Program-made: the position numbers and the translations under genes
Assembly: GCA_001303125.1 (NCBI GenBank)
Contig: LJNE01000001.1
Location: forward strand, 81,737-145,736
Length of the DNA: 64,000 bases
DNA from: Parcubacteria bacterium DG_74_1
GTDB taxonomy: Bacteria; Patescibacteriota; Minisyncoccia; Minisyncoccales; DG-74-1
Direction of reading: 5' to 3'
Notes under the pieces: generated by a model
The model's input: only the letters and a program-made list of their open reading frames with translations
The model's database searches: none
Told to the model about the DNA's origin: nothing
Shown here: in pieces, positions 1-64,000 of the stretch
Layout: each line of letters opens with the position of its first letter
Numbering within the stretch: position 1 is the first letter of the stretch

Positions 1-993
1 TTTGATATGCTTTTGTTTAAAATCTAATTTTTCTCCACTGGCCATTCTAATTTGCAGTTCAACCAAGTCAAAATTAGTGATCAACTCGGTTACCGGATGC
101 TCGACCTGCAAACGAGGATTAACTTCTAAAAAGTAAAAATTTCTGTCTTGATCAACCAAAAATTCCACTGTCCCGGCGCCCTCATACCTTAAATACTGAC
201 CTAACCTTATAGCCAAGTTCCCCATCTTTTCTCTTAGTTTTGAATCCAAAAATAGCGAAGGTGCTTCTTCTACGAGCTTTTGGTGTCTTCTCTGGATGGA
301 ACATTCCCTTTCCCCGAAATGCAGGACTTTACCTCGGCCGTCGCCCAAGATCTGAAATTCAATATGACGCGGGCTGATTAACAACTTTTCAATAAAAATT
401 TTTTTACTATTAAAGGCGCTCTCTGACGTTCTTTTTAACCTCTGGAAGTTCTCTATTATTTCCTCCTTGTTTATCCGGTGAATTTCCGTCATGCCAATTC
501 CACCTCCACCGTCAACCGCTTTTAAAAGAAAGGGCGGCTTTGTTTTTTTTGCCATCTTAAAACATTCCTTCTCATCAATCGCTCGCTGTGGTCCGGGCAA
601 CAGGGGAATCCCTACCTTCCAAGCGATTTTTTTTGCTTCAACCTTGTCGCCGATCTTTCTTAGTGTTTCGGGAGTAGGTCCGATAAATTTTATTCCATTA
701 AGCCAGCAAAGCTCAGCAAAATCACCATTTTGAGCCAAAAATCCGTAACCAGGATGGATGGCTTCGGCCCCAGCCCTTTTAGCAATCTCAATTATTCTTC
801 TCTGGTTAAGGTAACCGGTCGCTCCTGCTTCGTCTAAATAATAAAATTCATCAGCCAATTCTGTTTCCAAAAAATTGCCTTCCTCGCCTTTTTGCGGACA
901 AAGCGCAACCGTTTTTATACCCATTTCCTTGCAAACCCTAATAATCCTAATAGCAATTTCTCCCCGATTAGCAATTAATATTTTAGTAAACAT
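1..993 (-). CDS. accC: Biotin carboxylase (ATP-grasp) subunit of a biotin-dependent carboxylase. The C-terminus is cut by the window edge.
   Basis: Own minus-strand translation from the ATG at 993 gives MFTKILIANRGEIAIRIIRVCKEMGIKTVAL...HPGYGFLAQN...GGGGIGM...FLEVNPRLQVEHPVTE. It is in frame to position 1 and absent from the ORF track because it runs off the window. Confidence 0.8.
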   Translation of the reverse strand, partial: MFTKILIANRGEIAIRIIRVCKEMGIKTVALCPQKGEEGNFLETELADEFYYLDEAGATGYLNQRRIIEIAKRAGAEAIHPGYGFLAQNGDFAELCWLNGIKFIGPTPETLRKIGDKVEAKKIAWKVGIPLLPGPQRAIDEKECFKMAKKTKPPFLLKAVDGGGGIGMTEIHRINKEEIIENFQRLKRTSESAFNSKKIFIEKLLISPRHIEFQILGDGRGKVLHFGERECSIQRRHQKLVEEAPSLFLDSKLREKMGNLAIRLGQYLRYEGAGTVEFLVDQDRNFYFLEVNPRLQVEHPVTELITNFDLVELQIRMASGEKLDFKQKHIK

Positions 994-1000
994 GTTTTTA

Positions 1001-1654
1001 TTAAGCAGTCAATTGTTTTAATTCTCCCATTATTTCGTCAGTGATTTTTTCTAAAATTTTTTGGTATTCCGGTGAATTTTCTGCTAAATCTTGCGCCAGA
1101 TTAAATTCTTCTTTTAGAAATAGAGGCTTACCAACGTTGATTTCAACTGCTTTTTTTATTTTCAGTTTTCCCCTAGGAGGCATTAATTCAAAAGTTCCCT
1201 TAATTCCAGCTGGTATTATTGGTGTCCCAGTTTCCAAAAAAATCTTGGCCGTTCCAAGTCTTCCTTCTTGAACTTCGCCGTTAGTCGACCTTCTCCCTTC
1301 GGGGTAAAGCACCAAAATATTACCTCTTTTTAAAACTTTGGCTGCTTTCTTTAAGGCATCCTCTCGAGATTGGTCCTTTTGTCTGTCCAAAGGAATCACT
1401 CCGGAAACAAAATAAATAGCGCGAATCAGCCATTTTACTATTCCTTTAAATCCGTCAATTTGACCGATGAAATGGAATCTTCTAGGAACGCAAAGGTAGC
1501 TATCTATTATTATATCAAGATAACTGACATGATTGGAAACCAGAATAAAAGGACTCCTAGGAACATTTTCTAACCCCCTAACTTCTTTTATTAAGAGCCA
1601 GTCAACAATCGGTTTCAAAAAAATTTTACAAAACCAGGAAGCGATCGGGTTCAT
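1001..1654 (-). CDS. plsC: 1-acyl-sn-glycerol-3-phosphate acyltransferase family (PlsC-like)
   Basis: Acyltransferase HX4D block NHVSYLDI and the YPEGRRS block. 217 aa. Confidence 0.8.
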   Translation of the reverse strand: MNPIASWFCKIFLKPIVDWLLIKEVRGLENVPRSPFILVSNHVSYLDIIIDSYLCVPRRFHFIGQIDGFKGIVKWLIRAIYFVSGVIPLDRQKDQSREDALKKAAKVLKRGNILVLYPEGRRSTNGEVQEGRLGTAKIFLETGTPIIPAGIKGTFELMPPRGKLKIKKAVEINVGKPLFLKEEFNLAQDLAENSPEYQKILEKITDEIMGELKQLTA

Positions 1655-2450
1655 ATAATTTCTTTAACAATTTCATCTATTATTTCCTGGCAACTTTTTA
1701 TTTCCGAGATTCCGGCGGCCGACAAACCAGCCAAAAGAGGAATTTCTTCAAGCTCTTTTCCACCCAAGGAACCGGCGATTTTTTCTGCTTTGATTTCTTC
1801 GGGGAAAGCGCCTTTTTCTTCCAATTTTTTCATCTGTTCTGACCACTTATTTTTTATTACCCTAATAGGGTGACCGGTAAACCTTAAGGCAACCGTAATC
1901 TCATCAGCCGTGGCTTCAACTATTTTTTGTTTGTAGCTCTCGGAAACTAAACATTCTTTTGAGGCTAAAAACCTCGTTCCCATTTGGATTCCGTTAGCGC
2001 CCAACAAAAATGCAGATTTGGCAGTTTTAGCATCATAAATCCCGCCAGCACCAATTAAAGGGATGTTTTTTAACATCTTCTTTGTTTGGGAAATCAAGCA
2101 AAAAGTGGTGTTTTCTCCAATGTGGCCGCCCGATTCCAGGCCTTCGACCACTACTGCATCAGCCCCGGCATCTTCCATTTTTTTAGCTAACCGAGGCGAA
2201 GGAACAACTGGAATTATTTTAGCTCCAGCTGCCTGAAAATAGGGAAAAAGCGGAAGAGGGTTGCCGCCACCAGTAAAAACAACGGGGACTTGTTCTCTTT
2301 AGCCGGCATCAGGCCAGAGCCGATAGTACCCAAGCCGCCAGCATTAGAAACAGCAGAGACCAGCCTACTTTCCGAAATGCCAGCCATTCCGCCCTGAATA
2401 ATCGGATATTTTATTTCTAAAAGCTGACGAAGCTTATTATTTTGAGACAT
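1651..2450 (-). pseudogene. fabK: Enoyl-ACP reductase II / nitronate monooxygenase family (FabK-like) with an internal deletion plus frameshift
   Basis: The N-terminal piece MSQNNKLRQLLEIKYPIIQGGMAGIS...GGLGTIGSGLMP is in one frame. The continuation EQVPVVFTGGGNP...MEDAGADAVVVEGLESGGHIG...GIQMGTRF is in another. The junction is near 2290-2300. About 45 residues that normally separate these motifs in FabK are missing. Confidence 0.65.
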
Positions 2451-2913
2451 TTTTTTCTTCAAATTCTTTTTTATCAACAATGGCCACGGAAAATCTCGCC
2501 TCGCATTTTAGGTCGTCTTTAACCAAGGCCTGACCTTTAACTCGGGCAATCTTTGTAGTTGCCTCAGGAATATCATAAATCCCTAAAACTTCGGTTCTCA
2601 AAGATATTTTTTCTCCAGGGAAAATTGGCTTAAGGAACTGACAGCTTCTAACGTCATAAGCCAAGAAGTGGTAATTTTTATGATTCTCTATTTTCTTCCT
2701 TAGTAAAATCGTTGAAAGCTGGGCCAAGGCCTCTACAACCAAAACGCCGGGCATAATCTTGAAATCAACGAAATGGCCCTTGAAATAATAATTATCTGCT
2801 GACGTTTGGTAAAAACCGGAAATAGTATTATCTCCAATTTCCTCAACTTCATCCACAAATAAAAAAGGTTCCTGATAAGGAATAATTTTTTTAATCTCCT
2901 CTTTGCCAAGCAT
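2437..2913 (-). CDS. fabZ: 3-hydroxyacyl-ACP dehydratase
   Basis: IPYQEPFLFVDEV and FKGHFVDFKIMPGVLVVEALAQ hot-dog dehydratase motifs. Confidence 0.85.
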   Translation of the reverse strand: MLGKEEIKKIIPYQEPFLFVDEVEEIGDNTISGFYQTSADNYYFKGHFVDFKIMPGVLVVEALAQLSTILLRKKIENHKNYHFLAYDVRSCQFLKPIFPGEKISLRTEVLGIYDIPEATTKIARVKGQALVKDDLKCEARFSVAIVDKKEFEEKNVSK

Positions 2914-2921
2914 GATGTCCT

Positions 2922-2927
2922 ATTATA
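2922..2927 (-). promoter_or_regulatory. Consensus -10 (TATAAT) 8 nt upstream of the fabZ ATG, implying a leaderless or near-leaderless mRNA
   Basis: The plus strand reads attata at 2922-2927. The start codon complement is at 2911-2913. Confidence 0.45.
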
Positions 2928-2970
2928 GCGGAAAACCCCTCCAATTTCAAGTCAAGTATGATAAATTGAC

Positions 2971-3011
2971 AACATTAAAAGAAACAGGTGGCATCCGCAA
3001 TGAATGCCACC
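2971..3011 (-). terminator. Intrinsic terminator downstream of the 3025-3453 gene
   Basis: 8-bp stem ggtggcat (2987-2994) / atgccacc (3004-3011). On the minus-strand RNA it is followed by UGUUUCUUUUAAUG. Confidence 0.6.
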
Positions 3012-3024
3012 CATATGCCCTTGA

Positions 3025-3453
3025 CTAACTCCTTGTAATTACATGTTCTGTAAATTTATCTCCACCCCACAGATGTTTTGTTGTTTCGTATGCCCAATCT
3101 TCACCAAGTAAGTATCTGGCCTTGAAAGCCATATATGTACCATCTAATTTTTTGCCCTTCACTTTGTCTCTGAGACCAGGGAACGGATCGGTATAAAACC
3201 GATAAATAATTCTATCTTTGGTAACTTCTGGAAATTCTACGTGAAGACCTACGTTTCTGTCTCTTTCCCCAACTACCCTGGCAAAGTCCTGAGGATCTCC
3301 TCTTGTAAACCCTGAATTATCATAGGCCTTTTTTAACCCCCTCTCCATGATTTGCCTAAATAAATCCAGGGCTCTTTCTTCGCCAAAGGTTTTCTTCAAT
3401 ACCATGAATACATTTTCATATAACCCAAAAAAAGCTGCGTTGTATTCTTTCAT
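3025..3453 (-). CDS. Hypothetical protein (142 aa) carried on its own transcription unit
   Basis: ORF with a GGAGGA Shine-Dalgarno 7 nt upstream of the ATG at 3453 (MKEYNAAFFGLYENV...). It has its own promoter and terminator. I recognise no family. Confidence 0.55.
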   Translation of the reverse strand: MKEYNAAFFGLYENVFMVLKKTFGEERALDLFRQIMERGLKKAYDNSGFTRGDPQDFARVVGERDRNVGLHVEFPEVTKDRIIYRFYTDPFPGLRDKVKGKKLDGTYMAFKARYLLGEDWAYETTKHLWGGDKFTEHVITRS

Positions 3454-3497
3454 GTCTTTATCCTCCTTTTTTAATATTTTAAGGGAAAACTGCAATA

Positions 3498-3526
3498 ATT
3501 ATAGTCTTTTATTTTCAAACTATCAA
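3498..3526 (-). promoter_or_regulatory. Sigma70-type promoter TTGATA-17 nt-TATAAT
   Basis: The plus strand reads tatcaa at 3521-3526 and attata at 3498-3503, with an exact 17-nt spacer. Confidence 0.6.
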
Positions 3527-3560
3527 GCTCAAGCATGTAGGGCGGCGCCTTTCATCAAAA

Positions 3561-4553
3561 TCAAAACAAATGTTTATCGATCAATTTCGCGCCATCGCCC
3601 GGCCGACAAATCATCGTTTCTATCACCCCTTCTAATTTTAATAATCTTTTATTGATTTCTTTTTCGTCTTTTTCTAAACACAGAATTTTAACATTGGGCC
3701 CGGCGTCAATTGTGAAATAACATTTTACTCCTTCTTCTCGCCAAGCTAAGACATTTTGGATGATTTCTATCGTTGCCGGAATCCAATAGATAATTGCTGG
3801 CTTTGTCGTCATCATCAAAGCGTGCATTTTAAGACAATTGTGTTCTGCTGCTTGAGCGACTTTTTTAAAGTCTCTCTCTTTTATCCCTTCTTTAATCATT
3901 TTCAAGTCATCAGTTACTGTCCCAAGCCATCCTTCGTAATAAGGGCAGGTTTCAACGGTTTGTGCCATTCCGGCGCGGCTAGTCACCGGTTTCTTTCCCT
4001 TTTGGACAATAGTGGCAATCATTCTAAATTCCGGCCAATAATTTTTATCAACGATACTTTCAGCGTAACTATCCAAACCATCAGGCATTTTCCCGCGATG
4101 CCACTCTACAAAACCCCCAAAAATACTACGACAAGCAGAGCCAGAACCTTGCCTAGTGAGAATTGATAAGTCTTTAGGTGATAATTTTAATCCCGCTGCA
4201 GCTGCGGCGGCAACTGTCAGTGCCGCAAAGCCACTGGCGCTACTGGCTAAGCCAGCAGCCACCGGAAAGTTGCTTTCAGAAACAACTCTCGCTTTATCTT
4301 TTATCCCGGCCAAGCGACTAATTCTATCAATATGACCATGGATATCTTTTTCATCCTTCTGAAATTCCTCATCATTTATGACAACACTATGCTCTTTATA
4401 TTTATCTGAAAACTCAACCGTAGTGGTGGTAGTCATGCCATCGCAAGTCATCGAGATATTGCTGTTTTGAGGAAGTATCAACTTTTTATCACGTTTGCCC
4501 CAATATTTGACCAAGGCAATATTAGCATTGGCAACAGCCGTAGCCTTCATCAT
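3561..4553 (-). CDS. mvaD: Diphosphomevalonate (or phosphomevalonate) decarboxylase, GHMP family
   Basis: ANIALVKYWGKRD and GLASSASGFAAL motifs. 330 aa. Confidence 0.85.
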   Translation of the reverse strand: MMKATAVANANIALVKYWGKRDKKLILPQNSNISMTCDGMTTTTTVEFSDKYKEHSVVINDEEFQKDEKDIHGHIDRISRLAGIKDKARVVSESNFPVAAGLASSASGFAALTVAAAAAAGLKLSPKDLSILTRQGSGSACRSIFGGFVEWHRGKMPDGLDSYAESIVDKNYWPEFRMIATIVQKGKKPVTSRAGMAQTVETCPYYEGWLGTVTDDLKMIKEGIKERDFKKVAQAAEHNCLKMHALMMTTKPAIIYWIPATIEIIQNVLAWREEGVKCYFTIDAGPNVKILCLEKDEKEINKRLLKLEGVIETMICRPGDGAKLIDKHLF

Positions 4554-5533
4554 AGGTTATTTTCTATTTTTAAACCTTGGTAATCAACATTAACCGAAAC
4601 TGGCGTACCTCCGGCTTCTTTTATCGCTTTTTCTATTTCTCCTCTATTCTCTCCCAAAGCGATAATACAATCACCGACTCCGGCGCCAGATAATTTGGCG
4701 CCGAAAGCACCGGCTCTTTGACAGACCTCGATCAGTTTTTCAATAATTTCTGAGGAAACGCCGTATTCTACAGAAGGAGCTTTGAATTTTCTCAAGATGC
4801 CTTGATTTTCAGTCATCAACCGACCGACTTCCGGCCAACTTGAATTTCCCATAGCTGTTTTTGCTTTTTCAACAATCTGTAAAATATCGTCGTAAGCTTT
4901 CTCATAGTATTCAGAGTCTTTCTCCATTTCTACTTTAACTGCTTTGACGATTTCAGAAGTGCTGGCTTTGACGCCGGTATAGCCAACTATCAAAGGAATG
5001 TTTTTAATTTCCAGCGGCTCAATTCTCTTTCCACCGGTTAGAAAATAAATCACTCCGCCATAAATAGCCGCAGCGATATCAAAGCCTGAACCAACGCCTT
5101 GAATGTCTAAAACTGTTTTATAAGACAAGTCGAAAATTTCTTTTTCTGCCATTTTTACCTCGAAAATTTCCGACAAGGCCTTTATAGTACAAACAGTCAC
5201 TGCCGAACTCGAGCCAAAACCGTACTCAGCCGAAAACTGACTTTCGGTTTTTATTTTTAGCCCTGATTCAATATTATATTTTCTAAAAAAATTCTTAACC
5301 GCTTCCAGAACAAATCTAACTTCTTTGGGCTGTTCTTTGTCTAAATCGGTTAAAGAAACGGCGAAATCAGAAACTTTCATTTGCGGAGCATCGAGTAGGA
5401 TTTTATTTTCAGAATTTTTCTCTACTTCAACAAACAAACGCTGTGAAACCGCAGCGACCAAACAAGGCCGGTTATAAACAACGGCATGCTCTCCAAATAA
5501 CATTAATTTTCCCGGTGCGGAAACTTTTATCAT
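4550..5533 (-). CDS. mvk: Mevalonate kinase
   Basis: SAPGKLMLFGEHAVVY and GFGSSSAVTV GHMP motifs. 4-nt overlap with mvaD. Confidence 0.8.
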   Translation of the reverse strand: MIKVSAPGKLMLFGEHAVVYNRPCLVAAVSQRLFVEVEKNSENKILLDAPQMKVSDFAVSLTDLDKEQPKEVRFVLEAVKNFFRKYNIESGLKIKTESQFSAEYGFGSSSAVTVCTIKALSEIFEVKMAEKEIFDLSYKTVLDIQGVGSGFDIAAAIYGGVIYFLTGGKRIEPLEIKNIPLIVGYTGVKASTSEIVKAVKVEMEKDSEYYEKAYDDILQIVEKAKTAMGNSSWPEVGRLMTENQGILRKFKAPSVEYGVSSEIIEKLIEVCQRAGAFGAKLSGAGVGDCIIALGENRGEIEKAIKEAGGTPVSVNVDYQGLKIENNL

Positions 5534-5611
5534 TTTTAATTAGTTAAATATAATTATTTAATTATCCTTAAAATCCCTTGTTTTAATCTTAATATCTTTT
5601 GATCGAATGTC

Positions 5612-5655
5612 AAACTCAAAGAAATCAGGTGGCGCCCGAGAAGGAACACCACCTG
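5612..5655 (-). terminator. Hairpin terminator after the high-GC cassette
   Basis: Stem caggtggcg (5626-5634) / caccacctg (5647-5655). The single mismatch becomes G-U only on the minus-strand RNA. The hairpin is flanked by A and T runs. Confidence 0.5.
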
Positions 5656-5685
5656 TTTTTTCCTTAGCTAAGCATTCAGCTTAGT

Positions 5686-6705
5686 TTAGAATTTACCCTC
5701 CATGTAGTCTATCATACCCTGGCGCCATTCTCGGGCTTTTTCACCCGCTGGACTCCAGTCTAGCACCAAACGGTCAAGGTCTTCCTCATAGCGGCGACTG
5801 AAGTACTTCACCGTCTCGAGGGCCGAAATACTCACGTCCTCTGAGACAGAGACTATTCTTCCGTCGGTGATTCCACTTTTCGAGACGATCAGGTCGACTA
5901 ACTCAAAGATGTCTTCCGGCGCGACTATCTTTCTCGCCTGGAGGATGTTTTTACCCTCACTGGTTTTCTTCTCTAGAAGCAATTGGGTAATGCCTTCCAC
6001 GGTTAATCTTAGTCCCCAGATAACACCGAGAACAAATTCCCGTTGGATTTGATAAAGTGGCTCCACAACTGGCTTTAACCTCAGAGGATAGATTCCCTCC
6101 GGGTTGATGAAAGCCAGCCGTAAAAGGCTTTCGATAGCGACAACTAAGGCTTCGTCCTTATCGGGCTGAAACCCGAAGTTGCGCCAGTCGCCTTTCTCGC
6201 TGCGGAGCCGGTTACCGGCGACAAACTGAGAACGCCGGGCAATCACCCTCACCCCGTTGGCCTCCATTTTGTCAGCAACGAACAGGGCAAGATGAAGCTT
6301 CTTCCCTAGCTCCTCCGGCACTACCTCTCTAGTCTCCGGGGCTTTCCACCATTCAGGATACTGGCCCTGTCTTGCAATCGCGTAGGCGATAGCCGTTCCC
6401 TCTGTTTCGGTTATAAGGTTGGCCTCTGTCAGGATTCGACGAGCTTCTTTCGCGCTGGCCTCCTCATCGCCGACTGACGGATCTTCATTAGACGAACGAA
6501 TCCTATCGTGAAACCAGCCGTCTGCGTAGTTCAGCTCGTTTTCTCGCTTAGTGAAGCCATAAATTGACCCTACCTTCTGAGTTAGCTCGGCCACATTCCC
6601 TAAGTGAGAAATACTATGAGCCTCAGAAACATCGAGACCCTTCTGTTGTCTCTCCTCGACCCCTGCCTTTCCTAATCGAGCAATCTCCTCTTCCCAGTTT
6701 TTCAT
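5686..6705 (-). CDS. Hypothetical protein (339 aa), possibly an HD-type phosphohydrolase. First gene downstream of the methyltransferase in the high-GC cassette.
   Basis: Intact ORF with AAGGAGG 5 nt upstream of the ATG. Loose H...HD...D pattern (EAHSISHLG...WFHDRIRS...FVADKME). The function call is weak. Confidence 0.5.
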   Translation of the reverse strand: MKNWEEEIARLGKAGVEERQQKGLDVSEAHSISHLGNVAELTQKVGSIYGFTKRENELNYADGWFHDRIRSSNEDPSVGDEEASAKEARRILTEANLITETEGTAIAYAIARQGQYPEWWKAPETREVVPEELGKKLHLALFVADKMEANGVRVIARRSQFVAGNRLRSEKGDWRNFGFQPDKDEALVVAIESLLRLAFINPEGIYPLRLKPVVEPLYQIQREFVLGVIWGLRLTVEGITQLLLEKKTSEGKNILQARKIVAPEDIFELVDLIVSKSGITDGRIVSVSEDVSISALETVKYFSRRYEEDLDRLVLDWSPAGEKAREWRQGMIDYMEGKF

Positions 6706-7745
6706 ATCTCCTCCTTTTTTGTCTTTTCTCCGACTGTTACCATTAACAGTCGTGAATTAGGTAACAGCTGATGCGGGTTGCCGGTAATGACACCTTGTTC
6801 CAGCATTCTCTTTATACCAGGAGAACCAACGCTGAACCCTACTTCTTTCATCTCCTCAACGTATCTTACGACTGGGCGGTGTCCTTCAAGAGGCCAGATT
6901 GAGTTCGGCCCCAGGTCTGTCTCGCTCTCTTTGAGAATTTGATGATATCCGAGCCAAAAGCTAGTAATGTCTTCGTTGGCTTGTCTGTCGGCCGGATCGG
7001 TTGGTTCGATAACGCAAACACCTCCGTAGGACTCAAGCCACTCCCTCAGCCCCGCTTCCTTTACGGGCCAATCAAATGCCTCTAGAAAGCGGTAGACTCG
7101 CCAAGGATGCTCCCAAATAGAGTTATGCCAATCAGCAAAGACGGCAATTCCTCCAGGAGTAAGTATCCGATAATAGAGATCGAAGGGGATGGCTGAGTGA
7201 TGATGGACTGAGGCTACGCCAACCAGAATATCCACAATCCCTTCTTTCAGGTGTCTACCGACATGGATATCGACATCGCAGATAACCTCGTAATTTACCC
7301 GGTTCTCTTTCATCACCTTCTCAGCTGCTTCAAGGCTTGCCCTAGAAGGATCTAGAAGTAAGAACCGAGACTTGGGCCGGATATCAGTCGGTAGCTCTTT
7401 CCATATTGTAAGCGCTGACAAGCCGGGCCCTGCGCCTACATCTAATATCAAGAGCTCACCTTTGATGGGATAATCTCTGACAATCGATCTTACTACCTCG
7501 GCAGTTTTTTGCCGAAGTAAAGCCGGATTATCGCCAAAACCAGCTTTTTTGGCAGCCTTGCTCACGATAGCAAGCTGTCCCTCGTTTCCTCCTTCCCATT
7601 CGGCACTGTAAAACTTAACTACCTCCTCTTCCTTGATAGAGGTTGGTAATCCCCAAGCCCTACGTGCATAGTCTGGGGTTCGCACAGGAGACCCCATCTG
7701 TATAGGCATTAATGCTTCGTTATGTCGAACAAAATCATTGCTCAT
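6702..7745 (-). CDS. Class I SAM-dependent methyltransferase (347 aa)
   Basis: Motif I ILDVGAGPGLSALT, then an acidic LLLDPS, then GGIAVFAD. AAGGAGG SD. ATGA overlap with the downstream ORF. Confidence 0.75.
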   Translation of the reverse strand: MSNDFVRHNEALMPIQMGSPVRTPDYARRAWGLPTSIKEEEVVKFYSAEWEGGNEGQLAIVSKAAKKAGFGDNPALLRQKTAEVVRSIVRDYPIKGELLILDVGAGPGLSALTIWKELPTDIRPKSRFLLLDPSRASLEAAEKVMKENRVNYEVICDVDIHVGRHLKEGIVDILVGVASVHHHSAIPFDLYYRILTPGGIAVFADWHNSIWEHPWRVYRFLEAFDWPVKEAGLREWLESYGGVCVIEPTDPADRQANEDITSFWLGYHQILKESETDLGPNSIWPLEGHRPVVRYVEEMKEVGFSVGSPGIKRMLEQGVITGNPHQLLPNSRLLMVTVGEKTKKEEI

Positions 7746-7780
7746 TCGGTACCTCCTTTCTCGTGTCTTTATTCACTGCC

Positions 7781-7836
7781 ATTGTGACAGCTGCTTAAAA
7801 ACTTCCTAATTGAAGCGGTTAAACAGCTGCCACAAT
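7781..7836 (-). promoter_or_regulatory. 13-bp inverted repeat (possible operator or stem-loop) upstream of the cassette
   Basis: attgtgacagctg (7781-7793) pairs with cagctgccacaat (7824-7836). The one mismatch pairs as G-U only on the minus-strand RNA. Confidence 0.4.
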
Positions 7837-7975
7837 ATGATAGATATTTAAATTTCAAAAGAACTGCAACGTTTATTATAACTCTTTATTTTAAAATTGT
7901 CAATGATTTGTAAGGCACGGCTTTTGAAAGAAAAGAGCGTTCGTTTCCGAATACTCTTTACTCGTAACAATGCTC

Positions 7976-9068
7976 TTAAAATCGGGTTTCCCGTCCTCTC
8001 CAGTCTTTTTCAATTTTTACTCCTTCAACCGCCAGTTCGCTTTCCCAGGGATCATAGCCAATTTTCTTTATTAGATCAACCAGCTTATCTTTCTCCTCGT
8101 GGTAGCATAAAACTATTCCTCCACCACCGGCACCACACAGCTTAGCTGCTCCGCCGATCTTTTGAACAGATTCGACAATCTTATCTATTTCTTCGGTCGA
8201 GACTTTCAACTCAGCCAGATTTTTTTGAGTTTGGTTTATAATTTCTTTCATCCTTTGAAAGTCTTTCCTTCTCAAAACATCTAGCATTTCGTGACACATC
8301 TCTCCGATTTTTTTTGTTCTTTCTGTTCTGTATCCTTCATCCAGCTCCCTAACCAATTGAACTAATTCTCCAGTTGTTTTTTGTGGTGGACTAGTATAAA
8401 CAAAAACAAAATTTTCGAGCCTATAAGGAACCTCTTCTTTCAAAGACTTTATCTCGTTTTTCGGCTGGGCTTTTTTAAACCAAACAAGACCGCCGAAACA
8501 ACAAGCAGAATTGTCTCCGCCGCTTGGCGTACCATGAATTATCTTTTCTTGCTCAAAAGCAATATCATTTATTTCCTCCAGAGAAAGCTGTTTTTCAAAC
8601 AATTCAGCAACCGCCTTTGTTGTACCAGCTGCCCGTGAAGCTGAAGAGCCAAGTCCCGCACCGGTAGGAATTTTACTATCAATAGTTATCGAAAAACCTT
8701 GACTAACTCCTAGCTTTTTCATCACCAAGCCAAGAATAGAGGCCCGATAGCCCTCGTATCCATTTTCTTTAATTAAAGCTGAAAAGCTTTAGAAAAATCC
8801 TTTTTCTCGTTACCCTCGCTCCAAAGATCTAGCGTTTTTTGGGTAATTTCAAAAACTTGTTCGATTTCCCAAGTATGTGATATATCAGGCCAGGCAATAT
8901 CCTGATAAGTTACATCTTCGGCAGGACTTATATCGACGTATGTCCTATTACCTATGGCAGTAATTATGGCCGGCTTGCCGTAGACAACGGCGTGCTCACC
9001 GATTAAATGTAACCTTTCCCGGTGCCGATACTTTTATTTTTTTCTATTTTTTTTATTCCGTTATTCAT
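7976..9068 (-). pseudogene. GHMP kinase (phosphomevalonate-kinase position in the operon) disrupted by about three frameshifts
   Basis: Pieces lie in three frames: MNNGIKKIEK.. / KIKVSAPGK / LHLIGEHAVVYGKPAIITAIG...KAFQL* / SFSALIKENGYEGYRASILGLVMKKLGVSQGFSITIDSKIPTGAGLGSSAS... Shifts are near 9032-9043 (A-run), 9013-9014 and 8775-8791. Confidence 0.6.
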
Positions 9069-9101
9069 TGTTTATAATATTAAGAGACCGACCTTGATGT
9101 T

Positions 9102-10256
9102 TTATTTTTTAGCTGTCTTTTTTAAAAATTCTTGATGGAGCTTCATGTGCCCTTTTTGGATACCTTCGGTGCCCAAAACTGAAAGGGCGGCCAAATTGTT
9201 AGCCAAACCAACAGAAGCTGCGACAATACCCAATTCTTGAGCGTTTTTTACTCCTAAAATTTTCAGGGCCAATCTGGATTTTTTTGTTGCAGTAGCTCCG
9301 CCAACCGTGGCAATGGCTAGGGGAATTTTAATTTCTCCTTTCAGAAATTTTTTCTCCAGCCCCCATTTAGTTACTGGTTTATATTTTCCATCTTTGGCAG
9401 CAAAACTATGAACACCTGATTCAATCGCCCTGAAATCATTCCCGGTAGCCAAAGCTACCGCATCAATCCCGTTCATTACGCCCTTGTTATGGGTGACAGC
9501 CCGATAGATATCGTTTTCAGCCAACTTCTGACCGTATAGAATTCTTTGAGCGACTTTGGCTCCGGAAAACTCATCCAAGGCCAACTTCTCAATCGGAACC
9601 TTGCCCTTAATAGAAACAGTCCTCCTTTCTGCAAAATTAGAAATTATCCTTAGGCCAATTTCCGTCTTGACGATCTTAACAACAAAGAGAGCAATTTCTT
9701 CCAGCATAGTATTAACAAGGTTGGCTCCCATGGCATCTTTGGTATCAACAAACAGGTAAAGAACCAGAAAATTCTTTATTTTTTTAATTTCAAAGTCTTT
9801 TGCTCCGCCAGAAATCGACAAAAGAAATTTATTAGTTTCGTTAGCCTTTTTTAAAATCTCTTTTTTATTTTTAAAAATTTCTCTCTTTGCCCGCTCAAAA
9901 TTTTTTATTCCAATTAACTGCAATTGGCCGATCATTTGGTTTCCTAAATATTTCCCAAAAAAACCACCGCCTTCTCTAACCAGTTTGGCTGCCCGAGAAG
10001 CAGCTGCTACGACCGAGGGCTCTTCAATTTCCATGGGCACAAAATAATCTTTGTTGTTAATCAAAAAATTACTAGCGATTTTAAAAGGACCGAAGTTATT
10101 CTCCAGGTCAACAAAATCAGGCAGTTTCTGATATTGATCAATCAGTTTTAAGTCTTTCTTATCTAAAGAAGAAAAGCTGGCAACAGTTTTTATTTTTTCT
10201 ACCAGCGGAAGTTGATGAAATTGAGAAAGAGAAGAAGTCATTGGCTTTCTCGCCAT
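9102..10256 (-). CDS. mvaA: HMG-CoA reductase (short, class II-like)
   Basis: DAMGANLVNTMLE and GTEGIQKGHMKLH motifs. Confidence 0.85.
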   Translation of the reverse strand: MARKPMTSSLSQFHQLPLVEKIKTVASFSSLDKKDLKLIDQYQKLPDFVDLENNFGPFKIASNFLINNKDYFVPMEIEEPSVVAAASRAAKLVREGGGFFGKYLGNQMIGQLQLIGIKNFERAKREIFKNKKEILKKANETNKFLLSISGGAKDFEIKKIKNFLVLYLFVDTKDAMGANLVNTMLEEIALFVVKIVKTEIGLRIISNFAERRTVSIKGKVPIEKLALDEFSGAKVAQRILYGQKLAENDIYRAVTHNKGVMNGIDAVALATGNDFRAIESGVHSFAAKDGKYKPVTKWGLEKKFLKGEIKIPLAIATVGGATATKKSRLALKILGVKNAQELGIVAASVGLANNLAALSVLGTEGIQKGHMKLHQEFLKKTAKK

Positions 10257-11401
10257 TTTAGATATTGTTTAATGGTTAGTTTTTTACCTCTTTTTAGTTG
10301 GGGACCGAGGTCACTCCTAAATTTCTTATTCGACAATACGGTTCCTTTAATACAAATCGAACTGGCGCCCCCGCCGTAGCCGTTAATACCAATCTCTTGA
10401 CCTTTTCTGGCCTTTTCTAGAACTCCAGCCAAGGAAATAAAAATAGAAGAGGTATAAGAGTTCCCAATATAAGGATTATATTTTAAACCCGGACTGAATT
10501 TCTGGCTAAAAAATTCTTTAAAATCTGGAGTTCCTCTAATCTCGTCAAGTTCTTTTTTGTATCCAGCGAAAAGGCTTGGTTTTTTAAGACATTCAGCCAG
10601 GGTAAGATGTTCTTTTTGTTTCAGCCTTTCGTGCCGCCAGAAAAGAGCCGCCACCCACTCAACGATTTTGGGAAAAGGTGTGTGCATAATAAAAAAATCA
10701 AATGTCTCCAAAAGCCCCTCCTTTTTTGTTTTTAAAAATTTTAGATTATTTTTCTTCCAGTCTTCTAGGGCTCTTTTTTGACATTCTAAAAAAGCCGGCT
10801 TGGTTAATGCTCCATCAACTCGAGGAAAAGGATAAGAAGAAGACGGAACCCTAAAATCATCAATATCGGCCGCATACTGACCTAAGTTCTGATAATCCAA
10901 ACTTAAGATTTTTGGTTTGTTCTCAATTCTCATAGCTACAGCCGCGCAGCCCTGGGTTACTTCGGCCTTAGGATCTTCTTGACGGTAAATAGAGCGGTCA
11001 ATAGAGAGAGCGACAGCCGGCTTACCAGAATTAGCCTGGTTATACTCACAGGCTGAAATTAATGCCTGTAATCCTCCCAAACAGGCAAATTTATATTGAA
11101 AAGGAACGCTTTTTAGTCCTAATTTATGATTAAGAATTTTGACACTCAGGGGCTTAGAGGCGTCTGGATCCGATTCAGTACCAATATAAAACCTTTCTAC
11201 GTCTTTGAAGTTAATTTTCAAAAGGGCTTCTACGGCCAGTTCAGTAATAGAAATTTTATAAGGAACCCTGGCCTCAACCACGCCTAAACCCTTACCGGTA
11301 TAAGCTGAAGGAATTTTTCTTTTTTTTGCCAATTCTCCAATTGAAATGAAATGTTTTGGAACGGCAATGCCGATTTGTGAAATTCCGACCTGAGAAACCA
11401 T
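10238..11401 (-). CDS. mvaS: HMG-CoA synthase
   Basis: Catalytic-Cys block KFACLGGLQAL, then HTPFPKIV and GNSYTSSIF. Confidence 0.85.
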   Translation of the reverse strand: MVSQVGISQIGIAVPKHFISIGELAKKRKIPSAYTGKGLGVVEARVPYKISITELAVEALLKINFKDVERFYIGTESDPDASKPLSVKILNHKLGLKSVPFQYKFACLGGLQALISACEYNQANSGKPAVALSIDRSIYRQEDPKAEVTQGCAAVAMRIENKPKILSLDYQNLGQYAADIDDFRVPSSSYPFPRVDGALTKPAFLECQKRALEDWKKNNLKFLKTKKEGLLETFDFFIMHTPFPKIVEWVAALFWRHERLKQKEHLTLAECLKKPSLFAGYKKELDEIRGTPDFKEFFSQKFSPGLKYNPYIGNSYTSSIFISLAGVLEKARKGQEIGINGYGGGASSICIKGTVLSNKKFRSDLGPQLKRGKKLTIKQYLKWRESQ

Positions 11402-11405
11402 AATT

Positions 11406-11912
11406 TTATTTTTTTCGACTTTTTATTTTTCTAAGAATAATTTTAAACCAGGGCGTATATTTTTTTGGATTTTTTTTAATGTCAGCTTTCAAGTCCTTTA
11501 ATTTGACCCACCGCCAGTCAGCCACCTCTTTTTTGCTGGGCTTAGGGCTTCCATCAAATTTACCGAGAAAAACATGGTCAAATTCATGTTCAATAAGACT
11601 ATCAAGCTTTGCTTTATAGACAAAATTAAAAACTTCTTTTAATTTACAATTAATACCCATTTCCTCTTTTAACCTCCTTTCGGCTGCCGATTTTACTTCT
11701 TCTCTTGGTCTAGGATGAGAACAGCAGGTGTTTGTCCAGAGTCCCGGAGAGTGATATTTCGATTTGGTTCTTTTCTGGATTAGGGTTTCTCCTTTTTTAT
11801 TAAACAGGAGTACGGAAAAAGCCCGATGTAGTTTTCCCACCCGATGGGCTTTCATTTTTTCTTCTGTCCCAATAGTTTCGTTTTTTTTGTTAACTAAAAC
11901 AATCCTCTCCAC
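11406..11912 (-). CDS. idi: Isopentenyl-diphosphate delta-isomerase, type 1 (Nudix)
   Basis: HRAFSVLLFN, WTNTCCSHP and EHEFDHVF motifs. Confidence 0.85.
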   Translation of the reverse strand: MERIVLVNKKNETIGTEEKMKAHRVGKLHRAFSVLLFNKKGETLIQKRTKSKYHSPGLWTNTCCSHPRPREEVKSAAERRLKEEMGINCKLKEVFNFVYKAKLDSLIEHEFDHVFLGKFDGSPKPSKKEVADWRWVKLKDLKADIKKNPKKYTPWFKIILRKIKSRKK

Positions 11913-11918
11913 TTTTTT

Positions 11919-13016
11919 CTAAGTCTTTCTCTCAATTAAATAATTAATGAATTCTTCTAATTTGGCTTTTGCCTTTGAATCTGGTAATAATTTCTCGGCA
12001 TCCTGCCAACTCCCTCTAACGATTTTCCGGGCCACTTTTCTAGCATAATCTATGCTACCATATCTTTTAATAATTTCTATCGCCTCATTCCTCTCTTTCA
12101 AATTATTGGTGTGTTTATTCAGTATTTCTAATAACCTTTTCTTGTCTTTTGAGCTGGCTTTCTTCAAGGCATGAATAACAATTAAGGTTCTTTTGCCTTC
12201 CTTAATATCGTTACCAAAACTCTTGCCAAATTTTTTTCTTTCTTTCCCCTCTAGGGCCAGGTCTAGAATATCATCTTGGATCTGAAAGGCGACTCCAATG
12301 GCTTCTGCCATTTTACCGATATTTTTAGCTAGTTTATCGCTTTCTCCCGAGAGAACGACTGCCATCTTGGCGGCTAAACGGGAAAGGCAACCGGTCTTGA
12401 AAGCGCACATTTGTAAATACTCCTTTTGATTAATTTTCTTAACCTTTCCCTTATGCCAATAGATGTCGGTACCTTGGCCAAGGTGAATGTTGATCATGTC
12501 CTGGGCATAAATTTTGTAAGCTTTAGCTAAAACTTTAGGTTTAAATTTGTTTTTGGCTTTTATTAAGGTTAGCAAGGGTAGAAAATAGAGGAAATTTCCA
12601 GCATTGACGGCTACATCAACTCCGAAAACTCTATGCAAACAGGGTTTCCCCCTTCTCAACTCCCCCTGATCTTCAACGTCATCAGTTATAATAGACCCGT
12701 CATGCGCCAACTCAGGGATAATCAAAAAATCTTTAACTTTTCTGATATCGCCGCCGACAGCTTCGGTAATCAATAAAAACAAAGTTGGTCGCCACCTTTT
12801 TCCGCCTCGGTCCAAAAACTCATAGATGGGCCTAATAAGAACTTCTTGAGCCGCTTTTTGACTATAAAAATAACGAGGTTTTCCGAAAGTAAACTCTAGC
12901 CATTTTTTGGTAGCCTTCCGCGGGAGATATTTTTCAATCAGCTTGTCAATCTCCGGTTTTTTCTTTTCTAAATAATCCTCTATCCCCTCTTTCTTTATTT
13001 TGGTTTGACTAGGCAT
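11919..13016 (-). CDS. Polyprenyl diphosphate synthase (chain length not determinable)
   Basis: Asp-rich motifs ITDDVEDQGELRRGKP and FQIQDDILD. Confidence 0.85.
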   Translation of the reverse strand: MPSQTKIKKEGIEDYLEKKKPEIDKLIEKYLPRKATKKWLEFTFGKPRYFYSQKAAQEVLIRPIYEFLDRGGKRWRPTLFLLITEAVGGDIRKVKDFLIIPELAHDGSIITDDVEDQGELRRGKPCLHRVFGVDVAVNAGNFLYFLPLLTLIKAKNKFKPKVLAKAYKIYAQDMINIHLGQGTDIYWHKGKVKKINQKEYLQMCAFKTGCLSRLAAKMAVVLSGESDKLAKNIGKMAEAIGVAFQIQDDILDLALEGKERKKFGKSFGNDIKEGKRTLIVIHALKKASSKDKKRLLEILNKHTNNLKERNEAIEIIKRYGSIDYARKVARKIVRGSWQDAEKLLPDSKAKAKLEEFINYLIERKT

Positions 13017-13020
13017 AAAC

Positions 13021-14163
13021 TCAGTGTTTAGAGCGAGCGTATCCTTTATAAATCAGGATAAGCTTAAGAAGCTTGAAAATATTTTTTCTCAAATTTGGTT
13101 TTGATAAAAAATTAGGGAGGGCAGAAAGGTTTTTCAAATAAAAAATATCTCCCCCGGCTTCTTCTAAAACTTCTCCAACTTCATTCAGGCTTTTATTGTT
13201 AAGCGAGTATAGAATTTCCTGGACCAAAAATAAATTTTCATTAAAACAAGAAAGGAATCTAATTTTTGATGGATAAGAGTCGGTATTCCCTGAAAGGATA
13301 CACTTGGCCGCCTGCTCTCCAGCAATCATGGCATTGCCAACCCCACCACCTGTTATCGGATCAACCATAGCACCGGCATCACCAACTAAAAGCGCATTAT
13401 CTTTTACTAATTTTATAGGTTTCTTTACTAGCGGGATCACGCCGCTGATATTCTTCAAAAGGCGACAATCGCCAAAATCTTTTTTAATGGTGTTTTCCAT
13501 AAAATCTTTGAGCACGGCCTGAAGATTTATTCTTCCTCCAGAGCCCAAGCCGATATTGGCCGTGTTTTTTGATTTAGGAAAAATCCAGACATAACCTGAA
13601 GGACATCTTTCTTGGTTGAAATAAAGCTTCATGGTATGACAATCCATTTCTTTTTCAACCTCAACCAAATATTGAAGACATGGATAAATCTCTACTTTCT
13701 CTTGAAAAACCTTTCTTCTAATGATTGAAGTAGGACCGTCGGCGCCAATAAGATATTTTGATTCAAAATTATCGCCATCCTGCGTTTTTACCCGCCAAAC
13801 TTCCCCCTCTTTTCTGACGTCAGTTACTCTTTTTTGAAGCCGAATTTCTGCCCGACATTGTTTGGCTAGAAATTTTTCAAAATTTACCCTGTCTAAAATA
13901 TAGCCTCCTTCTTTTGTTGAAAGATTGGCGGTTTTGCCATTTGGCAAAACCGCTTGACTCTTATTAATGGTAGCGGAAATCCAGTTCGGATCGGGCTGAA
14001 TACCAAGTCTATCTAAAAAATATCTGGCTAATCCTTCGGCGCACTGAACTGGCTTACCGATTTCTTCTTTCTGTTCCAAGATTAGAGCATCATCCAGATC
14101 TCTCCCGCAGATTAAGCCACCAGGACCAGCCCCAATGATAATTGTTTCAAAATTTTTTTTCAT
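13021..14163 (-). CDS. Geranylgeranyl reductase family flavoprotein
   Basis: IIIGAGPGG dinucleotide fold and the LVGDAGAMVDPITGGGVGNAM block typical of GGR/digeranylgeranylglycerophospholipid reductases. Confidence 0.75.
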   Translation of the reverse strand: MKKNFETIIIGAGPGGLICGRDLDDALILEQKEEIGKPVQCAEGLARYFLDRLGIQPDPNWISATINKSQAVLPNGKTANLSTKEGGYILDRVNFEKFLAKQCRAEIRLQKRVTDVRKEGEVWRVKTQDGDNFESKYLIGADGPTSIIRRKVFQEKVEIYPCLQYLVEVEKEMDCHTMKLYFNQERCPSGYVWIFPKSKNTANIGLGSGGRINLQAVLKDFMENTIKKDFGDCRLLKNISGVIPLVKKPIKLVKDNALLVGDAGAMVDPITGGGVGNAMIAGEQAAKCILSGNTDSYPSKIRFLSCFNENLFLVQEILYSLNNKSLNEVGEVLEEAGGDIFYLKNLSALPNFLSKPNLRKNIFKLLKLILIYKGYARSKH

Positions 14164-14190
14164 ATTGGCAGATTATATAAATGTCACGAG

Positions 14191-15015
14191 TCACCACGAG
14201 TAGAGCGTTGATGCCACTATAGCAGCATAAGAGAGGATCCCATAATAAGTATCTATCATTTGAAAGTTTCTCCTAAAGAGGAACAGAAAGAGAAAGAGGC
14301 AACTTAAAATTAAGAATAAAAATAAAAAATTTTGAGAAAGCATAAAGAAGGCCGGAAAGAGGGCCAAGGGATAAAAAAAAGCTAGGTACTTTAAGAGGTT
14401 TTCTGATTTTTTATAACCAAGGAAACAGACAGTAGTTTGCAGACCAGCCTGGAAATCTGATCGATAATCTTCTAAATGATTTCTTGTTTCTAACATAACT
14501 GACAAATAAAAAATAGAAAAAGTAACTAAATAGTGAAAGGTGGTTAATCTTGAACCAAAAACTAAAAAGGGGAAGAGAAAAATTAAGACTCCAGCAAAAA
14601 GGCCATGAGAAATTAAATCCAAAAAGGGTCTTGATTTCATTCTTAAGGGCGGGGCGGAATAAAAAAACCCGATCAAGCCGGCAATCAAAACGAACAAAAA
14701 TATCTCTGCCCCGAAGTAACTTGACAGAAACAAAGCTAAAATACCAGGAGAGACCGAAAAAAGAAAGTTTTTCTTATTCTGAACCAAAAGATCCTTTACC
14801 TCTCCCTTTTCTTTATCTTCTTTAATATCGAAAAAATTATTAACCGAAAAACCAAAAGCTAAAAGCAGAACGACAATGACCCAAAAAAGTAAGATGCCTA
14901 GGGGCGGTGCGAGAAAACCTTTAGCAACAACGAACCCTAAAACACCCAATCCAAACCAAGCTCGCCAGTCTTTCATTCGATAATAATTAAGGAAAGATTT
15001 AAAATTGAGTGACAT
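14191..15015 (-). CDS. UbiA-superfamily prenyltransferase (polytopic membrane protein)
   Basis: NNFFDIKEDKEKG (NxxxDxxxD) and LEDYRSDFQAG second Asp motif. About 8 hydrophobic segments. Confidence 0.75.
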   Translation of the reverse strand: MSLNFKSFLNYYRMKDWRAWFGLGVLGFVVAKGFLAPPLGILLFWVIVVLLLAFGFSVNNFFDIKEDKEKGEVKDLLVQNKKNFLFSVSPGILALFLSSYFGAEIFLFVLIAGLIGFFYSAPPLRMKSRPFLDLISHGLFAGVLIFLFPFLVFGSRLTTFHYLVTFSIFYLSVMLETRNHLEDYRSDFQAGLQTTVCFLGYKKSENLLKYLAFFYPLALFPAFFMLSQNFLFLFLILSCLFLFLFLFRRNFQMIDTYYGILSYAAIVASTLYSW

Positions 15016-15755
15016 TAGATGGCTAAGCCGCCGTCGATGTTAACTACTTCACCGGTAATGAAACTAGCCTCGTCTGAAGCTAGAAAGGCGACCAAACTGG
15101 CAACCTCTTCCGGTTTGCCAAACCGTCCCAAGGAAGTCAATTTTAAAACCGTCTGCCTAACCTCTTGAGGTACTGTTTCTGTCAATTTTGATTCAATAAA
15201 CCCTGGAGCCACGGCATTAACTCTTATCCCCAACTTTCCGACTTCTTTAGCTAGGGATTTGGTAAAACCAATAATACCGGCTTTGGCGGCAGCATAATTT
15301 GCCTGACCAAAATTTCCTCTTTGACCCACCAAAGAAGAAACACTAACAATCTTTCCCTGGCTCTGGATGAGTAAGGGTAAGGCAGCTTTTGAGCAATTAA
15401 AAACTCCTGTCAAATCGATATCAATCACTCTTTGCCATTCTTCTTTGGTCATTTTAGCTAGGGTTCGATCGGCACAAATTCCAGCATTATTTACCAAAAC
15501 ATCCAATCGGCCAAACTCTTTATGGATTTGCTGGACCATTTTCTCCACTTCTTCTAGCCTTGAGACGTCAGCAAAAAAATACTTTGCTTCGGCTGTTTGT
15601 TTTTCAATTTCTTCCTTAACTTTCTTTAAATTTTCTTCCTGACTCCCAATATCATTCAGGGCAATTCTCCCTCCCAAAGAAGCGAACTTTAAAGCGGTAG
15701 ACCTGCCAATTCCCTGAGAAGCGCCGGTAATTAAAATAACCTTATCTTTAAACAT
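15015..15755 (-). CDS. fabG: 3-oxoacyl-ACP reductase / SDR
   Basis: TGASQGIGRSTA, NNAG and YAAAKAG motifs. Confidence 0.8.
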   Translation of the reverse strand: MFKDKVILITGASQGIGRSTALKFASLGGRIALNDIGSQEENLKKVKEEIEKQTAEAKYFFADVSRLEEVEKMVQQIHKEFGRLDVLVNNAGICADRTLAKMTKEEWQRVIDIDLTGVFNCSKAALPLLIQSQGKIVSVSSLVGQRGNFGQANYAAAKAGIIGFTKSLAKEVGKLGIRVNAVAPGFIESKLTETVPQEVRQTVLKLTSLGRFGKPEEVASLVAFLASDEASFITGEVVNIDGGLAI

Positions 15756-15757
15756 GT

Positions 15758-16840
15758 CTAATATTTTTCAACTTCGTATTGAACTTCTTTAATTTTTCTG
15801 CCGACAATCGGAATATCATCAATTTTAACCCTTTTAAGATATTCTGGCAATTCTCTTGTCATAGTAACTTCAGCGAAAATTCTATCTAAGTTTAAAGGGT
15901 TAAAGCTGCCAAAAATTAGATTCAGGTGGGCGACAAACTGATCCGTTTTTTGAATCGATTGAGCCTCGGCCAGAGTAAAATATCGTGGTAAAACTTTATT
16001 TAAATTTTCAATAATTTGTTCTTCGGAGTGCAGATACTTTAAACCAAGGTAATTTTCCTTTTTCAAAAACTTTAAAATATTTTCGCTGGCTGAAGCTTTC
16101 CCGATTTTTAAAATTGGCAAGTTGGCAATTAAGTCGGCCTTGAAAACTTCTTCGGAAATCTCAAAACTAAAATCTCCTTCTCCCTTCTTAATAAAATCGG
16201 TTTTAGCCAGATCTAAGGGTAAAATTCTATAATTTTGACAAACCTTGAGTAGTTGGGATTTTTGAGCTGCGGCCTCGATAGGCGTTTCGTCAAAACTTTG
16301 GCCAGCAACCTTAATGTTCTCCAATCTCACCCCTCGTCCCATTAAATATTTAATAAGGCTTTCTAAGAATTGAGGGCTAGTGTTTTCAGCAAAATGAGGA
16401 TGCCTCGGTAAAACTAAGGTCGGTAAAATCAAGATCTTAAAGTCCTGCCTAACATCAATTCCGTCAAATAATTCAACCACTTTTTCTATTCCTTCTAGAA
16501 CATCGTACTTTATCCGCCAAACGGCGACCGTGTTACTCTCGGTTGTTGTTTCAATTTTAAGCTCCTCACCGATTCGGTATTCTTCAACGCTTTTCCAGAC
16601 CCATTTATTCCCTTTTTCATCTTCCAAAACCAAAACAAAATAGGGAATTTTAGGATGAAACATTGTTGGAATAGTCACTCTAGAGACTCCAATTACTTTA
16701 ACTTTTTCAGACTTTATCTTTTCTAATGCCGAAAAACACTCCGGACATTTTTCAATCGGATACTGCCAAACTTTTTTACATTTTTGACATTTATAGAACA
16801 TGGTATAATTACTTCTATATGAAAACTTATTTTTTGCCAA
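15758..16840 (-). CDS. DUF35-like Zn-ribbon/OB-fold protein fused to a C-terminal domain of about 240 aa (DUF362-like by my recollection)
   Basis: CQKCKKVWQYPIEKCPEC ribbon followed by an OB-like segment. The C-terminal half begins KILILPTLVLPRHPHFAENTSPQF. The start may be M14 at 16801. Confidence 0.55.
   Translation of the reverse strand: MAKNKFSYRSNYTMFYKCQKCKKVWQYPIEKCPECFSALEKIKSEKVKVIGVSRVTIPTMFHPKIPYFVLVLEDEKGNKWVWKSVEEYRIGEELKIETTTESNTVAVWRIKYDVLEGIEKVVELFDGIDVRQDFKILILPTLVLPRHPHFAENTSPQFLESLIKYLMGRGVRLENIKVAGQSFDETPIEAAAQKSQLLKVCQNYRILPLDLAKTDFIKKGEGDFSFEISEEVFKADLIANLPILKIGKASASENILKFLKKENYLGLKYLHSEEQIIENLNKVLPRYFTLAEAQSIQKTDQFVAHLNLIFGSFNPLNLDRIFAEVTMTRELPEYLKRVKIDDIPIVGRKIKEVQYEVEKY
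16801..16809 (+). promoter_or_regulatory. Extended -10 (TGgTATAAT) 9 nt upstream of the DUF359 ATG
   Basis: tggtataat at 16801-16809, ATG at 16819. Confidence 0.5.
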
Positions 16841-17316
16841 AAGAGATAAGGCCGGAATTAAGAAAAATCTGGGGCATACCTCTTTTTAATGGAGAGGAAG
16901 AAGTTCTTAACAAGTTCCAGCAATTCGCCCAAAAAAAGAGGTTTAAAACGATAATTACCGTGGGTGATTATTGCTCTTTTGTTTTGCCTTCTGATATCAA
17001 GATTTTTGACGGAAAAATAAAGAGAGAGAAAATAAGAAGATTACTAAAATTCTCTCTTCGCTGTAATAACCCACCAGGAACTATTCAAAAGGGAGTCTGG
17101 CCGGTTATTAGAAAAGCGATTAAAAATAAGGAAAATGTTTTTATTGAAGGAGAAGAAGATCTTTTGGTTATCCCTACGGTTTTGCTCTCAGAAAAGAATA
17201 CGGCTGTAATTTACGGCTTTCCTGAAAAAGGGGTTTGCCTGATTGAAGTTTCGCCTCGGGTAAAAAAGACCTTTAAAGAGCTTCTTAAGAAGTTTTCCTT
17301 AAAATGTGGCAAGTGA
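16819..17316 (+). CDS. DUF359 / GTP-dependent dephospho-CoA kinase family (archaeal type)
   Basis: FLPKEIRPELRKIWG, IITVGDYCS, IFDGKIKRE, NPPGTI and EGEEDLLVIPTVL blocks match my memory of the COG1909 family. It is the only plus-strand gene in the lipid cluster. Confidence 0.7.
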   Translation: MKTYFLPKEIRPELRKIWGIPLFNGEEEVLNKFQQFAQKKRFKTIITVGDYCSFVLPSDIKIFDGKIKREKIRRLLKFSLRCNNPPGTIQKGVWPVIRKAIKNKENVFIEGEEDLLVIPTVLLSEKNTAVIYGFPEKGVCLIEVSPRVKKTFKELLKKFSLKCGK

Positions 17317-18415
17317 CACTTCCCCCGATTCCGCCAACATTATGACAGAGACCGATTTTAGGACTGTTTCGAACTTGCCGCTCCCCACATTTTCCTCTTA
17401 ATTGACTAACAATTTCATAGACCTGGGCTAATCCGGTAACAGAAATTGGATGACCCTTGGCTTTTAAACCACCTGAAGGATTAACCGGCAATCGACCGTC
17501 TAAATTAACCTTTCCTTGTCGGATTAATTCTGCCCCTTTGCCACTCTCGGCAAATCCTAAATCTTCATAAGAAAATAATTCAACCGAGGTAAAAGCGTCG
17601 TGAATTTCCGCTACTTGAATATCTTCCGGCTTTATTTTGGCTTCTTGGTACGCCTGCTCGGCCGCCAACTCGGTCGCCTGGAAATGCCAGGGCTCTTTTC
17701 TATCAAAGGTTAAAAGATAGTCAGTAGCAAAGCCGGATCCTGAAACTTCGACATCGGTTTTTTCTTTTGTTAAAATCGCTGCTGCCCCTCCATTAACCGA
17801 CAATGAGCAATCCATTAAACGAAAGGGGGAAGCAACAATTGGCGAGTTTTTAATTTCTTCCAGGGAAACCTTTCTTTGGTAGTAATAAGCTCGAGGGTTT
17901 AAGGCAGCATTTTGGTGGTTTTTATAAGCAATCAGGGCTAAATCATCCATAGTGGCGCCATATTTTAGCATGTATTGTTGCCAGACCAAAGCATTCTGAA
18001 CCGGAAAGAGAGTGCCTTCTGACTGCTCAATTACTCTTTCGGTGGCTGATAATATCCAGTGAGTAGTCACCTCGCTTTTGTTGTCAACGAGCTTTTCGCC
18101 GGAAACAGCCAAGATATTCTTGAATTTTCCCAGCCGCAAAGCCGTCCAAAAAGCTACTCCGCCACCAGCGCAAACCGAGGGTGTTTCAATGATCGGAACA
18201 TTTATCTTGAATAAATCAGCAAGTAAAGAAATTTTATGGGTCTGATGTTCTGAAAAACCATCGCAACTTTCCATGCCACTAAAGACAACGGCATCAATAT
18301 CAGAGATTTTCATTTTGACGTCTTCTAAGGCCTCAATGGTCGCTTCATAACAAAACTGCCACCAGGGTTTTTGAGAATAATCAAATTTTGTCATTCCTAC
18401 TCCTTTGATATACAT
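17285..18415 (-). CDS. Thiolase-like protein (archaeal/SCP-x type acetoacetyl-CoA thiolase)
   Basis: IKGVGMTKF N-terminus, active-site region ETPSVCAGGG, C-terminal CHNVGGIGGS. The start was chosen at M27 of the tracked ORF. M34 (18394) has an AAGGAG SD. Confidence 0.75.
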   Translation of the reverse strand: MYIKGVGMTKFDYSQKPWWQFCYEATIEALEDVKMKISDIDAVVFSGMESCDGFSEHQTHKISLLADLFKINVPIIETPSVCAGGGVAFWTALRLGKFKNILAVSGEKLVDNKSEVTTHWILSATERVIEQSEGTLFPVQNALVWQQYMLKYGATMDDLALIAYKNHQNAALNPRAYYYQRKVSLEEIKNSPIVASPFRLMDCSLSVNGGAAAILTKEKTDVEVSGSGFATDYLLTFDRKEPWHFQATELAAEQAYQEAKIKPEDIQVAEIHDAFTSVELFSYEDLGFAESGKGAELIRQGKVNLDGRLPVNPSGGLKAKGHPISVTGLAQVYEIVSQLRGKCGERQVRNSPKIGLCHNVGGIGGSVTCHILRKTS

Positions 18416-18441
18416 ATATAGTATATAAAAACCTGTAATGG

Positions 18442-20229
18442 CTAAACCGTCACCCAGCCAACAAGTAAAGTGCCGGGACCGGCAGCTGCGCAAACTATTG
18501 TTGGCCCTATGGCAATAAAAGAAACTTCGGCGTTTATTTTTTGCTTCAATAATTTTTTAAGGTTCTCAGCTTCTTCGGGCTTATCAGCGTGACCAATAAC
18601 AACTCTGATTTTTCGCCCTTGTTGCCTAATCTTTTTGCTTTCTTTAAAAACCTTTTTAAATAGGGCTTCGCTGGAGCTAGAGGCAAATATCATGCCACCC
18701 TTGCAAACCAGCCCGTCTTTTATTTTCATTAAAGGGTGAATATTTATTTTTTTAATCCTTCTCACCCAGTTAGCTTGGGAATGGCTGATTCTACCGATTC
18801 CTTCTATCCATTTGGGGTCTTCGAAAACAACATAAAGGTGGACATTAGGGATCAACCCACTTAACTCTTCTAAGATTTCTTCAATTTCTCTTTGTTCTTG
18901 AATCATCTCAAGGGCTCGCAAGATTAAAAGAGCTTCTCCTGACGCGGCTGTTAAGGAATCAAAAACGAAAATTTTACTAGGGTCTTCTGACATTTCTTTA
19001 GCCTGAAGGGCAGAGTTGTAACAACCAGAAAGTTTAGAAGAAAGAGTAACGCAAAGGACTTTATCAAACTCTTTAAGTTGTTTTTTATAGGCCTCCAGAT
19101 ATTGTTTAGGATTAATTTGGGTGGTTTTAACGGTGGCTGGAATGCCTCTTTTTTCTGCCTCTCTCATTTTTTGATAAATATTTCCCCCGGGCAAATCCTT
19201 TTCTTCCGGCCAATCATAGCGAATCGGAAGAACTTCAATCCTGTATTTCTCAACAATTTTAGGTAATAACATAGCTACATCGTCTGTGACGATACCGATA
19301 GAAACCCTTCTGACCGATTCCTCGCCGACCACTTCTTTGGCCATATCTTCAAGCCTTAAATCTTGAATTTGACCCGTTTCCCTTATTGACTTTTTTACCT
19401 CATCGGGATAGTCGGTATGAATATGAATTTTGACCTTGTTACTAATCTGGACGATATCTATGGAATTACCTAATTTCTTTAATTTTTCTTTGATTTCTTC
19501 TTCGCTAAATTTAGGATTCTCAACCAAGGCAATAATTTCGTAACGGTGTGATAAAACTTGAATAAATCTTCTAATTTTTTCTGAAGGTTTTACTTCTCTT
19601 TTCTCTTCTTTTTTCTCCCCCTCCAAAGCCTCTAAATAACTTTCCAGAATCATTAAAAACCCCAAACCTCCAGCGTCAACCACATTGGCTTTTCTAAAAA
19701 CTTCCATTTTTTCCCGGGTAGCCAAAAGGGCTTCTCTGGCTTTCTCGGTAGCTGTTTTCAAGATTTCGATGATATTTTTCCCTTTTTCTGCTTCTTCCCT
19801 AAAGGCTAAAGCTGTTGCATCAATAACGTCTAAAATTGTTCCTTCCTTAGGGTTTTGGATAGACTGTCGGGCTCGTTCAGCTCCTTTCTCAAAAGCAACA
19901 GCTAGTTTTTGAGCATTAACCGGATTTTTATCAAGCAAAGGCAGGAAACTGGCCAAAAAACCGACGTAAATTACGCCGGCATTGCCCTGAGCAGTAGTTA
20001 AAGCTCCGTCTAGGGCTGCTTCAGAAACCTCTTTTAAATCTTTAAAATCCTTTTTCCCAACGGCTTCTTTTATCCCTGATAAGGTTTTAGCCAGATTATT
20101 CCCAGTGTCTTGGTCCGGGACAGGAAAGACATTAATTTTATTGATCTGCTCTTTGTTCTTTTCAATCTTCTCGTAGGATAAAAGGAGCATCTTTTTTAAT
20201 TCGGCTTGACTAAGATATTCCATGGCCAA
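18442..20229 (-). CDS. Dak2 (DhaL/FakA-like kinase domain) fused to a DegV (FakB-like) domain
   Basis: The N-terminal half has DQDTGNNLAKTL...QGNAGVI. The C-terminal 280 aa aligns along its length with the stand-alone DegV at 22844-23719 (e.g. QKMREAEKRGI, LSSKLSGCYNSALQAK vs LTSKLSGTYNSACQAK). Confidence 0.75.
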   Translation of the reverse strand: MAMEYLSQAELKKMLLLSYEKIEKNKEQINKINVFPVPDQDTGNNLAKTLSGIKEAVGKKDFKDLKEVSEAALDGALTTAQGNAGVIYVGFLASFLPLLDKNPVNAQKLAVAFEKGAERARQSIQNPKEGTILDVIDATALAFREEAEKGKNIIEILKTATEKAREALLATREKMEVFRKANVVDAGGLGFLMILESYLEALEGEKKEEKREVKPSEKIRRFIQVLSHRYEIIALVENPKFSEEEIKEKLKKLGNSIDIVQISNKVKIHIHTDYPDEVKKSIRETGQIQDLRLEDMAKEVVGEESVRRVSIGIVTDDVAMLLPKIVEKYRIEVLPIRYDWPEEKDLPGGNIYQKMREAEKRGIPATVKTTQINPKQYLEAYKKQLKEFDKVLCVTLSSKLSGCYNSALQAKEMSEDPSKIFVFDSLTAASGEALLILRALEMIQEQREIEEILEELSGLIPNVHLYVVFEDPKWIEGIGRISHSQANWVRRIKKINIHPLMKIKDGLVCKGGMIFASSSSEALFKKVFKESKKIRQQGRKIRVVIGHADKPEEAENLKKLLKQKINAEVSFIAIGPTIVCAAAGPGTLLVGWVTV

Positions 20230-20919
20230 CTATTTGAATTTCTCCTCTAATTCTTTTAGGATTTTACCCGCCAAGTCCTTGCCACCTAAACCGAAAGAAA
20301 GACCCAGGGCAATTGAAATAGTGATTACCACGCCAATAAAAATGACTAAAATTAAAGAGGGAGTTATTTTAAGCTGATAGAGAATGGCTAAAATAGCAAA
20401 AAGCCAGATCGTCCAACGAATTGCCTTGCCGGAAAATCGAGAGTAAGTTATTTTTTCTTTCTTTAAGGTGCCAACCACAATTTTTTGAGAAAAATCAGCC
20501 AAAAAAACAGCTACAAGAAAAATTAAAATAGCAATAAAGATATTGGGATAATAATCAATCACCCTCCATAAGAATTGGCTTAAGGAAGTTAGTCCCAGAA
20601 TTCTAGCGCTTAGAACTTCAGCAGCTATTGTCAAAAAAAGGAGAACGAAAAACCACCTGACTATTTCGCCAAAAAACCTTGGCGCATTAAGGCGAGTATC
20701 AATCTTGGATAGAGATTCTTCTACGCCCATGCCTTTTAAAATCTGATTCAATCTAATTCTGCCCAGAAAATCGGCGGCCCTTTCTCCTAGCCATTGCGAA
20801 ACAACCCAGCCAATCAAAAAAAACAAAAAGGCTCCAAGGGCACAAAGCGGATAAGAAACCGGGGTCTGTATCAAGTATTTATAAAGTTCTTCCCACATAA
20901 ATAATTTATCTGCTACCAT
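20230..20919 (-). CDS. Integral membrane protein, unknown function
   Basis: 229-aa ORF with about 5 hydrophobic segments, tightly coupled to its neighbours. Confidence 0.5.
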   Translation of the reverse strand: MVADKLFMWEELYKYLIQTPVSYPLCALGAFLFFLIGWVVSQWLGERAADFLGRIRLNQILKGMGVEESLSKIDTRLNAPRFFGEIVRWFFVLLFLTIAAEVLSARILGLTSLSQFLWRVIDYYPNIFIAILIFLVAVFLADFSQKIVVGTLKKEKITYSRFSGKAIRWTIWLFAILAILYQLKITPSLILVIFIGVVITISIALGLSFGLGGKDLAGKILKELEEKFK

Positions 20920-21470
20920 TTGGCACGATTAAGCTTCAAATGATAGCCGATTCTATTAGTAGTTATGTGCAATAAAAAGGTTAAAATAAAAAGGGTTATC
21001 CAGGTTATTATCTCAATTTTTAAAATTGCTGTCAAGAAAATGGCTGAACCTATAACATAGTTCGTTTGATCAAAGGGAATAAACTTGGCGCCCGGCTCCA
21101 TTTTCAGTCTTCGTTTAATAAAGGCAAAAAGTAGATCACCGAAAACTGCACCAACTGAAATCAGAAAGCTAAAAATAAAAATATTAATCTGTTCGTAGTT
21201 TAATAGGGAAATTCTTTGGACCGCTGGAAATTGATAAAGATACTTTTGGATCAAGGCGACCGAAAAACCGACCCCTATCCCTAATATCGCGCCCCGCCAA
21301 GATTTATGGCTACCGAAAATCGGCTGACCTAAAAATTTTTTCCCGGAATCAATGTCCTTGTCTAAAAAATTAAAAAGATTAGCCTTTCTTGCCAAAGGAG
21401 GAGTCATGTTGGTAAAGTAAGCGGGCAGAAAAAAGTAGAAGCAGGCTAAGATATATGTTAGAATGTTCAT
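20913..21470 (-). CDS. CDP-archaeol synthase-like (CarS / DUF46 family) membrane protein
   Basis: FLPAYFTNMTPPLARK...IDSGKKFLGQPIFGSHKSWRGAILG matches the PAYxxN...G..K(T/S)WRG signature I recall for CarS. 185 aa, polytopic. Confidence 0.6.
   Translation of the reverse strand: MNILTYILACFYFFLPAYFTNMTPPLARKANLFNFLDKDIDSGKKFLGQPIFGSHKSWRGAILGIGVGFSVALIQKYLYQFPAVQRISLLNYEQINIFIFSFLISVGAVFGDLLFAFIKRRLKMEPGAKFIPFDQTNYVIGSAIFLTAILKIEIITWITLFILTFLLHITTNRIGYHLKLNRAKW
21456..21464 (+). promoter_or_regulatory. Extended -10 (TGtTAGAAT) 6 nt upstream of the PHP-gene ATG, embedded in the CarS-like coding sequence
   Basis: tgttagaat at 21456-21464, ATG at 21471. Confidence 0.45.
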
Positions 21471-22181
21471 ATGAAGTGCGACTTACACTGCCATACTGGT
21501 TATTCCTATGATAGTACGGCCAAGCCAGAAGAAATGGTTGAAGCTGCGCTTCAAAAAGGACTAAACTGTCTGGCTATTTGTGACCATGGAGAAATTAAGG
21601 GCGCTTGGGAGGCAGTCGAATACGCCAAAGATAAGCCTATTTTAATTATACCGGGGATTGAAATAAAAAGTAAGGAAGGAGACATTTTGGGATTGAACAT
21701 TGAAAAAATTATCCCTAATAAATTGTCAGCTAGGGAAACAATTAAAATAATAAAGAGATTAGGAGGACTAGCAGTTATTCCCCACCCTTTCGGCTGGTTT
21801 TGCTCTTTCAGGGGAAACCTAGAGAACCTTATCTCTGATATAGATGGGTTCGAAGAATCTGACTCTTCTCGCGGCCCAGACAGAACCTTGGCAATCGAGG
21901 TTTTGAATGCTTCAATATTCGGCCGTGGCAACAAAAAAGCCTTGATTTTCTCTCAAAAATACAGCCTCCCCAAAACGGCTGGATCCGACGCCCACTTCCC
22001 GAATTTTATTGGTAGGGTTTATTTAGAAATCCCTGGTAATAATCTTTCTATAGAAGGCGTTTTAAATCACATAAAAAAGGGGGGTGGCAAAATCTACGGG
22101 AAAGAAGCTGGCTTTTTTGAAAAAGCCATCGATCACACAAAACGAAACCTCGCTAAAATCAAACACAAGACACATTCGTAA
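21471..22181 (+). CDS. PHP-domain metal-dependent phosphoesterase
   Basis: MKCDLHCHTGYSYDS, ICDHGE and GSDAH motifs. Confidence 0.75.
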   Translation: MKCDLHCHTGYSYDSTAKPEEMVEAALQKGLNCLAICDHGEIKGAWEAVEYAKDKPILIIPGIEIKSKEGDILGLNIEKIIPNKLSARETIKIIKRLGGLAVIPHPFGWFCSFRGNLENLISDIDGFEESDSSRGPDRTLAIEVLNASIFGRGNKKALIFSQKYSLPKTAGSDAHFPNFIGRVYLEIPGNNLSIEGVLNHIKKGGGKIYGKEAGFFEKAIDHTKRNLAKIKHKTHS

Positions 22182-22270
22182 ACCAGGCCCGAACAAAACG
22201 AAGACAAAGCGAGAGATAAACGCAAGACGTTCAGTAATCATTCATATTAATTCGTAAAATTATTAAAATT

Positions 22271-22870
22271 ATGTTGGAGGAAAAAAGAGAGAAATTTAAA
22301 AAAATTTCCAGCTGGACAGGAAATATTTTCTCTAAACTCGACTTAGCCCCTAACCAATATACTCTCATCTCGCTTGCTCTTGTCTTAGTTGCTTTTTATT
22401 TTTTATTCAAGGAAAAATTGATTGGGGCCTTAATTTTTTTCTTACTGGCTGCCTTTTTAGATTTCATTGACGGCGCCGTAGCAAGATTTTTGCAAAAGGA
22501 CACAAAAAAAGGCGCCTATTTAGATACTATCTGTGACCGTTATGTTGAAGCAATTATTTTGCTTGGTTTTTTGTTTTTGGATTTGCCTAAATTTCTTTTA
22601 TCGGCGGAAATTTGGATTTTTTTGGCTTTCTTGGGCAGCTTAATGACGACTTATGCTAAGGCAGCTGCTAAAGAAAAGGGGTTAATTGAAGCCGAAATTA
22701 AAAAAGGCCTTTTCGGTCGGCCAGAAAGAATAATCTTAATCTCCTTAGCTTTACTTTTAGGAATTTTTAATCTCTCTTGGGTAATTTACCCAATTGTCGT
22801 CTTAGCTGTTTTTTCTAATATTACCTCTCTCCAGAGAATTTTTCTAAACCTCGCTCCAGGCCAAAACTAA
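22271..22870 (+). CDS. CDP-alcohol phosphatidyltransferase
   Basis: DFIDGAVARFLQKDTKKGAYLDTICDRYVE, i.e. the DG(x)2AR(x)8G(x)3D(x)3D signature. Confidence 0.8.
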   Translation: MLEEKREKFKKISSWTGNIFSKLDLAPNQYTLISLALVLVAFYFLFKEKLIGALIFFLLAAFLDFIDGAVARFLQKDTKKGAYLDTICDRYVEAIILLGFLFLDLPKFLLSAEIWIFLAFLGSLMTTYAKAAAKEKGLIEAEIKKGLFGRPERIILISLALLLGIFNLSWVIYPIVVLAVFSNITSLQRIFLNLAPGQN

Positions 22871-23719
22871 AGCATCGGGGCCAACTAGTACTCCCAAGAC
22901 GTTATCAATCAAGTTTATAAAAACGACCTCTGCTTCTCTCGGCTCTCCTTCTATCATTCCTCTTAACCTTTGAGCTCCTTCTAAATCATCACCATGAGTT
23001 ATGGCTACGCAGATTTTTTTTCTTTGGTCGCGTAACTTTTTGGTTTTTGCTTCGAAATCGTGGAACAGGCCAGTAGGAATATCTTTGGCTCCAGTCTTTA
23101 TACCAATAGCCTTTACTGTCCCTTTTTTTATGCCGAGTATTGGCCTGAGTCCAAGTTTCTGCATTCTCCTCACCCAACTGGCTAGAGTATGGGAGAGCCT
23201 ACCTGAAGCTTCTATCCATTTAGGGTCTCTAATCATAGCAGCCAAACGAACCTTAGGAACGAAATCATTTAGCTCTTTAACAATTTCTTCTATTGTTTTG
23301 TTCATTTCAATTAAATCAATTGTTCTAAAAACTAAAAGTCCTTCGCCGCAAGTAGCATTCAAGGAGTCAATGATAAAAATTTTCTCTCCCTGCAGCCCCA
23401 GAATGTTTTTTGCCTGGCAAGCTGAATTGTAAGTACCCGAAAGTTTTGAAGTCAGGGTAATACAGACAATTTTATCAAATCTCTCTAGCTGTTTTTTGAA
23501 TGCGTCTAAAAAATCTTTAGGAGACGGTTGAGAAGTTTTGCCAAAACTTTTTATCCCTCTTTTTTCTGCTTCTCTCATTTTTTGAAAAGTATTTTGGCCA
23601 GGCAAATTCTCTAAATCTGGCCAGTCCATTTTAACAGGGACGGTAGCTATTTGATATTTTTCAGTAATTTCTGAAGGTAAGTCTGCCCCTTCATCAACAA
23701 CTAAGCCAATTTTTTGCAT
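22844..23719 (-). CDS. DegV family fatty-acid-binding protein (FakB-like)
   Basis: IGLVVDEGADLP, TSQPSP and LTSKLSGTYNSA. Paralogous to the C-terminal half of 18442-20229. Confidence 0.8.
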   Translation of the reverse strand: MQKIGLVVDEGADLPSEITEKYQIATVPVKMDWPDLENLPGQNTFQKMREAEKRGIKSFGKTSQPSPKDFLDAFKKQLERFDKIVCITLTSKLSGTYNSACQAKNILGLQGEKIFIIDSLNATCGEGLLVFRTIDLIEMNKTIEEIVKELNDFVPKVRLAAMIRDPKWIEASGRLSHTLASWVRRMQKLGLRPILGIKKGTVKAIGIKTGAKDIPTGLFHDFEAKTKKLRDQRKKICVAITHGDDLEGAQRLRGMIEGEPREAEVVFINLIDNVLGVLVGPDALVLAWSEV

Positions 23720-23723
23720 GTTT

Positions 23724-24407
23724 TTAGATTACTTGCCAGCCTCGAGTGCTGGCGGTCTTTAATAATTCTTTGTCCGGCTCAACAGCCACCGGATTACCGA
23801 CTAATTCTAATATTGGTAAATCAAAAATACTATCCGAGTAGGCAAAACTTCCCTGGAAGTCTATCGCCAGATTGTTGTCGGTTAAAAATTGCTTCACTTT
23901 TTCAGCTTTTCCCTGGGCAAAACAAAGAGGAGGGATTATCTTGCCGGAAAACTTATTCTTAACAATTTCTAGTTCGGTGCCAACAGCGAAATCGATATTG
24001 AGTCGACTTGAAAAAACTTTAATTAAATCTTGAAAACTGCCGGAAATTAAAACAATCAAATAGCCATCTTCTTGATGTTTTTTGAGCCTTTCAAAAGCAT
24101 TCTTTTTCAGGGTCGGTAAAAGGTAATCATCGGTCAGCCAATCAAAAATTTCTTTTGCTCTCTTAATATCTATTCCTTTCATCAGCCGAGCCATATCCTT
24201 GCCCCATCTTTGATAGTATTTTTTAGTAGAAATAAGCCCTACTTTCCAAAAAGGAGTTAAGACAGAATTACTAACCAAAAACCAAAAAATAGAAAAAAAC
24301 TTTTCTCTCTTTTTAAGATAATACTTCAATAATCCAGACCAGAGATGGCTGCTGACCAATGTCCCGTCAAAATCAAAAAGAGCAATTTTAACTCTAGAAT
24401 TCTTCAT
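23724..24407 (-). CDS. HAD-IB family hydrolase
   Basis: IALFDFDGTL motif I, ISGS motif II region, SDSIFDLP motif IV region. Confidence 0.65.
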   Translation of the reverse strand: MKNSRVKIALFDFDGTLVSSHLWSGLLKYYLKKREKFFSIFWFLVSNSVLTPFWKVGLISTKKYYQRWGKDMARLMKGIDIKRAKEIFDWLTDDYLLPTLKKNAFERLKKHQEDGYLIVLISGSFQDLIKVFSSRLNIDFAVGTELEIVKNKFSGKIIPPLCFAQGKAEKVKQFLTDNNLAIDFQGSFAYSDSIFDLPILELVGNPVAVEPDKELLKTASTRGWQVI

Positions 24408-25018
24408 TACGTTGTTTTCCTTAATTTAAATTTTGGCTCCTTACCCTCTTTAAGTCTCTGAATATTTTCTCGGTGAGCCCACCAAGTTAAAGCGAGTAAC
24501 GCTAAGCCAAGAACAAAGTAGGCAAGAGAAAAACGGCTAAGCCAAAAGGCTAAAGGTAAGAAAGAAACCAGTAAAAGATTAGCAAAACTCATTATTTGAA
24601 AAATGGCTAAAATCAAAAGCCAAATTAAGAGCAAAATCCAGAATTTCTGCCAGCCCAAAAGAACGAACAAAACCCCAACTGTGGTAGCCACTCCTTTGCC
24701 ACCCTTAAAATTTAGCCAGACCGGAAAAATATGGCCTAGTACCGGAGTAATGGCTACTAAAGCTACTTGCCAATCAAGGGATAAAAATTTTGTCGCCAAA
24801 AAAATCGGGATTACCCCTTTCAAAACATCTAAAACTCCAACCAACAGACCCCATTTTAGACCCAGGCCTCGTATAACGTTCGTTCCGCCGATATTCCCCG
24901 AGCCGACTTTTCTAATATCAATACCTTTGATTTTGGAAATCAGCAAACCCCAAGGGATAGAGCCTAAGAGATAACCGAAAATAATTAATAAAATTGTATT
25001 AAGCATAAGATATGGCAT
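24407..25018 (-). CDS. plsY: Glycerol-3-phosphate acyltransferase (acyl-phosphate dependent)
   Basis: GSIPWG and GSGNIGGTNV motifs. The ATG at 25018 is preferred over the tracked TTG at 25024. Confidence 0.85.
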   Translation of the reverse strand: MPYLMLNTILLIIFGYLLGSIPWGLLISKIKGIDIRKVGSGNIGGTNVIRGLGLKWGLLVGVLDVLKGVIPIFLATKFLSLDWQVALVAITPVLGHIFPVWLNFKGGKGVATTVGVLFVLLGWQKFWILLLIWLLILAIFQIMSFANLLLVSFLPLAFWLSRFSLAYFVLGLALLALTWWAHRENIQRLKEGKEPKFKLRKTT

Positions 25019-25195
25019 TTTCAAATTTTAGATTTTTAAATACTTTTTTAACTTTTATCGCCTCGCGGGTGCGGCAAAACGGGGGCGATATTCCGCGCAC
25101 GAACCTCGCGGAAATAAAATCAGAAATTCTTTTCAAAATAGGTTCTAACTAATTTCAGTATCCTCCACGCTCCTGTATTGACAAATACGGGAATG

Positions 25196-25267
25196 TGGAC
25201 CCGGTGGGATTCGAACCCACGATCTCCGCGATGCGAACGCGGTGTTCTCCCTCTAAACTACAGGCCC
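25196..25267 (-). tRNA. tRNA-Ala (anticodon CGC), no encoded CCA
   Basis: Hand-folded cloverleaf: acceptor GGGCCTG/CGGGTCC with G3:U70, anticodon arm CCGCG-TTCGCAT-CGCGG, T arm GTGGG-TTCGAAT-CCCAC. Confidence 0.85.
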
Positions 25268-25894
25268 AAGTATTTTTTTTAATTCAGCTAAAGAATTAAT
25301 TTTTCTTACTGGTGGATTTTTAATTTTATTTTCCCTATCAATTAAGATTGCTTCTATACCAAGATTTTTAGCCGGGACTAAATCTCTTTCTATTTCATCG
25401 CCTATCATTGTCGATTCTTCCGGCTTTACTCCAAGTTTATCTAAGGGGTATAAAAACGCTCGAGGATCAGGCTTTTTAAATTTAGTTTCTCGGGGAGTAA
25501 AGACTTTAAAATGTTTCTCTAAATTGAGGTTGGAAAATAAAAAAGGGGCAGAACTTGTTAAAATGGCCTTTTGATAGGGCAAATTAATAATCTCCTTAAC
25601 ATCGTCATAAGGCTGGTAGATAAGATTCTTTCGGTAAAAATTAGCTAATTTATTAATAATGTTTTCGTCAGTTCTCTGAATGGTTCTTTCGAGGAGCTTT
25701 TGGCTCAAATCTCGCCAGTTGGTGCATTTGCTCATCAGTTGGGTAAAAAGAGAAGTGAATAATTTTATATCTTCTTCTGCCTTGAGTTGAATCCCGATTT
25801 TTTGATAGAAAGCAAAGAAATCTTCCGGTCTAAGTTTGGTTGCCGGTCGAATTAAGGTCCCAAATAAGTCAAATAAAATTAATTTTGTTTCCAT
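25253..25894 (-). CDS. HAD-superfamily hydrolase (DxFGT variant, subfamily IA-like)
   Basis: METKLILFDLFGTL..., ILTSS and IGDEIERDL motifs. The ATG abuts the tRNA-Pro 3' end, and the last 4 codons plus the stop lie inside tRNA-Ala. Confidence 0.6.
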   Translation of the reverse strand: METKLILFDLFGTLIRPATKLRPEDFFAFYQKIGIQLKAEEDIKLFTSLFTQLMSKCTNWRDLSQKLLERTIQRTDENIINKLANFYRKNLIYQPYDDVKEIINLPYQKAILTSSAPFLFSNLNLEKHFKVFTPRETKFKKPDPRAFLYPLDKLGVKPEESTMIGDEIERDLVPAKNLGIEAILIDRENKIKNPPVRKINSLAELKKILGPVV

Positions 25895-25965
25895 TCGGGG
25901 TGCTGGGAGTTGAACCCAGGCCGCAGAGTCCCGAACCCTGTATACTACCGTTATACTACACCCCG
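25895..25965 (-). tRNA. tRNA-Pro (anticodon CGG), no encoded CCA
   Basis: Acceptor CGGGGTG/CACCCCG (C1:G72 as in bacterial tRNA-Pro), anticodon arm CAGGG-TTCGGGA-CTCTG, T arm CTGGG-TTCAACT-CCCAG. Confidence 0.85.
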
Positions 25966-25977
25966 TTAAACTTAACC

Positions 25978-27483
25978 TTATGTTACCCAATATTTTTTCT
26001 TAGTCATTTCTTCTTGCTTCACCTCAAGCTTTTCTCTTTCTTTTTTGGCTATTTGGGTCAACTTTACTAACTCCTTCTCGGGCATTTTCCCTAATTTTTT
26101 AATTTCTTTCTCTAAAAGACTTTTTTTATTTTTTTGAGGGTCTTCTAAGACATAACCTAAGAGGATATCCAAGATCTGCCCTATTTTAGGACCCGGTGGA
26201 ATACTTAAAATTTTCATAACATCGTTTCCGCTAGCTTTAAGCATTTTCACAGAGATTGGGTCCCGGGAAACTCTTTCAATGACATATTTCAAATGTCTCA
26301 ACTTATAAGGTTCTGCCTTGGGAACTCCCGAGCCAATTCTGTCAGCCATTCTCACTTGTAATAATTCTTCCATATTTTCTGGCCCCACTTGACGGACCAG
26401 TCTTCTTACTGAACTATCGGAAACCTCATCTACATTATAGTAAAAAAGGTGATAACGAACTAATTTGACAATTTTTTCAATGTCTTTTTTGGGGAACCTC
26501 AAACGATTTAATATTTGGGCGGCCATTTTTGCGCCAACTATTTCATGGCCGTAAAAAGTAGCATCCGGGCCCTCTCCCCGCTTCGTCCTTGGTTTACCTA
26601 CATCATGCAACAAAGCAGCTAGCCTTACATATTTGTTAAATTTTTGTTTGGCGGCATAATCTAAAGACCGCAGAGAATGCTCGTAGCATTCATAAATGTG
26701 GTGCTTATTTTGAGTGACCTTATATCCTTCTTCCAATTCTGGAATAGTATATTTCAGTAAACCGAGCTCTCTTAAAAGTTCTATACCCGAAGCCGCTCTT
26801 TCTGACATAATAATCTTCAAGAATTCATCTCTAATTCTTTCTTTTGATATAGCCTGCAGCCAGGGAGAATTTTTTTTAACAGCTTCGGCAGTTTTCCCCT
26901 CAATTTGCCAATCCTCGCCTAGGGTTACAGTAAATCTAATTGCTCTTGTCATACGCAAAGCGTCCTCATTAAAACGCTCCTCGGCCTCACCAACTGCCCT
27001 AATTATTCTTCTCTGTAAGTCTTTTTGCCCATCATATGGGTCAATAATTTTACATTTGGCGTTTTCATTTTGAATCTCCAGGGCCATTGCGTTAATAGTA
27101 AAATCTCTCCTTGCTAGATCTTCTTGAATAGTTTCGGCAAATTTTATTTCATCGGGGTGGCGCTTATCGGTATATTTTGCCTCTGAACGATAGGTGGTAA
27201 TTTCTATTTCTCTTAACCTGGAGTTCTTACTGTTGGTCTGGACGGTAACTGTAAAAAATTGATTACTATAAAAGCTTTTAGGAAATATTTTTTGAATCTC
27301 TTCCGGCCGAGCCAGAGTCGCTACATCCCAATCCTCCGGCTCAACTCCTCTCAAAAAATCTCTGACACAACCGCCAACAATGTAAGCCTCAAGGTCATTT
27401 TTTTTAAACTGCTCAATGACAAATTTTAATTCTTTTGGGATTTCCACCAGTTTAATCTTATCTTGATTTCTCGAATTTTTCAA
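25978..27483 (-). CDS. cca: CCA-adding tRNA nucleotidyltransferase with HD domain
   Basis: YIVGGCVRDFLRG polymerase-beta motif and LLHDVGKP HD motif. TTG start. Confidence 0.8.
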   Translation of the reverse strand: MKNSRNQDKIKLVEIPKELKFVIEQFKKNDLEAYIVGGCVRDFLRGVEPEDWDVATLARPEEIQKIFPKSFYSNQFFTVTVQTNSKNSRLREIEITTYRSEAKYTDKRHPDEIKFAETIQEDLARRDFTINAMALEIQNENAKCKIIDPYDGQKDLQRRIIRAVGEAEERFNEDALRMTRAIRFTVTLGEDWQIEGKTAEAVKKNSPWLQAISKERIRDEFLKIIMSERAASGIELLRELGLLKYTIPELEEGYKVTQNKHHIYECYEHSLRSLDYAAKQKFNKYVRLAALLHDVGKPRTKRGEGPDATFYGHEIVGAKMAAQILNRLRFPKKDIEKIVKLVRYHLFYYNVDEVSDSSVRRLVRQVGPENMEELLQVRMADRIGSGVPKAEPYKLRHLKYVIERVSRDPISVKMLKASGNDVMKILSIPPGPKIGQILDILLGYVLEDPQKNKKSLLEKEIKKLGKMPEKELVKLTQIAKKEREKLEVKQEEMTKKKYWVT

Positions 27484-27596
27484 TCGCCAAGTCCTACAAA
27501 GCAGGGTGAAACAAAAGATGGGACGAAGTTTCGACGGCTACCCGGGTAGCAGGGAGAAACGGAAGAAAGAAACTTGTTTTCTCTGTCCATTTTTAT

Positions 27597-27602
27597 TATA
27601 AT
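27597..27602 (+). promoter_or_regulatory. -10 hexamer TATAAT 10 nt upstream of tRNA-Arg
   Basis: tataat at 27597-27602. The tRNA begins at 27613. Confidence 0.45.
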
Positions 27603-27612
27603 TAGTTTGGCT

Positions 27613-27684
27613 GCCCCCGTAGCGTAATGGATAGCGTGCAAGACTTCGGATCTTGAGGTGAGGGTTCAAATCCTTCCGGGGGCA
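27613..27684 (+). tRNA. tRNA-Arg (anticodon TCG), no encoded CCA
   Basis: Acceptor GCCCCCG/CGGGGGC, anticodon arm CAAGA-CTTCGGA-TCTTG, T arm GAGGG-TTCAAAT-CCTTC. Confidence 0.85.
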
Positions 27685-27686
27685 CT

Positions 27687-28244
27687 ATGAAAAGTTTTCC
27701 AATTTTATTTCTAATCATTCTTTTAGGAGGACTGCTTCTTCCCTCGGTTACTTTAGCAGGAGAATATGACGTTATAATCGGTGGAATTGATACGCACAAT
27801 GTAACCTACGATGGGCTGGTTCCCTGCGGGCGATGCCTAAATATCAATCCTGGGCGTACAGCAGACTCATTAACTGCAAACTATTGCAACGCAAGCACGG
27901 GAGTCTTTGTTGACTTTAAATATATTCCCTGTCAATTCTGTCATCTTTTTATTGTATTAAAGTCGATAGTTGATTTTGTTTTATTATATGTCGTTTTCCC
28001 AATTGGCACTTTATTCCTAATAGTTGGTGGATTAATGTTTTTCTTCTCTGCTGAGAACCCGCAAAAAGCAGAACGAGCCAAGTCTCTATTAACCTCGGTA
28101 GTAATTGGCTTAGTTCTGATTTTTTCTGCCTGGCTGGTTATAGGCTTATTTTTCACCGCTATCGGATTATCTAATTTTGCTCTTTCTTTCACCGGCCCAG
28201 ACAATTGGTTTACAGTAGACTGCGAAGTAACACTCGATTTTTAA
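27687..28244 (+). CDS. TrbC/VirB2-type T4SS pilin-like protein (185 aa) with a small Cys-rich N-terminal region
   Basis: Signal peptide, then GLVPCGRC...CQFCHLF, then two long hydrophobic helices flanking FSAENPQKAERAKSL. This is collinear with the C-terminal 117 aa of the 1280-aa protein. Confidence 0.7.
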   Translation: MKSFPILFLIILLGGLLLPSVTLAGEYDVIIGGIDTHNVTYDGLVPCGRCLNINPGRTADSLTANYCNASTGVFVDFKYIPCQFCHLFIVLKSIVDFVLLYVVFPIGTLFLIVGGLMFFFSAENPQKAERAKSLLTSVVIGLVLIFSAWLVIGLFFTAIGLSNFALSFTGPDNWFTVDCEVTLDF

Positions 28245-28261
28245 AATAAATTCGTCTTTTC

Positions 28262-28334
28262 GTCCCCTAGTTTAATTGAATTGGCGAAACAGCGGTTTCT
28301 TAGGTCAAGGAGCCTAGGTCTGCCTCCTACACCA
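28262..28334 (+). pseudogene. Decayed tRNA-Lys(CTT)-like copy
   Basis: Aligns with the intact tRNA-Lys downstream (GTCCCC-TAGTTTAATTG...CGGTTTCTTAGG...AGGAGCCTAGGTC), but the acceptor stem cannot pair. Confidence 0.45.
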
Positions 28335-28336
28335 AT

Positions 28337-28376
28337 GCCCCATTAGCTCAACTGGTAGATCAATCACGCCCTCTAT
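28337..28376 (+). pseudogene. 40-nt 5'-half tRNA fragment abutting tRNA-Lys
   Basis: GCCCCATTAGCTCAACTGGTAGATCA... has an acceptor 5' strand and D-arm only. No anticodon or T arm. Confidence 0.4.
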
Positions 28377-28449
28377 GCCCCCATAGCTTAATTGGTAAAG
28401 CACCGGTCTCTTAAACCGAGGAGTCCAGGTTCGAGTCCTGGTGGGGGCA
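28377..28449 (+). tRNA. tRNA-Lys (anticodon CTT), no encoded CCA
   Basis: Acceptor GCCCCCA/TGGGGGC, D arm GCTT/AAGC, anticodon loop CTCTTAA, T arm CCAGG-TTCGAGT-CCTGG. One C:A mismatch at the top of the anticodon stem. Confidence 0.8.
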
Positions 28450-28624
28450 CAAGCCCCCGCACTAAAGCTCAGCGTAGAGGAAGCTTCAAACAAGAGACTT
28501 TTTTTTATTTACATAGATAGTATAATAGAATTGAGATATACCAGGTAGTGAAAACTCGACCATTGCCTGGCAGCGATATAATACTTTGCTATGCAAAATA
28601 CTAGTCGAGTTTCTGCTACTTGTC

Positions 28625-28891
28625 ATGTTAAAGCCTGAAGAAAAAACAAAAATTATTGAGAAATATAAAATTCATAAAGCAGACACCGGCTCTGCCGAAA
28701 TTCAGATTGCTTTATTAAGCGAAGAGGTTAAAGAATTGGTTTTACATTTGAAATCCCATCCTAAAGATTTTCATTCAAAGAGGGGCTTACTAAAAATGGT
28801 TGCCAGAAGAAGGAAGTTCCTTAATCACCTTAAGGAGGAGAGCCCCAGGAGATACAAGAATATTATAAAGCAAATAGGATTAAAGAAGTGA
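28625..28891 (+). CDS. rpsO: 30S ribosomal protein S15
   Basis: MLKPEEKTKIIEKYKIHKADTGSAEIQIALLSEEV...HSKRGLLKMVARRRKFLNHL. The start is placed at the ATG at 28625, not the tracked TTG. Confidence 0.9.
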   Translation: MLKPEEKTKIIEKYKIHKADTGSAEIQIALLSEEVKELVLHLKSHPKDFHSKRGLLKMVARRRKFLNHLKEESPRRYKNIIKQIGLKK

Positions 28892-28892
28892 T

Positions 28893-29396
28893 ATGGCAAT
28901 AAAACACATTGGTCAGCGTGTGGGAATACTGATCGATGTCCAGAATCTTTATCATTCGGCTAAGAACTTATATGGGGCACGGGTTAATTTTCGGGAGATT
29001 CTAAAGCTGGCGATTTCGGGAAGAAGCCTTATTCGGGTTTTTGCCTACGTAGTCAGAACTAAAACTGGCGAAGAAAAGCCATTTTTCGAAGCCTTGACCA
29101 AATTAGGGATTGAAACCAGGATCAGAGATCTGCAGGAGTTTTATGGCGGCCTGAAAAAAGCCGACTGGGATGTTGGTATTACCGTTGACGCCATCAGGAT
29201 AGCTCCCGATGTGGATGCGATTGTTTTAGCTTCTGGCGACGGTGATTTTTTACAACTGGTTGAGTATTTAAAGAATCGCGGCAAAAGAATCGAGATTATC
29301 GCTTTCGGTAGATCAGCCTCAACCAAACTAAAAGAGGCAGCTGACGAATTTATCGACCTAGAAAAAGGACTGGGAAAATATCTATTAAAAAAGTAA
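28893..29396 (+). CDS. NYN-domain (LabA/DUF88-like) predicted RNase
   Basis: RVGILIDVQNLYHSAK and VLASGDGDF motifs. There is 1 nt after the rpsO stop and 2 nt before the pnp start. Confidence 0.75.
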   Translation: MAIKHIGQRVGILIDVQNLYHSAKNLYGARVNFREILKLAISGRSLIRVFAYVVRTKTGEEKPFFEALTKLGIETRIRDLQEFYGGLKKADWDVGITVDAIRIAPDVDAIVLASGDGDFLQLVEYLKNRGKRIEIIAFGRSASTKLKEAADEFIDLEKGLGKYLLKK

Positions 29397-29398
29397 TT

Positions 29399-31549
29399 AT
29401 GCAGGAATTTAAACTTGAAATTGAGGGACGTGAGATGATAGCTGAGTTCCAAAATCTGGCCGAACGAGCCAATGGTTCTTGTTTTCTTCGCTATGGCGAT
29501 ACCTTGGTCTTGACCACTGCTGTCATGCCAGAATATGAAGCCAAAAGAGTAGGGTTTTTCCCTTTAACAGTTGAGTACGAAGAAAGATATTATGCTGCTG
29601 GTAAAATCAGGGGTCCTAGATATATTAAAAGAGAAAGTCGGCCCTCTGACGAAGCAATTTGTAACGCCAGATTGATTGACCGAGCCATAAGACCTCTCTT
29701 TCCTAAAAATCTTAACCGCGAAGTTCAAATGGTTAATACGATTTTATCTTGGGACGGCCAAAATGACCCGGATATCTTAGGACTTATGGCATCTTCTCTG
29801 GCTTTAATAACTTCTAATATCCCCTGGTCAGGCCCGGTTGCGGCGGTCAGAATAGGTTACGTTAATAATAAGTTGATTTTAAATCCGACTTATGAAGACA
29901 AACAAAAAAGTCAAATGGATTTAATTTTAGCCGGCGTCGAAGAGAGTAACGGACTTTTAATTAATATGATTGAAGGAAGTTTTGAGGAGCTGGAAGGAGA
30001 TTTAGCCATGGAAGCGTTAAATTTCGCCCGTTCTCATTTAAAAAAACTAATTGATTTTCAAAAACAGATTGCCGAAAAAATAGCTAAGGAGAAAATTGTT
30101 TTACCAAAACCGGCGGTTGATCTGGAATTAGAGAAAGAGATTAAAGAATTTTTAGCCGATAGATTAGAGGCAGCTTTATACCAAGGGGACGGAGTCGAGC
30201 AGATGGAAGAAACAAATAACCTTAGAGAAGAGTTAATCTGTTTTATCGAGAATAAATACCAAGATGCAGGAAAAATTGACTACGCCCAAGGCTTTCTTGA
30301 AAATGAAATCAATAAGCTTGTTCGTCAAAAGGTGATTGAGGAAGAGAAAAGACCAGACGACAGGAAATTAGACGAGCTGAGGTGTCTCAATTGTCAAGCC
30401 GGCCTGTTACCGAGAACCCATGGATCTGGTCTTTTCTGCCGCGGCCAAACTAGATCCCTTTCTATTTTGACCCTAGGGGCACCAGGAGATCAACAATTAT
30501 TAGAAGGGATGGAAATCGTGGGTAAAAAAAGGTTTATGCACCATTATAATTTTCCTCCTTATTCGGTCGGCGAAGTAAGACCAATGAGAGGACCTGGGAG
30601 AAGAGATGTTGGCCATGGAATGTTGGCAGAAAAAAGTCTCCTTCCTCTAATTCCTTCTGTTGAAGAGTTTCCTTATACCATCAGGATAGTTTCAGAAATT
30701 CTATCTTCCAATGGCTCAACCTCAATGGCTTCGGTTTCCTCCTCGTCTTTGGCTTTAATGGATGCCGGTGTCCCCATCAAAAGACCGGCCGCAGGCATCG
30801 CACTGGGATTAATGTCTGATGAGAAAGGTAATTATAAAATCTTAACCGATATCCAAGGACCGGAAGACCATCACGGCGACATGGATTTCAAAATTGCCGG
30901 AACCGAGAAGGGAATAACCGCTATCCAGATGGATGTTAAAATTAGAGGGATCACTGAAAAAATTTTGAAAGACACACTTGAACAGGGGAAAAAGGCAAGA
31001 CTAGAAGTCTTGAGAGAAATAACCAAAGTTTTGGCTAAACCCAGGCTAGAACTATCCCCTTTTGCTCCCCGAATTTTAACCTTACAAATTAATCCGGAAA
31101 AAATCAGGGAAGTAATTGGGCCCGGAGGAAGAGTAATCCATGAGATAATGGGAGAATGCCAAGTTTCAATTGATATTGAAGAAACCGGAAAAATTTTTAT
31201 TACCGCTGAAAAAGAAGGGGCGGCCAAAAAGGCGGTTACTTGGATAGAAAATATTACCCGAGAAGTCAAAATAGGAGAAATTTTTCAAGGAAAAGTAAAA
31301 AGAATTTTGGATTTTGGTGCTTTTGCGGAAATCTTGCCGGGTCAAGAGGGACTAATTCATATCTCCCAATTGGCTCCTTTTAGAGTTGACAAAGTAGAAG
31401 ATATAGTTAAGGTTGGTGACGTTGTACCAGTCAAAGTAATCTCGATCGATGAACAGGGGAGAATAAACCTGTCTTTAAAAGAAGCTAAATCCTCACGCCT
31501 ACGCACAAATGGCAGGGGAAAAATTTATGAAAGAAACAAACAAAAATAA
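29399..31549 (+). CDS. pnp: Polyribonucleotide nucleotidyltransferase (PNPase)
   Basis: Two RNase PH-like halves plus KH and S1 (GKVKRILDFGAFAEILPGQEGLIHISQL). 716 aa. Confidence 0.9.
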   Translation: MQEFKLEIEGREMIAEFQNLAERANGSCFLRYGDTLVLTTAVMPEYEAKRVGFFPLTVEYEERYYAAGKIRGPRYIKRESRPSDEAICNARLIDRAIRPLFPKNLNREVQMVNTILSWDGQNDPDILGLMASSLALITSNIPWSGPVAAVRIGYVNNKLILNPTYEDKQKSQMDLILAGVEESNGLLINMIEGSFEELEGDLAMEALNFARSHLKKLIDFQKQIAEKIAKEKIVLPKPAVDLELEKEIKEFLADRLEAALYQGDGVEQMEETNNLREELICFIENKYQDAGKIDYAQGFLENEINKLVRQKVIEEEKRPDDRKLDELRCLNCQAGLLPRTHGSGLFCRGQTRSLSILTLGAPGDQQLLEGMEIVGKKRFMHHYNFPPYSVGEVRPMRGPGRRDVGHGMLAEKSLLPLIPSVEEFPYTIRIVSEILSSNGSTSMASVSSSSLALMDAGVPIKRPAAGIALGLMSDEKGNYKILTDIQGPEDHHGDMDFKIAGTEKGITAIQMDVKIRGITEKILKDTLEQGKKARLEVLREITKVLAKPRLELSPFAPRILTLQINPEKIREVIGPGGRVIHEIMGECQVSIDIEETGKIFITAEKEGAAKKAVTWIENITREVKIGEIFQGKVKRILDFGAFAEILPGQEGLIHISQLAPFRVDKVEDIVKVGDVVPVKVISIDEQGRINLSLKEAKSSRLRTNGRGKIYERNKQK

Positions 31550-31586
31550 AAAACTGATGTTCCTGAAAGAAGTGGAGGTAAAAACA

Positions 31587-33530
31587 ATGGCAAAAGATAT
31601 TGCTGAGGCCAAAAAGACTGAGGTCCAAAAAGGAAGAGAAAGAGAAACTGCCCTACAAGGAGGCGCCGCCAGATTAGCGCCAATCGAGACCCAAAAAAAA
31701 GGAGAAAGAAGGGTTGACCTCAAAAAGGGCGTTGTCAGGTGGGAACGAATTGAAGCCCGAAAGGCAGCGGCGGGAACGGCCGAGCTACCAGAAGACATTG
31801 TTAGACTAAGGGCAGTTGAGGCCCGGAAAGAAATGGAAAGAAAAAAGAGGGAAGAGGTTCTCAAGTTAGAAAAGGAGGCAGAGGAAAAACCGCCGATGGA
31901 AAGAGCGATGGCGCCCCAGCCACCGCTACCGCCAACGCCCTCCCCGCCCCCACTAACGCCATTATCTCCTTCAGAGGATGAAAGAAAAAGACAAGAAGAA
32001 GAAGAAAAGAAAAGAGTGGAAGAGGAAAGAAAGAGAATTGAAGAAGAAAAGAAGAAGTCACCTTTAGAAAAAAGAGGGGAAACCTTAAGCCAAAAAGAGG
32101 CCCAATTACAGGAAAGATTAGAGTCGTTAGCCTCGGAGGAAAAAAGGCCAATCGAAGAAGAAAAATCTAGGCTTTTGTTGGAGATTGAGAAAATTAAAGA
32201 AGAAAGTCTTACGCCAATCTCAACTAGAGAAAGAGAAATAAAAAAAGAAAAAAGGCTAATTGAAGAGGCCGAAAAAAAGGCCCCATTTAAAGAGAAGAGA
32301 CAAATTGAAGAAAAGAGGTGGCAAATTGAAGAAAGAAGAGAAAGAATCGAAAAAGAAAGATGGCGGGTAGAAGAACGAATCGTCGATCTTAAAGAAAAAA
32401 TAAAAGAAGCAGATCTTAAAATTGAGCAACTCTCAGAAAGGGAAAGTAACTTTACAAAAGAGATTGAAAACATTGCAAACGAAAGAGAGGCAATAGGCTT
32501 AATAAATAAAAGAGCGGGGTTAGAAAAAGAACTCAAGTTGGTTAAAAATCAAAAAGTAGCCGCTGAGACCAAATCAGGAGTTTTAATCGATAAAAAAAAG
32601 AGGGTTAAAAGGGACCTAGCTGAGATTCTGGAAAGCGAAAGGGTATTGGAAGAAGAAGTAGAAATACTCGAGAAAAAAGAGGAAACGATAACTAATTTAA
32701 GCGAAAGAAAGAAAGTTGAAAAAAGAAGGAGGGAGACCGAAGAACAAAGAAAAAAAACGGAAAAAGAAAAATGGCAAATAGTAAAGGAGAAAGAGGAAAA
32801 TGACCGAGTGCTTGAAATTCTTATAACTGAAATAGAAAAATTAAAAAGAGAGGAAGCGGATTTTGAGGAAAAAATTAAAGAAATTGATACCTCTCTTGAA
32901 AAAATAAAAGAAAAAGGGGTAAAAGTCGAAGAGTTAATGGCTTTGGCCGGACTTCTTTATAAGCCTCGAGAAAAAAAAGAAAAGATTGAAGAGGTGTCTC
33001 CAGGAGAAGAAAAAGCACCTTCAGAAAAAGTAACCGAAGAAGAGCTACCAAGTGAAGAACTACCAGAAGCTCGTCCGCTAAGCAAAGAAGAAGGGGTAGT
33101 AGGAACAAAAGCGGCCAGAATAGCAATAGGAGAGGAAACTGAAAGTAGAATAGAAGAAGCGCTACGAAGAAAAAAAGAGAAGGAGAAAAAAGAAGCTGAA
33201 AAAATAAGAGAAAGGGTTAGGGAATTATTAGGAGAAATAAAACCGTCTACACCTCCTTCTCCTCCGCCGCCAGAACCCTCAGAAGAAGCCCAAGAGTCGA
33301 GAGAGGTTAAACCTACCTCTCCTCCTCCCGTAGCTAGTCAAGGCTCAAAAAAATATCGCCCTCCTCTTGCCAGGTCTCCAGCAATTGAAGAACCCTTCCT
33401 GGAAACCTCAATCCCTCAACCATCTTTTAAGAAACCGAAAGCCTTCGAAAAGATCTTAATTAGGGGACTGGTTATTATCCTCCTCTTATCAGCACTCCTC
33501 TTTCTTTATTGGTATTTTATGTGGAGATAG
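31587..33530 (+). CDS. Glu/Lys-rich coiled-coil protein with two Pro-rich linkers and a C-terminal membrane anchor
   Basis: GGAGG SD 8 nt before the ATG at 31587. Long EEKKR/EKE low-complexity region, PQPPLPPTPSPPPLTPLSP and PSTPPSPPPPEPSEE segments, terminal ILIRGLVIILLLSALLFLYWYFMW. Upstream in-frame ATGs exist (31509, 31527). Confidence 0.6.
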   Translation: MAKDIAEAKKTEVQKGRERETALQGGAARLAPIETQKKGERRVDLKKGVVRWERIEARKAAAGTAELPEDIVRLRAVEARKEMERKKREEVLKLEKEAEEKPPMERAMAPQPPLPPTPSPPPLTPLSPSEDERKRQEEEEKKRVEEERKRIEEEKKKSPLEKRGETLSQKEAQLQERLESLASEEKRPIEEEKSRLLLEIEKIKEESLTPISTREREIKKEKRLIEEAEKKAPFKEKRQIEEKRWQIEERRERIEKERWRVEERIVDLKEKIKEADLKIEQLSERESNFTKEIENIANEREAIGLINKRAGLEKELKLVKNQKVAAETKSGVLIDKKKRVKRDLAEILESERVLEEEVEILEKKEETITNLSERKKVEKRRRETEEQRKKTEKEKWQIVKEKEENDRVLEILITEIEKLKREEADFEEKIKEIDTSLEKIKEKGVKVEELMALAGLLYKPREKKEKIEEVSPGEEKAPSEKVTEEELPSEELPEARPLSKEEGVVGTKAARIAIGEETESRIEEALRRKKEKEKKEAEKIRERVRELLGEIKPSTPPSPPPPEPSEEAQESREVKPTSPPPVASQGSKKYRPPLARSPAIEEPFLETSIPQPSFKKPKAFEKILIRGLVIILLLSALLFLYWYFMWR

Positions 33531-33640
33531 TCCAAAGAATTTAGAAAAGAAAATACCGAAAGCTCAGCGGCGATCTTTATAAGGTAAAAAATATTTTGTC
33601 GCCCTTGACAAGCTGTCAAACTTTCGCTGATTTAAAAACA

Positions 33641-33669
33641 TTGTTTAAATTATAAAAAAAATATATAAT
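33641..33669 (+). promoter_or_regulatory. Promoter TTGTTT-17 nt-TATAAT, with the -10 lying 8 nt upstream of the ATG
   Basis: ttgttt at 33641-33646, tataat at 33664-33669, ATG at 33678. Confidence 0.45.
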
Positions 33670-33677
33670 TGGGAAAA

Positions 33678-35723
33678 ATGATTAAGGGTATCAAAGAAAA
33701 AGTTCAACCAATCGTATCCTCCTTTAGAACATGGGGGGCTTCCGAACGAATGGCTCTTGTGATTACAATACTTTCTGTTGTTTTAATTCTGATAGTTTTT
33801 TTAGTAATAATAAACTTTCTTCTCCCTAAAACCGGAGTGGGAATCAGTGTTTTACATCCGGAAAGCGCAAAAGCCGGCGAAGAAGCAATCTATACTGTAA
33901 CTGTTGAAAATACCGGAACCGTTGTTTTGGAAAAGCCGGAGCTAGTTTTTCACTATCCAACTTTTTCTTTGCCAGAGGGAACTTTATACGAAAGGAAAGA
34001 AATGGAAACCCTCTACCCGGGAGAAAAACAAACATTTATCTTCAAGGCCCGCCTTTTTGGCATGGAAGGCGAAGAAAGAAAGTTTGAGGCCTGGCTGAAT
34101 TACTCTAAAGAAGGACAAACAAAAATCATAAGGTCAGAATCCGCCCATTTTACTACTATTATTTCCGAGGTACCAATAGATTTAGTTCTAGACATCCCCA
34201 AAAAGGCTCCAGCACACCCCAAAGAGGAGTCCGAATTTGTTTTCAGGATAAGATATTTTTCTCCCCTTGAGCAGTCTATTCCTGACCTTAAATTATCGGT
34301 AGATTTTCCTTCTGATTTTAATTTTCAAGAATCAATCCCCTCGATGACCGAAGGCCAAGAATTTGGGATTGGAACATTGGAGCCATTGGCCGCAGGAAGT
34401 GTGGAGATAACGGGAAATTTCCCGGCAGGTTACGAAACTGGAAAAGAGTTAGAGTTTAGCGCCCAACTGTCTATCAGCCTCGAAGGGGAAGATGTCCTCT
34501 TGAAAAAAGAGTCCGCCAGCACAATAACCTATGAGCCAGTTTTTTCATTTTCTCAAAAAATCAATAATCAAGAGAGGTATTTTGCTTATTCTGGGGAGAA
34601 ACTCTATTACGAAATTTATTTCAGAAACATCCAAGAGGAGCCCTTGAGAGACTTGTCTTTGACTACGGTTTTAGAGGGGCCCCTTTTTGACCTAGAAACT
34701 GTTGATGCCCCCTCAGGAGTACTTACCAAAGGAACAAATTTTATTTCTTGGGACGGAGAAAAAACCCCAGAACTTAGATATTTAACCCCAGGTCAAGAAG
34801 GAAAGGTTGAGTTTTGGGTTACCTTGAAAGACGACTATAAACCAAAAGATATATCTGAAACCAATGCCCTGATAAGTAATCGGGTAATTTTAGGAGGTTT
34901 TGAAAGAGAGTTTAGAAGTCGGGTTAATTCTTTGGTGAAAATTATCCAAGAAGGTTATTTTAGGGACAAAGACGGATTTTTTGAAAATTCGGGTCCCCAG
35001 CCTCCAAGAGTTGCCGAAGCTACTCAATATACAATTGTTTGGAAAATTGAAAATTACTATAACTGGCTAGAAGACACGGTAGTCAAGGCCTCTCTTCCTC
35101 CTGGGGTTTCTATCGGAAGTATCAAGTCCGCTCAGGGCGAAATAAAGGTTTCAACCTCCCCTGCGGTAATAAATCCTTATCCTGATATTCCAACGACTTT
35201 CAGGTTTGAGAAATCATTATACGAAGGATTGAGAGGAACCGAAGTGACATATCTCCAGCTTATCCTCAAGACAGAAGTCCCTCGTCTCTATCCGGCGTCC
35301 GTTCCAGCCACTGGTTATTTCGGACCGACAACCCGTGAGGCCCTAAAGGGCTTTCAAGAAAAATACAAAGAGGAAATCTTGGACCCCAGCGGACTTCCCG
35401 CTAGCGGCCAGGTTGACGAGTTAACCCGTTCAAAACTTAATGATTTATTAGCCAAGGTAGCCCCAGCGGCCTTTGGCGAAGTAACTTGGGAGGTTGGCAA
35501 AGTCAAGCCAGGAACAGGAGCGCTAGAAGACCCCTTGACCGCCGCTTTTCAAATTAGTTTTACTCCGGAAATGAGTCAAAAAGGAAAAATTGCTACCCTC
35601 ATTAATGAAGCCAGGATTTCGGCAAAGGATCAGTGGACAGAACTCTTACTCTCGACCAACGGCGAAGCCATAGACACTACTCTACCCCATGATCCTACGG
35701 TAAAAGACGGAACAATTCGTTAA
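33678..35723 (+). CDS. Large N-terminally anchored envelope protein with beta-rich repeats and a PG_binding_1-like module
   Basis: TM segment MALVITILSVVLILIVFLVIINFLL. The peptidoglycan-binding-like segment is EVTYLQLILK...ATGYFGPTTREALKGFQEKY. Confidence 0.6.
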   Translation: MIKGIKEKVQPIVSSFRTWGASERMALVITILSVVLILIVFLVIINFLLPKTGVGISVLHPESAKAGEEAIYTVTVENTGTVVLEKPELVFHYPTFSLPEGTLYERKEMETLYPGEKQTFIFKARLFGMEGEERKFEAWLNYSKEGQTKIIRSESAHFTTIISEVPIDLVLDIPKKAPAHPKEESEFVFRIRYFSPLEQSIPDLKLSVDFPSDFNFQESIPSMTEGQEFGIGTLEPLAAGSVEITGNFPAGYETGKELEFSAQLSISLEGEDVLLKKESASTITYEPVFSFSQKINNQERYFAYSGEKLYYEIYFRNIQEEPLRDLSLTTVLEGPLFDLETVDAPSGVLTKGTNFISWDGEKTPELRYLTPGQEGKVEFWVTLKDDYKPKDISETNALISNRVILGGFEREFRSRVNSLVKIIQEGYFRDKDGFFENSGPQPPRVAEATQYTIVWKIENYYNWLEDTVVKASLPPGVSIGSIKSAQGEIKVSTSPAVINPYPDIPTTFRFEKSLYEGLRGTEVTYLQLILKTEVPRLYPASVPATGYFGPTTREALKGFQEKYKEEILDPSGLPASGQVDELTRSKLNDLLAKVAPAAFGEVTWEVGKVKPGTGALEDPLTAAFQISFTPEMSQKGKIATLINEARISAKDQWTELLLSTNGEAIDTTLPHDPTVKDGTIR

Positions 35724-35781
35724 GGGCGGAAGCGGATTTACACGGATGACAATACGGGCTTACGCGGAACACTACTAAAAA

Positions 35782-36150
35782 ATGGATAAAAAATTAATTG
35801 GCGAACTAAAAGGAATCTTGGAAAAAGAGAAAGTGACTATCGAAAGGCAGCTAAGAAAGATTGCCAAAAAGGACGAAAAGCTGCCCGGTGATTGGGATAC
35901 TGTTTTCCCAAAATACGATGGCGGAGAATCTGGCGGTGCCGCTTTAGAAAAAGCGGCTGACGAAGTTGAAGAATACAGCACTCTGTTACCTATTGAGCAC
36001 AGCTTGGAACTCCGTTTAAAAAACATTGACTTGGCCTTGGAGAAAATCAAAAAGGGAACGTACGGAAAGTGCGAAAAATGTCAAAAAGGAATTTCAGTCG
36101 AACGTCTCAAGGCCTCTCCTGAGTCACGCTTTTGCTTAAGTTGTCAATAA
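35782..36150 (+). CDS. DksA/TraR-family C4 zinc-finger protein
   Basis: C-terminal CEKCQKGISVERLKASPESRFCLSCQ preceded by a coiled-coil region. Confidence 0.7.
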   Translation: MDKKLIGELKGILEKEKVTIERQLRKIAKKDEKLPGDWDTVFPKYDGGESGGAALEKAADEVEEYSTLLPIEHSLELRLKNIDLALEKIKKGTYGKCEKCQKGISVERLKASPESRFCLSCQ

Positions 36151-36386
36151 TATTCAAAATGCTCTTATGTCATCAAGAGCCTTCTCGGCAGTGATTGCCG
36201 GGTTAGAGCCTTAAGTTGTAGAGGTAGAAGTAAATGCCTCATACGGATTGAAGCATTTTGAAATCGTGGAGTTATCGGATAAGTTGCCCTGAGAGACAAA
36301 TTGTCCCTCCCTTCCTCTCCATTTTTGAGAAGCCCATTACTGGGCAGTTTTATTTCTGGCTTATCAATATTTTACTTTATTTCTTT

Positions 36387-37619
36387 CTAAAACTGGGCGC
36401 CGAGGCGATATCCGGCAAAAGGATTTTGGGCTCCTCTAACTTCAAAATGAACATGGCAGCCAGTAGCTCCAACCGTATAGCCCGTGTTTCCTATCCGACC
36501 GATAATCGTGCCCTGTGAGACATCGGTACCGCTACTGACTGAGATTTCTGACAAATGGGCGTAAAGAGTAACCACGCCGTTAGGATGAAGGATCGTTAGA
36601 TAATTTCCGTAGCCGTCGTTCCACCCGTAGCCTATCCGTTGAACTGTTCCTTGAGCTGCGGCAAAGACCAACGCGCCACAAGGGTTGGAAAAATCAATCG
36701 CATTATACCAATGAAGCCCCTGGCTGATCTTGCCTTTGGTGGGAGCGATGAAGTAAGCAGAGCCAAGCGGTGTTTGGGGAGGGTGAGTAGCTGCCGATTT
36801 AGCCGAAGACGATGGCATCACACCGTTGGGAATAATGAGAATATCTCCAATATAAATATCATTTTCGTCAGAAAGATCATTGAAGGCCACTATCTCGTCT
36901 GCCCCCCCTTTATACGTTCTGGCAATCTCGGAAACAGTATCTCCGGATTTAACGTGGTGAATTACTCCGGAAATCGGCGGAATAACTAGCTTTTGGCCAA
37001 TCTTTAGTGCTGATTTTCTGCTTAAATTATTCGCCCAAAGAATAGTTTCCAGAGAAATATCAAATTGAACTGCCACAGACGACAAAGTATCGCCGCTCTC
37101 AACAATATATTCGATAATCACTTTTTCCTCGTTTTCAAATTCAGGAACTGTAACTATAGCTCCTAAAACCTGAGGAGAAGCAGTGACAGGCGGCGTGGCT
37201 GCCCGGAGACTGCTCTTCCCGACCAGAAGAAGACTGGGCGATCCAGCTAAAGGTTCGTTTGTAGATTTTAGAAAGTGATTTTGAGAAGGATTTTCCGAAA
37301 AGATTTCGGGGGAAGCAGCTAAAAAAGAGAATTCTCCTGACAAACAAAGTGAATTTCTGTTAATCCCGGGAAAAATATTCAAGAAAGGCAAGATAGCAAA
37401 AATAATAAGAAGGGTAACCGAGATTACCCCCATAAAAGAGAAAGGGTCTTTTTGGGACTCCTTAATTTTTTTTATCCCGTTAAATAGCCTTAACAATAAT
37501 TTAACAGGATGAAGGTATTTTCTAATTTTTGCCCCATTAGAAATCAATCCTCTAATAGGGTCCTCATCAGGGGACATAGGTCCTTCCTCTATTGTCTTAA
37601 AAACACGGATTTCTGTCAA
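36387..37619 (-). CDS. LysM-LysM-M23 peptidoglycan endopeptidase
   Basis: Two LysM repeats (YIVESGDTLSSVAVQF..., HHVKSGDTVSEIARTY...) and an M23 core (LYAHLSEI...GNTGYTVGATGCHVHFEV). TTG start as tracked. Confidence 0.8.
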   Translation of the reverse strand: MTEIRVFKTIEEGPMSPDEDPIRGLISNGAKIRKYLHPVKLLLRLFNGIKKIKESQKDPFSFMGVISVTLLIIFAILPFLNIFPGINRNSLCLSGEFSFLAASPEIFSENPSQNHFLKSTNEPLAGSPSLLLVGKSSLRAATPPVTASPQVLGAIVTVPEFENEEKVIIEYIVESGDTLSSVAVQFDISLETILWANNLSRKSALKIGQKLVIPPISGVIHHVKSGDTVSEIARTYKGGADEIVAFNDLSDENDIYIGDILIIPNGVMPSSSAKSAATHPPQTPLGSAYFIAPTKGKISQGLHWYNAIDFSNPCGALVFAAAQGTVQRIGYGWNDGYGNYLTILHPNGVVTLYAHLSEISVSSGTDVSQGTIIGRIGNTGYTVGATGCHVHFEVRGAQNPFAGYRLGAQF

Positions 37620-37741
37620 GTCCCGTTATAATCCTGGAGAAGAAAGTTGTTATGCCCCTCCCAGAGACAAAAGGCGGCTTTTCTCTTGAAACGTGACTAT
37701 GCCGCGCACACGAACGAGATTGCAAGGAAGCAAGACTCTTA

Positions 37742-37750
37742 TGATATAAT
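37742..37750 (+). promoter_or_regulatory. Extended -10 (TGaTATAAT) 6 nt upstream of the rsmA ATG
   Basis: tgatataat at 37742-37750, ATG at 37757. Confidence 0.5.
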
Positions 37751-37756
37751 AATTAA

Positions 37757-38614
37757 ATGCATTTAGGCCCTAAGGCAGCAATAAAAAACTTACTCAAAAA
37801 ATACCGAGTCCAGCCTTCAAAGGGGTTGGGGCAGAATTTTTTGATTGACAAAGGGGCTGTCAACAAAGTTATTAAAGCAGCCGATCTAAGACTAGAGGAT
37901 GTTGTCCTAGAAATCGGCCCAGGTCTTGGTGTTTTAACCCAAAAGTTGGCAGAAAAAGTAAAAAAAGTTATGGCTGTAGAAAAAGACCCGAGTCTTATAA
38001 GAATTTTGAATAACGAGTTAAGGATAATGAAGGTCAAAAACGTTAAGGTTACTCAGGGCGATATTCTAAAAATTCTTAATTCTAAATTACCGATTCCTAA
38101 TTCATATAAAGTTGTTGCCAATCTACCTTTTTATCTAACTGCACCGGCAATTAGAAAATTTTTAGAAGCCGATACTCAGCCTAAATCAATGCTTTTGATT
38201 GTCCAGAGAGAGGTGGCTCAAAGAATTTGCGCCAAGCCGCCCAAAATGAATCTTTTGGCAGTCTCAGTGCAATTTTACGCTGATCCTAAGATAATCTCTT
38301 ATGTCTCCAAAAAATCTTTTTGGCCTCAGCCGAAAATAGATGCAGCTATTATCAAAATTATTCCGTATAAATCTGCGCTGTTATCTGCGTCTCTCCGTTT
38401 CTATTTTTTCAAAATCGTAAGAGCCGGCTTTTCTCAGCCAAGGAAACAGTTAATAAATAACTTGTTTAAAAAATTAAAGGTTGATAAAATGAAGATAGGA
38501 TCTTGGCTGTGGGAAAGCAATATCCAGTCAAGCCAAAGGGCCGAAACGTTAAGTATTAAAGATTGGTTAAAATTAACAAAAATTTTTAAATCTTATTATG
38601 GCAACTTTAAATAA
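37757..38614 (+). CDS. rsmA: 16S rRNA (adenine1518/1519-N6)-dimethyltransferase
   Basis: LGQNFL, EIGPGLGVLT and NLPFYLT motifs. Confidence 0.85.
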   Translation: MHLGPKAAIKNLLKKYRVQPSKGLGQNFLIDKGAVNKVIKAADLRLEDVVLEIGPGLGVLTQKLAEKVKKVMAVEKDPSLIRILNNELRIMKVKNVKVTQGDILKILNSKLPIPNSYKVVANLPFYLTAPAIRKFLEADTQPKSMLLIVQREVAQRICAKPPKMNLLAVSVQFYADPKIISYVSKKSFWPQPKIDAAIIKIIPYKSALLSASLRFYFFKIVRAGFSQPRKQLINNLFKKLKVDKMKIGSWLWESNIQSSQRAETLSIKDWLKLTKIFKSYYGNFK

Positions 38615-41600
38615 GCAGGGCCCTTTCTTTATCAGTCTAACTATTATCGCTTTCATATTAATTTTCCCCGGGAAATCATTTGCTGCTTGCATCACAGCAC
38701 CGGGCGAATGCGCAGCCGAGTGTGGAATCATAACATATAAGACTGAGTGCGGCGAAGAGTTCAAAGTCGGGGAATGCGGGAAGACTGATTGTGGGTACTG
38801 GGATATTTGGGGTTTTTGGGTTGAGACAGAGTGTCTGTCTTGCTCTCTCAGTAAAGATGGTGAAGAAGGGTGGCCCGAATACAAATGCGACTCCCCGGAT
38901 TGTGATAGAGATATCTTGGTCAGAAAGTGCTGGGCTGAAGTTGAAGGCGGACCTTGTGAAGACGGGGATTGTGAAGACGAAAAGATTTGCGTATATTGCG
39001 AGCCAATAGGAGGAGAAATATGTGAAGAGTGCCAAAGCTGGCAAAAACCAGTAAGGGAACCCCCTTGTGATGCAACAGACCAGTGTCAGAAATGGAGTCG
39101 TTACCGAAAACCAGAATGTTTTTGCGATGGCGAATGCCTAGATGCGCCATCGGGAGATCCCAGGTATTACAATAATCCTCTTTATCCCCTAGATGAATGC
39201 AACCCTGAAGCAGGAATGGATAGTGACAATATCTATCTACCTGTAAAATTAGACTGGGATGATGTCAAAGGCTGGCGAGACGGCTGGAAAGAAGACAGTG
39301 AATGCCAGCAAGTACTAGACTGTGAGACCGGAGACAGGGCCTGCTATGAAGCGCCGAGCGATAAAGATTTTGATGATAAAAGTGAGGGCTTGGCAGCATG
39401 CAAAAAAACTTGTAGAGAAAATTGCTACAATGGCGCCCAAGCAGAAGCTAACAAATTACTTCCCGACGGTTATTGGCTGACTCCTTATAGGATATTGGAA
39501 TTTTATAGAGAAGAGTGCTTTAAAGGGTGCGATAGCAGCTGTCGGGAGAAATACGAGACAGATGCCGGAGGGTGTACAAAAAAATGCCCCCATCTAGGAG
39601 GAGGGCAAGATTATTGCTATCTTCAGCCAGAGGGTTATGCACAGTCATATGTTATTAAAATCGATAAAGTCGATGAGGCAATAAGAGATTGTGAGGCATT
39701 AAAGAAAATAGACGAACTGGAAGAAAAAATAGCTGCTGGAGAAGAAGTAGGGCTAAACCGGCAAGAAATAAAAAGAATAAGGGAAGAGGAATTGGAGATC
39801 GATAAATATATTGAGGTCTTACCAAAATCAGAATTTATTCCGCCCTGTTCTTGTATGTTTGCATCAGATGAGACTTATAAGTGGGAAGTAAGAGCCTGTT
39901 GTCCTGATATCAAAGAGGTTATAACCGTAGAGGAGTTCGCAGAAGATTACTGTCCCGGTTGCTGTCCTGGCGAGGCAGCAGCCAAAAAAGAGGAGTTAAG
40001 GGAAAGCGGGATATTTGTTGAAGATGATTTAGACGATGTCTGCGGCCCCTGGAGCAACGAATGGCAATTTAAGACTAGCCCAGCCCCTGAACCAAAACTA
40101 CCTTACGACCCTGACTGGGTAGGAACTGGAAAGGCAGAAAATATTCCAGCTACCAGTTCAATCGAGTGGTGCGGCCTTTGCAGCGGCAGGAAGTATCCTA
40201 CCAACACTGAATGCGTTGGCGCCTGGGCAGAAGTCGGGGCTCAGTATTATTGGGATTATCAAGACGAGGCCTGTTATGAATATTCCCATAAGCTTCTCCT
40301 CTATTTAATTGAAAATGGCGACAAAGTCTGCCACCCATATGCCACGGAATCAGGGGAAGAGGAATGTAACCCAGAGCTATTAAAACCTTTTACTCCGGGC
40401 GCTACTCCAAATTCAGCATACCACCCTACCGAATTCTCGAACCGTATTTACGAGTTCTTCACAAAAAACTTCATTTATACCTGGCAAGCGGCTACCTGTA
40501 GAGATGACCATACTGGAGATTGCACGGAATTCGGCCAAGAATGGAAATTTTCCCTGGCTGATTTTGTTTTGTTAGTGGCGCAAGCGACCTCTCCAGAAAA
40601 CGACCCCGACGGGAAAAAGCCCGTCGGTTTTCCAGTTAGTATCCAGTGGCTAACCAGCCTTGGAACAATGTCTTCTTGGTATGAAATATATGAGAAAGGT
40701 GCGGCAGTCCCCAAAATGACAGGGACCACTACCCAACCCGTTATCGTCTTGAACTACAACCAGCTAGATTTAGAAACTATTTATAAATGGCGGGTGAAAC
40801 CCTGCTGGGGTTATCACGCCGAGCCTGACAAATGCGAAGGCACCTGGTCAGACTTTTTTTATTTTAAAACCACCGGCCAGCCGCCGAAGCTTATTTCCCC
40901 AGAGAATAACGCTACTGATGTGGTAATTCCGGTAACTTTTAAATGGGAAAGCGTCGGAGGAGCTAAATCTTACATTTTCAAGATTGACGGAGAAGAAAAG
41001 ATAGTAGACGGCGGAGCAGAAATTACCCTTGATTATCCCGAATTACTTCAAGAGGCAAGCTCTTCCTGGCAGGTTAAAACCTGCGCCAAGGCAAACGGAG
41101 AACTTTGCGGAGATGACTGGAGCGGTGAGTATCGGTTTACCACTTTTAAATTAGGGACGCCGGGCAATCTTTGGCCAGAAGACGGCACCACTATTCTCAC
41201 CACCGACATTCACGGTTTTTGCTGGGATGGAGTGCCGGGGGCTAAATATTACGAATTCAAACTCCAATATAATAAGGCCTCGCCGGCAGAAAATAGGAAT
41301 CAGTGTCTGGCAGAAGAGGGAGCATCTACAACAGAAATTATTCAAAAAAACTCACTCTATCACCAACTGAAATGTCTTGGCGAATATGAATGGCAAGTCA
41401 GAGCTTGTTTGGCTGGAAATTGCGAACCCCTGTCCGCAGGAGACTGGAGCGCCTCGTCAACATTAATCCTGGTTGCAAAAGAAACCATCCAAGAGGTTTC
41501 AGAAGAGGTATTAAGGGACCTGCTGGAAAAGTTCGTTTATCCTAAAATTTTTACAGAGATACCAGGAAAGGTCAGCGACAAAGTGGAAGCTATAGTTTAT

Positions 41601-42440
41601 CAAGCAACGTTTGATATCCTGGAGAATAATTCCTCAACCGAGTGGCTAAACCAAGCAGACCTAACTCCGAAAGTCCCAAGGAGTATTTTAGAGCAAGTGC
41701 TAGCCGAAGGATATATAGACCATGATGAAATAGCTAAGGAGGTAGCAAAAAGAGTAGCAGAAAAAGCAAAGAAGTTGTTCGAAACAATGGCGGATGAATT
41801 ATTAGAAAGATTATTAGCAAGGCTCCCGGAAGAAGTTCTAAAGATATCGGACCCGGCTGAAATACCGGGTATGTTAACGACAATGATAGAAGATGAGTGG
41901 GCTGAATTGATGCCCGGCATAATAGACGCAATCTCGGATATAGGTATAACTGATCCCCAACTGGCCGAAGCTATAGAAGAAATCCTGCTCACAGATGGCG
42001 AGTTATCAACAATAAAAGGGGATGTAATAGATGAGACTCTAGAGGAGGCGAAGAAGGCAATCCCAGGGATACCAGCGCAAGTTGAAATGAGAAGAGGGTT
42101 AGTCCCCTGCGGCAGGACCTCAAATCATCCTGATACTCCATGGGACGAAACCGAAAGATGCCAAATCAAACATCTCTTTATAATGGTTTATGTTATTATT
42201 GATTTCTTTTTGTGGAAGGCCATCCCGATTATTTTGGCCTTACTGGCGCTGGCTAGTGGAGCAATATTCTACTTCTCCTTGCAGGCACAAAATCCCGAAC
42301 CCTTAGCGACAGTAAAGTCGCTCTGGAAAGCAGCAGGAATTGGCTTAGTCGTTGTTCTCCTTGCCTGGACAGCTATTTCTCTTTTCTTGGGTATATTCGG
42401 CTATCGGGTGGGGATTTTTGGCACCTGGTGGCAATTTTAA
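38598..42440 (+). CDS. Giant (1280 aa) secreted Cys-rich repeat protein ending in a TrbC/VirB2-type pilin domain
   Basis: Signal peptide ...FPGKSFA/ACIT. Five W-x-V-x-x-C modules between 39876 and 41408. The C-terminal 117 aa (42087-42437) read RRGLVPCGR...CQIKHLF...two TM helices...NPEPLATVKSLW, paralogous to 27687-28244. Confidence 0.75.
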   Translation: MATLNKQGPFFISLTIIAFILIFPGKSFAACITAPGECAAECGIITYKTECGEEFKVGECGKTDCGYWDIWGFWVETECLSCSLSKDGEEGWPEYKCDSPDCDRDILVRKCWAEVEGGPCEDGDCEDEKICVYCEPIGGEICEECQSWQKPVREPPCDATDQCQKWSRYRKPECFCDGECLDAPSGDPRYYNNPLYPLDECNPEAGMDSDNIYLPVKLDWDDVKGWRDGWKEDSECQQVLDCETGDRACYEAPSDKDFDDKSEGLAACKKTCRENCYNGAQAEANKLLPDGYWLTPYRILEFYREECFKGCDSSCREKYETDAGGCTKKCPHLGGGQDYCYLQPEGYAQSYVIKIDKVDEAIRDCEALKKIDELEEKIAAGEEVGLNRQEIKRIREEELEIDKYIEVLPKSEFIPPCSCMFASDETYKWEVRACCPDIKEVITVEEFAEDYCPGCCPGEAAAKKEELRESGIFVEDDLDDVCGPWSNEWQFKTSPAPEPKLPYDPDWVGTGKAENIPATSSIEWCGLCSGRKYPTNTECVGAWAEVGAQYYWDYQDEACYEYSHKLLLYLIENGDKVCHPYATESGEEECNPELLKPFTPGATPNSAYHPTEFSNRIYEFFTKNFIYTWQAATCRDDHTGDCTEFGQEWKFSLADFVLLVAQATSPENDPDGKKPVGFPVSIQWLTSLGTMSSWYEIYEKGAAVPKMTGTTTQPVIVLNYNQLDLETIYKWRVKPCWGYHAEPDKCEGTWSDFFYFKTTGQPPKLISPENNATDVVIPVTFKWESVGGAKSYIFKIDGEEKIVDGGAEITLDYPELLQEASSSWQVKTCAKANGELCGDDWSGEYRFTTFKLGTPGNLWPEDGTTILTTDIHGFCWDGVPGAKYYEFKLQYNKASPAENRNQCLAEEGASTTEIIQKNSLYHQLKCLGEYEWQVRACLAGNCEPLSAGDWSASSTLILVAKETIQEVSEEVLRDLLEKFVYPKIFTEIPGKVSDKVEAIVYQATFDILENNSSTEWLNQADLTPKVPRSILEQVLAEGYIDHDEIAKEVAKRVAEKAKKLFETMADELLERLLARLPEEVLKISDPAEIPGMLTTMIEDEWAELMPGIIDAISDIGITDPQLAEAIEEILLTDGELSTIKGDVIDETLEEAKKAIPGIPAQVEMRRGLVPCGRTSNHPDTPWDETERCQIKHLFIMVYVIIDFFLWKAIPIILALLALASGAIFYFSLQAQNPEPLATVKSLWKAAGIGLVVVLLAWTAISLFLGIFGYRVGIFGTWWQF

Positions 42441-42450
42441 ATTCTAAGAG

Positions 42451-43104
42451 ATGAAAGAATCTGCCAAGCTTTTATTAATAGGGGTATTTGTTTTAATTCT
42501 TGCCCTGAGCCTTATTGGCTGGTGGCATTACAAGAGCTTTGAAAGGGTTCTTTCTGAAGCAAAGCCATTTAATCTTAATTTCCTCGAGATTGATCTTGAG
42601 TTTGAAGAGGAATCTCAAGAGCTAGAAACCTTCCAGGAGTTTTTATTGCCGGCCGGTGATTTAAAAATTTCTTATTCTGACTCTTGGCAAAAAATTGAAG
42701 ATTCCGAATTTAGTTTTGCCACTCTAGATACCGAAAACGCAAAAACATTATTCTACGCAATAAAGGTCAAAGCAAAAGAAACGAAAATGGCCTGGTTAAT
42801 AGTTCAGGAATTGAATTTTGGAGAAGAGAGAGGTTTAGAAAAGATTATTGGGGAAATAAAAACTGCCGGTGCAGACCGGGGAATTGAAACAGAAATTCAA
42901 GGCTTAAGGGTTGAAGAAAATATGTCACACTTTAGAATAAACCAGGAACAGTCTGGTTACTTAACAACCGGAGAAGAGAAAATTATTTTGACCAAAGACA
43001 ATATTTATTCAATATTGGTCTTCTCTTTGGCTTCCGACTGGGAGTCGTTTCAAGAAGAAGCGGAACAAATTTTAAACTCAGCCCAGGTTTTGCCTACAGA
43101 ATAA
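42451..43104 (+). CDS. Single-pass membrane protein (217 aa). VirB8-like in size and topology only.
   Basis: N-terminal TM LLLIGVFVLILALSLIGWW plus an alpha/beta domain of about 185 aa. No motif recognised. Confidence 0.45.
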   Translation: MKESAKLLLIGVFVLILALSLIGWWHYKSFERVLSEAKPFNLNFLEIDLEFEEESQELETFQEFLLPAGDLKISYSDSWQKIEDSEFSFATLDTENAKTLFYAIKVKAKETKMAWLIVQELNFGEERGLEKIIGEIKTAGADRGIETEIQGLRVEENMSHFRINQEQSGYLTTGEEKIILTKDNIYSILVFSLASDWESFQEEAEQILNSAQVLPTE

Positions 43105-43127
43105 ACCTGTGTTATATTAAAGTAACA

Positions 43128-44219
43128 ATGGCTAAAAAGACAAGACTAATAATTTCAATAATTCTCATCGGTCTGCTGGCAATGGTTTCTTCGGCTTTGG
43201 CCGCCACCAGGAGTTCCTGGCCCGATACGCCAGGAGGCCATCCTTTCCCTGACGAGGGAATCCCGGAGCTGATTAGGTATTTTTATGAATGGGGAATTTC
43301 TCTCGGCGGATTACTAGTCTTTATTGCCCTTTTGATCGCCGGCTTCCAATATATGTCTTCGACCGGTAATCCGGCCATGATGCAAGAAGCTAAAGACAGG
43401 GTTAAGTCCGCCTTTATAGGGCTAGCTTTGTTATTAGGCTCCTGGCTAATCTTGAACACAATTAATCCTCAATTTACTCGCTTTCCCGAGCTTGTACTAG
43501 ATCTATCTAGAGTTGTCGAAACCACCACCTCAACCTTCGCTGAAAGGAGCCCCTACCCTTGTGAATGGGGGTATGTTTTTGCCTCAACATCTTATGCAGG
43601 TGCAGGGGGGTATATGGAGGCGGGTGAAACAGTCAATGAGAGCCATCCTGGAGGATATATATTTAGCAACGGTCCCCATCTCGACGAACCATTATCGGTA
43701 CAAGTCTGGCGACAAATTAACTGCTACGGATGTACGAACTGTAATGAAGAATACAATCCAGAAGATGAGCTAATGCTGCCAATAAACCAGGCGATTGCAG
43801 ATTGCGAAACCGACAAGTTAGCCGCGATGACGCCAGCTGAAATAGCCGCAGGGAAGCTCCCGTCTTGTAGCTCTACCGAAATCATAGCTTTAGTAGAAGA
43901 AGGGTTAAAGAGAAAATATGGAGGGGACATATTTGTAACAACAAATGACTCTGTGAAGGGCGCTGCGGGATTTTGTGATCCCTATAATGTTACGTCTACA
44001 ACTTTTGACATTCCCTATAGCATTACTATCCCAAAATACTTTATTAGCGATGGGAATTGTACTTTTCAGTTGGCTGTGGGTACCTTACCATGGGGATGGG
44101 GAGGATGCGGCGATAGAATTGCTGAAATCTATGGTACTTATCCTAATGTTAAAGACTATACTGATCGAGATGTAGAGTGCGTAACATTAGTAGCTACACC
44201 TCGGGGAAAGCAACCATGA
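43128..44219 (+). CDS. TrbC/VirB2-type pilin domain (N-terminal) with a Cys-containing C-terminal extension of about 250 aa
   Basis: Signal peptide ...SSALA/ATRS, TM helix 1 GGLLVFIALLIAGFQYM, then STGNPAMMQEAKDRVKSA, then TM helix 2 FIGLALLLGSWLILNTI, then a soluble Cys-bearing tail. Confidence 0.6.
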   Translation: MAKKTRLIISIILIGLLAMVSSALAATRSSWPDTPGGHPFPDEGIPELIRYFYEWGISLGGLLVFIALLIAGFQYMSSTGNPAMMQEAKDRVKSAFIGLALLLGSWLILNTINPQFTRFPELVLDLSRVVETTTSTFAERSPYPCEWGYVFASTSYAGAGGYMEAGETVNESHPGGYIFSNGPHLDEPLSVQVWRQINCYGCTNCNEEYNPEDELMLPINQAIADCETDKLAAMTPAEIAAGKLPSCSSTEIIALVEEGLKRKYGGDIFVTTNDSVKGAAGFCDPYNVTSTTFDIPYSITIPKYFISDGNCTFQLAVGTLPWGWGGCGDRIAEIYGTYPNVKDYTDRDVECVTLVATPRGKQP

Positions 44220-44232
44220 AAACCAAAATCTT

Positions 44233-46203
44233 ATGCAAAAACCAAATAAATTCTTTTTAATCGGATTAACTGCGGTACTGATTTTTTCTTTAGCTTTGCC
44301 CCAGTCAGCTTGGGCCGGCTTGATTCCCGGGCCTTTTGATTATTTTGATATGGTATCCCAGAACACTGAGGAGGTTGCTGGCCCTATAATGGGAAAAATC
44401 TTGACTACTTTTATTTTTTACGTTACAGGCCTGATTGCTTTAAATGCCACAGCTCACATTTTAGATAAAGTAATCGTTGCGCAATCTACCTGGGTAGACC
44501 TGCAAACGCCTATGGTCCAAGAGGGGTGGCATTTTACCGCTGGCTTAGCCAATATGCTGCTAATATTAATTTTGATTTTTCTTGCCTTTCAGGTTATTTT
44601 AAAAATCGATACCGTTGCAACAAAAAAGATGCTGATTAAGCTCTTTATTGTTGCTCTTTTGCTTAATTTCAGCATACTTTTTATTGAAATGGCCCTGGAT
44701 GTTACCGATGTTTTTTACAATTCAATTTTAAACAGCGTAAAATCAATGCCCAGTAGCGACTCTCTTTTTGGCGCGGTGGTAGATGTCCTGACTGGAGGCA
44801 AATCAAAAATAATTAGGAACTTTACGGTAATGTTGGGGGGCTGGTTAATAACCTTTCTTATCCCAGGAGCCGGGGCAATAAGAGAATTTATTATCGGAAT
44901 CCTTTTTGTCTCCATGTATTTGCCCTTGATAATAGGATGGGCGATTGAAGCTATCTTCTTCTTCCTATTGTCTGGAGTATTCCTTATCTTTATTTTTGTT
45001 TTTACAGCTAGGGTATATATTATTCAATTTCTCGCCATTTTGTCTCCTTTGGCCTTTGTCTCTCTGATTCTGCCTCAAACTGAAAAATACTGGAAAGAGT
45101 GGTTTAACCATCTTGTTCAGTGGGTTTTTGTCGGAATATTTTTATTGTTTTTCTTGGCTCTCTGGTGTGCCGGCATCCAAGGCATAATACCGGCAGAATT
45201 GGATAACCCCTGGCTAGCGGCCATTCCTTTTGTAAGCTGGAGGGGGGTAAGTAAACAGATGTTATTTTACCTTATAACAATTGTTTATTTTGGAATTCTT
45301 CTCTTTGTTAGCAGAAGAGCCGTACCAGCCATAACCAACGAAATAACGGGCTTGGCAAGAAATATCGGAGCCACCGTATGGTCGGCCGGAGTAAGACCCC
45401 TCGCCAGAGGCATAGGAAGAGGGACTAGAGAGGTAGTGGCTGAGAGCCCCAGACTACAAAGGCTTGCAGAAAAAGAGGCTAGCCTTCAAACTCCGGAGTT
45501 AAAAGGGTGGAGAAGATTAGCAAAACCAGTTGTCGGCCCTCTTTATGCTTTAAGAAGAAAAACCGGATATACTCTTGGCCCAGGTGCAGTTGAGGCAAGG
45601 AGAAAGGATATTGAGGAATTAGAAAAAAAGCTAGCCGGACAAACAGTTGCTGCCCAGATGGCTACTTTCCGTTCAGCTAAAAATGACATCGAAGGGACTG
45701 CTGCGCTCAGGGCAATCATAAAAGATAATAACCTTAGGGAGGCTGAAAGAGATTTAGGGCTGTCTAACACAGAAATAGCTAGCACTTACTATGCGGCTAA
45801 AAAATATGACGCTCATAAAGACATCAGTAGCGCTAGACCCGATGTATTATCAAGGGTAATAACTAATATAGCGCAAAGATATAGGAAGCAAGATTGGGAA
45901 GTCTATAAGGACCGGATCGAGGGTGAACCGGAATCTGGCATTATTGGCCAGATGAAGCCAAATAGAGCAGGCCTCATCTCGGAAAAAGTTTTTACAAATG
46001 ATGACATTATGAAAGCTGCTATTATGAGCTGGGATAGCCGTCATATAGCAAAACTCTACGAGACACACGGTAGTGCTGGCGTCAAGGCTATAGAGAGAGC
46101 GATTAAAGGCATAGGAGGAATGGGGCAGCTCAAAAAAGTAAACCCTCAATTACATCAGTTTATTAAAGACACAGCTGGTCGAAGATTAGGGTTTAATCTT
46201 TAG
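44233..46203 (+). CDS. Polytopic membrane protein, VirB6/TrbL-like by position and topology, with a soluble C-terminal domain of about 270 aa
   Basis: Signal-like N-terminus, at least 7 hydrophobic segments up to about residue 370, then a charged C-terminal domain. It lies directly downstream of the pilin genes. Confidence 0.5.
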   Translation: MQKPNKFFLIGLTAVLIFSLALPQSAWAGLIPGPFDYFDMVSQNTEEVAGPIMGKILTTFIFYVTGLIALNATAHILDKVIVAQSTWVDLQTPMVQEGWHFTAGLANMLLILILIFLAFQVILKIDTVATKKMLIKLFIVALLLNFSILFIEMALDVTDVFYNSILNSVKSMPSSDSLFGAVVDVLTGGKSKIIRNFTVMLGGWLITFLIPGAGAIREFIIGILFVSMYLPLIIGWAIEAIFFFLLSGVFLIFIFVFTARVYIIQFLAILSPLAFVSLILPQTEKYWKEWFNHLVQWVFVGIFLLFFLALWCAGIQGIIPAELDNPWLAAIPFVSWRGVSKQMLFYLITIVYFGILLFVSRRAVPAITNEITGLARNIGATVWSAGVRPLARGIGRGTREVVAESPRLQRLAEKEASLQTPELKGWRRLAKPVVGPLYALRRKTGYTLGPGAVEARRKDIEELEKKLAGQTVAAQMATFRSAKNDIEGTAALRAIIKDNNLREAERDLGLSNTEIASTYYAAKKYDAHKDISSARPDVLSRVITNIAQRYRKQDWEVYKDRIEGEPESGIIGQMKPNRAGLISEKVFTNDDIMKAAIMSWDSRHIAKLYETHGSAGVKAIERAIKGIGGMGQLKKVNPQLHQFIKDTAGRRLGFNL

Positions 46204-46238
46204 CAACGAATAGTAGGGCTAGCAAAAATATAAAACGG

Positions 46239-46272
46239 AAGCGGGAAAACAGCAAGTGCTTTCCCGCTTTTG
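46239..46272. terminator. Bidirectional intrinsic terminator between convergent genes
   Basis: 10-bp stem aagcgggaaa (46239-46248) / tttcccgctt (46260-46269) followed by a T-run, with an A-rich stretch upstream. Confidence 0.65.
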
Positions 46273-46293
46273 GTTATACTAAATAACCTTTTT

Positions 46294-47331
46294 TCATTTT
46301 TTCTTTCCCTTCGCTTCGTCTTGCTCTCTCGCATGCCCCAGGGTCATTTCTTTCAGCTTTTTTTCGCTTGGCCTAGATCCTGTCGGCTCTTCTGTTGGTG
46401 TTGTCCTATTTTCCGGCAAGAGCTCTTCCTCTCCCGTCTCCCCTCCTTTTTTTTCTGCCGGCCCTTCTCCCAGTATAGTATTCCCTTTCTGCCATTGGGC
46501 AGCTAGCCCTGCTATATCGCCACCTCCTCCTTGCCAGACAACCTTCTGAAGTTTCCCTTTTTCAGCTACTAGGTGGTCCTGATAACGCTCGGAGCTAATT
46601 TCTTGCGCCTCGGAAGGGGGAAATCCTTTTTTTTCAAGGATTTCTGCTATCTCTCCAATTGCCAACAACTCGTTTGTCTTTGCCTCTCCTCGGTTTTTCC
46701 CTATGTCTTTGTCCATCCCCGTTGTGACAATCTCTTCTCTCTTCCGGGCCAGGGTGTCTTCAAAGTCAAAGTCCGCTATGGTAATTCCCCGGTAATCAAC
46801 CTTAATTCTTTGCAGGAACTCTATCAATTGTGGCGACTCACCAATAATTTCATCTATCTTTTTCACCAACAGTTCCTTTGCTGCCGTCTTTTCTGCCTTG
46901 CTTCCTTTCGGCGCACGCATCACCATTACTTCGTCGGGGGTTAATACGTTGATTGCACCGGCAAGTCTATGCTCTGCGATATCGCTGATTTGCTTCTCAA
47001 AGTCTGACGCCTCTTTCACGGTAGTTTTTGGTTCTTTGACCATAATCCATATCTGAGGACTGCTCAGTCTTATTCTTCCCCCTATAGCCAGGTCGACCGA
47101 ATGTTCTTTCTCTTCGCCAAAAAGAGGGATAGAGTAGTCGATGTTAGTTTTCACGCGGGCATAAACCTTGTCAATTATAGGTATCAAAATGCGGTACCCT
47201 GGCTTTTTCTCTATCAACTCTCCATTCCGATCCACTACCCAGTACTCAGGGAAAAGAACCCTCCTGATGAATGCCTTAGCTAATATCGCCAGCGCTATCA
47301 CCACTATTAATGGTATCCATATCTGTGCCAT
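46294..47331 (-). CDS. SPFH/band-7 (stomatin-prohibitin-like) membrane protein with a low-complexity acidic/Gly tail
   Basis: N-terminal TM IPLIVVIALAILAKAF followed by EYWVVDRNGELIEKKPGYRILIPIIDKVYARV, which resembles the SPFH core. Confidence 0.5.
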   Translation of the reverse strand: MAQIWIPLIVVIALAILAKAFIRRVLFPEYWVVDRNGELIEKKPGYRILIPIIDKVYARVKTNIDYSIPLFGEEKEHSVDLAIGGRIRLSSPQIWIMVKEPKTTVKEASDFEKQISDIAEHRLAGAINVLTPDEVMVMRAPKGSKAEKTAAKELLVKKIDEIIGESPQLIEFLQRIKVDYRGITIADFDFEDTLARKREEIVTTGMDKDIGKNRGEAKTNELLAIGEIAEILEKKGFPPSEAQEISSERYQDHLVAEKGKLQKVVWQGGGGDIAGLAAQWQKGNTILGEGPAEKKGGETGEEELLPENRTTPTEEPTGSRPSEKKLKEMTLGHAREQDEAKGKKK

Positions 47332-47470
47332 CTGCTTTGCCTCCTGTATTCAGTTTTAAAGCCCTAGGAATCTTTAATTTTCCTTGAGCAACAAAATTAT
47401 ATCATATCATAAAAACTTTGTCAACTTCTAGGCCGCCCGACTTACGACCCTCTAAAACCGTCTTTCTTGT

Positions 47471-47499
47471 TTGTCCCTTATTTGTGTTTGTGGTAAAAT
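47471..47499 (+). promoter_or_regulatory. Promoter TTGTCC-17 nt (TGg)-TAAAAT for the 47536-50836 operon
   Basis: ttgtcc at 47471-47476, tggtaaaat at 47491-47499. Confidence 0.45.
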
Positions 47500-47535
47500 C
47501 GAAAAAGAGGTAAAATAGTTTAAAAAACGGAATTT

Positions 47536-47997
47536 ATGCCAAAAGAATATACAAAGGAAGATCTCTGGAAGCTTTATAAGTTATTGCCCAAGGAGCTAAG
47601 GGAGGTAATTCTTTCTGCCGAGACGGCTAGTAGTATTCGCAGTGTTTGTGCCAAAAATGAAATTAATGAAAAAAAAATCCCAAGCATTGCTGAGTTAGTC
47701 GGCGAAGTTCTCCTTGGTATTCTACCGCCGGATGATTTCCAGGGCGCCCTTGAGAAAGATTTAGATCTCGAAGAGAAGACGGCGAAAAAGGTAGCTCTAG
47801 AAATTTTTCGGTTTATCTTTTATCCGGTAAAAACGAGTTTGGAAAAATTATATAAAACAGAGGTCAAGCCGCCAGCCAAGCCCTCAACTTCCTCTCCAGC
47901 AACCGGGCCACTGAAAGAAGTATTTTCAAAAGAATTAAGTCAAGAGAGGAAACCGGAGGGGACGGAAAGAGATCTTTATCGCGAACCTATTGAGTAA
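47536..47997 (+). CDS. Hypothetical soluble protein (153 aa), first gene of the VirB3/VirB4 sub-operon
   Basis: Intact ORF with an 8-nt overlap with the next gene. No recognised motif. Confidence 0.5.
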   Translation: MPKEYTKEDLWKLYKLLPKELREVILSAETASSIRSVCAKNEINEKKIPSIAELVGEVLLGILPPDDFQGALEKDLDLEEKTAKKVALEIFRFIFYPVKTSLEKLYKTEVKPPAKPSTSSPATGPLKEVFSKELSQERKPEGTERDLYREPIE

Positions 47998-48415
47998 TAT
48001 GCGATTTACCGTTCCTCAATTTATTGAGTATGAGACGAAATTAATCGGCCCCCTAAGTTTTAAGCAATTTCTTTTTATTGGGGCTGCTGGTGTTGTTTGT
48101 ATCGTTATTTTTTTCACAATTGGGAAAACCAACTTCTTTCTTTTTTTAGTATTATTGATAATAACATTGGGCGTGGGGGTAAGCTTGGCTTTCTTAAAAA
48201 TCGGTGGACGAGGGCTACCAACCGTTTTAGCTAATTTTATCCGCTTTAGCTTCGGCTCTAAATTTTACATTTGGCAAAGGAAGGGAGCGCTAGTAACCTT
48301 CTCCAAGGAAATGGAGATCAAGAAAGAACCAAAGAACGGTAAGCCCTTCTTAAAAACTACCAAAGCTAGCCGATTAAAAAAGATGAGAACTAAGCTAGAA
48401 ACTAAGACTAAGTAA
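47990..48415 (+). CDS. PrgI/VirB3-like small two-TM T4SS protein
   Basis: FTVPQFIEYETKLIGPLSFKQFLFIG followed by two TM helices. It lies immediately upstream of VirB4, as VirB3/PrgI does. Confidence 0.6.
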   Translation: MSNMRFTVPQFIEYETKLIGPLSFKQFLFIGAAGVVCIVIFFTIGKTNFFLFLVLLIITLGVGVSLAFLKIGGRGLPTVLANFIRFSFGSKFYIWQRKGALVTFSKEMEIKKEPKNGKPFLKTTKASRLKKMRTKLETKTK

Positions 48416-48416
48416 A

Positions 48417-49058
48417 ATGGCTCAAACGACTACTCAACAATTTTTGGAAATAGAGCAAATTAAAGGAGACGTGATCGTCCTAAAAAATAGATCCCTAAGA
48501 GGGGTGATTATGGTTTCTTCTTTAAACTTTGCTTTAAAATCAGAAGACGAACAAAATGCAACCCTTTATCAATTTCAAAGCTTTCTAAATTCTCTGGATT
48601 TCTCAATTGAAATCGTTGTCCAGTCGCGTAGGTTAAATATCACCGGTTATTTAGAAAAATTGAAGGAATTAGAAAGGGCCCAAGAAATTGAGCTATTAAA
48701 GGTTCAGACTAGCGATTACCGAAAGTTCATTGGGGACTTGATTGGCGGCGGCGCCATTATGTCAAAAAGTTTTTTTGCGGTTATCCCTTTTACCTTAATT
48801 GAGATCCCAAGCCTGAAGCCTAAGAAAAAACCCTTAGCACAAGAGGAAATCGCTACCCTTAGTGAAGAACGCTTCCAACAGGCCAAATCCCAGCTCTGGC
48901 AAAGAATGGAATTTGTGGCTTTGGGGTTGAGAAGATGCGGATTACAGTGCACCCCCCTAAATACTACCGAGTTAATTGAGCTTTTCTGGGGGCTATACCA
49001 TCCCGAAGAAGCCGAGGTTGGCTACTACCCGGAAATAGCACCGGAAATAACACAATGA
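48417..49058 (+). CDS. VirB4/TraE-type N-terminal domain encoded as a separate ORF
   Basis: FLEIEQIKGDVIVLKNRSLRGVIMVSSLNFALKSEDEQNATLYQFQSFLNSL resembles the N-terminal region of Gram-positive VirB4 homologues. ATGA overlap with the ATPase ORF. Confidence 0.5.
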   Translation: MAQTTTQQFLEIEQIKGDVIVLKNRSLRGVIMVSSLNFALKSEDEQNATLYQFQSFLNSLDFSIEIVVQSRRLNITGYLEKLKELERAQEIELLKVQTSDYRKFIGDLIGGGAIMSKSFFAVIPFTLIEIPSLKPKKKPLAQEEIATLSEERFQQAKSQLWQRMEFVALGLRRCGLQCTPLNTTELIELFWGLYHPEEAEVGYYPEIAPEITQ

Positions 49059-50836
49059 AAATACCTTTTTTAAAAAAGAGGCGGCAAATTCCGGAAAAGG
49101 TTTTTGAAACTACGGAAATTGGGATAAAAGACATTATCGCCCCTTCTTCAATTGTTTTAAGTTCTGACCACCTAAAGCTAGGTAACCGGCTTACTAAATC
49201 CTTTTTTATTTTTTCTTACCCTCGATATTTAAGTACGGCTTGGTTTTCGCCAATTATTAATTTGGATACACCAATCGACATCGGTCTTCATATACACCCG
49301 ATTGAAACCGGAGATACGCTAAAGCAACTGCGAAAAAAAATAACCGAAGTGCAAGTCGAGTTAGCCGAAAGAGAGAAAGAAAGAAAGATTAGAGACCCGG
49401 CCTTAGAAATCGCCTACCGCGACCTGGAGAACCTCAGAGATAAACTAATAACTGCCCAGGAAAAAATGTTTAAATTGGGCCTTTATTTAACTGTCTATGC
49501 GGATACAGAGAAGGATTTAAAAGAAATAGAAGGGACCTTAAGGTCAATCCTGGAAGCGAAATTAATTTATATCAAGCCGGCCCTCTACCAACAAAGGGAA
49601 GGGTTCAATTCTTGTCTGCCTTATAGCTTGGACCAAATACAGGTCTATACCCCAATGAACACCGAGGCCCTTTCTTCTGTTTTCCCTTTCGTTTCCTTCG
49701 ATCTCAGCTCCAACGAAGGAATCCTATACGGTATTAACCGTCACAACAATTCTTTGGTCCTTTTCGACCGCTTTAGTTTAGAGAATTCAAACTTCGTCGT
49801 TTTTGCTAAGTCGGGGGCTGGAAAGTCCTACATGGTTAAGATAGAAGTATTACGCCAATTAATGTTCGGCGTTGACTCAATCATTATTGATCCGGAGAAC
49901 GAATATAAGCTTTTGACTGACGCGGTTGACGGTTCTTTCTTCAACGTTTCTTTGGCTAGCCCTCACCATATTAACCCATTTGATTTAGCCTCCCCGAGAG
50001 AGGACGAAAATCCCGAAGACGTCCTAAGGACCAACATCCTCAACCTAGTTGGGTTAATGAGGATTATGCTGGGGGGACTGACCCCAGAAGAAGATGCTAT
50101 TATAGACCGGGCCTTAACCGAAACTTACGCCGCCAAAGATATCGCCCCTCAAACCGATCCTTCGGAGTGGCAAAAAAGAACCCCTTTAATGCAGGACTTA
50201 GAGACAGTTCTGGAGGGGATGGAAGGAGCTGAGAGCTTGGTCAGGCGAATGAGAAAGTTTACCAAAGGAACTTTCGGTCAATTCTTTAATCAACCAACTA
50301 ATATTTCAATGGAAAAACCTCTGGTAGTTTTCGGCATCAGAGACATGGAAGACGAGCTAAGGCCGATCGCCATGTTTATAATTATGCGATATATCTGGAA
50401 TAGAGTACGTTCTGAAATGAAGAAAAGAATTTTAGTGATTGACGAGGCTTGGTGGATAATGAAATCTGAGGATGGTGCTTCTTTCTTGTTCGGAATCTGC
50501 AAGCGGGCCCGGAAATACTGGCTAGGAGTGACCACTATCACGCAGGACGTTGAAGACTTTATGAAGTCAGAATATGGAAAGCCGATCATTACTAATTCTT
50601 CTCTCCAGCTTTTGATGAAGCAGTCACCAGCTACTATCGACATCGTCCAAAAAACTTTTAATTTGACCGACGAAGAGAAATATCTTTTATTGGAATGCGA
50701 GGTAGGAGAGGGAATATTTTTCGCTGGTAAAAAACATGTATCGATAAAAGTGATGGGTTCTTATACTGAAGATCAGGTTATTACTACCTCCCCGGAAGAT
50801 ATTTTAAAAATAAAAAGAGCCAAGGCCGGAGCCTAA
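49055..50836 (+). CDS. virB4: VirB4/TraC-family T4SS ATPase (C-terminal ATPase portion)
   Basis: Walker A VVFAKSGAGKSYMVK, Walker B RILVIDEAWW, and a downstream TTITQDVEDF block. Confidence 0.8.
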   Translation: MKIPFLKKRRQIPEKVFETTEIGIKDIIAPSSIVLSSDHLKLGNRLTKSFFIFSYPRYLSTAWFSPIINLDTPIDIGLHIHPIETGDTLKQLRKKITEVQVELAEREKERKIRDPALEIAYRDLENLRDKLITAQEKMFKLGLYLTVYADTEKDLKEIEGTLRSILEAKLIYIKPALYQQREGFNSCLPYSLDQIQVYTPMNTEALSSVFPFVSFDLSSNEGILYGINRHNNSLVLFDRFSLENSNFVVFAKSGAGKSYMVKIEVLRQLMFGVDSIIIDPENEYKLLTDAVDGSFFNVSLASPHHINPFDLASPREDENPEDVLRTNILNLVGLMRIMLGGLTPEEDAIIDRALTETYAAKDIAPQTDPSEWQKRTPLMQDLETVLEGMEGAESLVRRMRKFTKGTFGQFFNQPTNISMEKPLVVFGIRDMEDELRPIAMFIIMRYIWNRVRSEMKKRILVIDEAWWIMKSEDGASFLFGICKRARKYWLGVTTITQDVEDFMKSEYGKPIITNSSLQLLMKQSPATIDIVQKTFNLTDEEKYLLLECEVGEGIFFAGKKHVSIKVMGSYTEDQVITTSPEDILKIKRAKAGA

Positions 50837-51294
50837 AGACAGGGCTTGACCACTATTCTTCTTTCTGGCTCCTGCCCGACACTTTCAGTACTAACATCGG
50901 AACGGCTAGCTAAAGCCAAATGAATAATCCTTCTTTCGTAGGCCAGCATCGGCGGTAAGCTTTTTTCTTTTTTCGTCAGGGCAACTTCATCGGCCGCTGA
51001 GCGAGCCAGGTCTTCTAAATATTCCGACTTTTTCTTTTTATAGCCATTAATATCTAAATCAATAAAAAATGGCTCTTCTATTTTTTTTCTCAAAATCGCC
51101 CTTAAAAGATGGTGAATTTCGGCCAACGTCTGCCCTTGGTCGCCAATTAAAATCTGAGGGTCTTCAGCTTTTAGATTAATTGGCAGGGCTGAATCTTTTT
51201 GGGGTAAAAATTCTATCTCAACTTGAAAGGTAGTCTTCTGGAAGAACTCCCTGACGTTTTTTTTAATTGTTTCTAGGCCTTGTTGCGTGAGCAT
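50833..51294 (-). CDS. jag: Jag/KhpB-like KH + R3H RNA-binding protein
   Basis: R3H block YERRIIHLAL...ESVGQEPERRIVVKP. Conserved position after yidC. Confidence 0.75.
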   Translation of the reverse strand: MLTQQGLETIKKNVREFFQKTTFQVEIEFLPQKDSALPINLKAEDPQILIGDQGQTLAEIHHLLRAILRKKIEEPFFIDLDINGYKKKKSEYLEDLARSAADEVALTKKEKSLPPMLAYERRIIHLALASRSDVSTESVGQEPERRIVVKPCL

Positions 51295-51328
51295 GTTTTA
51301 ATAATACTAGTATTGGCCAGCATAAAAA

Positions 51329-52072
51329 TTAGCCCGAGTCAACCGAGGGCTGCTTCGCAAATACTAAATACTGCTGACCTATTGAAAATAAGGCTGTTAC
51401 TATCCAGTAGAGGCCGATGGCGGCCGGTAGCCGCAACAGAATAAAAAAAATGAAAACCGGGAAGAAATAAAGCATCTGTTTTTGCATCGTCCCAGAAAAT
51501 TTAGCCATCTGGTCGGAAGTTTTGATCTTTTTAACCTTTGGGCTAATGGTTTTAGTTTGAAAAAACTGGCAAACACCGGCCAGGACTGCCAAAATTAAAC
51601 TAGGCTGGGCCAGATTCAACAGCCCCAGGAACATTGGCTCTCCAGGGATACCAGAGAAGGGGACAAAGGAATAAAGAATCGTCGACTGGGCAGCCCCCAG
51701 GCCGTCCTTAAAGGCCATAAAGACCCGGAAAAGAGCAAGTAAAATTGGCATTTGAATCAAGAGAGGTAAGCAGCCCCCTAAGGGGTTAATCCCTTCTCTT
51801 TGGTAAAGCCCCATCATCTCTTTAGCTTGTTTCTCTTTGTCGTTTTTGAACTTTTCTTGGATTTCCTGAATTTTCGGCTGAAGATCAGCCAAAACTTTCT
51901 GAGACTTTATCGCCCGAGCCATCAAGGGGTAAAGAAGTAACCTGATTAACACAGTTAAAATAATCACGGCTATCCCGAGGTCCCGCCCTGGTAAATATTG
52001 GTATAGTAGAATCAGGGCATTGAAAAGGGGCTGATATAATATTGAATTGAAGACGTTGATTAGTATTTCCAT
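51329..52072 (-). CDS. yidC: Membrane protein insertase YidC (short form)
   Basis: GCLPLLIQMPILLALF and GLYWIVTALFSIGQQ blocks. Operon context supports the call. Confidence 0.85.
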   Translation of the reverse strand: MEILINVFNSILYQPLFNALILLYQYLPGRDLGIAVIILTVLIRLLLYPLMARAIKSQKVLADLQPKIQEIQEKFKNDKEKQAKEMMGLYQREGINPLGGCLPLLIQMPILLALFRVFMAFKDGLGAAQSTILYSFVPFSGIPGEPMFLGLLNLAQPSLILAVLAGVCQFFQTKTISPKVKKIKTSDQMAKFSGTMQKQMLYFFPVFIFFILLRLPAAIGLYWIVTALFSIGQQYLVFAKQPSVDSG

Positions 52073-52088
52073 GTTTTAAAAAATTAAC

Positions 52089-52298
52089 TTAAGGGAAGTC
52101 TATTCCTCCCGGATGCCAGGGATAACATTTGATTATTCTTCTTATCCCCTTCCGGATTCCTTCAAGTAAGCCATATTTTTCGATGGCTAAATAAGTATAC
52201 TCCGAACAACTCGGGTAAAACCGGCAATGTTCTATCAGGTTTGGCGATATCACGACCTGATAAAATTTGATAGTTTTTAAAATTATTTTTCGAAACAT
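52089..52298 (-). CDS. yidD: Membrane protein insertion efficiency factor YidD
   Basis: YQVVISPNL...[10 protein letters not shown]...[15 protein letters not shown]. The start is placed at M16 of the tracked ORF. Confidence 0.8.
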
Positions 52299-52627
52299 TT
52301 TGCTTTTCGGAATAGCTTGTCTATTGTTTCGTTTATCTCCCAAAAGTCTTTTTCTTCCAGCCCAGAGGCAGCTATCAAAACCAAGTCCACGCCCTTTTTA
52401 ACCCTTTTTATTTTAAGTCTGACTAATTCGCTTAGCTTTCTTCTAATTTTGTTGCGTAAGGTAGCTTTTTTGGAAATTTTCTGAGAAACAACAAAAGCAA
52501 CCCTTGGTTTTCTAAAATTATTTTTAACTACTTTCAAAACCAAAAAGCCCTCCTTGACTCCCTTACCTCTTTTAAAAACTTTCTCGATGTCTTTTCCCCG
52601 TTTTAGTCTATTTATTTTTGGCAACAT
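52283..52627 (-). CDS. rnpA: RNase P protein component
   Basis: Basic 114-aa protein with [10 protein letters not shown] (RNR-like motif). The start codon directly follows the rpmH stop. Confidence 0.8.
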
Positions 52628-52628
52628 T

Positions 52629-52763
52629 TTAAACCGTAAGCCTCCGTCTTCTTTTTTTTCTCCTTCTGGCTAGGATCTTCCGCCCCGCTTTTGTCCTCTT
52701 TCTTTTTCTAAAGCCGTGCGCCTTCTTCCTTTTTTTCTTTTTTGGTTGGTAAGTAATGCTCAT
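52629..52763 (-). CDS. rpmH: 50S ribosomal protein L34
   Basis: Own translation gives [44 protein letters not shown]. It is below the ORF-track size cutoff. Confidence 0.9.
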
Positions 52764-53065
52764 AGATTAAGATTCTGTTGAACGAACATAAGGACAGAAA
52801 TAAAAATAATTCTTTTGAATTGCTAACTCTTTTAACATACCAAAAATAAAAAACGAGGTCAATTCTCCCTGCTAGACTACCGAAGCTCTGTCGTTTTTGT
52901 TGTTTCACAAAGTTAACACTTTTTCCCCAAGATATTAACAAAAATCTGGCCTTTATCACGGCTTGCTTTGCTTTTAACTTATAGTATAATAAAAAAGGCG
53001 CTTTAGGGGCTTTAAGACTCATATTGGTTTAGTTTTTAATAAGTTAAAAATCTATTAATATTAAA

Positions 53066-54415
53066 ATGTCTAACGAGGAGTTGTGGCAGGCAGTTCTGGC
53101 CCAAATTCAACTAAATATCTCTCCAGCCAATTTTGCTACTTGGTTTAAAAACACGGAAATTGCCTCTCAAAAAGAAGGGCAAGTAATTATTTCTACCCCC
53201 AATTCTTTTGTTAAGGAGTGGTTAGAAAATAAATACGGCAAAAATATTTTTAAAATTCTACACAGCCTAGATGAAAGAATCAAGGAAGTAAATTTTGGGA
53301 TCAGCAAATCGGGGTTAAGGATCTTAAAAAGAGTCCCCGTTTCTATCCCCAAGGACGGACAACTAGAGTTTCAGGAACTGGAGATTGATCGTCGAACAAG
53401 TCTTAACCCTCGCTATACTTTTGAAAATTTTATTATTGGGCCCTTCAATGAGCTAGCCCAAGCAGCAGCCTTTGCCTCCGCTAAAAACCCTGGGCAGGTT
53501 TATAATCCTCTCTTTATTTATGGAGGAGTCGGGGTTGGCAAGACTCATCTTTTGCAGGCAGTCGGGAATGAGGCGATTAAAAACTTCCCCTCAAAAAAGG
53601 TGCAATATCTCCCGTCCGAGAAATTTACCTCTGAAGTGGTGACGGCAATTAGAACCCGGGAGATCGAAAATTTCAAAGTAAAATGCCAAAAGGTTGATGT
53701 CCTAATTTTGGATGATGTTCAATTTTTAGCTGGCAAAGAAAAAACTCAAGAAGAGTTTTTCCATACATTTAATGCCCTCTATGAAAGAAATAAACAGATC
53801 GTCCTCTCCTCTGACCGGCCCCCAAAGGCAATCCCCGCATTGACCGAGAGGCTAAGATCTCGTTTCGAGGGAGGAATGATCGCTGACATTGGTTATCCAG
53901 ACTATGAAACCAGAATCGCTATTCTGAAAGCTAAATGCCTAGAGAGAAGCACTGATTTTCCAGAAGAAGTCTTAAATTATATTGCTACTAATATCCAAAA
54001 AAACATCAGAGAACTAGAGGGGGCGCTGAATCGTCTAGTCGCTTACCAAAAGCTCAACGGCCAGCCTCCTGATTTAGGCGCCACTAAGACATTGCTTAAA
54101 AGCCTGATTTTAAGTCCTAGTAAAGTGGTGAGCGTGAAAAAGATAATCCAAGCAGTGGCTGATTTTTATGACCTAAAAGAAAAAGAAATTCTTTCTTCCT
54201 CAAGGAAAAAAGAAGTAGTGAAACCAAGGCAGGTTGTTATGTATCTGCTGAGAGAAGAGCTAAAAAGCTCTTTCCCCTTTATAGGGCGAAGATGCGGTGG
54301 AAAAGACCATACTACGGCTCTACACGCTTATGGAAAAGTGGTCAGGGAATTAGAAAAAAGCGAGCAGTTGGGAGAGGAGCTAACCTTGATTAAGCAGAGG
54401 ATTTTTAGTGGATAA
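53066..54415 (+). CDS. dnaA: Chromosomal replication initiator DnaA
   Basis: GGVGVGKTHLLQA Walker A, LILDDVQFL, and C-terminal HTT region KDHTTALHAY. Confidence 0.9.
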   Translation: MSNEELWQAVLAQIQLNISPANFATWFKNTEIASQKEGQVIISTPNSFVKEWLENKYGKNIFKILHSLDERIKEVNFGISKSGLRILKRVPVSIPKDGQLEFQELEIDRRTSLNPRYTFENFIIGPFNELAQAAAFASAKNPGQVYNPLFIYGGVGVGKTHLLQAVGNEAIKNFPSKKVQYLPSEKFTSEVVTAIRTREIENFKVKCQKVDVLILDDVQFLAGKEKTQEEFFHTFNALYERNKQIVLSSDRPPKAIPALTERLRSRFEGGMIADIGYPDYETRIAILKAKCLERSTDFPEEVLNYIATNIQKNIRELEGALNRLVAYQKLNGQPPDLGATKTLLKSLILSPSKVVSVKKIIQAVADFYDLKEKEILSSSRKKEVVKPRQVVMYLLREELKSSFPFIGRRCGGKDHTTALHAYGKVVRELEKSEQLGEELTLIKQRIFSG

Positions 54416-54548
54416 TTTCTTTCCAAAATAGCTCTTTTTTTAGAAACAGAGTTCTCACTGTTTATTAAATAACTTTTTCACAGTTTCCCCTTTTGGCCCT
54501 TGAGATAAATCTCCCCTTTTGAACAGTAATAACAACAATAATAAAAAT

Positions 54549-55673
54549 ATGAAAATATTAGTTCTTAAAGAAAAACTAAAAGAAGGGGCTAGCGCCGTCG
54601 AAAGACTTGCGCAAAAGTCTCTTTCTTTGCCTATTTTAAACAACGTTTTGGTGAGAGGAGAAAAAAACCTTGTTTCCTTAACGGCCACTAACCTAGAAAT
54701 TGGTATACGGTGGTGGGCTTTGGCCAAAAGCGAGAAAGAGGCAGAAATTGTTGTCCCGGCACGGCTCCTTTTGAATTTCGTAAACTTTTTACCGAATGGC
54801 CCTGTAGAACTAGAAATAGAGAAGCCATTTCTTAAGATTAAAAGCGGTAAATATAAATCGCAAATAAAAGGCCTGGACCCGGATGATTTCCCCATTTTGC
54901 CTCAAATAAGCCGAGAAGAGAGTATTGGCCTAGACGGTTTAGGCTTTTGCCAGGCGCTTTCTCAAGTTTTTGATATCACCTCTTCCTCTTTAACTCGCAC
55001 AGAGATTTCCGGGGTTTTTTTTCAATTTCAAAAAGAGCAAATAAAAATAGTAGCCACTGATAGTTTTCGGCTTGGGGAGAAAAAGATCTTCTTAAAATCA
55101 CCCCTGGCCAAAGAATACTCCTTCATCTTGCCCCATTTAACCGCCAGAGAGGTTGTTAATATTTTTAGTGAAAGCAAAAAAGAAGTTAAAATTTATTTTT
55201 CTCCTAACCAGGTATTGTTTGAATCGACGCTCCCCGAGGCCAAACATCCTCAAGTCCATCTTATTTCTAGGCTGATTGAGGGAGACTTCCCGGATTACCA
55301 AGCCATTATTCCTAAAAAATTTGAAACCCAGGTCATTCTTTCGCGGGACGAGTTTTTGAACCAAATTAAATCAGCTAGTCTTTTTAGCGGGAAAATTAAC
55401 GAGGTTAGGCTAAATATTTTACCTCAAGCAGGGAAGCTAGAAGTTTCTAGTCGGAATCAAGACCTTGGAGAATATCAAAGCTTTCTCTCTGGGAGAACAA
55501 AGGGGAGGGCTCTTTCTGCTTCTTTTAATCACCGTTTTTTAGCCGAAGGGCTCCTGAAAATAAAAACCCCGGAAGTAATTTTTGAGTTAACCAGCGAGGA
55601 AGAACCAGCAGTCTTGAAACCGGTTGGGGCCGAGGACTTCCTTTATGTCGTGATGCCCATTAAGGCTAGTTGA
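54549..55673 (+). CDS. dnaN: DNA polymerase III beta sliding clamp
   Basis: MKILVLKEKL..., ATDSFRL, C-terminal YVVMPIKA. The ATG at 54549 is preferred over the tracked TTG. Confidence 0.85.
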   Translation: MKILVLKEKLKEGASAVERLAQKSLSLPILNNVLVRGEKNLVSLTATNLEIGIRWWALAKSEKEAEIVVPARLLLNFVNFLPNGPVELEIEKPFLKIKSGKYKSQIKGLDPDDFPILPQISREESIGLDGLGFCQALSQVFDITSSSLTRTEISGVFFQFQKEQIKIVATDSFRLGEKKIFLKSPLAKEYSFILPHLTAREVVNIFSESKKEVKIYFSPNQVLFESTLPEAKHPQVHLISRLIEGDFPDYQAIIPKKFETQVILSRDEFLNQIKSASLFSGKINEVRLNILPQAGKLEVSSRNQDLGEYQSFLSGRTKGRALSASFNHRFLAEGLLKIKTPEVIFELTSEEEPAVLKPVGAEDFLYVVMPIKAS

Positions 55674-55756
55674 TGTCTTGGTCTTTCGGACTTAACCTAG
55701 AAAAAATGCCCAGAAATGGGTTTTTTAATAAAAATAAGAATAACAAAAAGCTTGAA

Positions 55757-56893
55757 ATGGGAAAAGCGAATCGTTTTTTAATTAAAGCTTTCCTTGTCTT
55801 GCTTCTTGGGTTGATGCTCGTTTCTCTGATGGTAACGCTGGACAAAATTTTTGCCTTGGCTTCGCCCCCTAAAGTTGTTGACCTTTCCCCAGAAAAAGGG
55901 GCAGACGATGTATTGCTAAATTCTCCCCTTATAATAAAACTTAATAAACCTATCAAGCGTCAGGAGGTCCGGCTATCTATTTCTCCCGAGGTTTATGGGG
56001 AGTGGAAGTTTAAAAATCCCTTAATTAAAAATCACCTTTTTAAAACCTTGACCTTTACTCCTGTTGTTAACCTCGAGCCAGAGACCCTCTATTTAGTTAG
56101 CATAGAAAACATAAAAGGCTTTGGACTAGACAAGGCTAGCGCTTATGAATTTACTTTTAAAACTCAGCCCTCAACCGAAACGGTTCTGCTAGAGGGCAAA
56201 GACCAAGAAGAGATAATTTCCCCTGGGACAGAAATAACTGAACCTGCCCTAGCTGAACCTGCCCCAGCTGAACCTGCCCCAGCTGAACCTGTGCCAGCTG
56301 AGCCTGCCCCAGAGGTGACCATGCTAAAGATCTCTTTGGACTGGCAAGACTACCCATTGTCTTGTGAGGCGGCCTCACTCAAAATGGCTTTAGAGGGGAA
56401 GGGAGTCTCTGTCTCTGAAGATGAAATAATGGAAAGAATTGGCTGTGATTTGAGTCCCCGGAGGGACAGCCTCTGGGGCGACCCCTACAAAGTCTATGTT
56501 GGCGATATCGAGGGGAAAGTCTGCAAGACCGGGTACGGAGTCTACTGGCAACCAGTAGCTCAAGCAGCAAATTATTGGCGGGAAGCCCAAGCTTTTTCTG
56601 ACTGGAGCTTAGAGAAAATAATAACTGAGATTAAATTAGGGAATCCCGTAATCCTCTGGGGGATAGTGCCAACCGGAAGTTTAACTGATTGTTCTTGGTA
56701 TACCCCGGAGGGGAAATATGTTAAAGCTTTTAAAGAGATGCACGCTAGGCTGGGGATTGGGTTTGTTGGCCTCCCCGAGAGCCCATCAAGAATTATCCTT
56801 AATGATCCCTGGGTCGGGAGACTCTACTGGGAGATACCTTATTTTCTAAAGAACTGGGCAGTCTTTGATTATAGTGGGGTGGTAATAAGATAA
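55757..56893 (+). CDS. Membrane-anchored protein: Ig-like domain, PAEPA tandem repeat, C39-like cysteine peptidase domain
   Basis: TM FLIKAFLVLLLGLMLVSLMV, SbsA-Ig-like PPKVVDLSPEKGADDV, repeat AEPAPAEPAPAEPVPAEPAP, and C39-like DWQDYPLSCEAASLKMAL. Confidence 0.6.
   Translation: MGKANRFLIKAFLVLLLGLMLVSLMVTLDKIFALASPPKVVDLSPEKGADDVLLNSPLIIKLNKPIKRQEVRLSISPEVYGEWKFKNPLIKNHLFKTLTFTPVVNLEPETLYLVSIENIKGFGLDKASAYEFTFKTQPSTETVLLEGKDQEEIISPGTEITEPALAEPAPAEPAPAEPVPAEPAPEVTMLKISLDWQDYPLSCEAASLKMALEGKGVSVSEDEIMERIGCDLSPRRDSLWGDPYKVYVGDIEGKVCKTGYGVYWQPVAQAANYWREAQAFSDWSLEKIITEIKLGNPVILWGIVPTGSLTDCSWYTPEGKYVKAFKEMHARLGIGFVGLPESPSRIILNDPWVGRLYWEIPYFLKNWAVFDYSGVVIR
56238..56312 (+). repeat. 5 x 15-bp in-frame tandem repeat (ctgaacctgccccag) encoding (L/P)AEPA
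   Basis: Read directly. The units start at 56238, 56253, 56268, 56283 and 56298, with 1-2 substitutions each. Confidence 0.9.
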
Positions 56894-56897
56894 AAAA

Positions 56898-58844
56898 TTA
56901 AGGAGTTATTGGTATTTCTGGCCTGGAGAAATTTTCTTTAGGAAACCTTAATAAGGCTTTCCCTAAAAATTCCCGCCACATAGGAGCGGCTAGCATCACT
57001 CCTGGCCTTTTTACCGTTGGCGAATTATCATTATTGCCTGCCCAAACCCCAACAGCAATTGAGGGAGTGTAGCCTATTGTCCAAGCGTCGCGATAATTGT
57101 CACTTGTCCCAGTTTTAACCGCCACTTGGTAATCCTCAAAATATAAATTTGATCTCCATCCAAACATTGGCGCCCTGGCTTCATTGTCGGAAAGGACATC
57201 ATTTATTAGCCTGACCGCATCTCTTTCTAAAACCCGTTCCGGGGTTTTATTATTCTCAAAAATTGTATTCCCTTTCGAATCCTCAATTTTTAAAATTGCA
57301 GACGGCGGTACTCTTAACCCTTCGGTGGCAAAAACTCCATAGGCCGAAGTCATGTCTAGTAGTTTTACCTCTGCCCCCCCCAAGACAATAGACAACCCAT
57401 ACTTTTGTGGGTCGGTCAAGGTGGTAATTCCTATAGCCCGAGCAGTTTCAATACTGTCTAAAAACCCAGCTAAGGAATCTAAGACTTTTACCGCGGGGAT
57501 ATTTAAAGACTGAGCTAAAGCCGAACGGAGAGTCACCGGCCCCCGGAAAAGTCCATCATAGTTTTGGGGGCACCAACTCCCGCTTGTTTGAGGCCAACAG
57601 GTCGGCGAATCATCAACAATTGCTTTGTCGCTATATCCTTTCTGGAAAGCGGTCACGTAGACAAAGGGCTTGAAAGAAGAGCCAGGTTGGCGGCCAGGCG
57701 AAGTTTCTGTCCCAACGGCAACATTAAACTTGGGATCGAACTTACAATCTATTCCAGAAAGACAGTTTTCAGGAAAAGACTCGCCAAAGTAATCAGCCGA
57801 GCCAACCATGGCTAAGACCTCGCCAGTTTTCGGATCGATCGCCACTAAAGCGGCATTGTGGACGTTACTGGATTTATTATTTTCCGCCCCTTCTTTGACC
57901 ACTTCTTCGGCTATTTCCTGAAGCTCCCAGTCTAAACTGGTAAAAATTTTTAACCCCTTTTGCTCTAGAAACCCTCTCCCATATTTTTCTTCCAACTGCC
58001 CCTGGACCCATAAAGTAAAATGAGGAGCCTTGATTGAGCGAAGAATCTCGACAACAACCACTTCTTCCTTTTTTGCTTCTTCGGCCCCTTCTTGAGCTAA
58101 GTACCCTTCGTCAGCCATCCGGCTTAAAACATAATCCTTTCGGGTAAGAAGCTCTTCTAGGTTGGTCATGTAAAAACTAGGAGCCTTGATTAGAGCAGCC
58201 AAGGTGGCCGCTTCAGCCAGAGAGATTTCCGAAACCGGTTTATCAAAATAGGCCTGAGAGGCCGCCTCTACTCCGTAGGCGTTCCGGCCAAAAGGTATCT
58301 GGTTTAAATACCACTCTAAAATTTGCTCCTTGGAATAGCGTCGATCTAATTCTAAAGAAAGGATAATCTCGCGGGTCTTCCTCTCGGCTGTCTTTTCTAG
58401 GGTCAAAAAAGTTGAGCGGATTAATTGTTGTGGGATAGTCGAACCGCCATAACTTGGCTTCATTATCTTTAAATTAGCCAGAGCCGCGTTGACGATTCCC
58501 TTTAGGTCTATCCCTGAATGTTGATAAAAGTTAGCGTCTTCAGTCGCGATTACCGCCTGTTTTAAACACTCCGGTATTGTTTCCAAAGAAACCCAGGCTC
58601 TCTTTTCTTCTCCGTAAATCTCATATAAAAGAACTTCGCCCGTCCGATCATAAATTCTCGTTGACTCAAAAAGCTCTCTCTCGATAAATTTCTCCGGGCG
58701 AGGAAGATCTTTGGCATAGTAAATAAAGAGAGACAAAGAACAAAAAACAAAGAAGAGAAAACAGAAAAAAAAGAGCTTCAAAATAAAGACTATCTTCCGT
58801 CCTCTTTTTTGATAAGTTTGGCGATGATATTTTCTTTCGGGCAT
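56898..58844 (-). CDS. Class A penicillin-binding protein (transglycosylase + transpeptidase)
   Basis: GT51 EDANFYQHSGID, transpeptidase PGSSFKP (SxxK) and KTGTS. ATG at 58844 (the tracked TTG is at 58862). Confidence 0.85.
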   Translation of the reverse strand: MPERKYHRQTYQKRGRKIVFILKLFFFCFLFFVFCSLSLFIYYAKDLPRPEKFIERELFESTRIYDRTGEVLLYEIYGEEKRAWVSLETIPECLKQAVIATEDANFYQHSGIDLKGIVNAALANLKIMKPSYGGSTIPQQLIRSTFLTLEKTAERKTREIILSLELDRRYSKEQILEWYLNQIPFGRNAYGVEAASQAYFDKPVSEISLAEAATLAALIKAPSFYMTNLEELLTRKDYVLSRMADEGYLAQEGAEEAKKEEVVVVEILRSIKAPHFTLWVQGQLEEKYGRGFLEQKGLKIFTSLDWELQEIAEEVVKEGAENNKSSNVHNAALVAIDPKTGEVLAMVGSADYFGESFPENCLSGIDCKFDPKFNVAVGTETSPGRQPGSSFKPFVYVTAFQKGYSDKAIVDDSPTCWPQTSGSWCPQNYDGLFRGPVTLRSALAQSLNIPAVKVLDSLAGFLDSIETARAIGITTLTDPQKYGLSIVLGGAEVKLLDMTSAYGVFATEGLRVPPSAILKIEDSKGNTIFENNKTPERVLERDAVRLINDVLSDNEARAPMFGWRSNLYFEDYQVAVKTGTSDNYRDAWTIGYTPSIAVGVWAGNNDNSPTVKRPGVMLAAPMWREFLGKALLRFPKENFSRPEIPITP

Positions 58845-58942
58845 ACGTCGCAGTAGTAGCAAAACTAATATTAAGTATTATCACTGCCGCGGTAATATTT
58901 GAATTTCTACTACCGAGCGTAATTTGAATATATCCTAATTTA

Positions 58943-58951
58943 TGTTAAAAT
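58943..58951 (+). promoter_or_regulatory. Extended -10 (TGtTAAAAT) 7 nt upstream of the tyrS ATG
   Basis: tgttaaaat at 58943-58951, ATG at 58959. Confidence 0.5.
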
Positions 58952-58958
58952 TCAAGAT

Positions 58959-60173
58959 ATGAGAGTTAAGCATAGGCCAAAAAAATTTGGACAAGTTTTG
59001 AGTAGGGGAGTGAAAGCGATTTACCCTAGCCATAAATCGCTGGAAAAAGCCCTGGGGGCTGGCAAAAAGCTAAGAATTTATAACGGGATTGATCCTTCTA
59101 GCCCAGATATCCATCTGGGGAACGCTATTTCTCTGTGGAAAATGCGCCGCTTCCAAGACCTGGGGCATAAAACTATTCTTTTAATTGGCGATTTTACTGG
59201 ACGCATTGGCGACCCTTCAGATAAAAAGGCCATGCGGACACAACTTTCTCATCAACAAGTCTTACAAAACGCGAGGACCTACAGAAAGCAGGCGGCTAAA
59301 ATTTTAGACTTTGAATCAAAAGCGAATCCCTGCGAAATAAAATTTAATAGCAAATGGCTAGACAAGCTTAGCAACAAAGAAGTGGTCGAGCTCTCTAGCC
59401 ACTTTACCGTCCAACAACTGATAGAAAGGGACTTGTTCCAGAAAAGACTAAAAGAGAAAAAAGCAATTGGTCTTCATGAGTTTTTATACCCGCTTTACCA
59501 AGGATATGACTCGGTAGCTATGGATATAGACATGGAAATCGGCGGGGACGACCAAACCTTTAACATGCTAGCCGGCCGAGACCTAGTAAAGATTTACAAG
59601 AATAAAGAGAAGTTTGTTTTAACTATTCCTCTTCTTGAAGGGATCGATGGCAGAAAAATGAGTAAAAGCTGGGCTAACGTTGTTAACATTACAGACAGTG
59701 CCGATGATATGTTTGGTAAGCTGATGTCGCTTCCTGACAGTCTTATTATTAGATACTTTACTCTTTGTACAGAAGTTTCTTTAAAAGAAATAGGTAGATT
59801 AGAAAAAGATTTAAAGTCTGGCAGAATTAACCCAAAAGACGCAAAGGCTAAACTAGCCGAAGAAATCGTTAGTATTTACTACGGGAGAAAAATAGCCCGG
59901 ATTGCCGGTAAAGAATTTGAGAGTGTTTTTAAGGAGAAAAAATTGCCCAAGATTATTGCCAAGGTCAAGATTAAGGAGAAAAAATTGAATATTCTCGATT
60001 TGCTAGTTAAAACAAAACTAGCCTCCTCAAAATCGGAAGCTAAAAGATTGGTCTTACAGGGGGGGGTCAAAGTAGATGGAAGGATTGAGGGCGATTGGCA
60101 TAAGGCGATAGAAATAAAAAGAAACCGGGTTCTCCGGGTTGGGAAAAGAAAATTTATTAGGCTAACCAACTAA
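58959..60173 (+). CDS. tyrS: Tyrosine--tRNA ligase
   Basis: HIGH-type PDIHLGN, KMSKS, and a C-terminal S4 domain. Confidence 0.9.
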   Translation: MRVKHRPKKFGQVLSRGVKAIYPSHKSLEKALGAGKKLRIYNGIDPSSPDIHLGNAISLWKMRRFQDLGHKTILLIGDFTGRIGDPSDKKAMRTQLSHQQVLQNARTYRKQAAKILDFESKANPCEIKFNSKWLDKLSNKEVVELSSHFTVQQLIERDLFQKRLKEKKAIGLHEFLYPLYQGYDSVAMDIDMEIGGDDQTFNMLAGRDLVKIYKNKEKFVLTIPLLEGIDGRKMSKSWANVVNITDSADDMFGKLMSLPDSLIIRYFTLCTEVSLKEIGRLEKDLKSGRINPKDAKAKLAEEIVSIYYGRKIARIAGKEFESVFKEKKLPKIIAKVKIKEKKLNILDLLVKTKLASSKSEAKRLVLQGGVKVDGRIEGDWHKAIEIKRNRVLRVGKRKFIRLTN

Positions 60174-60198
60174 AACCCTCAGTGAGTTCTGAGGGTTT
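60173..60198. terminator. Perfect 10-bp hairpin after tyrS
   Basis: aaaccctcag (60173-60182) / ctgagggttt (60189-60198) with a 6-nt loop. The trailing T-tract is weak. Confidence 0.5.
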
Positions 60199-60486
60199 AG
60201 TAGTTTATTCTCCTTCTCCTCCTTCAGTGTCTTCGGTGCTTGCCCCTTCTTCTTGTGTTTCTCCTGCTTCCTCTGCTTCTTCTGCCTCCTGGTTGATAAT
60301 TGGAGCGAAGGTTTTGTCTTCGTAAGTCATAGTTCGATTTAATTATTCTTCGTCTGATAGCCCCGACCTTTTGGTTGCCTGCCTTAAGATAATAGCAGAC
60401 ACAAATTTCATTTTCCCATAAAAAACAATAGTCACTTAGTATAAGGGAAAGATTCTAAGGGTATTATAATTTGTCAAGAAAGACTG

Positions 60487-60807
60487 TCAAGCCCCCTGGA
60501 TTGACTCTATTTTAAATTCCCTTTTGCGCTTGTTCCACCCCCAAATTTCGATATCGGCTGAATTCTGCCTGGAGAGCTGATGTTCTTTAAGAAAATTTTT
60601 TATTTTCCTTCGGCGCGTTGATAAATTAGGCAAGGTAGTCAATTGGACGAACTTAAGACTGCCGGCCTTCTTTTTAAAACAAATTAAATCAAAGATTCCA
60701 AAAATATCGTTTTGTTTAAATATTGCTCGTGATGGCCACCAGATAAGCCATTTCTGTCTTTCCAGTATCCGGACCGCTCTTTTTCTGATTTCGCTCTCTT
60801 TTGTCAT
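60487..60807 (-). CDS. Hypothetical basic protein (106 aa) directly downstream of yebC
   Basis: Intact ORF with 1 nt between the yebC stop and its start. The GIFDLICF...KFVQLTT strands are faintly VRR-NUC/PD-(D/E)xK-like, but the E-x-K pair is not evident. Confidence 0.5.
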   Translation of the reverse strand: MTKESEIRKRAVRILERQKWLIWWPSRAIFKQNDIFGIFDLICFKKKAGSLKFVQLTTLPNLSTRRRKIKNFLKEHQLSRQNSADIEIWGWNKRKREFKIESIQGA

Positions 60808-60808
60808 G

Positions 60809-61366
60809 TTACTCCCTTAAATTACTATATATTTCTTGAACTGCTTCATTTTCGTCCAAGGCCTCAAAGAGTTTTTCCCAGGCTTCTCGGTCTTTGACAG
60901 AAACTTCAACTTTCTGTCTCGGCTCCCATTCTAAAGAACCGGGTTCTCTCGACTTTCTCTCAAACATCCAGCGTACCCCGCCTTCCCCGACCATTTTAGC
61001 TCCATGTTGAACTAGGATCTGTTTAATTTCTCCTAAGGCACGGTTTTTGTTATCGGTAATTCCTTCAATGACAATAGCTACACCGCCGGGCCCAAAAGCC
61101 TCAAAGGTTACTTCTTCTAATTTTTCAGCCGAGAGGTCTTCTCCAGTTCCTCGTTTTATTGCCCGATCAATATTATCTTTAGGCATGTTCACCGAGCGAG
61201 CTGTCTCTATAGCTATTCTTAGCTTAGGATTAATGTCTGGGTTTGGTCCACTTTCTTTTACGGCAACCGAAATCAGACGGGCCATTTTAGAGAAGGTATG
61301 CCCCCTTTTTTTGTCACTCGCCTCCTTGCCCCTTTTTATCGTCTTGGCGTGTGAATGGCCGCTCAT
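60809..61366 (-). CDS. yebC: YebC/PmpR-family protein (short, 185 aa)
   Basis: MSGHSHAKTIKRGKEASDKKRGHTFSKMARLISVAVKESGPNPDINPKLRIAIE. Confidence 0.8.
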   Translation of the reverse strand: MSGHSHAKTIKRGKEASDKKRGHTFSKMARLISVAVKESGPNPDINPKLRIAIETARSVNMPKDNIDRAIKRGTGEDLSAEKLEEVTFEAFGPGGVAIVIEGITDNKNRALGEIKQILVQHGAKMVGEGGVRWMFERKSREPGSLEWEPRQKVEVSVKDREAWEKLFEALDENEAVQEIYSNLRE

Positions 61367-61374
61367 ATTTCTAT

Positions 61375-61380
61375 ATTTTA
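61375..61380 (-). promoter_or_regulatory. -10-like TAAAAT 8 nt upstream of the yebC ATG
   Basis: The plus strand reads atttta at 61375-61380. The start complement is at 61364-61366. Confidence 0.4.
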
Positions 61381-61534
61381 ATCTAATTTCCCCGATAAAT
61401 CAAGAAAGAATCGCTCCGAAGAATCAGGCTGAAAATGATTATTATGAAGAAAAAATCCCTAATCTTACCCCTTCTTAAAGGTTTAAATTATTACTTCAGA
61501 GAAAGCAGCTAAGAAGGGCGCGAGTAGAAGGATA

Positions 61535-61563
61535 TTGACAAAATTTTTATAATTTGTTATAAT
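61535..61563 (+). promoter_or_regulatory. Full-consensus sigma70 promoter TTGACA-17 nt (with TGt)-TATAAT
   Basis: ttgaca at 61535-61540, tg at 61555-61556, tataat at 61558-61563. No plus-strand CDS follows. Confidence 0.65.
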
Positions 61564-61569
61564 ATTAAG

Positions 61570-61712
61570 ATTAAAACAGCCTCAGAACTGGGGGTCTGGA
61601 GTTTCTCTCAGTTGGATAGTTTGGCTTAGGCGAAGCTACTCCTCGGAAAAATTCTAAACTTAAGTTCCTAACGCTAAAGTTTGGCCCCCAGTTCTGGGAG
61701 GCTGTTTTTATT
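61570..61712 (+). ncRNA. Candidate structured small RNA of about 140 nt (6S-like closing helix; identity unknown)
   Basis: The 5' arm aaaacagcctcagaactggggg (61573-61594) pairs with the 3' arm cccccagttctgggaggctgtttt (61685-61708), giving 22 bp with a 2-nt bulge. The arm ends in a T-run. There are internal hairpins and no ATG-initiated ORF. Confidence 0.45.
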
Positions 61713-61737
61713 CTCACGCCAAAAATTGGCTTAGGAG

Positions 61738-63039
61738 TTATCCCCCTGCTACCCTCTTTACTTCTTCCATCGTCGTAACTCCATTTAAAACTTTTATTAA
61801 GCCGTCTTGTTTCATGGTTATCATTCCTTTTTTAATTATTTTTTCTTTTAGAGCGGCGATAGAAGGAGAGGTCAAAATAAATTTTTCCATCTCGTCATCG
61901 ACTAAAAAGCCTTCAAAAATCCCCACTCTCCCACGATAACCGGTAGAGTTACAATCCCGACATCCAACCGCCCTAAGAATCTTTGTTGCTGTGGTAACCT
62001 TATGAGGTTTTATTTTTAAAGAACCTAATTCCTTTTTTATTTCTTTGAACTCTTCCACTGATGGTTTTTCAAATTTGGCGCATTTTTTACAAACTTTTCT
62101 GACTAATCTTTGGGCTATAGCTAGGTTAATGGCCGGTGCGATGTTGACTGGCTTTTCTCCTAAGGCTTGGATTCTGGCTATTGTCCCAGCTGCGTCATTG
62201 GTATGTAAAGTAGTAAATACTAAATGGCCGGTTAGGGCGGCCTGGAGGGCGATGCTAGCTGTTTCCAGATCTCTGATTTCTCCCACTAGAACCACATCTG
62301 GATCCTGTCTCATTATCGATTTTAGACCCGAAGCAAAACCGTAGCCCCTTTCGGGGGTCGTTTGAGTTTGGGAAATTCCCTCCAAATGATATTCAATTGG
62401 GTCCTCAATGGTGATGATCTTTATCTCCGGTTTTTGGAGTTTTTTTAGAAAAGCGTAAAGAGTAGTCGTCTTCCCCGAGCCAGTTGGTCCAGTGACAATT
62501 ATCATTCCGTTCGGTTTTTTTATTTCCTTTTTGAAAATTTGGAGAAGGCCTTCCCTTATGCCCAAAGACTCCATGTCAATTAAGTTTTTAGGGTTTAAGA
62601 TTCGTAGTACAATTGACTCTCCATATTCAGCCGGCAGGACCGAAGACCTAACCTCTATAGCAGTTTCCTCTAGGGCTATAGAAAACCGGCCGTCTTGAGG
62701 CCGGTCAGTAATATTTAATTTAAGGCCAGAGGTAAGCTTTATTCTAGACAAGAGGGCTTCGTAAGTTCCCTTTTCTATAAATAAAACGTCTTGTAAAATC
62801 CCGTCAACACGGGAGCGAATTTTTACCTTTTCTTCTAATGGTTCGATATGGATATCGGAAACCTCTAAGGCTATCGCTCCCCCCAGAATGATTTCTAATA
62901 TTTCAGTCACCTCTTTTTTAAAAGAGGTGACAATTTTTTCTTTGAAATCGGCGATATTTTTTACCTCCTTTTTGAGCTGGGAGAATTTTGCCGTGGAAAT
63001 CATGACCTCGCCGGTAATCTTTTTTGAAACTTCAGGCAT
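61738..63039 (-). CDS. pilB: GspE/PilB-family secretion/type IV pilus assembly ATPase
   Basis: Walker A VTGPTGSGKTTTLY, Asp box, Walker B DPDVVLVGEIRD, His box, tetracysteine CKKC...CRDC. Confidence 0.85.
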   Translation of the reverse strand: MPEVSKKITGEVMISTAKFSQLKKEVKNIADFKEKIVTSFKKEVTEILEIILGGAIALEVSDIHIEPLEEKVKIRSRVDGILQDVLFIEKGTYEALLSRIKLTSGLKLNITDRPQDGRFSIALEETAIEVRSSVLPAEYGESIVLRILNPKNLIDMESLGIREGLLQIFKKEIKKPNGMIIVTGPTGSGKTTTLYAFLKKLQKPEIKIITIEDPIEYHLEGISQTQTTPERGYGFASGLKSIMRQDPDVVLVGEIRDLETASIALQAALTGHLVFTTLHTNDAAGTIARIQALGEKPVNIAPAINLAIAQRLVRKVCKKCAKFEKPSVEEFKEIKKELGSLKIKPHKVTTATKILRAVGCRDCNSTGYRGRVGIFEGFLVDDEMEKFILTSPSIAALKEKIIKKGMITMKQDGLIKVLNGVTTMEEVKRVAGG

Positions 63040-63105
63040 AAAGAGTTAAAATTAAAACAAGCCCCTCAGTTGTTTAAATCTATCCCATTCTTTTTTAAAA
63101 GTCAA

Positions 63106-63561
63106 ATGAGAAAAAAATACCTAACCAAGGGCCCAGCTCAAACCAAAAAATTAGGGGAAATTTTAGCCAAAGAAATCCTCAAAGCTAACCCAGGAAAAAG
63201 ATTGATTATCGGTCTAGAAGGAGATTTAGGTGGGGGAAAAACAACCTTCCTCCAGGGGTTCGCCCAGGGGCTAGGAATAAAGGAAAAGGTGTCAAGCCCG
63301 ACCTTCGTTATTTTGAGAAAGTTCAGGATTAAGAACCCGAGATTTAAAAACCTTTACCATATTGACTGCTATAGAATCCAAAAGCCGAAAGAGATTTTGG
63401 ATTTAGGGTTCAAAGAGATTATTTCCGACCATCAAAACATCGCGGTTATTGAGTGGGCTGATAAAATAAAGAATTTTTTACCTGGGGGATCTTTGATTCT
63501 GAAATTTCAATTCGTCGACAAAAACAGCCGGGAAATATGGTTGATCAAAAGAAAAGGCTAA
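63106..63561 (+). CDS. tsaE: tRNA t6A biosynthesis ATPase TsaE
   Basis: LEGDLGGGKTTFLQG P-loop, SPTFVI and HIDCYR blocks. ATG at 63106. Confidence 0.8.
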   Translation: MRKKYLTKGPAQTKKLGEILAKEILKANPGKRLIIGLEGDLGGGKTTFLQGFAQGLGIKEKVSSPTFVILRKFRIKNPRFKNLYHIDCYRIQKPKEILDLGFKEIISDHQNIAVIEWADKIKNFLPGGSLILKFQFVDKNSREIWLIKRKG

Positions 63562-64000
63562 TTATTATTGACAGTAATTCCGTTATTCACCGAGCCTATC
63601 ACGCCCTCCCTCTTTTAACCACTAAAAAAGGGGAAATAGTAAACGCGGTTTATGGATTTTTACTAGTCTTTTTTAAAGCAATTAAAGATTTTCAACCGGA
63701 TTTTATGGTTGCCTGTTTTGATTTACCGGGGCCAACTTTCCGACATAAAAAATTTAAAGAATATAAAGCTAAACGGCCACCAGCTCCAGAGGAATTATAC
63801 CAGCAAATCCCCAAGGTAAAAAAAGTTTTGAGAGGGTTTAATGTTCGAATTTTTGAAAAAGAAAGCTATGAAGCCGACGACATTATTAGTACGATTGCCG
63901 GCTTGGCCCTGAGAAAGCAGGTTCTGCCAAAATTAGAAATTATTATTTTGAGCGGCGATACCGATAATCTACAGCTTGTTAATTCTCAAACGAAAGTTTA
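63537..64000 (+). CDS. polA: DNA polymerase I, 5'-3' exonuclease domain (partial, runs off the window)
   Basis: Own translation gives MVDQKKRLIIIDSNSVIHRAYHALPLLTTKKGEIVNAVYGF...FDLPGPTFRHKKFKEYKAKR...EADDIISTIA...LSGDTDNLQLV. Confidence 0.8.
   Translation, partial: MVDQKKRLIIIDSNSVIHRAYHALPLLTTKKGEIVNAVYGFLLVFFKAIKDFQPDFMVACFDLPGPTFRHKKFKEYKAKRPPAPEELYQQIPKVKKVLRGFNVRIFEKESYEADDIISTIAGLALRKQVLPKLEIIILSGDTDNLQLVNSQTKV

Follow-up and report, generated by a model that had tools for sequence, protein, structure and literature searches.

The window analyzed here, a 64,000-nucleotide stretch of contig LJNE01000001.1 from Parcubacteria bacterium DG_74_1, contains a unit of two genes (5686-7745, minus strand) that is located between two GHMP kinase genes of a mevalonate operon (Table 1). 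Its genes, which encode a methyltransferase (MT) and an HD-domain phosphohydrolase (HD), are annotated solely as hypothetical proteins. The original prediction had placed the unit between the mevalonate kinase gene (mvk) and a frameshifted second kinase; the position between two GHMP kinases is correct, but the frameshifted gene is the upstream mvk (7976-9064).

Table 1. Features of the two-gene unit and its neighbors, listed from upstream to downstream
Feature	Position	Strand	Basis or remark
Mevalonate kinase gene (mvk), upstream neighbor, broken into three frames	7976..9064	-	Matches TIGR00549
Sigma-70 promoter of the two-gene unit, TTGACA-17 nt-TATAAT	7875..7903	-	12/12 consensus positions
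5'-UTR stem-loop, outer stem of ~19 bp and inner stem of 5 bp	7781..7836	-	Between promoter and Shine-Dalgarno sequence; conserved
Shine-Dalgarno sequence AAGGAGG of the MT gene	7752..7758	-	Sequence; confirmed at 7758-7752
MT gene, 347 aa	6702..7745	-	Protein identical to KPJ73679.1, "hypothetical protein AMJ48_00545"
Shine-Dalgarno sequence AAGGAGG of the HD gene, within the end of the MT gene	6710..6716	-	Sequence; confirmed at 6716-6710
ATGA stop/start overlap of the two genes	6702..6705	-	Sequence; confirmed at 6705-6702
HD gene (HD-domain phosphohydrolase), 339 aa	5686..6705	-	In one 90%-identity cluster with KPJ73678.1, "hypothetical protein AMJ48_00540"
Intrinsic-terminator-like hairpin, 12-bp stem with 7 G-C pairs and one U-G, then ATTTCTTT	5616..5655	-	Stem 5626-5655
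Promoter-like site of the second kinase	5613-5586	-	Promoter scan
Second GHMP kinase, 327 aa, intact, phosphomevalonate-kinase-like, downstream neighbor	4550..5533	-	NCBIfam
Diphosphomevalonate decarboxylase (MDD), 330 aa, translationally coupled to the second kinase	3561..4553	-	TIGR01240, 323 bits (cut-off 171)

In the window, mvk is interrupted by four single-A insertions (9045, 9010, 8790, and 8774), with a fifth (9103) just upstream of the gene, and tblastn with the intact mevalonate kinase (MVK) of a relative (L002) recovers it in two frames at 81-84% identity. A JGI contig (L001) that is 99.9% identical is free of the single-A insertions, and an intact mvk of 362 aa has been called on it. 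The frameshifts seem to be lesions of the assembly or the strain that have nothing to do with the cassette; insertion of the cassette was rejected as their cause, since the near-identical contig has the same cassette together with an intact mvk and the frameshifts do not lie at the cassette border. The second kinase scores 100.9 bits with Arch_PMK and 125 bits with Pmev_kin_Gr_pos, above the scores of mvk on these models. We also rejected the pair as a replacement for IPP isomerase, since Nudix-type isomerase genes accompany it in the window and in three other loci (L006, L014, and L020).

The promoter of the unit is the top-scoring promoter-like site within 3000-12000, and its hexamers and spacing are identical in four relatives (L002, L003, L035, and L036). 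The leader has a minimum free energy of -39.7 kcal/mol (z = -5.1 against shuffled sequences). No pair of the main stem is broken in five aligned rows (four distinct sequences, as L035 and L036 are the same here); seven pairs show a one-sided change that still leaves a standard pair (A-U/G-U, U-A/U-G, or U-G/C-G), and there is one compensatory change, from A-U to G-C. Assignment of this hairpin to a known RNA family was rejected, since Rfam searches of the whole window, and permissively of 5400-8100, returned only tRNAs elsewhere and matches at chance level. The inverted repeat was checked by folding and pattern search, its exact seeds being shorter than 8 nt and therefore not reported by the repeat finder used. 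At the other end of the unit, the G+C-rich stem is followed by a T run, and one related locus (L039) has a similar hairpin 3' of its HD gene. The Shine-Dalgarno sites, the ATGA overlap, and both hairpins had been proposed from the letters of the sequence; all are real, and the imperfect positions of the two hairpins pair as G-U on the minus-strand transcript only. From these signals, we predict an independent transcript of the unit in this lineage, starting at the perfect consensus promoter, passing the conserved 5'-UTR hairpin, and ending at the unit's own terminator.

The downstream gene product had been described as possibly an HD protein, and the alignment confirms this: the H...HD...D metal residues (H30, H66-D67, and D145) do not vary across the 34 sequences of alignment A2, in which many Arg and Lys residues are also conserved or invariant. 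The protein consists of an N-terminal HD fold (H30, H34, H66-D67, and D145) and a C-terminal helical domain of ~140 aa without a structural match. There is no Pfam match for the protein in the window, and its homologues, paralogues as well as orthologues, match PF01966 at 23.5-30.8 bits (cut-off 22). The best fold matches of the AF2 model (pLDDT 92.2) are YpgQ-type HD hydrolases at a TMt of 0.69 (0.68-0.70 for YpgQ and BT9727_1981), and the HD profile matches 2pq7, YedJ, and YpgQ weakly. HD shares the H...HD...D metal site and the helical core with these stand-alone phosphohydrolases, but differs from them in its extra conserved C-terminal domain and in falling below the Pfam HD threshold. HD-domain di-iron oxygenases of the MIOX and PhnZ type possess two extra His ligands between the HD and the last Asp (H, HD, H, H, D). 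This class was rejected, since the alignment has no further invariant His; the protein in the window has Gln in place of the only semi-conserved extra His of the family ("HG" before YPEW). From alignment and model, HD is predicted to be a canonical H-HD-D phosphohydrolase with an extra helical domain.

The fold of MT is of the SAM-dependent class I type, extended at both the N and the C terminus. It matches Pfam Methyltransf_25 at 27.4 bits (cut-off 27), its AF2 model (pLDDT 94.3) has a core of alternating strands and helices, and Foldseek matches it with a probability of 1.0 to many class I enzymes over the generic methyltransferase core only (TMq ~0.4). SAM-binding motif I reads ILDVGAGPG, with D102 near-invariant and both G104 and G108 invariant, as is characteristic of class I. 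In the family alignment (A1), residues H181, D205, W206, H207, E287, and H289 are invariant and H182, H183, E212, and R290 near-invariant, H182-H183 being at least 90% conserved; the many invariant aromatic residues include Y46, W206, W211, and W264. The family is discrete, with 69 clusters at 90% identity and 139 at 50% with E<=1e-30. We predict from these alignments that MT belongs to a discrete, unnamed class I family with a cluster of His, Asp, and Glu residues. Its profile matches in the PDB include the polyketide C-methyltransferase domains PsoF, CurJ, and DisA and, because these are among the best matches, O-methylation and C-methylation are both possible.

Among known systems, MT can be compared with CysG and BelI, two carboxyl O-methyltransferases that depend on a His-His-Asp metal site and act in the biosynthesis of cystargolide and belactosin (PDB 9FCD and related; PMC11408123). 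In CysG, two consecutive metal-ligating His residues follow strand 4, the third ligand is Asp191, and the carboxylate is bound by Arg22, His167, and Arg187; the substrate is a hydroxy-carboxylic acid, and its methyl ester is a transient handle that is later removed (PMC11408123). This substrate is chemically close to mevalonate. Like these enzymes, MT possesses a class I fold and an N-terminal segment with a conserved Arg (R22 in MT), and phmmer aligns H181-H182 with the His pair after strand 4 of CysG. Identity to CysG is nevertheless ~18% and limited to the core (~110 residues; E ~8e-4 for the single sequence, 2e-6 for the profile). CysG ranks below PsoF, YcgJ, MM_2633, and CurJ with the MT profile, and the His-His motif is also present in YcgJ and MM_2633, proteins without known function. 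The MT family is 130 aa longer than CysG and BelI and differs in its N- and C-terminal elements, its partner is a phosphohydrolase instead of a carboxyl-esterase, and its genomic context is primary metabolism instead of a natural-product cluster. As judged from these alignments, the similarity is a resemblance and not family membership.

The gene order MVK, MT, HD, second kinase, MDD is found in Ca. Humimicrobiaceae-like relatives (L002, L003, L035, and L037), in Levybacteria (L004 and L017) and Daviesbacteria (L020), and in CPR-type operons labelled "uncultured Gammaproteobacteria" (L006, which equals L021, and L016). When one genome per species was scanned, mevalonate genes flanked the methyltransferase in 20 of 24 loci. 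The CPR Microgenomates with the pair or a fusion beside mevalonate kinase are Levy-, Davies-, Gottesman-, and Roizmanbacteria; HD and MT are fused into one ORF of ~700 aa in three loci of the last two (L012, L013, and L014), where both halves match (E 1e-148 to 1e-159), and a protein of 718 aa (P0141) is a further HD-MT fusion. The DPANN archaea have MT beside a mevalonate-kinase-type gene, with an HD, HAD, or SerB-like partner. The partners belong to the HD family in L023, L025, and L028; L008 contains two GHMP kinases, a SerB-like protein of 279 aa, MT, HAD, Nudix, and MDD; and in L009 and L027, IPK, UbiX, AcnX, and UbiD lie beside HAD or the 279-aa protein, MT, and MVK. The HAD partners resemble small-molecule phosphatases and pyrophosphatases. 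One archaeal neighbor of 321 aa (L010), for which there is no Pfam or NCBIfam match, was rejected as an HD relative, since profile-profile comparison shows no relationship.

The HD-MT pair is retained even away from mevalonate genes, and in a distant Micrarchaeota subfamily HD (430 aa) and MT (392 aa) are still adjacent. HD is present in all six related loci and MT in five; L039 has HD alone at the site, so HD can work without the methyltransferase, and relatives vary in their phosphohydrolase content there (HD, HAD, and a second HD). The module occurs with the classical route (phosphomevalonate kinase and diphosphomevalonate decarboxylase) and with the archaeal route (AcnX, UbiD, and isopentenyl phosphate kinase), and the DPANN archaea concerned include users of each. 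A link to isoprenoid precursors, which had been suggested from gene position, is strongly supported by the conserved position in distant phyla and the natural fusions. Synteny across lineages, together with the fusions, points to a putative and undescribed side step of the isoprenoid pathway.

The composition of the unit is atypical. The four hand counts of G+C made with the original prediction (55/100, 36/60, 38/100, and 23/60) were reproduced exactly, and base counts give 49.8% GC for the cassette (5686-7745), 40.4% for the pathway genes downstream, and 39.2% for those upstream. The HD gene (GC 0.513, GC3 0.565) and the MT gene (GC 0.483, GC3 0.460) are the top two in GC among the 54 long ORFs of the 64-kb window (z = 3.8 and 2.8), and with a GC3 of 0.30-0.40 in neighboring genes, the cassette exceeds its surroundings by 0.10 in GC and by up to 0.2 in GC3. 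The same GC excess (+0.10) is common to all Humimicrobiaceae-like relatives, and 16 CPR/DPANN loci are without it, the pair having a host-like composition there. This excess is real, lineage-specific, and old; its presence in all Humimicrobiaceae-like relatives and in no other lineage fits an old, not recent, event in which their ancestor acquired the module laterally or had it replaced. Within the lineage, MT and HD are less conserved (70-77%) than the flanking genes (75-93%), whereas against CPR they tend to exceed them (40-56% versus 30-51%, with HD only 40% against L006), a contrast that would fit a separate history of the module. One counterpoint to an old single transfer is that high GC is kept in relatives down to 65% identity, where simple amelioration predicts otherwise.

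The view of a laterally acquired, self-contained unit thus stands in part: it has its own promoter, 5'-UTR hairpin, and terminator, coupled translation, and a composition foreign to its lineage, but synteny in distant phyla contradicts a stray insertion. The original prediction had named the pair at this position with host-like composition as the finding that would speak against it; relatives do have the pair at the same position, host-like in CPR and DPANN, but the nearest relatives have the high GC.

We consider that the unit is probably a conserved two-enzyme accessory module of mevalonate operons, in which MT, with its putative metal site, and HD couple the methylation and dephosphorylation of a shared phosphorylated intermediate. 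The pair would act in sequence on a small phosphorylated intermediate common to the classical and archaeal routes, for which the lead candidate is mevalonate-5-phosphate, the product of the ever-present neighboring kinase. The His/Asp/Glu site of MT would bind the anionic substrate and methylate it, most likely on the carboxylate by analogy with CysG and BelI, and the phosphohydrolase would then take off the phosphate, the order of steps being a proposal. The product, methylated, dephosphorylated, and hence less charged, could leave the pathway, making the branch an exit, an overflow, or a means of damage control, though organisms with very small genomes would seem to pay dearly for a branch that drains the pathway. 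In the BioC/BioH system of biotin synthesis, SAM methylation masks a charged group, the hydrolase removes the methyl, and the pathway goes on via the fatty-acid machinery. The proposed MT-HD step would likewise combine methylation of a primary-metabolic intermediate with a co-encoded hydrolase, but it differs in having a phosphatase as that hydrolase and in showing no evident step back into the pathway. The described variants of the mevalonate pathway (classical, haloarchaeal, Thermoplasma-type, and archaeal via anhydromevalonate phosphate) include none with a methyltransferase or an HD/HAD phosphatase, and the two surveys of pathway evolution nowhere mention a methyltransferase (PMC6107057, PMC11052028). 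The module is embedded in mevalonate operons and co-occurs with at least two of these variants, and full-text literature searches yielded no report of either a methyltransferase or an HD protein in such an operon.

It is unlikely that MT instead C-methylates IPP or DMAPP (or GPP), with HD or HAD dephosphorylating the product or prenyl phosphates to give methylated hemiterpene alcohols or C6 building blocks, a direction in which the original prediction had pointed. Methyltransferases of IPP and DMAPP are on record (PMC9401056). Prenyl-diphosphate C-methyltransferases (the IPP/DMAPP methyltransferases of Streptomyces and Rhodococcus and the GPP 2-C-methyltransferase) are, like MT, SAM-dependent class I proteins, and their substrates are made by the mevalonate pathway. 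Both pathway variants share IPP and DMAPP as well, the invariant aromatic and acidic residues of MT could stabilize and quench a carbocation, and several phosphohydrolases at the site would suit stepwise diphosphate removal. However, the genes of the known enzymes sit with terpene synthases or cytokinin genes and not between mevalonate kinases, and we know of none paired or fused with a phosphatase. MT has no specific similarity to GPP or IPP methyltransferases, which are absent from its 37 PDB profile matches, top 50 fold matches, and NCBIfam matches at E<=1. Within the operon, the pair keeps to the kinase end and shows no tie to prenyltransferases, a phosphatase in a fusion would break down the very building block intended for chain elongation, and C6 units would be of no obvious use to CPR bacteria that have only undecaprenyl synthase nearby. 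A valve on flux, in which HD (HAD in archaea) hydrolyzes excess mevalonate diphosphate, IPP, or DMAPP against toxic build-up and MT modifies something else or regulates the phosphatase or kinase, would account for HD alone in L039, for the varying phosphohydrolase content, and for the separate regulation suggested by the independent promoter and 5'-UTR structure in this lineage. We regard it as quite unlikely: the fusion, and the retention of the pair away from mevalonate genes, argue for one substrate path, and the pocket of MT is catalytic-looking and fully conserved.

The closest solved HD folds, YpgQ (an NTP pyrophosphohydrolase) and its relatives, raise the further idea of a pair that cleans up or alters some compound of nucleotide type, such as an isopentenyl-nucleotide adduct, and lies in the operon for co-regulation; the many conserved Arg and Lys residues fit a polyphosphate substrate. 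This is improbable, as the similarity to YpgQ is weak (E 0.05, 14% identity) and confined to the generic HD core, the archaeal HAD and SerB-like substitutes are small-molecule phosphatases, and the neighborhoods contain no other nucleotide-related genes. We give hardly any credence to a recent foreign insertion or hitch-hiker that has no isoprenoid role and merely interrupts the operon, as had been entertained at first. Elevated GC and GC3, the unit's own promoter and terminator, and the frameshifted upstream kinase all invite this reading. It is largely refuted by synteny, with the same position and host-like composition in distant phyla, and the site is occupied in all relatives of the lineage, so its presence in close relatives is not patchy. 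There are no integrase or transposase genes within 10 kb on either side of the cassette, no flanking direct repeats, and no plasmid match, and a mobile island was rejected on these grounds; the frameshifts, for their part, are missing from the 99.9%-identical contig and are not at the border. An anti-phage defense system was also rejected, since PADLOC models gave only a partial mad2 match to the generic methyltransferase domain of MT (E 6.5e-10) and none to HD, and the context is a biosynthetic operon. The unit is a reminder that genes can stand out clearly in composition without having been inserted recently or having disrupted anything.

Although every textbook covers the mevalonate pathway, several unexpected variants of it surfaced only in the last decade. 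In the accessory module that we favor, an enzyme pair from well-known superfamilies would be wired into the mevalonate operon of the least understood lineages (CPR Microgenomates, DPANN, and Humimicrobiia), and synteny across domains and natural fusions bind the two proteins together. If the pair modifies a pathway intermediate, it would constitute a new branch or control point of isoprenoid precursor supply in organisms thought to be partner-dependent for lipids, may provide new enzymes for methylated or dephosphorylated C5/C6 building blocks, and leaves a short, directly testable list of substrates. A more specific version, which we put forward tentatively and with considerable doubt, is an undescribed three-step mevalonate branch in CPR, DPANN, and Humimicrobiia: the adjacent mevalonate kinase would add the phosphate as a handle, MT would methylate mevalonate-5-phosphate with SAM, and the phosphatase would remove the phosphate, giving a new metabolite (methyl mevalonate or mevalonolactone, or a C-methylated mevalonate). 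Were this so, methyl mevalonate or mevalonolactone would be a neutral, diffusible form exchangeable between host and symbiont, and the alternative product, C-methylated mevalonate, would feed non-canonical C6 isoprenoid units.

The MT and HD genes, which encode a methyltransferase and an HD-domain protein, lie among mevalonate-pathway genes. Each is preceded by an AAGGAGG site, and the two overlap by ATGA. Every number in the original prediction, which described the pair as a laterally acquired, GC-rich cassette inserted in the mevalonate operon, was reproduced exactly on recount. Judging from sequence, the unit carries its own expression signals, which are listed below with the surrounding genes. 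A hairpin with a T run (GAGTATTCGGAAACGAACGCTCTTTTCTTTC) is found directly 3' of the mevalonate kinase gene (mvk; window 7926-7958, minus strand) and is kept in the relatives L002 and L003; given this conserved structure, the mevalonate genes of this lineage appear to be divided into three transcription units.

Genes and signals of the mevalonate region in the window, and the variable stretch between mvk and the second kinase gene in relatives' loci
Feature	Position	Strand	Remark
HMG-CoA synthase	11401-10238	minus	first in transcription order
HMG-CoA reductase	10256-9102	minus	
GHMP kinase (mvk)	9064-7976	minus	best match mevalonate kinase
Predicted promoter of MT-HD unit	7903-7875	minus	sequence: perfect TTGACA-17-TATAAT
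MT, methyltransferase	7745-6702	minus	347 aa
HD, HD-domain protein	6705-5686	minus	339 aa
Predicted terminator hairpin of MT-HD unit	5655-5626	minus	12-bp
Second promoter-like site	5613-5586	minus	precedes second kinase
Second GHMP kinase	5533-4550	minus	
Diphosphomevalonate decarboxylase	4553-3561	minus	
Variable slot, L002	6065-9005		
Variable slot, L003	7800-10706		
Variable slot, L037	1958-2734		
Variable slot, L035	3426-3851		
Variable slot, L039	8001-9044		

The inverted repeat at 7781-7836, in the leader of the unit, folds into a stem of about 19 bp with a 5-bp inner stem (folding energy -39.7 kcal/mol; z = -5.1 versus shuffles). Promoter and hairpin are conserved across four distinct related sequences, in which the main stem has no broken pairs, seven pairs with a one-sided change that are still standard (A-U/G-U, U-A/U-G, or U-G/C-G), and one compensatory change from A-U to G-C. 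Since pairing is kept despite these changes, the earlier suspicion that the sense transcript forms an RNA structure is supported. No Rfam family matches the hairpin; the sole Rfam matches in the window are four tRNA genes (25196-28449).

Homologues of the two proteins form small, discrete, unnamed families. Among 5.8 billion proteins, the HD family comprises 60 clusters at 90% identity and the MT family 43-69, and 139 MT clusters at 50% identity (E<=1e-30) came from 1.84 billion proteins searched exhaustively. The MT protein matches KPJ73679.1, annotated as hypothetical in "Parcubacteria bacterium DG_74_1," at every residue; at 90% identity, HD clusters with the product of the adjacent gene there, KPJ73678.1. 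Public annotation of both proteins goes no further than hypothetical or generic methyltransferase, and no methyltransferase/HD component of this type was found in the full-text literature searched or in surveys of mevalonate-pathway evolution. The enzyme superfamilies are already familiar, but the family itself is previously undescribed, as is its conserved, sometimes fused, tie to mevalonate operons across the CPR (here, Microgenomates groups), DPANN, and Humimicrobiia. The organism is publicly labeled Parcubacteria, yet the most similar genome, and the nearest with the same gene order, is that of a Candidatus Humimicrobiaceae bacterium (Actinomycetota); several CPR-type loci (L016, L021) bear the label "uncultured Gammaproteobacteria." The taxon labels of these public records look unreliable.

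Nearly all of the genomic contexts retrieved are mevalonate clusters, and mevalonate genes flank MT in 20 of the 24 loci scanned with one genome per species. Just as in the window, the pair lies between mevalonate kinase and the second kinase in four relatives (L002, L003, L035, and L037), in Levybacteria (L004 and L017), in Daviesbacteria (L020), and in other CPR-type operons (L006 and L016). Gottesmanbacteria and Roizmanbacteria (L012-L014) possess a single ORF of ~700 aa, HD being N-terminal and MT C-terminal, and each half scores E values of 1e-148 to 1e-159 against its family profile. The Gottesmanbacteria example L012 (LCEX01000031) has this ORF at 5912-8014; protein P0141 (718 aa) is a further HD-MT fusion. 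DPANN archaea possess MT with either the classical mevalonate set (L008, L010, L025, L030, and L031) or the archaeal route of isopentenyl phosphate kinase, UbiX, AcnX, and UbiD (L009 and L027); UbiD is also seen near MT in L024. The neighbor of MT in these archaea is a HAD phosphatase, a SerB-like protein of 279 aa, or a divergent member of HD's own family. A distant Micrarchaeota subfamily, with no mevalonate genes nearby, still has HD (430 aa) and MT (392 aa) side by side. Taken together, these contexts point to a stable unit of methyltransferase plus phosphohydrolase, usually beside a gene of the mevalonate-kinase type. In a high-GC contig labeled Pirellulales (L033, 3627-8085), the gene for a distant MT homologue of 450 aa precedes an ORF weakly matching the GHMP-kinase C-terminus, and a HAD phosphatase comes next; this trio may be a stand-alone kinase, methyltransferase, and phosphatase set outside any mevalonate operon.

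HD (GC 0.513, GC3 0.565) and MT (GC 0.483, GC3 0.460) rank as the top two in GC among the 54 long ORFs of the window, the window means being 0.40 (GC) and 0.38 (GC3). The third-highest (46294-47331, minus strand; GC 0.468) encodes a 345-aa protein with a Lys/Glu-rich tail beside a large membrane protein. The GC of HD is 0.50-0.51 in all six Humimicrobiaceae-like loci and that of MT 0.47-0.49 in five of them, the sixth (L039) having HD without MT, versus 0.33-0.44 for the flanking genes. Across 16 CPR and DPANN loci the pair's GC follows the host within about 0.05; the excess is limited to one lineage. Within that lineage the pair is less conserved than its surroundings (70-77% identity versus 75-93% for flanking genes), whereas against CPR sequences MT and HD tend to be higher (40-56% versus 30-51%), with HD at only 40% against L006. 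The lineage-limited GC excess and this contrast between short and long range fit an old event in an ancestor of the Humimicrobiaceae-like lineage, the module having been either acquired or replaced by lateral transfer. The lateral origin originally proposed is thus retained as an old event, and a recent insertion does not fit these facts. A search around the cassette for mobility genes, flanking repeats, and plasmid similarity found none. In this lineage the stretch from mvk to the second kinase is plastic: depending on the locus, it holds MT-HD, a 141-aa ORF then MT-HD, MT-HD-HAD-HD, MT-HD then a 258-aa HD protein (YqeK/NadD-associated type), or HD alone (L039). The extra HAD and 258-aa HD genes are low in GC and host-like; HD (and MT) are GC-rich throughout.

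It had also been claimed that the cassette adjoined a frameshifted second GHMP kinase. One flanking kinase is indeed broken, but it is mvk, upstream of the pair. JGI contig Ga0310070_1000018 (L001) matches the window at 99.9% identity; the differences in the window are ten substitutions, five single-A insertions (9103, 9045, 9010, 8790, and 8774) clustered within and just upstream of mvk, and a 109-bp deletion at 2299/2300 that divides a FabK/NMO-like gene into two ORFs (1651-2178 and 2214-2480). In all relatives, as in that contig, mvk is intact. The insertions and deletion probably stem from misassembly or from very recent damage at the strain level, and are unrelated to the cassette.

MT is modeled with confidence (pLDDT 94.3) as a class I fold, with the SAM motif ILDVGAGPG and additions at both termini. 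Solved structures match its generic core only (TM about 0.4) and include thiol, sugar, and carboxyl O-methyltransferases and polyketide C-methyltransferase domains, so the fold does not disclose the chemistry. An unusual invariant or near-invariant cluster (H181, H182, H183, D205, W206, H207, W211, E212, E287, H289, and R290) would, by secondary-structure position, sit on the sheet's substrate edge. CysG and BelI, which possess a His-His-Asp site, methylate the C1 carboxylate of 3-alkylmalates (PMC11408123). HMMER aligns H181-H182 with the two histidines of the CysG calcium site, but the similarity is weak, a resemblance rather than membership, and we treat a CysG-like metal site in MT as a lead. 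HD has the canonical H30, H66-D67, and D145 set and many conserved Arg/Lys residues, and lacks the extra histidines of HD oxygenases. Its N-terminal half resembles YpgQ-type HD hydrolases; no structural match was found for its conserved C-terminal helical domain (~140 aa).

Fusion and conserved adjacency argue that the predicted MT and HD activities are functionally coupled, and the gene neighborhoods link the pair to the phosphorylation stage of the mevalonate pathway, whichever downstream route is in use. MT's partner is in every case some phosphohydrolase. The substrate would be a small phosphorylated intermediate common to both routes, mevalonate-5-phosphate or IPP/DMAPP. We favor the former because the kinase producing it is the constant neighbor, and because a His-rich metal site beside SAM would fit binding of a hydroxy-acid or phospho-acid. 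MT would methylate this substrate, the carboxylate being the lead target, and methylation with dephosphorylation would make a neutral product, which exits the pathway, from a doubly anionic intermediate. A coupled methylation/dephosphorylation module acting on some mevalonate-pathway intermediate is the probable reading; that the intermediate is mevalonate-5-phosphate specifically is a tentative proposal.

C-methylation of IPP or DMAPP, with the product released by the phosphatase, would likewise employ an intermediate shared by both routes but leaves the constant kinase neighbor less well accommodated, and we consider it unlikely. A phosphatase valve with MT as an accessory is slightly less likely again. 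A nucleotide-directed pair is improbable. Least probable is an insertion without meaning: the idea of a stray insertion into the operon is contradicted by the pair's holding the same slot in relatives, Levybacteria, Daviesbacteria, and other CPR-type operons.

Directly upstream of the mevalonate genes (window 11919-16700; L001 1-4792) are genes for a polyprenyl synthase, a geranylgeranyl-reductase-like flavoprotein, a UbiA prenyltransferase, a short-chain dehydrogenase, and a DUF362 protein, and directly downstream are bacterial fatty-acid/phospholipid genes (FabA-like, FabK-like, PlsC, acetyl-CoA carboxylase, and PlsY). An archaeal-looking isoprenoid lipid toolkit adjoins a bacterial one in the window, and the relative L039 possesses an additional, faint squalene-hopene-cyclase-like gene.

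Follow-up and report, generated by a model that had tools for sequence, protein, structure and literature searches.

A lineage-conserved membrane-lipid gene cluster with archaeal-type enzymes in Parcubacteria

Gene content and conservation of the cluster

The stretch of DNA analysed, hereafter the window, is 64 kb long and comes from Parcubacteria DG_74_1, a tiny uncultured sediment bacterium of the CPR. Positions 11919-22870 encode five archaeal-type enzymes: a GGPP synthase (GGPPS), a geranylgeranyl-reductase (GGR)-family flavoprotein, a UbiA prenyltransferase, a CarS-family protein and a CDP-alcohol transferase. The archaeal-derived genes of the cluster account for most of the steps by which archaea build isoprenoid phospholipids. 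The set is flanked by a mevalonate/IDI operon and by FakA, FakB, PlsY and PlsC genes, and the archaeal-type lipid genes are packed together with the mevalonate and acyl-lipid genes in an operon-like manner. All of the genes named in the first-pass annotation were recovered in place as ORFs with family-profile matches. Its description of the five enzymes as archaeal-type also stood, their nearest solved or curated relatives being archaeal GGPPS, GGR, CarS and archaetidylinositol-P synthase (AIPS). Genes lie on the minus strand unless the plus strand is given.

The mevalonate-route genes were likewise confirmed, with one kinase frameshifted in this version. They encode an archaeal-type, acetoacetyl-CoA thiolase-like thiolase (17285-18493; Thiolase_C_1 147 bits; NF053570 269 and NF004720 326, each under its cut-off), HMG-CoA synthase (HMGS, 10238-11401; Pfam HMG_CoA_synt_C 61.9 bits), class II HMG-CoA reductase (HMGR, 9102-10256; TIGR00532 340, cut-off 260) and the NUDIX-type IPP isomerase IDI-1 (type 1, 11406-11912; NF002995 174.8, cut-off 127). 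Diphosphomevalonate decarboxylase (MVD, 3561-4553; TIGR01240 323, cut-off 171) overlaps by 4 bp a GHMP kinase, MVK or PMK (4550-5533; mevalon_kin 203, cut-off 163). The 5' part of the second GHMP kinase (MVK or PMK, 7976-9100) is frameshifted, and its mevalon_kin score of 163.9 against a cut-off of 163.05 was computed on a 250 aa remnant.

The bacterial acyltransferases and the Fak-like system that had been annotated were verified. They consist of a PlsC-like 1-acylglycerol-3-phosphate acyltransferase (1001-1654; Pfam Acyltransferase 96.8 bits; NCBIfam AGP_acyltrn 76.5, below 103), a FakA (Dak2)-DegV fusion, the fatty-acid kinase (18442-20229; Dak2 109 bits, FakA-like_M 53.5, DegV 159), a DegV/FakB protein (22844-23719; DegV 168, cut-off 99.7) and PlsY (24407-25024; TIGR00023 182, cut-off 137). 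Also present are a HAD hydrolase (23724-24407; HAD 92.7), a FabK-like NMO gene with a FabZ-like dehydratase (1651-2913; Pfam NMO and FabA), a FabG-like SDR (15015-15755) followed by a DUF362 protein whose N terminus carries a Cys ribbon (within 15015-16801), and a DUF359 protein of the archaeal GTP-dependent dephospho-CoA-kinase family (16726-17316, plus strand; Pfam 93.5 bits; NCBIfam 69, under cut-off). Two inserted genes with a GC content of 0.48 (5686-7745) encode a protein of 339 aa that matches no family and one of 347 aa that resembles SAM methyltransferases; both are kept in three related contigs (L007, L008 and L016).

The possibility was considered that the arrangement is an artefact, that is, a chimeric contig, archaeal contamination or the decaying leftovers of a past transfer. 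Two genes are disrupted in the window: the NMO gene has a 109 bp deletion relative to contig L007, and the 7976-9100 kinase has five 1-bp insertions relative to the same contig, within or just upstream of its 5' part. Additionally, taxon labels are inconsistent among several related MAGs. However, L007 is 99.9% identical and carries neither disruption, its NMO and kinase genes being intact (302 and 362 aa). The same gene order was found on at least 15 contigs with identical CarS from independent samples, flanked there by the bacterial genes for PNPase, S15, the CCA enzyme and T4SS pilin; it is also present in most of 80 metagenome loci, and on dozens of independent contigs overall. The window itself holds the bacterial host markers dnaA, dnaN, rnpA, yidC and PBP1, as well as PNPase, and its GC content is uniform at about 0.38-0.40 over 10-26 kb. 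Furthermore, dN/dS was 0.03-0.16 for IPPS, GGR, UbiA, CarS, the CDP-alcohol transferase and the PHP phosphoesterase. The recurring order and these ratios indicate a functional, inherited cluster, neither relic nor chimera; they essentially refute the artefact, which is left with a negligible probability. The suggestion that the bacterium only once made such lipids is disfavoured by the dN/dS of about 0.1. The supercluster is a lineage-conserved membrane-lipid cluster of about 25-35 kb in Parcubacteria (CPR).

Prenyl-chain and head-group enzymes

The prenyl synthase (11919-13016) is a trans-prenyl diphosphate synthase resembling archaeal GGPP synthases (Pfam polyprenyl_synt 218.9 bits). Its closest solved relatives were archaeal GGPP synthases: 1wy0 from P. 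horikoshii led with 185 bits, ahead of 5jfq and 4dhd, and the matches after 1wy0 were archaeal and eukaryotic GGPPS. No NCBIfam equivalog cut-off was passed. The FARM and SARM motifs are DDVED and DDILD, and the product is probably C20. The GGR-family flavoprotein (13021-14163; GGR_cat 62.1 bits; TIGR02032 'GG-red-SF' 190.4, cut-off 158.8) has GAGPGG, LVGD...GGG and YVWIFP motifs and matched best, at 117 bits, the T. acidophilum DGGGPL reductase 3oz2.

The prenyltransferase, here UbiA(w), belongs to a DPANN/AfUbiA-like subfamily (14191-15015; Pfam UbiA 71.6 bits). Its motifs, N59xxxD63xxxD67 and E182-D183xxxD187, align with the catalytic residues N62, D66, D70, D183 and D187 of MjDGGGPS, although D180 of that enzyme is replaced by His. 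The family profile scored 80.8 bits against AfUbiA (4tq3) and 49.7 against MjDGGGPS (6m31), so that UbiA(w) is nearer to an enzyme without an assigned acceptor than to MjDGGGPS. Both UbiA(w) and its archaeal homologues failed all DGGGPS equivalog models (41.8 vs 353 for UbiA(w)). Moreover, the related genome DG_74_3 carries UbiA(w) as well as a canonical-type DGGGPS, which implies that the two need not be equivalent. UbiA(w) is not a canonical DGGGP synthase, and the role in that step suggested for it in the first-pass annotation is not supported as stated. The archaeal affinity was upheld by its placement: among 185,579 species genomes, relatives occurred only in Patescibacteria and then directly in archaea, plus a few MAGs labelled just 'bacterium', and a neighbor-joining tree nested the CPR clade inside DPANN sequences. 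UbiA(w) adjoins IPPS-PcrB in L011, L030 and L156/157 (order GGR-like, UbiA(w), IPPS, PcrB), and archaeal homologues adjoin CarS in L059 and a CDP-alcohol transferase in L044. These neighbourhoods connect UbiA(w) with the making of glycerolipids.

The DUF46-like protein (20913-21470) is a CarS-family CTP:phosphatidate/archaetidate cytidylyltransferase (Pfam CarS-like 104.8 bits). ApCarS (5guf) was its sole meaningful PDB match, the other rows listed having E>=0.13. Its alignment with the equivalog model for CarS, NF003114, spans the whole length (positions 2-172 of 172) and scores 134.5 bits, just below the cut-off of 148. The GD...KRR...DQ core is conserved, whereas the Ser of the archaeal motif GD..GSF.KRR is Ala in CPR CarS. 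A membrane protein with MscS-type TM-helix repeats (20230-20919) adjoins CarS in 61 of 80 loci. On the plus strand follow a PHP-family phosphoesterase (21471-22181; PHP and PHP_C), a candidate lipid-phosphate (AIP/AGP/PIP) phosphatase, and a CDP-alcohol phosphatidyltransferase of the inositol-P/archaeal glycerol-P type (22271-22870; Pfam CDP-OH_P_transf 72.4 bits). The latter has the full DxxDGxxAR...GxxxDxxxD motif, its top PDB matches were 4mnd and PIPS structures, and its top NCBIfam model was AIPS (NF040950; 132, below 180), with PIP synthase lower at 87.

Dolichol kinase belongs to one superfamily with CarS and CdsA, and the CarS-like protein gives a weak CTP_transf_1 match. These proteins might serve carrier-lipid metabolism: GGR would reduce polyprenol, the CarS-like protein would be a dolichol-kinase-like polyprenol kinase that uses CTP, and UbiA and the CDP-alcohol transferase would produce a polyprenyl-phosphate-linked cell-wall precursor. 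UppS lies within the cluster in many relatives, and archaeal GGR paralogues are reported to reduce other polyprenoids (PMC10821996). However, the end-to-end match is to CarS and not to kinases, the prenyl synthase is of the short-chain GGPPS type, and sister lineages carry GGGPS and DGGGPS in the same cluster, making this function highly improbable.

The synteny of CarS bears on a different alternative. Its neighbours in the 80 loci were FakA-DegV (45), DegV (50), PlsY (28), the CDP-alcohol transferase (39) and PHP (48); UbiA, GGR and IPPS were within reach in few. Since the tightest synteny is with FakA/DegV/PlsY, CarS may serve acyl or mixed lipids. By xenologous replacement, the CarS-like protein, the CDP-alcohol transferase and PHP could be the CDP-diacylglycerol synthase, PG-P/PI-P synthase and phosphatase of this lineage, acting on acyl phosphatidate that derives from scavenged fatty acids, while GGPPS, UbiA(w) and GGR yield an unrelated prenylated product. 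Within the loci, no CdsA-type gene was found. UbiA(w) also lies among housekeeping genes, with no lipid genes nearby (L026 and Nealsonbacteria-type loci, for example), and its presence alongside the canonical-type DGGGPS in DG_74_3 points the same way. On the other hand, characterised CarS enzymes prefer geranylgeranyl-chain substrates over acyl phosphatidate, and a cdsA mutant of E. coli is not rescued by AfCarS (PMC9385802). The CarS module is, moreover, contiguous with GGGPS/DGGGPS genes in two cluster types (A and B). Replacement of this kind is unlikely, though it has the most weight among the alternatives.

GGGPS and G1PDH in the window and in sister lineages

No PcrB/GGGPS, the enzyme that forms the first ether bond, and no G1PDH were detected in the window or in the 10 kb that precede it, in agreement with the first-pass annotation, which had seen neither PcrB nor EgsA. 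Neither was present in the clusters of relatives of type C, the cluster type of the window's own clade (L013-L016, L076, L078, L158 and L159). None of the best 120 PcrB relatives lay on type C contigs of 146.6, 170.7, 149.8, 70, 61 and 46.6 kb, and no G1PDH was detected among the CPR loci examined. A pcrB search was nevertheless positive in sister Parcubacteria: true GGGPS is encoded in the clusters of DG_74_3, L116, L141, L011, L030 and L156. The CPR PcrB passes the GGGPS equivalog (TIGR01769 205, cut-off 161.6) and is 67-71% identical to Aenigmarchaeota GGGPS. The place that UbiA(w) has beside IPPS-PcrB is taken in L116, L141 and DG_74_3 by a canonical-type DGGGPS, and CarS-Msc-FakA lies immediately upstream (NF009521 241 bits in L116 and L141; the DG_74_3 copy is 63% identical to that of L116).

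The bona fide in-cluster GGGPS of the sisters makes the potential for a mixed membrane, as originally proposed, real for the lineage. For DG_74_1 itself the proposal is weakened by the type C cluster without GGGPS/G1PDH, the noncanonical UbiA and the association of CarS with Fak/PlsY. Type C clusters lack PcrB, yet they keep UbiA(w), GGR, IPPS, IDI and the mevalonate genes under purifying selection. This retention would fit a hybrid lipid made without GGGPS, in which UbiA(w) etherifies the sn-2 hydroxyl of the PlsY product 1-acyl-G3P and the resulting 1-acyl-2-prenyl-G3P is activated by CarS. The isoprenoid genes are co-clustered with PlsY/Fak, and a PlsY paralogue always follows PcrB where PcrB is present. 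With geranylgeranyl-chain substrates CarS is little sensitive to ether or ester linkage and to a G1P or G3P backbone, and DGGGPS accepts GGGP with a G3P backbone (PMC9385802). The two prenyltransferases of DG_74_3 would also be consistent with differing acceptor preferences. However, prenylation of acyl-lysophosphatidate is not a known activity of any UbiA enzyme, no 1-acyl-2-prenyl lipid of this kind has been reported, and PcrB may be elsewhere in the genome. The hybrid lipid is quite unlikely, somewhat more so than xenologous replacement.

A predicted route to isoprenoid lipids

The best explanation, with roughly even chances on the sequence evidence, is that isoprenoid-chain glycerophospholipids are made beside acyl phospholipids by two archaeal-derived modules wired into a bacterial route. 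The isoprenoid module would comprise the thiolase, HMGS, HMGR, two GHMP kinases, MVD and IDI-1, followed by GGPPS, UbiA(w) and GGR; the head-group module, the CarS-family CTP transferase, the CDP-alcohol transferase and the PHP phosphatase. In the bacterial route, scavenged fatty acids would pass through FakA/FakB, PlsY and PlsC to (lyso)phosphatidate.

Acetyl-CoA would be converted to GGPP, and UbiA would place the geranylgeranyl group on the free 2-OH of its probable acceptor, a 1-radyl-glycerol phosphate. The first radyl chain in DG_74_1 could come from a GGGPS encoded elsewhere or from another 1-radyl-glycerol phosphate, such as the PlsY product. CarS would then activate the prenyl-bearing phosphatidate from UbiA with CTP, both this substrate and the glycerol-phosphate stereochemistry being predicted. 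The CDP-alcohol transferase would add inositol-P or glycerol-P, PHP would remove the phosphate, and GGR would saturate the chains.

Bacterial genes for archaeal lipids have been described before in the FCB group, and their presence in one Parcubacteria genome has been mentioned in passing. The DG_74_1 cluster is more complete than those earlier bacterial cases.

Layout, host and upkeep of the cluster

The archaeal-type lipid genes belong to a tightly packed run on the minus strand, in which many gaps and overlaps in the ORF listing amount to a few bases. Families were assigned with Pfam and NCBIfam, and all of the motifs quoted in the first-pass annotation were found. In the direction of transcription, PlsY (24407-25024) comes first and is followed by a HAD hydrolase and DegV/FakB. 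A CDP-alcohol transferase (22271-22870) and a PHP phosphoesterase (21471-22181) are encoded on the opposite, plus strand. The minus strand continues with a CarS-like gene (20913-21470), a gene for an MscS-TM-like membrane protein (20230-20919), a FakA-DegV fusion and an archaeal-type thiolase. Beyond DUF359 (16726-17316, plus strand) lie, again on the minus strand, a DUF362 protein (15758-16840), a FabG-like SDR, UbiA (14191-15015), a geranylgeranyl-reductase-family gene, GGR (13021-14163), and a trans-prenyl diphosphate synthase, IPPS (11919-13016), then IDI-1, HMGS, HMGR and a GHMP kinase in that order. Two inserted genes (5686-7745, minus strand) separate this kinase from a second GHMP kinase, which is followed by MVD and by FabZ-like, FabK-like and PlsC-like genes at the end of the run.

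A tRNA-Pro (25895-25965) falls within the 5' end of another HAD ORF, listed at 25253-25990, so the true start of that gene must be further downstream or the 5' end of the ORF is spurious. The start codons of CarS (minus) and PHP (plus) abut at 21470/21471 with 0 bp between them; both promoters must therefore sit inside neighbouring coding sequence. The gene of the MscS-TM-like protein, whose 229 aa include MscS-type TM-helix repeats, shares 7 bp with the end of CarS. In 61 of 80 loci it separates CarS from FakA; a homologue is found near UbiA in Nealsonbacteria loci, and the product may be a lipid-related membrane protein. DUF359, to which the archaeal GTP-dependent dephospho-CoA kinase belongs, is kept inside the lipid cluster in 23 of 80 related loci and is apparently a further archaeal-type gene in this bacterium. 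The DUF362 gene adjoins the archaeal-type thiolase, and the first ~100 residues of its product carry a CxxC...CxxC ribbon whose best Pfam match is a sub-threshold zf-ChsH2 (former DUF35_N; E=0.053). Ribbon and thiolase may be an echo of the archaeal thiolase/HMGCS/DUF35 complex. Of the two inserted genes, one encodes a protein of 339 aa that matches no family and the other a SAM-methyltransferase-like protein of 347 aa; at 0.48 their GC content exceeds the ~0.39 nearby, and both are kept in the related loci L007, L008 and L016. A role for the methyltransferase-like protein as a prenyl-diphosphate methyltransferase found no support, its PDB matches being generic SAM-methyltransferases (E ~1e-3).

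The supercluster extends past the window start (window 1-1000), where the adjoining 10 kb hold acetyl-CoA carboxylase (ACC) subunits, a second PlsY, DegV, NusA and H+-PPase. In L007, a contig 99.9% identical to the window, this extension (10662-16372) comprises biotin carboxylase, BCCP, carboxyltransferase, biotin-protein ligase, the second PlsY and another DegV. Ketosynthase, FabD and ACP were not seen in the supercluster or its extension, and the FabG-, FabZ- and FabK-like genes present there, together with ACC, are a partial or unusual fatty-acid system.

Elsewhere the window encodes dnaA, dnaN, rnpA, yidC, a class A PBP, PNPase, DksA, LysM-M23 and T4SS-pilin-like proteins, indicating that the host is a bacterium with CPR hallmarks. 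One of the T4SS-pilin-like proteins has 1280 aa, and a PrgI-like protein is found with a TraG/VirB4-like ATPase (27687-28244, 38598-44219 and 47990-50836); these genes are typical of a CPR surface or conjugation-like apparatus and lie near replication-origin genes. AMJ48_00615 of 'Parcubacteria bacterium DG_74_1' has the same sequence as the CarS-like protein, which recurs unchanged and with constant gene order in metagenomes of estuarine and SMTZ sediment, on at least 15 contigs in all. Some related MAGs were deposited under implausible labels ('Candidatus Saccharibacteria', 'Humimicrobiaceae', 'Methanobacteriota'; L018, L020, L029, L033, L039, L016 and L031). By UbiA and cluster content these MAGs fall with Parcubacteria or DPANN, and the labels are not reliable at face value.

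Between the window and three relatives, dN/dS was 0.03-0.16 for IPPS, GGR, UbiA, CarS, the CDP-alcohol transferase and PHP, a qualitative measure with dS partly saturated, and resembled that of FabG, thiolase and PlsY. By this measure, the archaeal-type lipid genes are maintained. Two genes of the run are broken in the window and intact in L007, which comes from another sample: five single-A insertions (8729-9100) fall in the 5' part of a mevalonate-pathway GHMP kinase or a short way ahead of it, and 109 bp are gone inside the FabK-like NMO gene (about 2180-2300). These indels are likely assembly or strain noise. Contamination or a chimera was ruled out by the constant order on at least 15 contigs, the bacterial core genes in the window and the dN/dS values. 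The two broken genes are what a relic or artefact would offer in its favour; beside the low dN/dS of the lipid genes, such an account of the cluster is hardly credible.

Enzymes encoded in the window

The prenyl synthase scored 218.9 bits with Pfam and has both DDxxD motifs (DDVED and DDILD). Among solved structures P. horikoshii GGPPS comes closest (185 bits), ahead of two more archaeal enzymes and then eukaryotic GGPPS; the top PDB matches are all GGPPS. It lies under the equivalog cut-offs (IdsA, 218.5 vs 468; GGPP_syn, 169 vs 500). Positions -4 and -5 relative to FARM carry small residues (S, G), as in type-III GGPPS. By fold, motifs and nearest relatives the enzyme is a putative short-chain GGPP synthase. 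GGR passes TIGR02032 (190.4 > 158.8), scores 62.1 bits on GGR_cat and has the GAGPGG, YVWIFP and LVGD motifs. At E<1e-5 it has only two solved relatives, T. acidophilum DGGGPL reductase (3oz2, the best PDB match) and S. acidocaldarius GGR. The scores stay below the DGGGPL-reductase equivalogs (NF041160, 123.7 vs 780; NF041080, 114.9 vs 580), and by its models the protein is a member of the reductase family that ranks below the substrate-specific equivalogs.

UbiA(w), as the window's UbiA and its subfamily are called here, fails every curated NCBIfam model, the best being PRK12875 (48.7 vs a cut-off of 205). On the DGGGPS equivalogs it scored 41.8 vs 353 (NF009522) and 34.8 vs 296 (NF009521), in contrast to the UbiA proteins of the related loci L116 and L141, which reached 241 vs 296 on NF009521. 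Archaeal homologues of UbiA(w) likewise fail the DGGGPS models, and these proteins therefore form a separate UbiA subfamily. The family profile gave 80.8 bits with AfUbiA of A. fulgidus (PDB 4tq3), 49.7 with M. jannaschii DGGGPS, 25.6 with chlorophyll synthase and 15.6 with 4-HB prenyltransferase. AfUbiA, the closest solved relative, whose acceptor was never identified (PMC4106721), has the YSAPP-R-K and DYExDKKAGLK motifs in common with UbiA(w) but, unlike it, falls outside the CPR+DPANN clade in the tree. With the MjDGGGPS motif numbering of PMC9385802, N59, D63 and D67 of UbiA(w) align with N62, D66 and D70, and D183 and D187 are conserved. Y119...K127 matches the Y-x5-K of motif 2, and a His occupies the D180 position beside an invariant Asn; the motifs are common to other UbiA families too.

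In GTDB, with one genome per species, the relatives of UbiA(w) run from Patescibacteria (75-37% identity) straight to archaea: Aenigmatarchaeota, Woesearchaeota, Altiarchaeota, Pyrodictiaceae, Thermofilaceae, Bathyarchaeota, Hadesarchaea and Syntrophoarchaeum. Patescibacteria are the sole named bacterial phylum among these relatives; a few further MAGs carry no label beyond 'bacterium'. In a rough NJ tree without bootstraps, the CPR clade is nested inside a DPANN-rich clade. The first-pass annotation linked this protein to the archaeal DGGGP-synthase step; its archaeal affinity is supported here, an identity as canonical DGGGPS is not.

The alternative named with that assignment, a quinone or haem prenyltransferase, was not borne out. 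The profile found no match among MenA, COQ2 and CtaB structures, NCBIfam MenA and ChlG scores were <=36, and the window has no quinone or haem genes, so that a quinone, haem or chlorophyll enzyme was rejected. The JGI label '4-hydroxybenzoate polyprenyltransferase' is generic. Set against a prenyl synthase of short-chain type and a CarS-like protein that aligns over its full length with the CarS equivalog, a use of the genes in carrier-lipid metabolism is considered very improbable.

The CarS-like protein scored 104.8 bits on the Pfam model, far above 22, over positions 2-175 of 175. On the NCBIfam equivalog NF003114, aligned from position 2 to 172 of 172, it scored 134.5 against the 148 required, and the homologue in L116 reached 137.8. 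The CarS call of the first-pass annotation therefore passes the family model and falls slightly short of the equivalog. The protein is nearer to CarS than to CdsA: its sole meaningful PDB match is ApCarS (5guf), no CdsA structure was found, and CTP_transf_1 gave only 28.9 bits. In the core GD, FxKRR, G and DQ are kept, with Ser replaced by Ala and DQxD by DQxN. The latter was dropped as a sign of altered function, an archaeal CarS (L059) having Gly there. The CDP-alcohol transferase has its motif and scores best with NF040950 (AIPS; 132 bits vs a cut-off of 180), bacterial PIPS giving 87; the A. fulgidus IPCT-DIPPS and PIPS enzymes are its best structural matches. Archaeal glycerol-P transferases belong to the same group as the AIPS-type enzymes (PMC9385802), so its alcohol cannot be named, and no inositol-1-P synthase was seen in the window.

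Among 80 CarS-centred metagenome loci, the most frequent neighbours were the MscS-TM-like gene (61), DegV (50), PHP (48), FakA-DegV (45), the CDP-alcohol transferase (39), PlsY (28) and thiolase (28). The head-group module is therefore tied to acyl scavenging no less firmly than to the isoprenoid part of the cluster. These counts are compatible with archaeal head-group enzymes having replaced CdsA and PgsA for acyl lipids, with UbiA(w) making something else. Published work on CarS bears on the other side: it strongly prefers geranylgeranyl-chain substrates over acyl phosphatidate, and AfCarS cannot complement an E. coli cdsA mutant (PMC9385802). We regard such a replacement as rather unlikely. 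In membrane-fraction assays CarS was indifferent to ether vs ester linkage and to a G1P vs G3P backbone, and DGGGPS accepted G3P-based GGGP (PMC9385802). If the published specificities hold, CarS would imply prenyl-chain lipids, possibly G3P-backboned, and a G3P backbone would fit the absence of G1PDH.

Cluster types and the GGGP step

The first-pass annotation had seen neither EgsA nor a PcrB-type enzyme in the window, and family and tblastn searches upheld this. No GGGPS (PcrB) was found in the 64 kb or in the 10 kb beyond its start, and tblastn of the window at E<=10 with the PcrB of the relative L011 returned only a TIM-barrel echo in the NMO gene. A G1PDH or Fe-ADH-type domain was absent from the window, the 10 kb beyond its start and the Pfam-annotated genes of related loci.

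Three cluster types were defined among the relatives. Type A (L116, L141 and the sister Parcubacteria MAG DG_74_3) has a CDP-alcohol transferase, PHP, CarS, the MscS-TM-like gene and FakA, followed by UppS (L116, L141) or PlsY (the population of DG_74_3). GGR, a canonical-type DGGGPS on the opposite strand, IPPS, PcrB and PlsY come next. Its GGR is 51-54% identical to that of the window, and its DGGGPS, which reaches 241 bits against the NF009521 cut-off of 296, shares 23% identity with UbiA(w). In type B (L011 and L118 on one 144 kb contig, L030, and L156/157), a GGR-like gene 27-30% identical to the window GGR precedes UbiA(w), IPPS, PcrB and then PlsY or HMGR. Type C (the window, L013-L016, L076, L078, L158 and L159, with L027 and L029 rearranged) consists of FabG, UbiA(w), GGR, IPPS, IDI and the mevalonate (MVA) genes; in L159 the GGR slot is filled by a 319 aa protein without a Pfam match. 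PcrB is absent from every type C cluster. The three types form a natural experiment on the steps that are needed: canonical DGGGPS with GGGPS (A), UbiA(w) with GGGPS (B), and UbiA(w) without it (C).

In DG_74_3, CarS, GGR, canonical-type DGGGPS, GGPPS, GGGPS and then PlsY lie in a single 8.6 kb stretch (L155). A PlsY paralogue usually follows PcrB directly in CPR clusters (L011 12713-13372; L116 10501-11166; L154 8917-9543) and, where measured, is 35-44% identical to the PlsY of the window; in L030 and L156, HMGR follows PcrB instead.

The CPR PcrB passes the GGGP equivalog (205 > 161.6) and is 67-71% identical to Aenigmarchaeota GGGPS, a closeness unusual for a cross-domain pair that argues for recent transfer. 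Among its best 120 relatives, none lies on the type C-bearing contigs of 146,637, 170,689, ~149,800, 70,035, 61,458 and 46,571 bp, and none is named DG_74_1. Drawn from these best 120 matches and from incomplete genomes, the distribution leans towards a loss of PcrB in type C.

Gene context also bears on the function of UbiA(w). In type B it holds the slot between GGR and IPPS-PcrB that the canonical-type DGGGPS holds in type A, and archaeal homologues adjoin CarS (L059) or a CDP-alcohol transferase (Altiarchaeota contig L044). Together with the aligned Mg/diphosphate motifs, these positions favour a putative glycerolipid prenyltransferase. Simple equivalence with DGGGPS is a different matter. 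In DG_74_3 a canonical-type DGGGPS (L155, LJNG01000014.1) is accompanied by an intact UbiA(w) elsewhere (L026, LJNG01000004.1), whose neighbours are rpsB, tsf and a release-factor gene; the presence of both kinds counts against equivalence. Many archaea carry the subfamily as well; we infer that they must also have a canonical DGGGPS, which again counts against UbiA(w) being DGGGPS.

Predicted lipids and comparison with known systems

Taken together, we see an evenly balanced case for the proposal that the cluster makes isoprenoid-chain glycerophospholipids beside acyl phospholipids. A 1-radyl-glycerol phosphate would be geranylgeranylated at its 2-OH by UbiA(w); head-group assembly would fall to CarS, the CDP-alcohol transferase and PHP, and saturation of the chains to GGR.

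A further possibility is a GGGPS-independent acyl/prenyl hybrid that would cross the lipid divide within one molecule. PlsY would acylate G3P at sn-1 with a scavenged chain, the DPANN-derived UbiA would etherify sn-2 with geranylgeranyl, no GGGPS being needed, and archaeal CarS with the archaeal-type CDP-alcohol transferase would complete the lipid. The archaeal genes would have come from DPANN or host archaea into bacteria living on archaea. IPPS-PcrB adjoins UbiA(w) in L011, L030 and L156, and no such pair was found in the window or its clade. A hybrid lipid is decidedly unlikely, and isoprenoid-chain glycerophospholipids beside acyl ones are the reading preferred here.

Archaeal membranes are built of ether-linked isoprenoids and bacterial ones of ester-linked acyl chains; this lipid divide has a central place in models of eukaryogenesis and early cell evolution, and natural organisms that bear both pathways are its key test cases. 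The CPR lineage has a bacterial archaeal-lipid set more complete than any other found in the literature searched: GGPPS, the UbiA step, CarS, an archaeal-type head-group transferase and GGR, with GGGPS in sister genomes. The set is fused to a fatty-acid-scavenging pathway and fed by its own mevalonate operon. The ~70% identity of GGGPS and the nesting of UbiA in DPANN point to recent exchange between two ultrasmall symbiont radiations. At the level of the lineage, the finding is notable for the lipid divide; the window itself is without the defining first enzyme.

No description of a bacterial CarS, the fused supercluster, the DPANN affinity or the three cluster types was found in the literature searched. 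Some Parcubacteria have been reported as methanogen ectosymbionts, and genome papers on such bacteria, among them one on a Nealsonbacteria genome, still state 'no lipid biosynthesis pathway'. Coleman et al. (2019) listed Parcubacteria among phyla with some such genes. Villanueva et al. (2020; PMC7852524) described GGGPS, DGGGPS, polyprenyl synthase and GGR in FCB bacteria (Ca. Cloacimonetes), with CarS explicitly not detected, and mentioned one Parcubacteria genome with both synthases. The FCB sets resemble the present one in having bacterial homologues of archaeal enzymes beside a bacterial lipid pathway, no G1PDH, and a proposed 'mixed membrane'. However, the present set belongs to a CPR bacterium and includes CarS and an archaeal-type CDP-alcohol transferase, and mevalonate supply is part of the same supercluster as FakA, FakB and PlsY. 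The nearest archaeal sequences are DPANN rather than TACK, and GGGPS is missing from this fragment of the genome, whose UbiA is non-canonical.

Of the canonical archaeal pathway (G1PDH, GGGPS, DGGGPS, CarS, AIPS/AGPS/ASS and GGR), archaeal-type homologues are found here for GGPPS, the UbiA step, CarS, the CDP-alcohol transferase and GGR, whereas G1PDH and GGGPS are missing in the window, UbiA is outside the DGGGPS equivalogs, and PlsY/PlsC adjoin. The Bacillus PcrB/AraM pair is a heptaprenylglyceryl-phosphate system and a bacterial use of a PcrB-family ether-forming enzyme. Bacterial PcrB is likewise found in the CPR relatives, but theirs passes the archaeal GGGP equivalog, is close to Aenigmarchaeota GGGPS, and has UbiA, CarS and GGR alongside. 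Complete MVA and IDI-1 clusters are known from CPR, where synteny with cis-IPPS is typical, synteny with trans-IPPS being typical of archaea (Hoshino and Gaucher 2018; PMC6107057). The present cluster likewise joins MVA and IDI-1 genes, but its synteny is with a trans-IPPS (GGPPS-like), UbiA and GGR.

What the first reader, a model, noticed from the sequence alone, without database searches (positions are those of the whole stretch)
25196..27690. tRNA-punctuated messages: CDS start codons directly abutting tRNA 3' ends, and a stop codon inside a tRNA
Seen, on the minus strand: cca stops 12 nt before tRNA-Pro. The tRNA-Pro discriminator base (25895) is immediately followed by the ATG (25894) of a HAD hydrolase gene. 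That gene's last four codons and its TAG (25253-25267) lie inside the 5' acceptor and D-arm region of tRNA-Ala.

Seen, on the plus strand: tRNA-Arg ends at 27684 and the pilin ATG is at 27687.

None of the four tRNAs encodes CCA, and the CCA-adding enzyme is in the same transcription unit.

Established: RNase Z cleaves after the discriminator of CCA-less precursors, RNase P cleaves at tRNA 5' ends, and mitochondria use tRNAs as mRNA punctuation.

Inference: tRNA 3' processing would release perfectly leaderless (25894) or 2-nt-leader (27687) mRNAs. RNase P cleavage at tRNA-Ala would remove the HAD stop codon, creating a competition between tRNA maturation and a translatable mRNA.
Basis: partly seen in the sequence, partly recalled or inferred. 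Interest (0 to 1): 0.55.

Follow-up and report, generated by a model that had tools for sequence, protein, structure and literature searches.

The report
tRNA-punctuated operons in a tiny bacterium
In this very small Parcubacteria-type genome several protein genes start 0-2 bases after a tRNA gene and some end inside the next tRNA, a layout conserved in many relatives that resembles the way animal mitochondria cut their messages apart at tRNAs, although the enzyme expected to make the 3' cut is missing.

Summary

It is not a one-off. In this 585-kb genome, 4 of 39 tRNAs are followed within 0-2 nt by the ATG of a 138-505-aa ORF. The same script finds 2 of 44 and 1 of 42 in two relatives.

The junctions are conserved:
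- tRNA-Pro|HAD|tRNA-Ala occurs in 4 of 4 genomes that carry the HAD orthologue.
- tRNA-Glu|ATG at 2 nt or less occurs in 24 of 80 species-level loci.
- CDS ends run 1-22 nt into tRNA 5' ends in several genomes.
- In G000 smpB ends 17 nt inside tmRNA.

Context:
- There is no Shine-Dalgarno signal upstream of genes.
- The 16S anti-SD is lost in relative G013. This is already reported for a Parcubacteria subgroup (PMC9297842).
- RNase P RNA, RnpA, tmRNA, SmpB, a CCA-adding enzyme, RNase J, RNase Y and PNPase are present.
- RNase Z is over the family cut-off in 0 of 31 genomes of the order.

Best reading: co-transcribed tRNA-mRNA units whose tRNA excision yields leaderless or near-leaderless mRNAs, with the 3' cut made by an unidentified nuclease. 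No RNA data were available, so the mechanism is inferred.

The parts
25978..27483 (-). cca, CCA-adding tRNA nucleotidyltransferase (501 aa); first gene of the minus-strand unit
   Evidence: Pfam PolyA_pol head, RNA-binding and HD domains. NCBIfam CCA tRNA nucleotidyltransferase models at 290 and 259 bits, both below their equivalog cut-offs. The stop lies 12 nt before tRNA-Pro.
25895..25965 (-). tRNA-Pro(CGG), no encoded CCA; discriminator A at 25895
   Evidence: ARAGORN; Rfam 60.2 bits; acceptor stem 7 of 7 pairs.
25253..25894 (-). HAD-family hydrolase CDS (213 aa); its ATG directly abuts the tRNA-Pro discriminator and its stop lies inside tRNA-Ala
   Evidence: Pfam Hydrolase/HAD_2; NCBIfam HAD-IA subfamily models; 4-genome alignment with M1, D9 and the GDExERD motif invariant.
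25253..25267 (-). 15-nt overlap: the last four HAD codons plus TAG are positions 1-15 of tRNA-Ala
   Evidence: Sequence; (overlap +15).
25196..25267 (-). tRNA-Ala(CGC), G3:U70 present, no encoded CCA
   Evidence: ARAGORN; Rfam 66.5 bits; the G3:U70 pair was read from the sequence.
27598..27603 (+). TATAAT hexamer about 10 nt before the tRNA-Arg 5' end; possible -10 box of the plus-strand unit
   Evidence: Read by eye. The consensus scan did not call it because the -35 is weak. Unverified.
27613..27684 (+). tRNA-Arg(UCG), no encoded CCA; discriminator A at 27684
   Evidence: ARAGORN; Rfam 68.6 bits.
27687..28244 (+). T4SS/TrbC-type pilin CDS (185 aa); ATG is 2 nt ('CT') after the tRNA-Arg discriminator
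   Evidence: Pfam T4SS_pilin PF18895. It is the only start candidate in the ORF. Homologues are found in 31 of 31 genomes.
28377..28449 (+). tRNA-Lys(CUU), between the pilin gene and rpsO
   Evidence: ARAGORN; Rfam 71.7 bits. tRNA-Lys(CUU) follows the pilin gene in 17 of the 20 loci examined; a co-oriented tRNA-Arg precedes it in 15.
28586..28891 (+). rpsO (ribosomal protein S15); the true start is probably the ATG at about 28625
   Evidence: Pfam Ribosomal_S15 from residue 20 of the longest ORF.
28893..29396 (+). NYN-domain protein (167 aa), candidate endoribonuclease; 1 nt after rpsO and 2 nt before pnp
   Evidence: Pfam NYN PF01936, E 1.3e-33. Found in 27 of 31 genomes at 64-95% identity. 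Invariant acidic residues. Fold matches 2qip and the MARF1 NYN domain.
29399..31549 (+). pnp, polynucleotide phosphorylase (716 aa); the only 3'-5' exoribonuclease found among the families searched
   Evidence: ORF. Two RNase_PH domains in one 734-codon frame at G000:C1:111159-112511.
52301..52624 (-). rnpA, the protein subunit of RNase P (elsewhere in the window)
   Evidence: PF00825, 75.9 bits, at G000:C1:134037-134360, converted to window coordinates.

Best explanation
The region holds two divergent, co-transcribed tRNA-mRNA operons of a Parcubacteria/Paceibacteria-type bacterium: cca - tRNA-Pro - HAD - tRNA-Ala on the minus strand, and tRNA-Arg - pilin - tRNA-Lys - rpsO - NYN - pnp on the plus strand. 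Its ribosomes do not use Shine-Dalgarno pairing. Because no 5' leader is needed for SD pairing, deletion has squeezed several start codons to 0-2 nt from the preceding tRNA and pushed some stop codons into the following tRNA.

The most likely way these genes are expressed is mitochondria-like punctuation. RNase P cuts at tRNA 5' ends. A second endonuclease, which is not RNase Z, cuts at or one base after the discriminator. This releases mRNAs that begin with AUG or with 1-2 extra bases and are translated from the 5' end. The CCA-adding enzyme then completes the tRNA.

Where a CDS ends inside a tRNA (HAD into tRNA-Ala; smpB into tmRNA), a given transcript can yield either a stop-containing mRNA or a mature RNase P product. 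Transcripts cut first would become non-stop mRNAs handled by tmRNA-SmpB.

Shown: the geometry, its conservation, the enzyme inventory, and the lack of SD/anti-SD. Inferred: co-transcription, the cleavage sites, leaderless initiation, and the competition.
For: 1. Geometry: confirmed.

2. Recurrence in G000: ATGs of 213-, 505-, 138- and 185-aa ORFs lie 0, 1, 2 and 2 nt after discriminators (4 of 39 tRNAs). GpsA lies at 8 nt and RecG at 10 nt.

3. Unbiased census of two relatives: 2 of 44 (G013) and 1 of 42 (G008, where the gene is the RNase J orthologue).

4. Conservation:
- HAD cassette: spacers of 0, 0, 2 and 3 nt in the 4 of 4 genomes with the orthologue, from three families.
- tRNA-Arg to pilin: 4 nt or less in 7 of the 15 loci that have the tRNA.
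- tRNA-Glu to the 505-aa gene: 2 nt or less in 8 of 20 relatives and in 24 of 80 species-level loci, with none at 3-4 nt.

5. Every start at 4 nt or less is ATG, against 451 of 569 crude starts genome-wide.

6. The starts are real. Homologue alignments begin at residues 1-4. The next in-frame start of HAD would delete the catalytic D9.

7. The usual initiation context is missing. The 20 nt upstream of the four genes are 30-40% A+T, against a median of 75%; that is the lowest 0.2-2% of 567 genes.

8. No upstream CDS precedes the pilin gene (its unit begins with tRNA-Arg), and none ends within 30 nt of tRNA-Glu. Re-initiation is therefore unlikely for these two.

9. There is no SD signal. The 16S of relative G013 has AUUAA in place of CCUCC. 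This agrees with PMC9297842 (passages read).

10. No promoter-like hexamers lie inside the tRNAs.

11. RNase P RNA (129 bits), RnpA, tmRNA, SmpB and cca are present.

12. General knowledge (recalled, not from a call): leaderless translation depends on a 5'-terminal AUG, and a folded acceptor stem 0-2 nt upstream would occupy the ribosomal E-site and exit path.
Against: - No transcript data exist for this organism, so no 5' or 3' end is mapped (no RNA holder listed).
- The canonical 3' endonuclease RNase Z was not found. RNase E/G was not found either. The 3' cut therefore has no identified enzyme.
- A 5'-monophosphate leaderless mRNA would be a good substrate for the RNase J that is present (the substrate preference is recalled).
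- Spacer lengths across junction types form a near-continuum (0-4, 5-14, 20 and more nt). There is no sharp leaderless-versus-leadered split, apart from the empty 3-4 nt class at the tRNA-Glu junction.
- The gap distribution of tRNA-CDS junctions (4 of 19 at 0-2 nt) is not clearly different from CDS-CDS junctions (36 of 457 at 0-2 nt, 68 at 3-10 nt, 117 overlapping). Neutral compaction could therefore explain the layout.
- Predicted folding of +1..+40 of the four mRNAs is not unusual.
- G000's own 16S is not in the assembly, so the loss of the anti-SD is shown only in a relative.
Confidence: 0.5

Rival explanations
1. The tRNA is not cut off before translation. The mRNA is translated while still carrying the RNase P-trimmed tRNA as a structured 5' end, which would shield it from RNase J 5'-exonuclease. 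The tRNA 3' end matures only when the downstream mRNA is degraded 3'-to-5' by PNPase after a cut further downstream, for example the RNase P cut at the next tRNA. In this reading the mRNA is the tRNA's 3' trailer.
For: - No RNase Z, RNase E/G, RNB-family enzyme or separate RNase PH was found; PNPase, RNase J and RNase Y were.
- pnp lies in the same operon.
- RNase P cleavage at tRNA-Ala would leave the HAD mRNA with an unprotected 3' end (geometry).
- Spacers of 5-14 nt also occur, so initiation close to a tRNA may be tolerated.
Against: - A 7-bp G+C-rich acceptor stem 0-2 nt upstream of the AUG would have to be partly melted to place the AUG in the P site (inference from ribosome geometry, recalled).
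- PNPase is known to stall several nucleotides short of stable stems, so it is unlikely to make an exact N73 or C74 end (recalled).
- All abutted starts are ATG, which fits 5'-end-dependent initiation better.
Confidence: 0.25
2. The abutments and overlaps are neutral end-points of deletional genome compaction in a lineage that needs no SD leader, and there is no dedicated punctuation logic. The affected genes are simply expressed poorly or by whatever route is available, and the competition with tRNA maturation has no regulatory role.
For: - Gene packing is tight everywhere: 117 of 457 crude CDS-CDS pairs overlap, 36 are at 0-2 nt and 68 at 3-10 nt.
- Only 1-4 tRNAs per genome are affected.
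- The tRNA-Ser to DUF4446 spacer is 2 nt in G000 but 84 nt in the same-genus genome G001. The overlap register of HAD with tRNA-Ala differs between G000 (15 nt) and G002 (10 nt). The state is therefore evolutionarily fluid.
- Several of the affected tRNAs have C34 anticodons (CGG, CGC, CGA), which are probably in low demand in a 38% G+C genome (inference).
Against: - The 1-nt tRNA-Glu|C|ATG junction is held in 24 of 80 species-level loci whose proteins are only 54-86% identical, with none at 3-4 nt.
- The abutted genes include housekeeping functions: the RNase J and RecG orthologues, GpsA, and a 505-aa protein found in 27 of 31 genomes. They must be expressed adequately.
- This reading explains the origin of the layout, not how translation starts next to a tRNA.
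Confidence: 0.2
3. Artefact: mis-called start codons, pseudo-tRNAs or a mis-assembled metagenomic bin.
For: The genome is a 13-contig draft, 91.8% complete. Starts were assigned from ORFs and homology, not from proteomics.
Against: - The tRNAs score 60-72 bits with 7 of 7 acceptor pairs and correct identity elements such as G3:U70.
- The same junctions recur in independently assembled genomes from many studies.
- N-terminal homology begins at the abutted Met.
Confidence: 0.03

Closest known systems
tRNA punctuation of animal mitochondrial transcripts (Ojala-Montoya-Attardi model; RNase P plus RNase Z/ELAC2), as summarised in PMC10941002 (passages read)
   Same: - tRNAs sit directly between coding regions with 0-2 nt spacers.
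- mRNAs would start at or within a few bases of the AUG.
- There is no SD/anti-SD pairing.
- The CCA is not encoded and is added afterwards.
- RNase P is available for the 5' cuts.
- PMC9297842 (passages read) notes that ribosomal-protein losses in CPR bacteria resemble those of mitoribosomes.
   Different: - Only 1-4 of about 40 tRNAs per genome are involved, not the whole genome.
- No RNase Z was found.
- RNase P is the bacterial RNA-protein type.
- Stop codons are not completed by polyadenylation. Here the CDS reads on into the tRNA, and after an RNase P cut the HAD message would end ...CUU, which added A residues cannot turn into a stop.
- No transcript evidence exists yet.
   Same: tRNAs and protein genes lie in one transcription unit and are separated by RNase P and other nucleases.
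   Different: To my recollection the known examples keep a normal leader with an SD (tens of nucleotides or more) between the tRNA and the CDS. Here the spacer is 0-2 nt and there is no SD system.
Leaderless mRNAs of Actinobacteria, Deinococcus and Archaea (for example mycobacteria, PMC4633059: abstract and two passages read)
   Same: Translation would start from a 5'-terminal AUG without SD, and AUG is strongly preferred.
   Different: Those leaderless mRNAs are made by transcription starting at the A of the AUG, with a -10 box about 7 nt upstream. Here that position is occupied by the G+C-rich 3' half of a tRNA with no promoter-like hexamers. A leaderless 5' end could therefore only arise by processing, and it would carry a monophosphate.
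Anti-SD-less Parcubacteria subgroup (Tsurumaki et al. 2022, PMC9297842; passages read)
   Same: The 16S 3' tail lacks CCUCC in relative G013. The bS1-like protein is a short form, a 371-codon frame below the rpsA cut-off; the paper reports 3-4 S1 domains for CPR bS1. No SD signal lies upstream of genes.
   Different: In the passages read, the paper says nothing about how starts are selected, about tRNA-CDS abutment, or about RNase Z.
Mollicutes minimal tRNA processing (Grosjean et al. 2014, PMC4014445; passages read)
   Same: A reduced genome without RNase Z.
   Different: Mollicutes encode CCA in all tRNA genes and have also lost the CCA-adding enzyme. Here 36 of 39 tRNA genes lack CCA and the CCA-adding enzyme is kept, so the loss of RNase Z is not explained in the same way.

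Membership tests
Mitochondrial-type tRNA punctuation | Coding regions flanked directly by tRNAs on one polycistronic transcript | tested here: inconclusive
   The DNA layout is met: spacers are 12, 0 and -15 nt on the minus strand and 2 nt on the plus strand. No terminator-like site lies in the minus-strand unit and no promoter-like site lies inside a tRNA. The transcript itself was not observed.
Mitochondrial-type tRNA punctuation | RNase P for the 5' cuts | tested here: met
   RF00010 at 129 bits (gathering score 100) at C2:35686-36116. RnpA at 75.9 bits.
Mitochondrial-type tRNA punctuation | RNase Z (ELAC-type tRNA 3' endonuclease) for the 3' cuts | tested here: not met
   TIGR02651 is over its cut-off in 0 of 31 genomes. 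The own genome's best hit is 30.9 bits in a 210-aa MBL protein that occurs in only 4 of 31 genomes. tblastn with the RNase-Z-like ORFs of G004 and G016 gave no equivalent. The genome is 91.8% complete, so absence is not proven.
Mitochondrial-type tRNA punctuation | Incomplete stop codons completed by polyadenylation | tested here: not met
   The HAD frame has no T or TA at the tRNA-Ala boundary; it would end ...CTT. The stop is a full TAG inside the tRNA.
Leaderless mRNA (bacterial or archaeal) | AUG (not GUG/UUG) at the 5' terminus | tested here: inconclusive
   The codon requirement is met: all junctions of 4 nt or less use ATG (4 of 4 in G000; 24 of 24 at the tRNA-Glu junction). The 5' terminus itself is not mapped.
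Leaderless mRNA (bacterial or archaeal) | Transcription start at the A of the AUG, from a promoter with a -10 box about 7 nt upstream | tested here: not met
   The upstream 20 nt are tRNA 3' halves, 30-40% A+T. No promoter-like site was found there.
CCA-less tRNA maturation pathway (B. subtilis type: RNase Z plus CCA-adding enzyme) | tRNA genes without CCA, plus a CCA-adding enzyme | tested here: met
   36 of 39 tRNA genes lack CCA. The cca gene has the PolyA_pol head and HD domains and scores 290 bits to TIGR02692, below that model's equivalog cut-off of 439.
CCA-less tRNA maturation pathway (B. subtilis type: RNase Z plus CCA-adding enzyme) | RNase Z | tested here: not met
Anti-SD-less Parcubacteria | 16S rRNA 3' tail lacking CCUCC | tested here: inconclusive
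   Met in relative G013 of the same order (alignment to RF00177 positions 1520-1533). It cannot be tested in G000 because no SSU rRNA is in the assembly. Indirect support: no SD enrichment upstream of 567 crude starts.
NYN-domain ribonuclease (LabA/MARF1 type) | NYN fold with conserved acidic active-site residues | tested here: met
   PF01936, E 1.3e-33. D15, D91, D93, D99, D116 and D118 are invariant in 10 sequences. Foldseek: 2qip at E 3.6e-14 and the MARF1 NYN domain at E 1e-4 (model pLDDT 73.7). Nuclease activity and any role at tRNA 3' ends are untested.

The most novel reading that the evidence does not exclude
A whole order or class of free-living or episymbiotic bacteria (Paceibacteria-type Parcubacteria) has converged on mitochondrial gene-expression logic. 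Their ribosomes lack the anti-SD and start on 5'-terminal AUGs that are created by excising tRNAs from polycistronic transcripts. The tRNA 3' cut is made by a so-far unknown, non-RNase-Z endonuclease; the near-universal NYN nuclease encoded between rpsO and pnp in a tRNA-punctuated operon is a candidate. CDS stops buried in RNase P substrates (HAD in tRNA-Ala, gpsA-like frames in tRNA-Ser, smpB in tmRNA) act as built-in switches between making the protein and making the RNA, with tmRNA-SmpB clearing the losers. For smpB itself this would be an autoregulatory loop.
Probability: 0.25. Interest if true: 0.85.

Novelty: new variant of a known kind. Interest (0 to 1): 0.62.

Why it matters
How ribosomes choose start codons in the Parcubacteria that have lost the anti-SD sequence is an open question. 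PMC9297842 (passages read) states the loss but offers no mechanism.

Start codons that touch a tRNA cannot use any leader-based mechanism, so these junctions are natural test cases. A single end-mapping experiment at a handful of defined coordinates would show whether bacteria can run a mitochondria-like, tRNA-punctuated, leaderless expression mode.

The same loci expose a second gap. These genomes have CCA-less tRNA genes and a CCA-adding enzyme but no recognisable RNase Z, so an unknown tRNA 3'-processing activity must exist.

There is also a practical point. I recall, without having checked it, that gene callers tend to avoid or mask tRNA genes; if so, they would mis-call such starts and truncate CDSs that end inside tRNAs or tmRNA.

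Tried and rejected
- **RNase Z as the 3' nuclease:** rejected. TIGR02651 passes its cut-off in 0 of 31 genomes. tblastn of the RNase-Z-like ORFs from G004 and G016 against G000 found only the weak MBL hit.
- **The 210-aa MBL protein (L012 1432-2064) as a mini RNase Z:** rejected. It is found in only 4 of 31 genomes, and its NCBIfam hits are generic MBL models at about 30 bits or less.
- **Other nucleases:** RNB (RNase R/II) and RNase E/G were not found in G000. The RNase PH domain occurs only inside PNPase. DEDD-type exonucleases (RNase T/D), RNase III and YbeY were not searched.
- **RNA evidence:** no RNA holder was listed by the look-up of sequencing runs for window:24900-28700.
- **16S of G000:** not in the assembly (motif search; RF00177). 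The anti-SD was therefore read in relative G013.
- **Folding of +1..+40 of the four abutted mRNAs:** not distinctive. The values were -0.1 to -3.2 kcal/mol against a median of -2.6.
- **Promoter scan:** 8 promoter-like sites against 9.8 expected, which is uninformative. The TATAAT before tRNA-Arg was seen by eye only.
- **Strictly bimodal spacer distribution (leaderless versus leadered):** not found when junction types are pooled. Only the tRNA-Glu junction shows an empty 3-4 nt class.
- **Literature:** nine full-text searches found no paper describing tRNA-abutted start codons, tRNA punctuation or missing RNase Z in CPR/Patescibacteria. Subscription journals and supplements were not searchable, and supplementary tables of PMC9297842 could bear on which lineages lack the anti-SD. 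The preprint on tRNA introns in Patescibacteria cited in PMC12641178 is not held.
- **Gene calls:** they were crude (longest ORFs of 90 codons or more, most-upstream start, greedy overlap removal; 569 kept of 715). The CDS-CDS gap counts are therefore approximate.
- **Rows dropped:** only co-oriented tRNAs within 400 nt upstream of an ORF of 450 codons or more were scored, and 27 of 80 loci had none. In some searches only ORFs of 80 codons or more were counted, so G013 tRNA-Pro(GGG), which is followed directly by an ATG of a short frame, was not counted.

Full report
**1.

ARAGORN and Rfam (60-72 bits) find four tRNA genes:
- tRNA-Ala(CGC) at 25196-25267 (-)
- tRNA-Pro(CGG) at 25895-25965 (-)
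- tRNA-Arg(UCG) at 27613-27684 (+)
- tRNA-Lys(CUU) at 28377-28449 (+)

From the sequence and the ORF list:
- The cca ORF (25978-27483, -) stops 12 nt before tRNA-Pro.
- The tRNA-Pro discriminator A (25895) is followed at once by the ATG (25894) of a 213-aa HAD hydrolase (Pfam and NCBIfam).
- That ORF reads ...CTT|GGG CCT GTA GTT TAG, so four codons and the stop (25253-25267) are positions 1-15 of tRNA-Ala.
- On the plus strand the tRNA-Arg discriminator (27684) is followed by CT and then the ATG (27687) of a T4SS-type pilin.
- None of the four tRNAs encodes CCA.

**2. It is a property of the genome and of the lineage**

The window lies in a 584,570-bp, 13-contig, 38-40% G+C genome that is 91.8% complete. 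It has 39 tRNA genes.

A script that fixes the discriminator from acceptor pairing and lists downstream starts of ORFs of 80 codons or more gives these spacers:

| tRNA | Downstream gene | Spacer (nt) |
|---|---|---|
| Pro-CGG | HAD | 0 |
| Glu-UUC | 505-aa protein with no Pfam or NCBIfam family | 1 |
| Ser-CGA | DUF4446 | 2 |
| Arg-UCG | pilin | 2 |
| Ala-GGC | GpsA | 8 |
| Arg-GCG (with CCA) | RecG | 10 |

One chain reads tRNA-Ala(GGC) -8- gpsA -6- tRNA-Ser(CGA) -2- DUF4446.

Twelve CDS-like frames stop 0-25 nt before a tRNA 5' end (12 of the 20 crude CDS-to-tRNA junctions). Only HAD overlaps a tRNA in G000.

The same script was run on all tiles of two near-complete relatives from other families:
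- G013: 2 of 44 tRNAs. These are Arg-GCG|C|ATG, the RecG orthologue, and Ala-UGC|CAT|ATG.
- G008: 1 of 42 tRNAs. This is Leu-CAG|CT|ATG, the RNase J orthologue at 62% identity.
- Long frames also run 10-22 nt into tRNA-Ile, tRNA-Ser(CGA) and tRNA-Ser(UGA).

**3. The junctions are conserved**

HAD cassette:
- The HAD orthologue was found in 4 of 31 genomes of the order; a fifth hit at 27% identity is a different HAD.
- All four keep tRNA-Pro(CGG) 0, 0, 2 or 3 nt upstream and tRNA-Ala(CGC) downstream.
- The alignment has 65 invariant columns, including M1, the catalytic D9 and the GDExERD motif.
- The C-terminus ends 15 nt inside tRNA-Ala in G000 (...ILGPVV*). In G002 it ends 10 nt inside (...ILGP*, using U8-A9-G10 as the TAG). 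In G010 it ends exactly at the tRNA 5' end, and in G025 about 60 nt before it.
- In G002, tRNA-Ala is itself followed after 1 nt by the ATG of a 127-aa ORF.

tRNA-Arg to pilin:
- tRNA-Arg(UCG) precedes the pilin gene in 15 of the 20 loci examined.
- The spacer is 1-4 nt in 7 of those 15 and 26-88 nt in the other 8.

tRNA-Glu to the 505-aa gene:
- The spacer is 1-2 nt in 8 of 20 loci from 7 families.
- In a scan of species-representative genomes it is 2 nt or less in 24 of the 80 best loci. No locus has 3-4 nt, 16 have 5-20 nt, 13 have more than 20 nt, and 27 have no tRNA within 400 nt.
- The record titles place the group among Parcubacteria/Paceibacteria (Nealson-, Portnoy- and Staskawiczbacteria, Paceibacter).
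- These 80 loci partly overlap the 31 relatives.

Less stable junctions:
- tRNA-Ser(CGA) to DUF4446 is 2 nt in only 2 of the 18 loci that have the tRNA. It ranges up to 84 nt, which is the value in the same-genus genome G001. Some abutments are therefore recent.

Spacer and start codon:
- The commonest spacers are 'C' and 'CT'.
- All starts at 4 nt or less are ATG.

**4. Context: translation initiation without SD**

- Upstream of 567 crude gene starts there is no G-rich SD peak. The region is A/T-rich, with T at -1 in 52% of genes.
- G000 has no 16S rRNA in its assembly. In G013 the 16S 3' tail aligns to the Rfam consensus GGAUCACCUCCUUU as GGAACAAUUAAUAU, so the CCUCC core is gone.
- Loss of the anti-SD in a Parcubacteria subgroup is already reported (PMC9297842, passages read).
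- The four abutted genes have 30-40% A+T in their upstream 20 nt, which are tRNA 3' halves. The median is 75%, which places them in the lowest 0.2-2%. They cannot use the usual A/U-rich leader.
- The pilin unit begins with tRNA-Arg, and no long frame ends within 30 nt of tRNA-Glu. Termination-reinitiation is therefore not available for these two genes.

**5. Enzyme inventory**

| Status | Enzyme or RNA |
|---|---|
| Present | RNase P RNA |
| Present | RnpA |
| Present | tmRNA |
| Present | SmpB |
| Present | CCA-adding enzyme |
| Present | RNase J |
| Present | RNase Y |
| Present | PNPase |
| Present | Short bS1-like protein |
| Not found | RNase Z (0 of 31 genomes over cut-off; G004 and G016 have diverged candidates) |
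| Not found | RNB family |
| Not found | RNase E/G |
| Not found | Separate RNase PH |

The 210-aa MBL protein that gives the weak RNase Z hit occurs in only 4 of 31 genomes and is rejected as a substitute.

Mollicutes also lack RNase Z, but they encode CCA and have lost the CCA-adding enzyme (PMC4014445, passages read). Here 36 of 39 tRNA genes lack CCA, so the missing RNase Z is unexplained.

A 167-aa NYN-domain protein lies between rpsO and pnp, in the tRNA-Arg operon:
- It is found in 27 of 31 genomes at 64-95% identity.
- Its acidic residues are invariant.
- Its model (pLDDT 73.7) matches 2qip and the MARF1 NYN ribonuclease domain.
- NYN nucleases include the PRORP catalytic domain and the plant mitochondrial MNU nucleases implicated in mRNA 5' maturation (PMC10941002, passages read).
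- It is a candidate for the 3' cut and nothing more.

**6. Interpretation**

The layout is real and old, and it is compatible with the general deletional packing of this genome. Its consequence is that these start codons need a leader-independent route.

I favour excision of the tRNA with 5'-end-dependent initiation on AUG, CAUG or CUAUG ends (confidence 0.5). The reasons are:
- The steric problem of a folded acceptor stem at -1.
- The exclusive use of ATG at the abutted starts.
- The lack of promoters in the tRNAs.
- The long-term stability of the 1-nt tRNA-Glu junction.

The main rival is translation of tRNA-capped precursors, with exonucleolytic tRNA 3' maturation by PNPase (0.25). It fits the nuclease inventory but not ribosome geometry. 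A purely neutral reading (0.2) explains the origin of the layout but not how the genes are expressed.

The stop-in-tRNA overlaps imply mutually exclusive fates for a transcript, with tmRNA-SmpB as the clean-up system. Notably, smpB itself ends 17 nt inside tmRNA in G000 and abuts it with a 0-nt gap in G013.

**7. Novelty**

The components are known: mitochondrial punctuation, leaderless mRNAs, bacterial tRNA-mRNA operons, and anti-SD loss in Parcubacteria. Nine full-text searches found no description of tRNA-abutted start codons, stop codons inside tRNAs, or missing RNase Z in CPR bacteria.

I class this as a new variant of a known kind. It is moderately to highly interesting because it makes the open question of start selection in anti-SD-less bacteria directly testable at defined coordinates.

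All mechanistic steps remain inferences until RNA ends are mapped.

Noticed in passing
G000 contig C13; L004 1062-1517 (smpB) and L004 1501 onward (tmRNA): The smpB ORF ends (TAG at L004 1515-1517) 17 nt inside the 5' end of the tmRNA gene. In relative G013 the smpB stop abuts the tmRNA 5' end with a 0-nt gap. RNase P processing of tmRNA would therefore remove the stop codon of the mRNA for tmRNA's own partner protein.
   Followed up: partly
whole genome G000 (39 tRNAs): Only 3 of 39 tRNA genes encode CCA, yet 28 of 39 have C at position 74 (background C frequency 20%), often as 'CA' (15) or 'CT' (7). The C is kept even in most 1-2 nt tRNA|ATG junctions. A possible reason, recalled and not tested, is pairing of C74 with the L15 loop of type-A RNase P RNA.
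   Followed up: partly
G000 and 30 relatives of the order: No RNase Z passes the family cut-off in 0 of 31 genomes, although the tRNA genes lack CCA and a CCA-adding enzyme is kept. G000 also lacks RNB-family, RNase E/G and stand-alone RNase PH genes. The tRNA 3'-processing route of this lineage is unknown.
   Followed up: partly
window 28893-29396 (+): The NYN-domain protein is unusually conserved (64-95% identity in 27 of 31 genomes). It is packed 1 nt after rpsO and 2 nt before pnp. By the coordinates, it lies next to the pilin/tRNA-Lys locus in many of those genomes.
   Followed up: partly
L001:4471-5988 (-) = G000:C1:34470-35987: A 505-aa protein with no Pfam or NCBIfam match is found in 27 of 31 genomes at 50-86% identity. 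At least 457 stretches in species-representative genomes encode a relative. It is a lineage-wide protein of unknown function.
   Followed up: no
L100 (G013:C9) 6800-7241: The 16S rRNA 3' tail reads GGAACAAUUAAUAU where the bacterial consensus has GGAUCACCUCCUUU, so there is no anti-SD core. This agrees with PMC9297842.
   Followed up: yes
window 27484-27612: The divergent intergenic region between cca and tRNA-Arg contains a G+C-rich palindrome (around 27540-27552...CTACCCGGGTAGC...) in the likely cca leader. No Rfam family reached its gathering score anywhere in the window apart from the four tRNAs.
   Followed up: no
L024 (G025) 1495-1947 (-): The HAD orthologue of G025 lacks about 60 residues (columns 26-85 of alignment A1, probably the cap region). 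It keeps the catalytic motifs and its tRNA-Pro|CAT|ATG junction.
   Followed up: no
L079 (G025), L042 (G014), L044 (G007): There are further CDS/tRNA overlaps. A 352-codon frame ends 22 nt inside tRNA-Ser(CGA) in G025. In G014 and G007 the last base of a stop codon is also base 1 of tRNA-Lys and tRNA-Arg respectively.
   Followed up: partly
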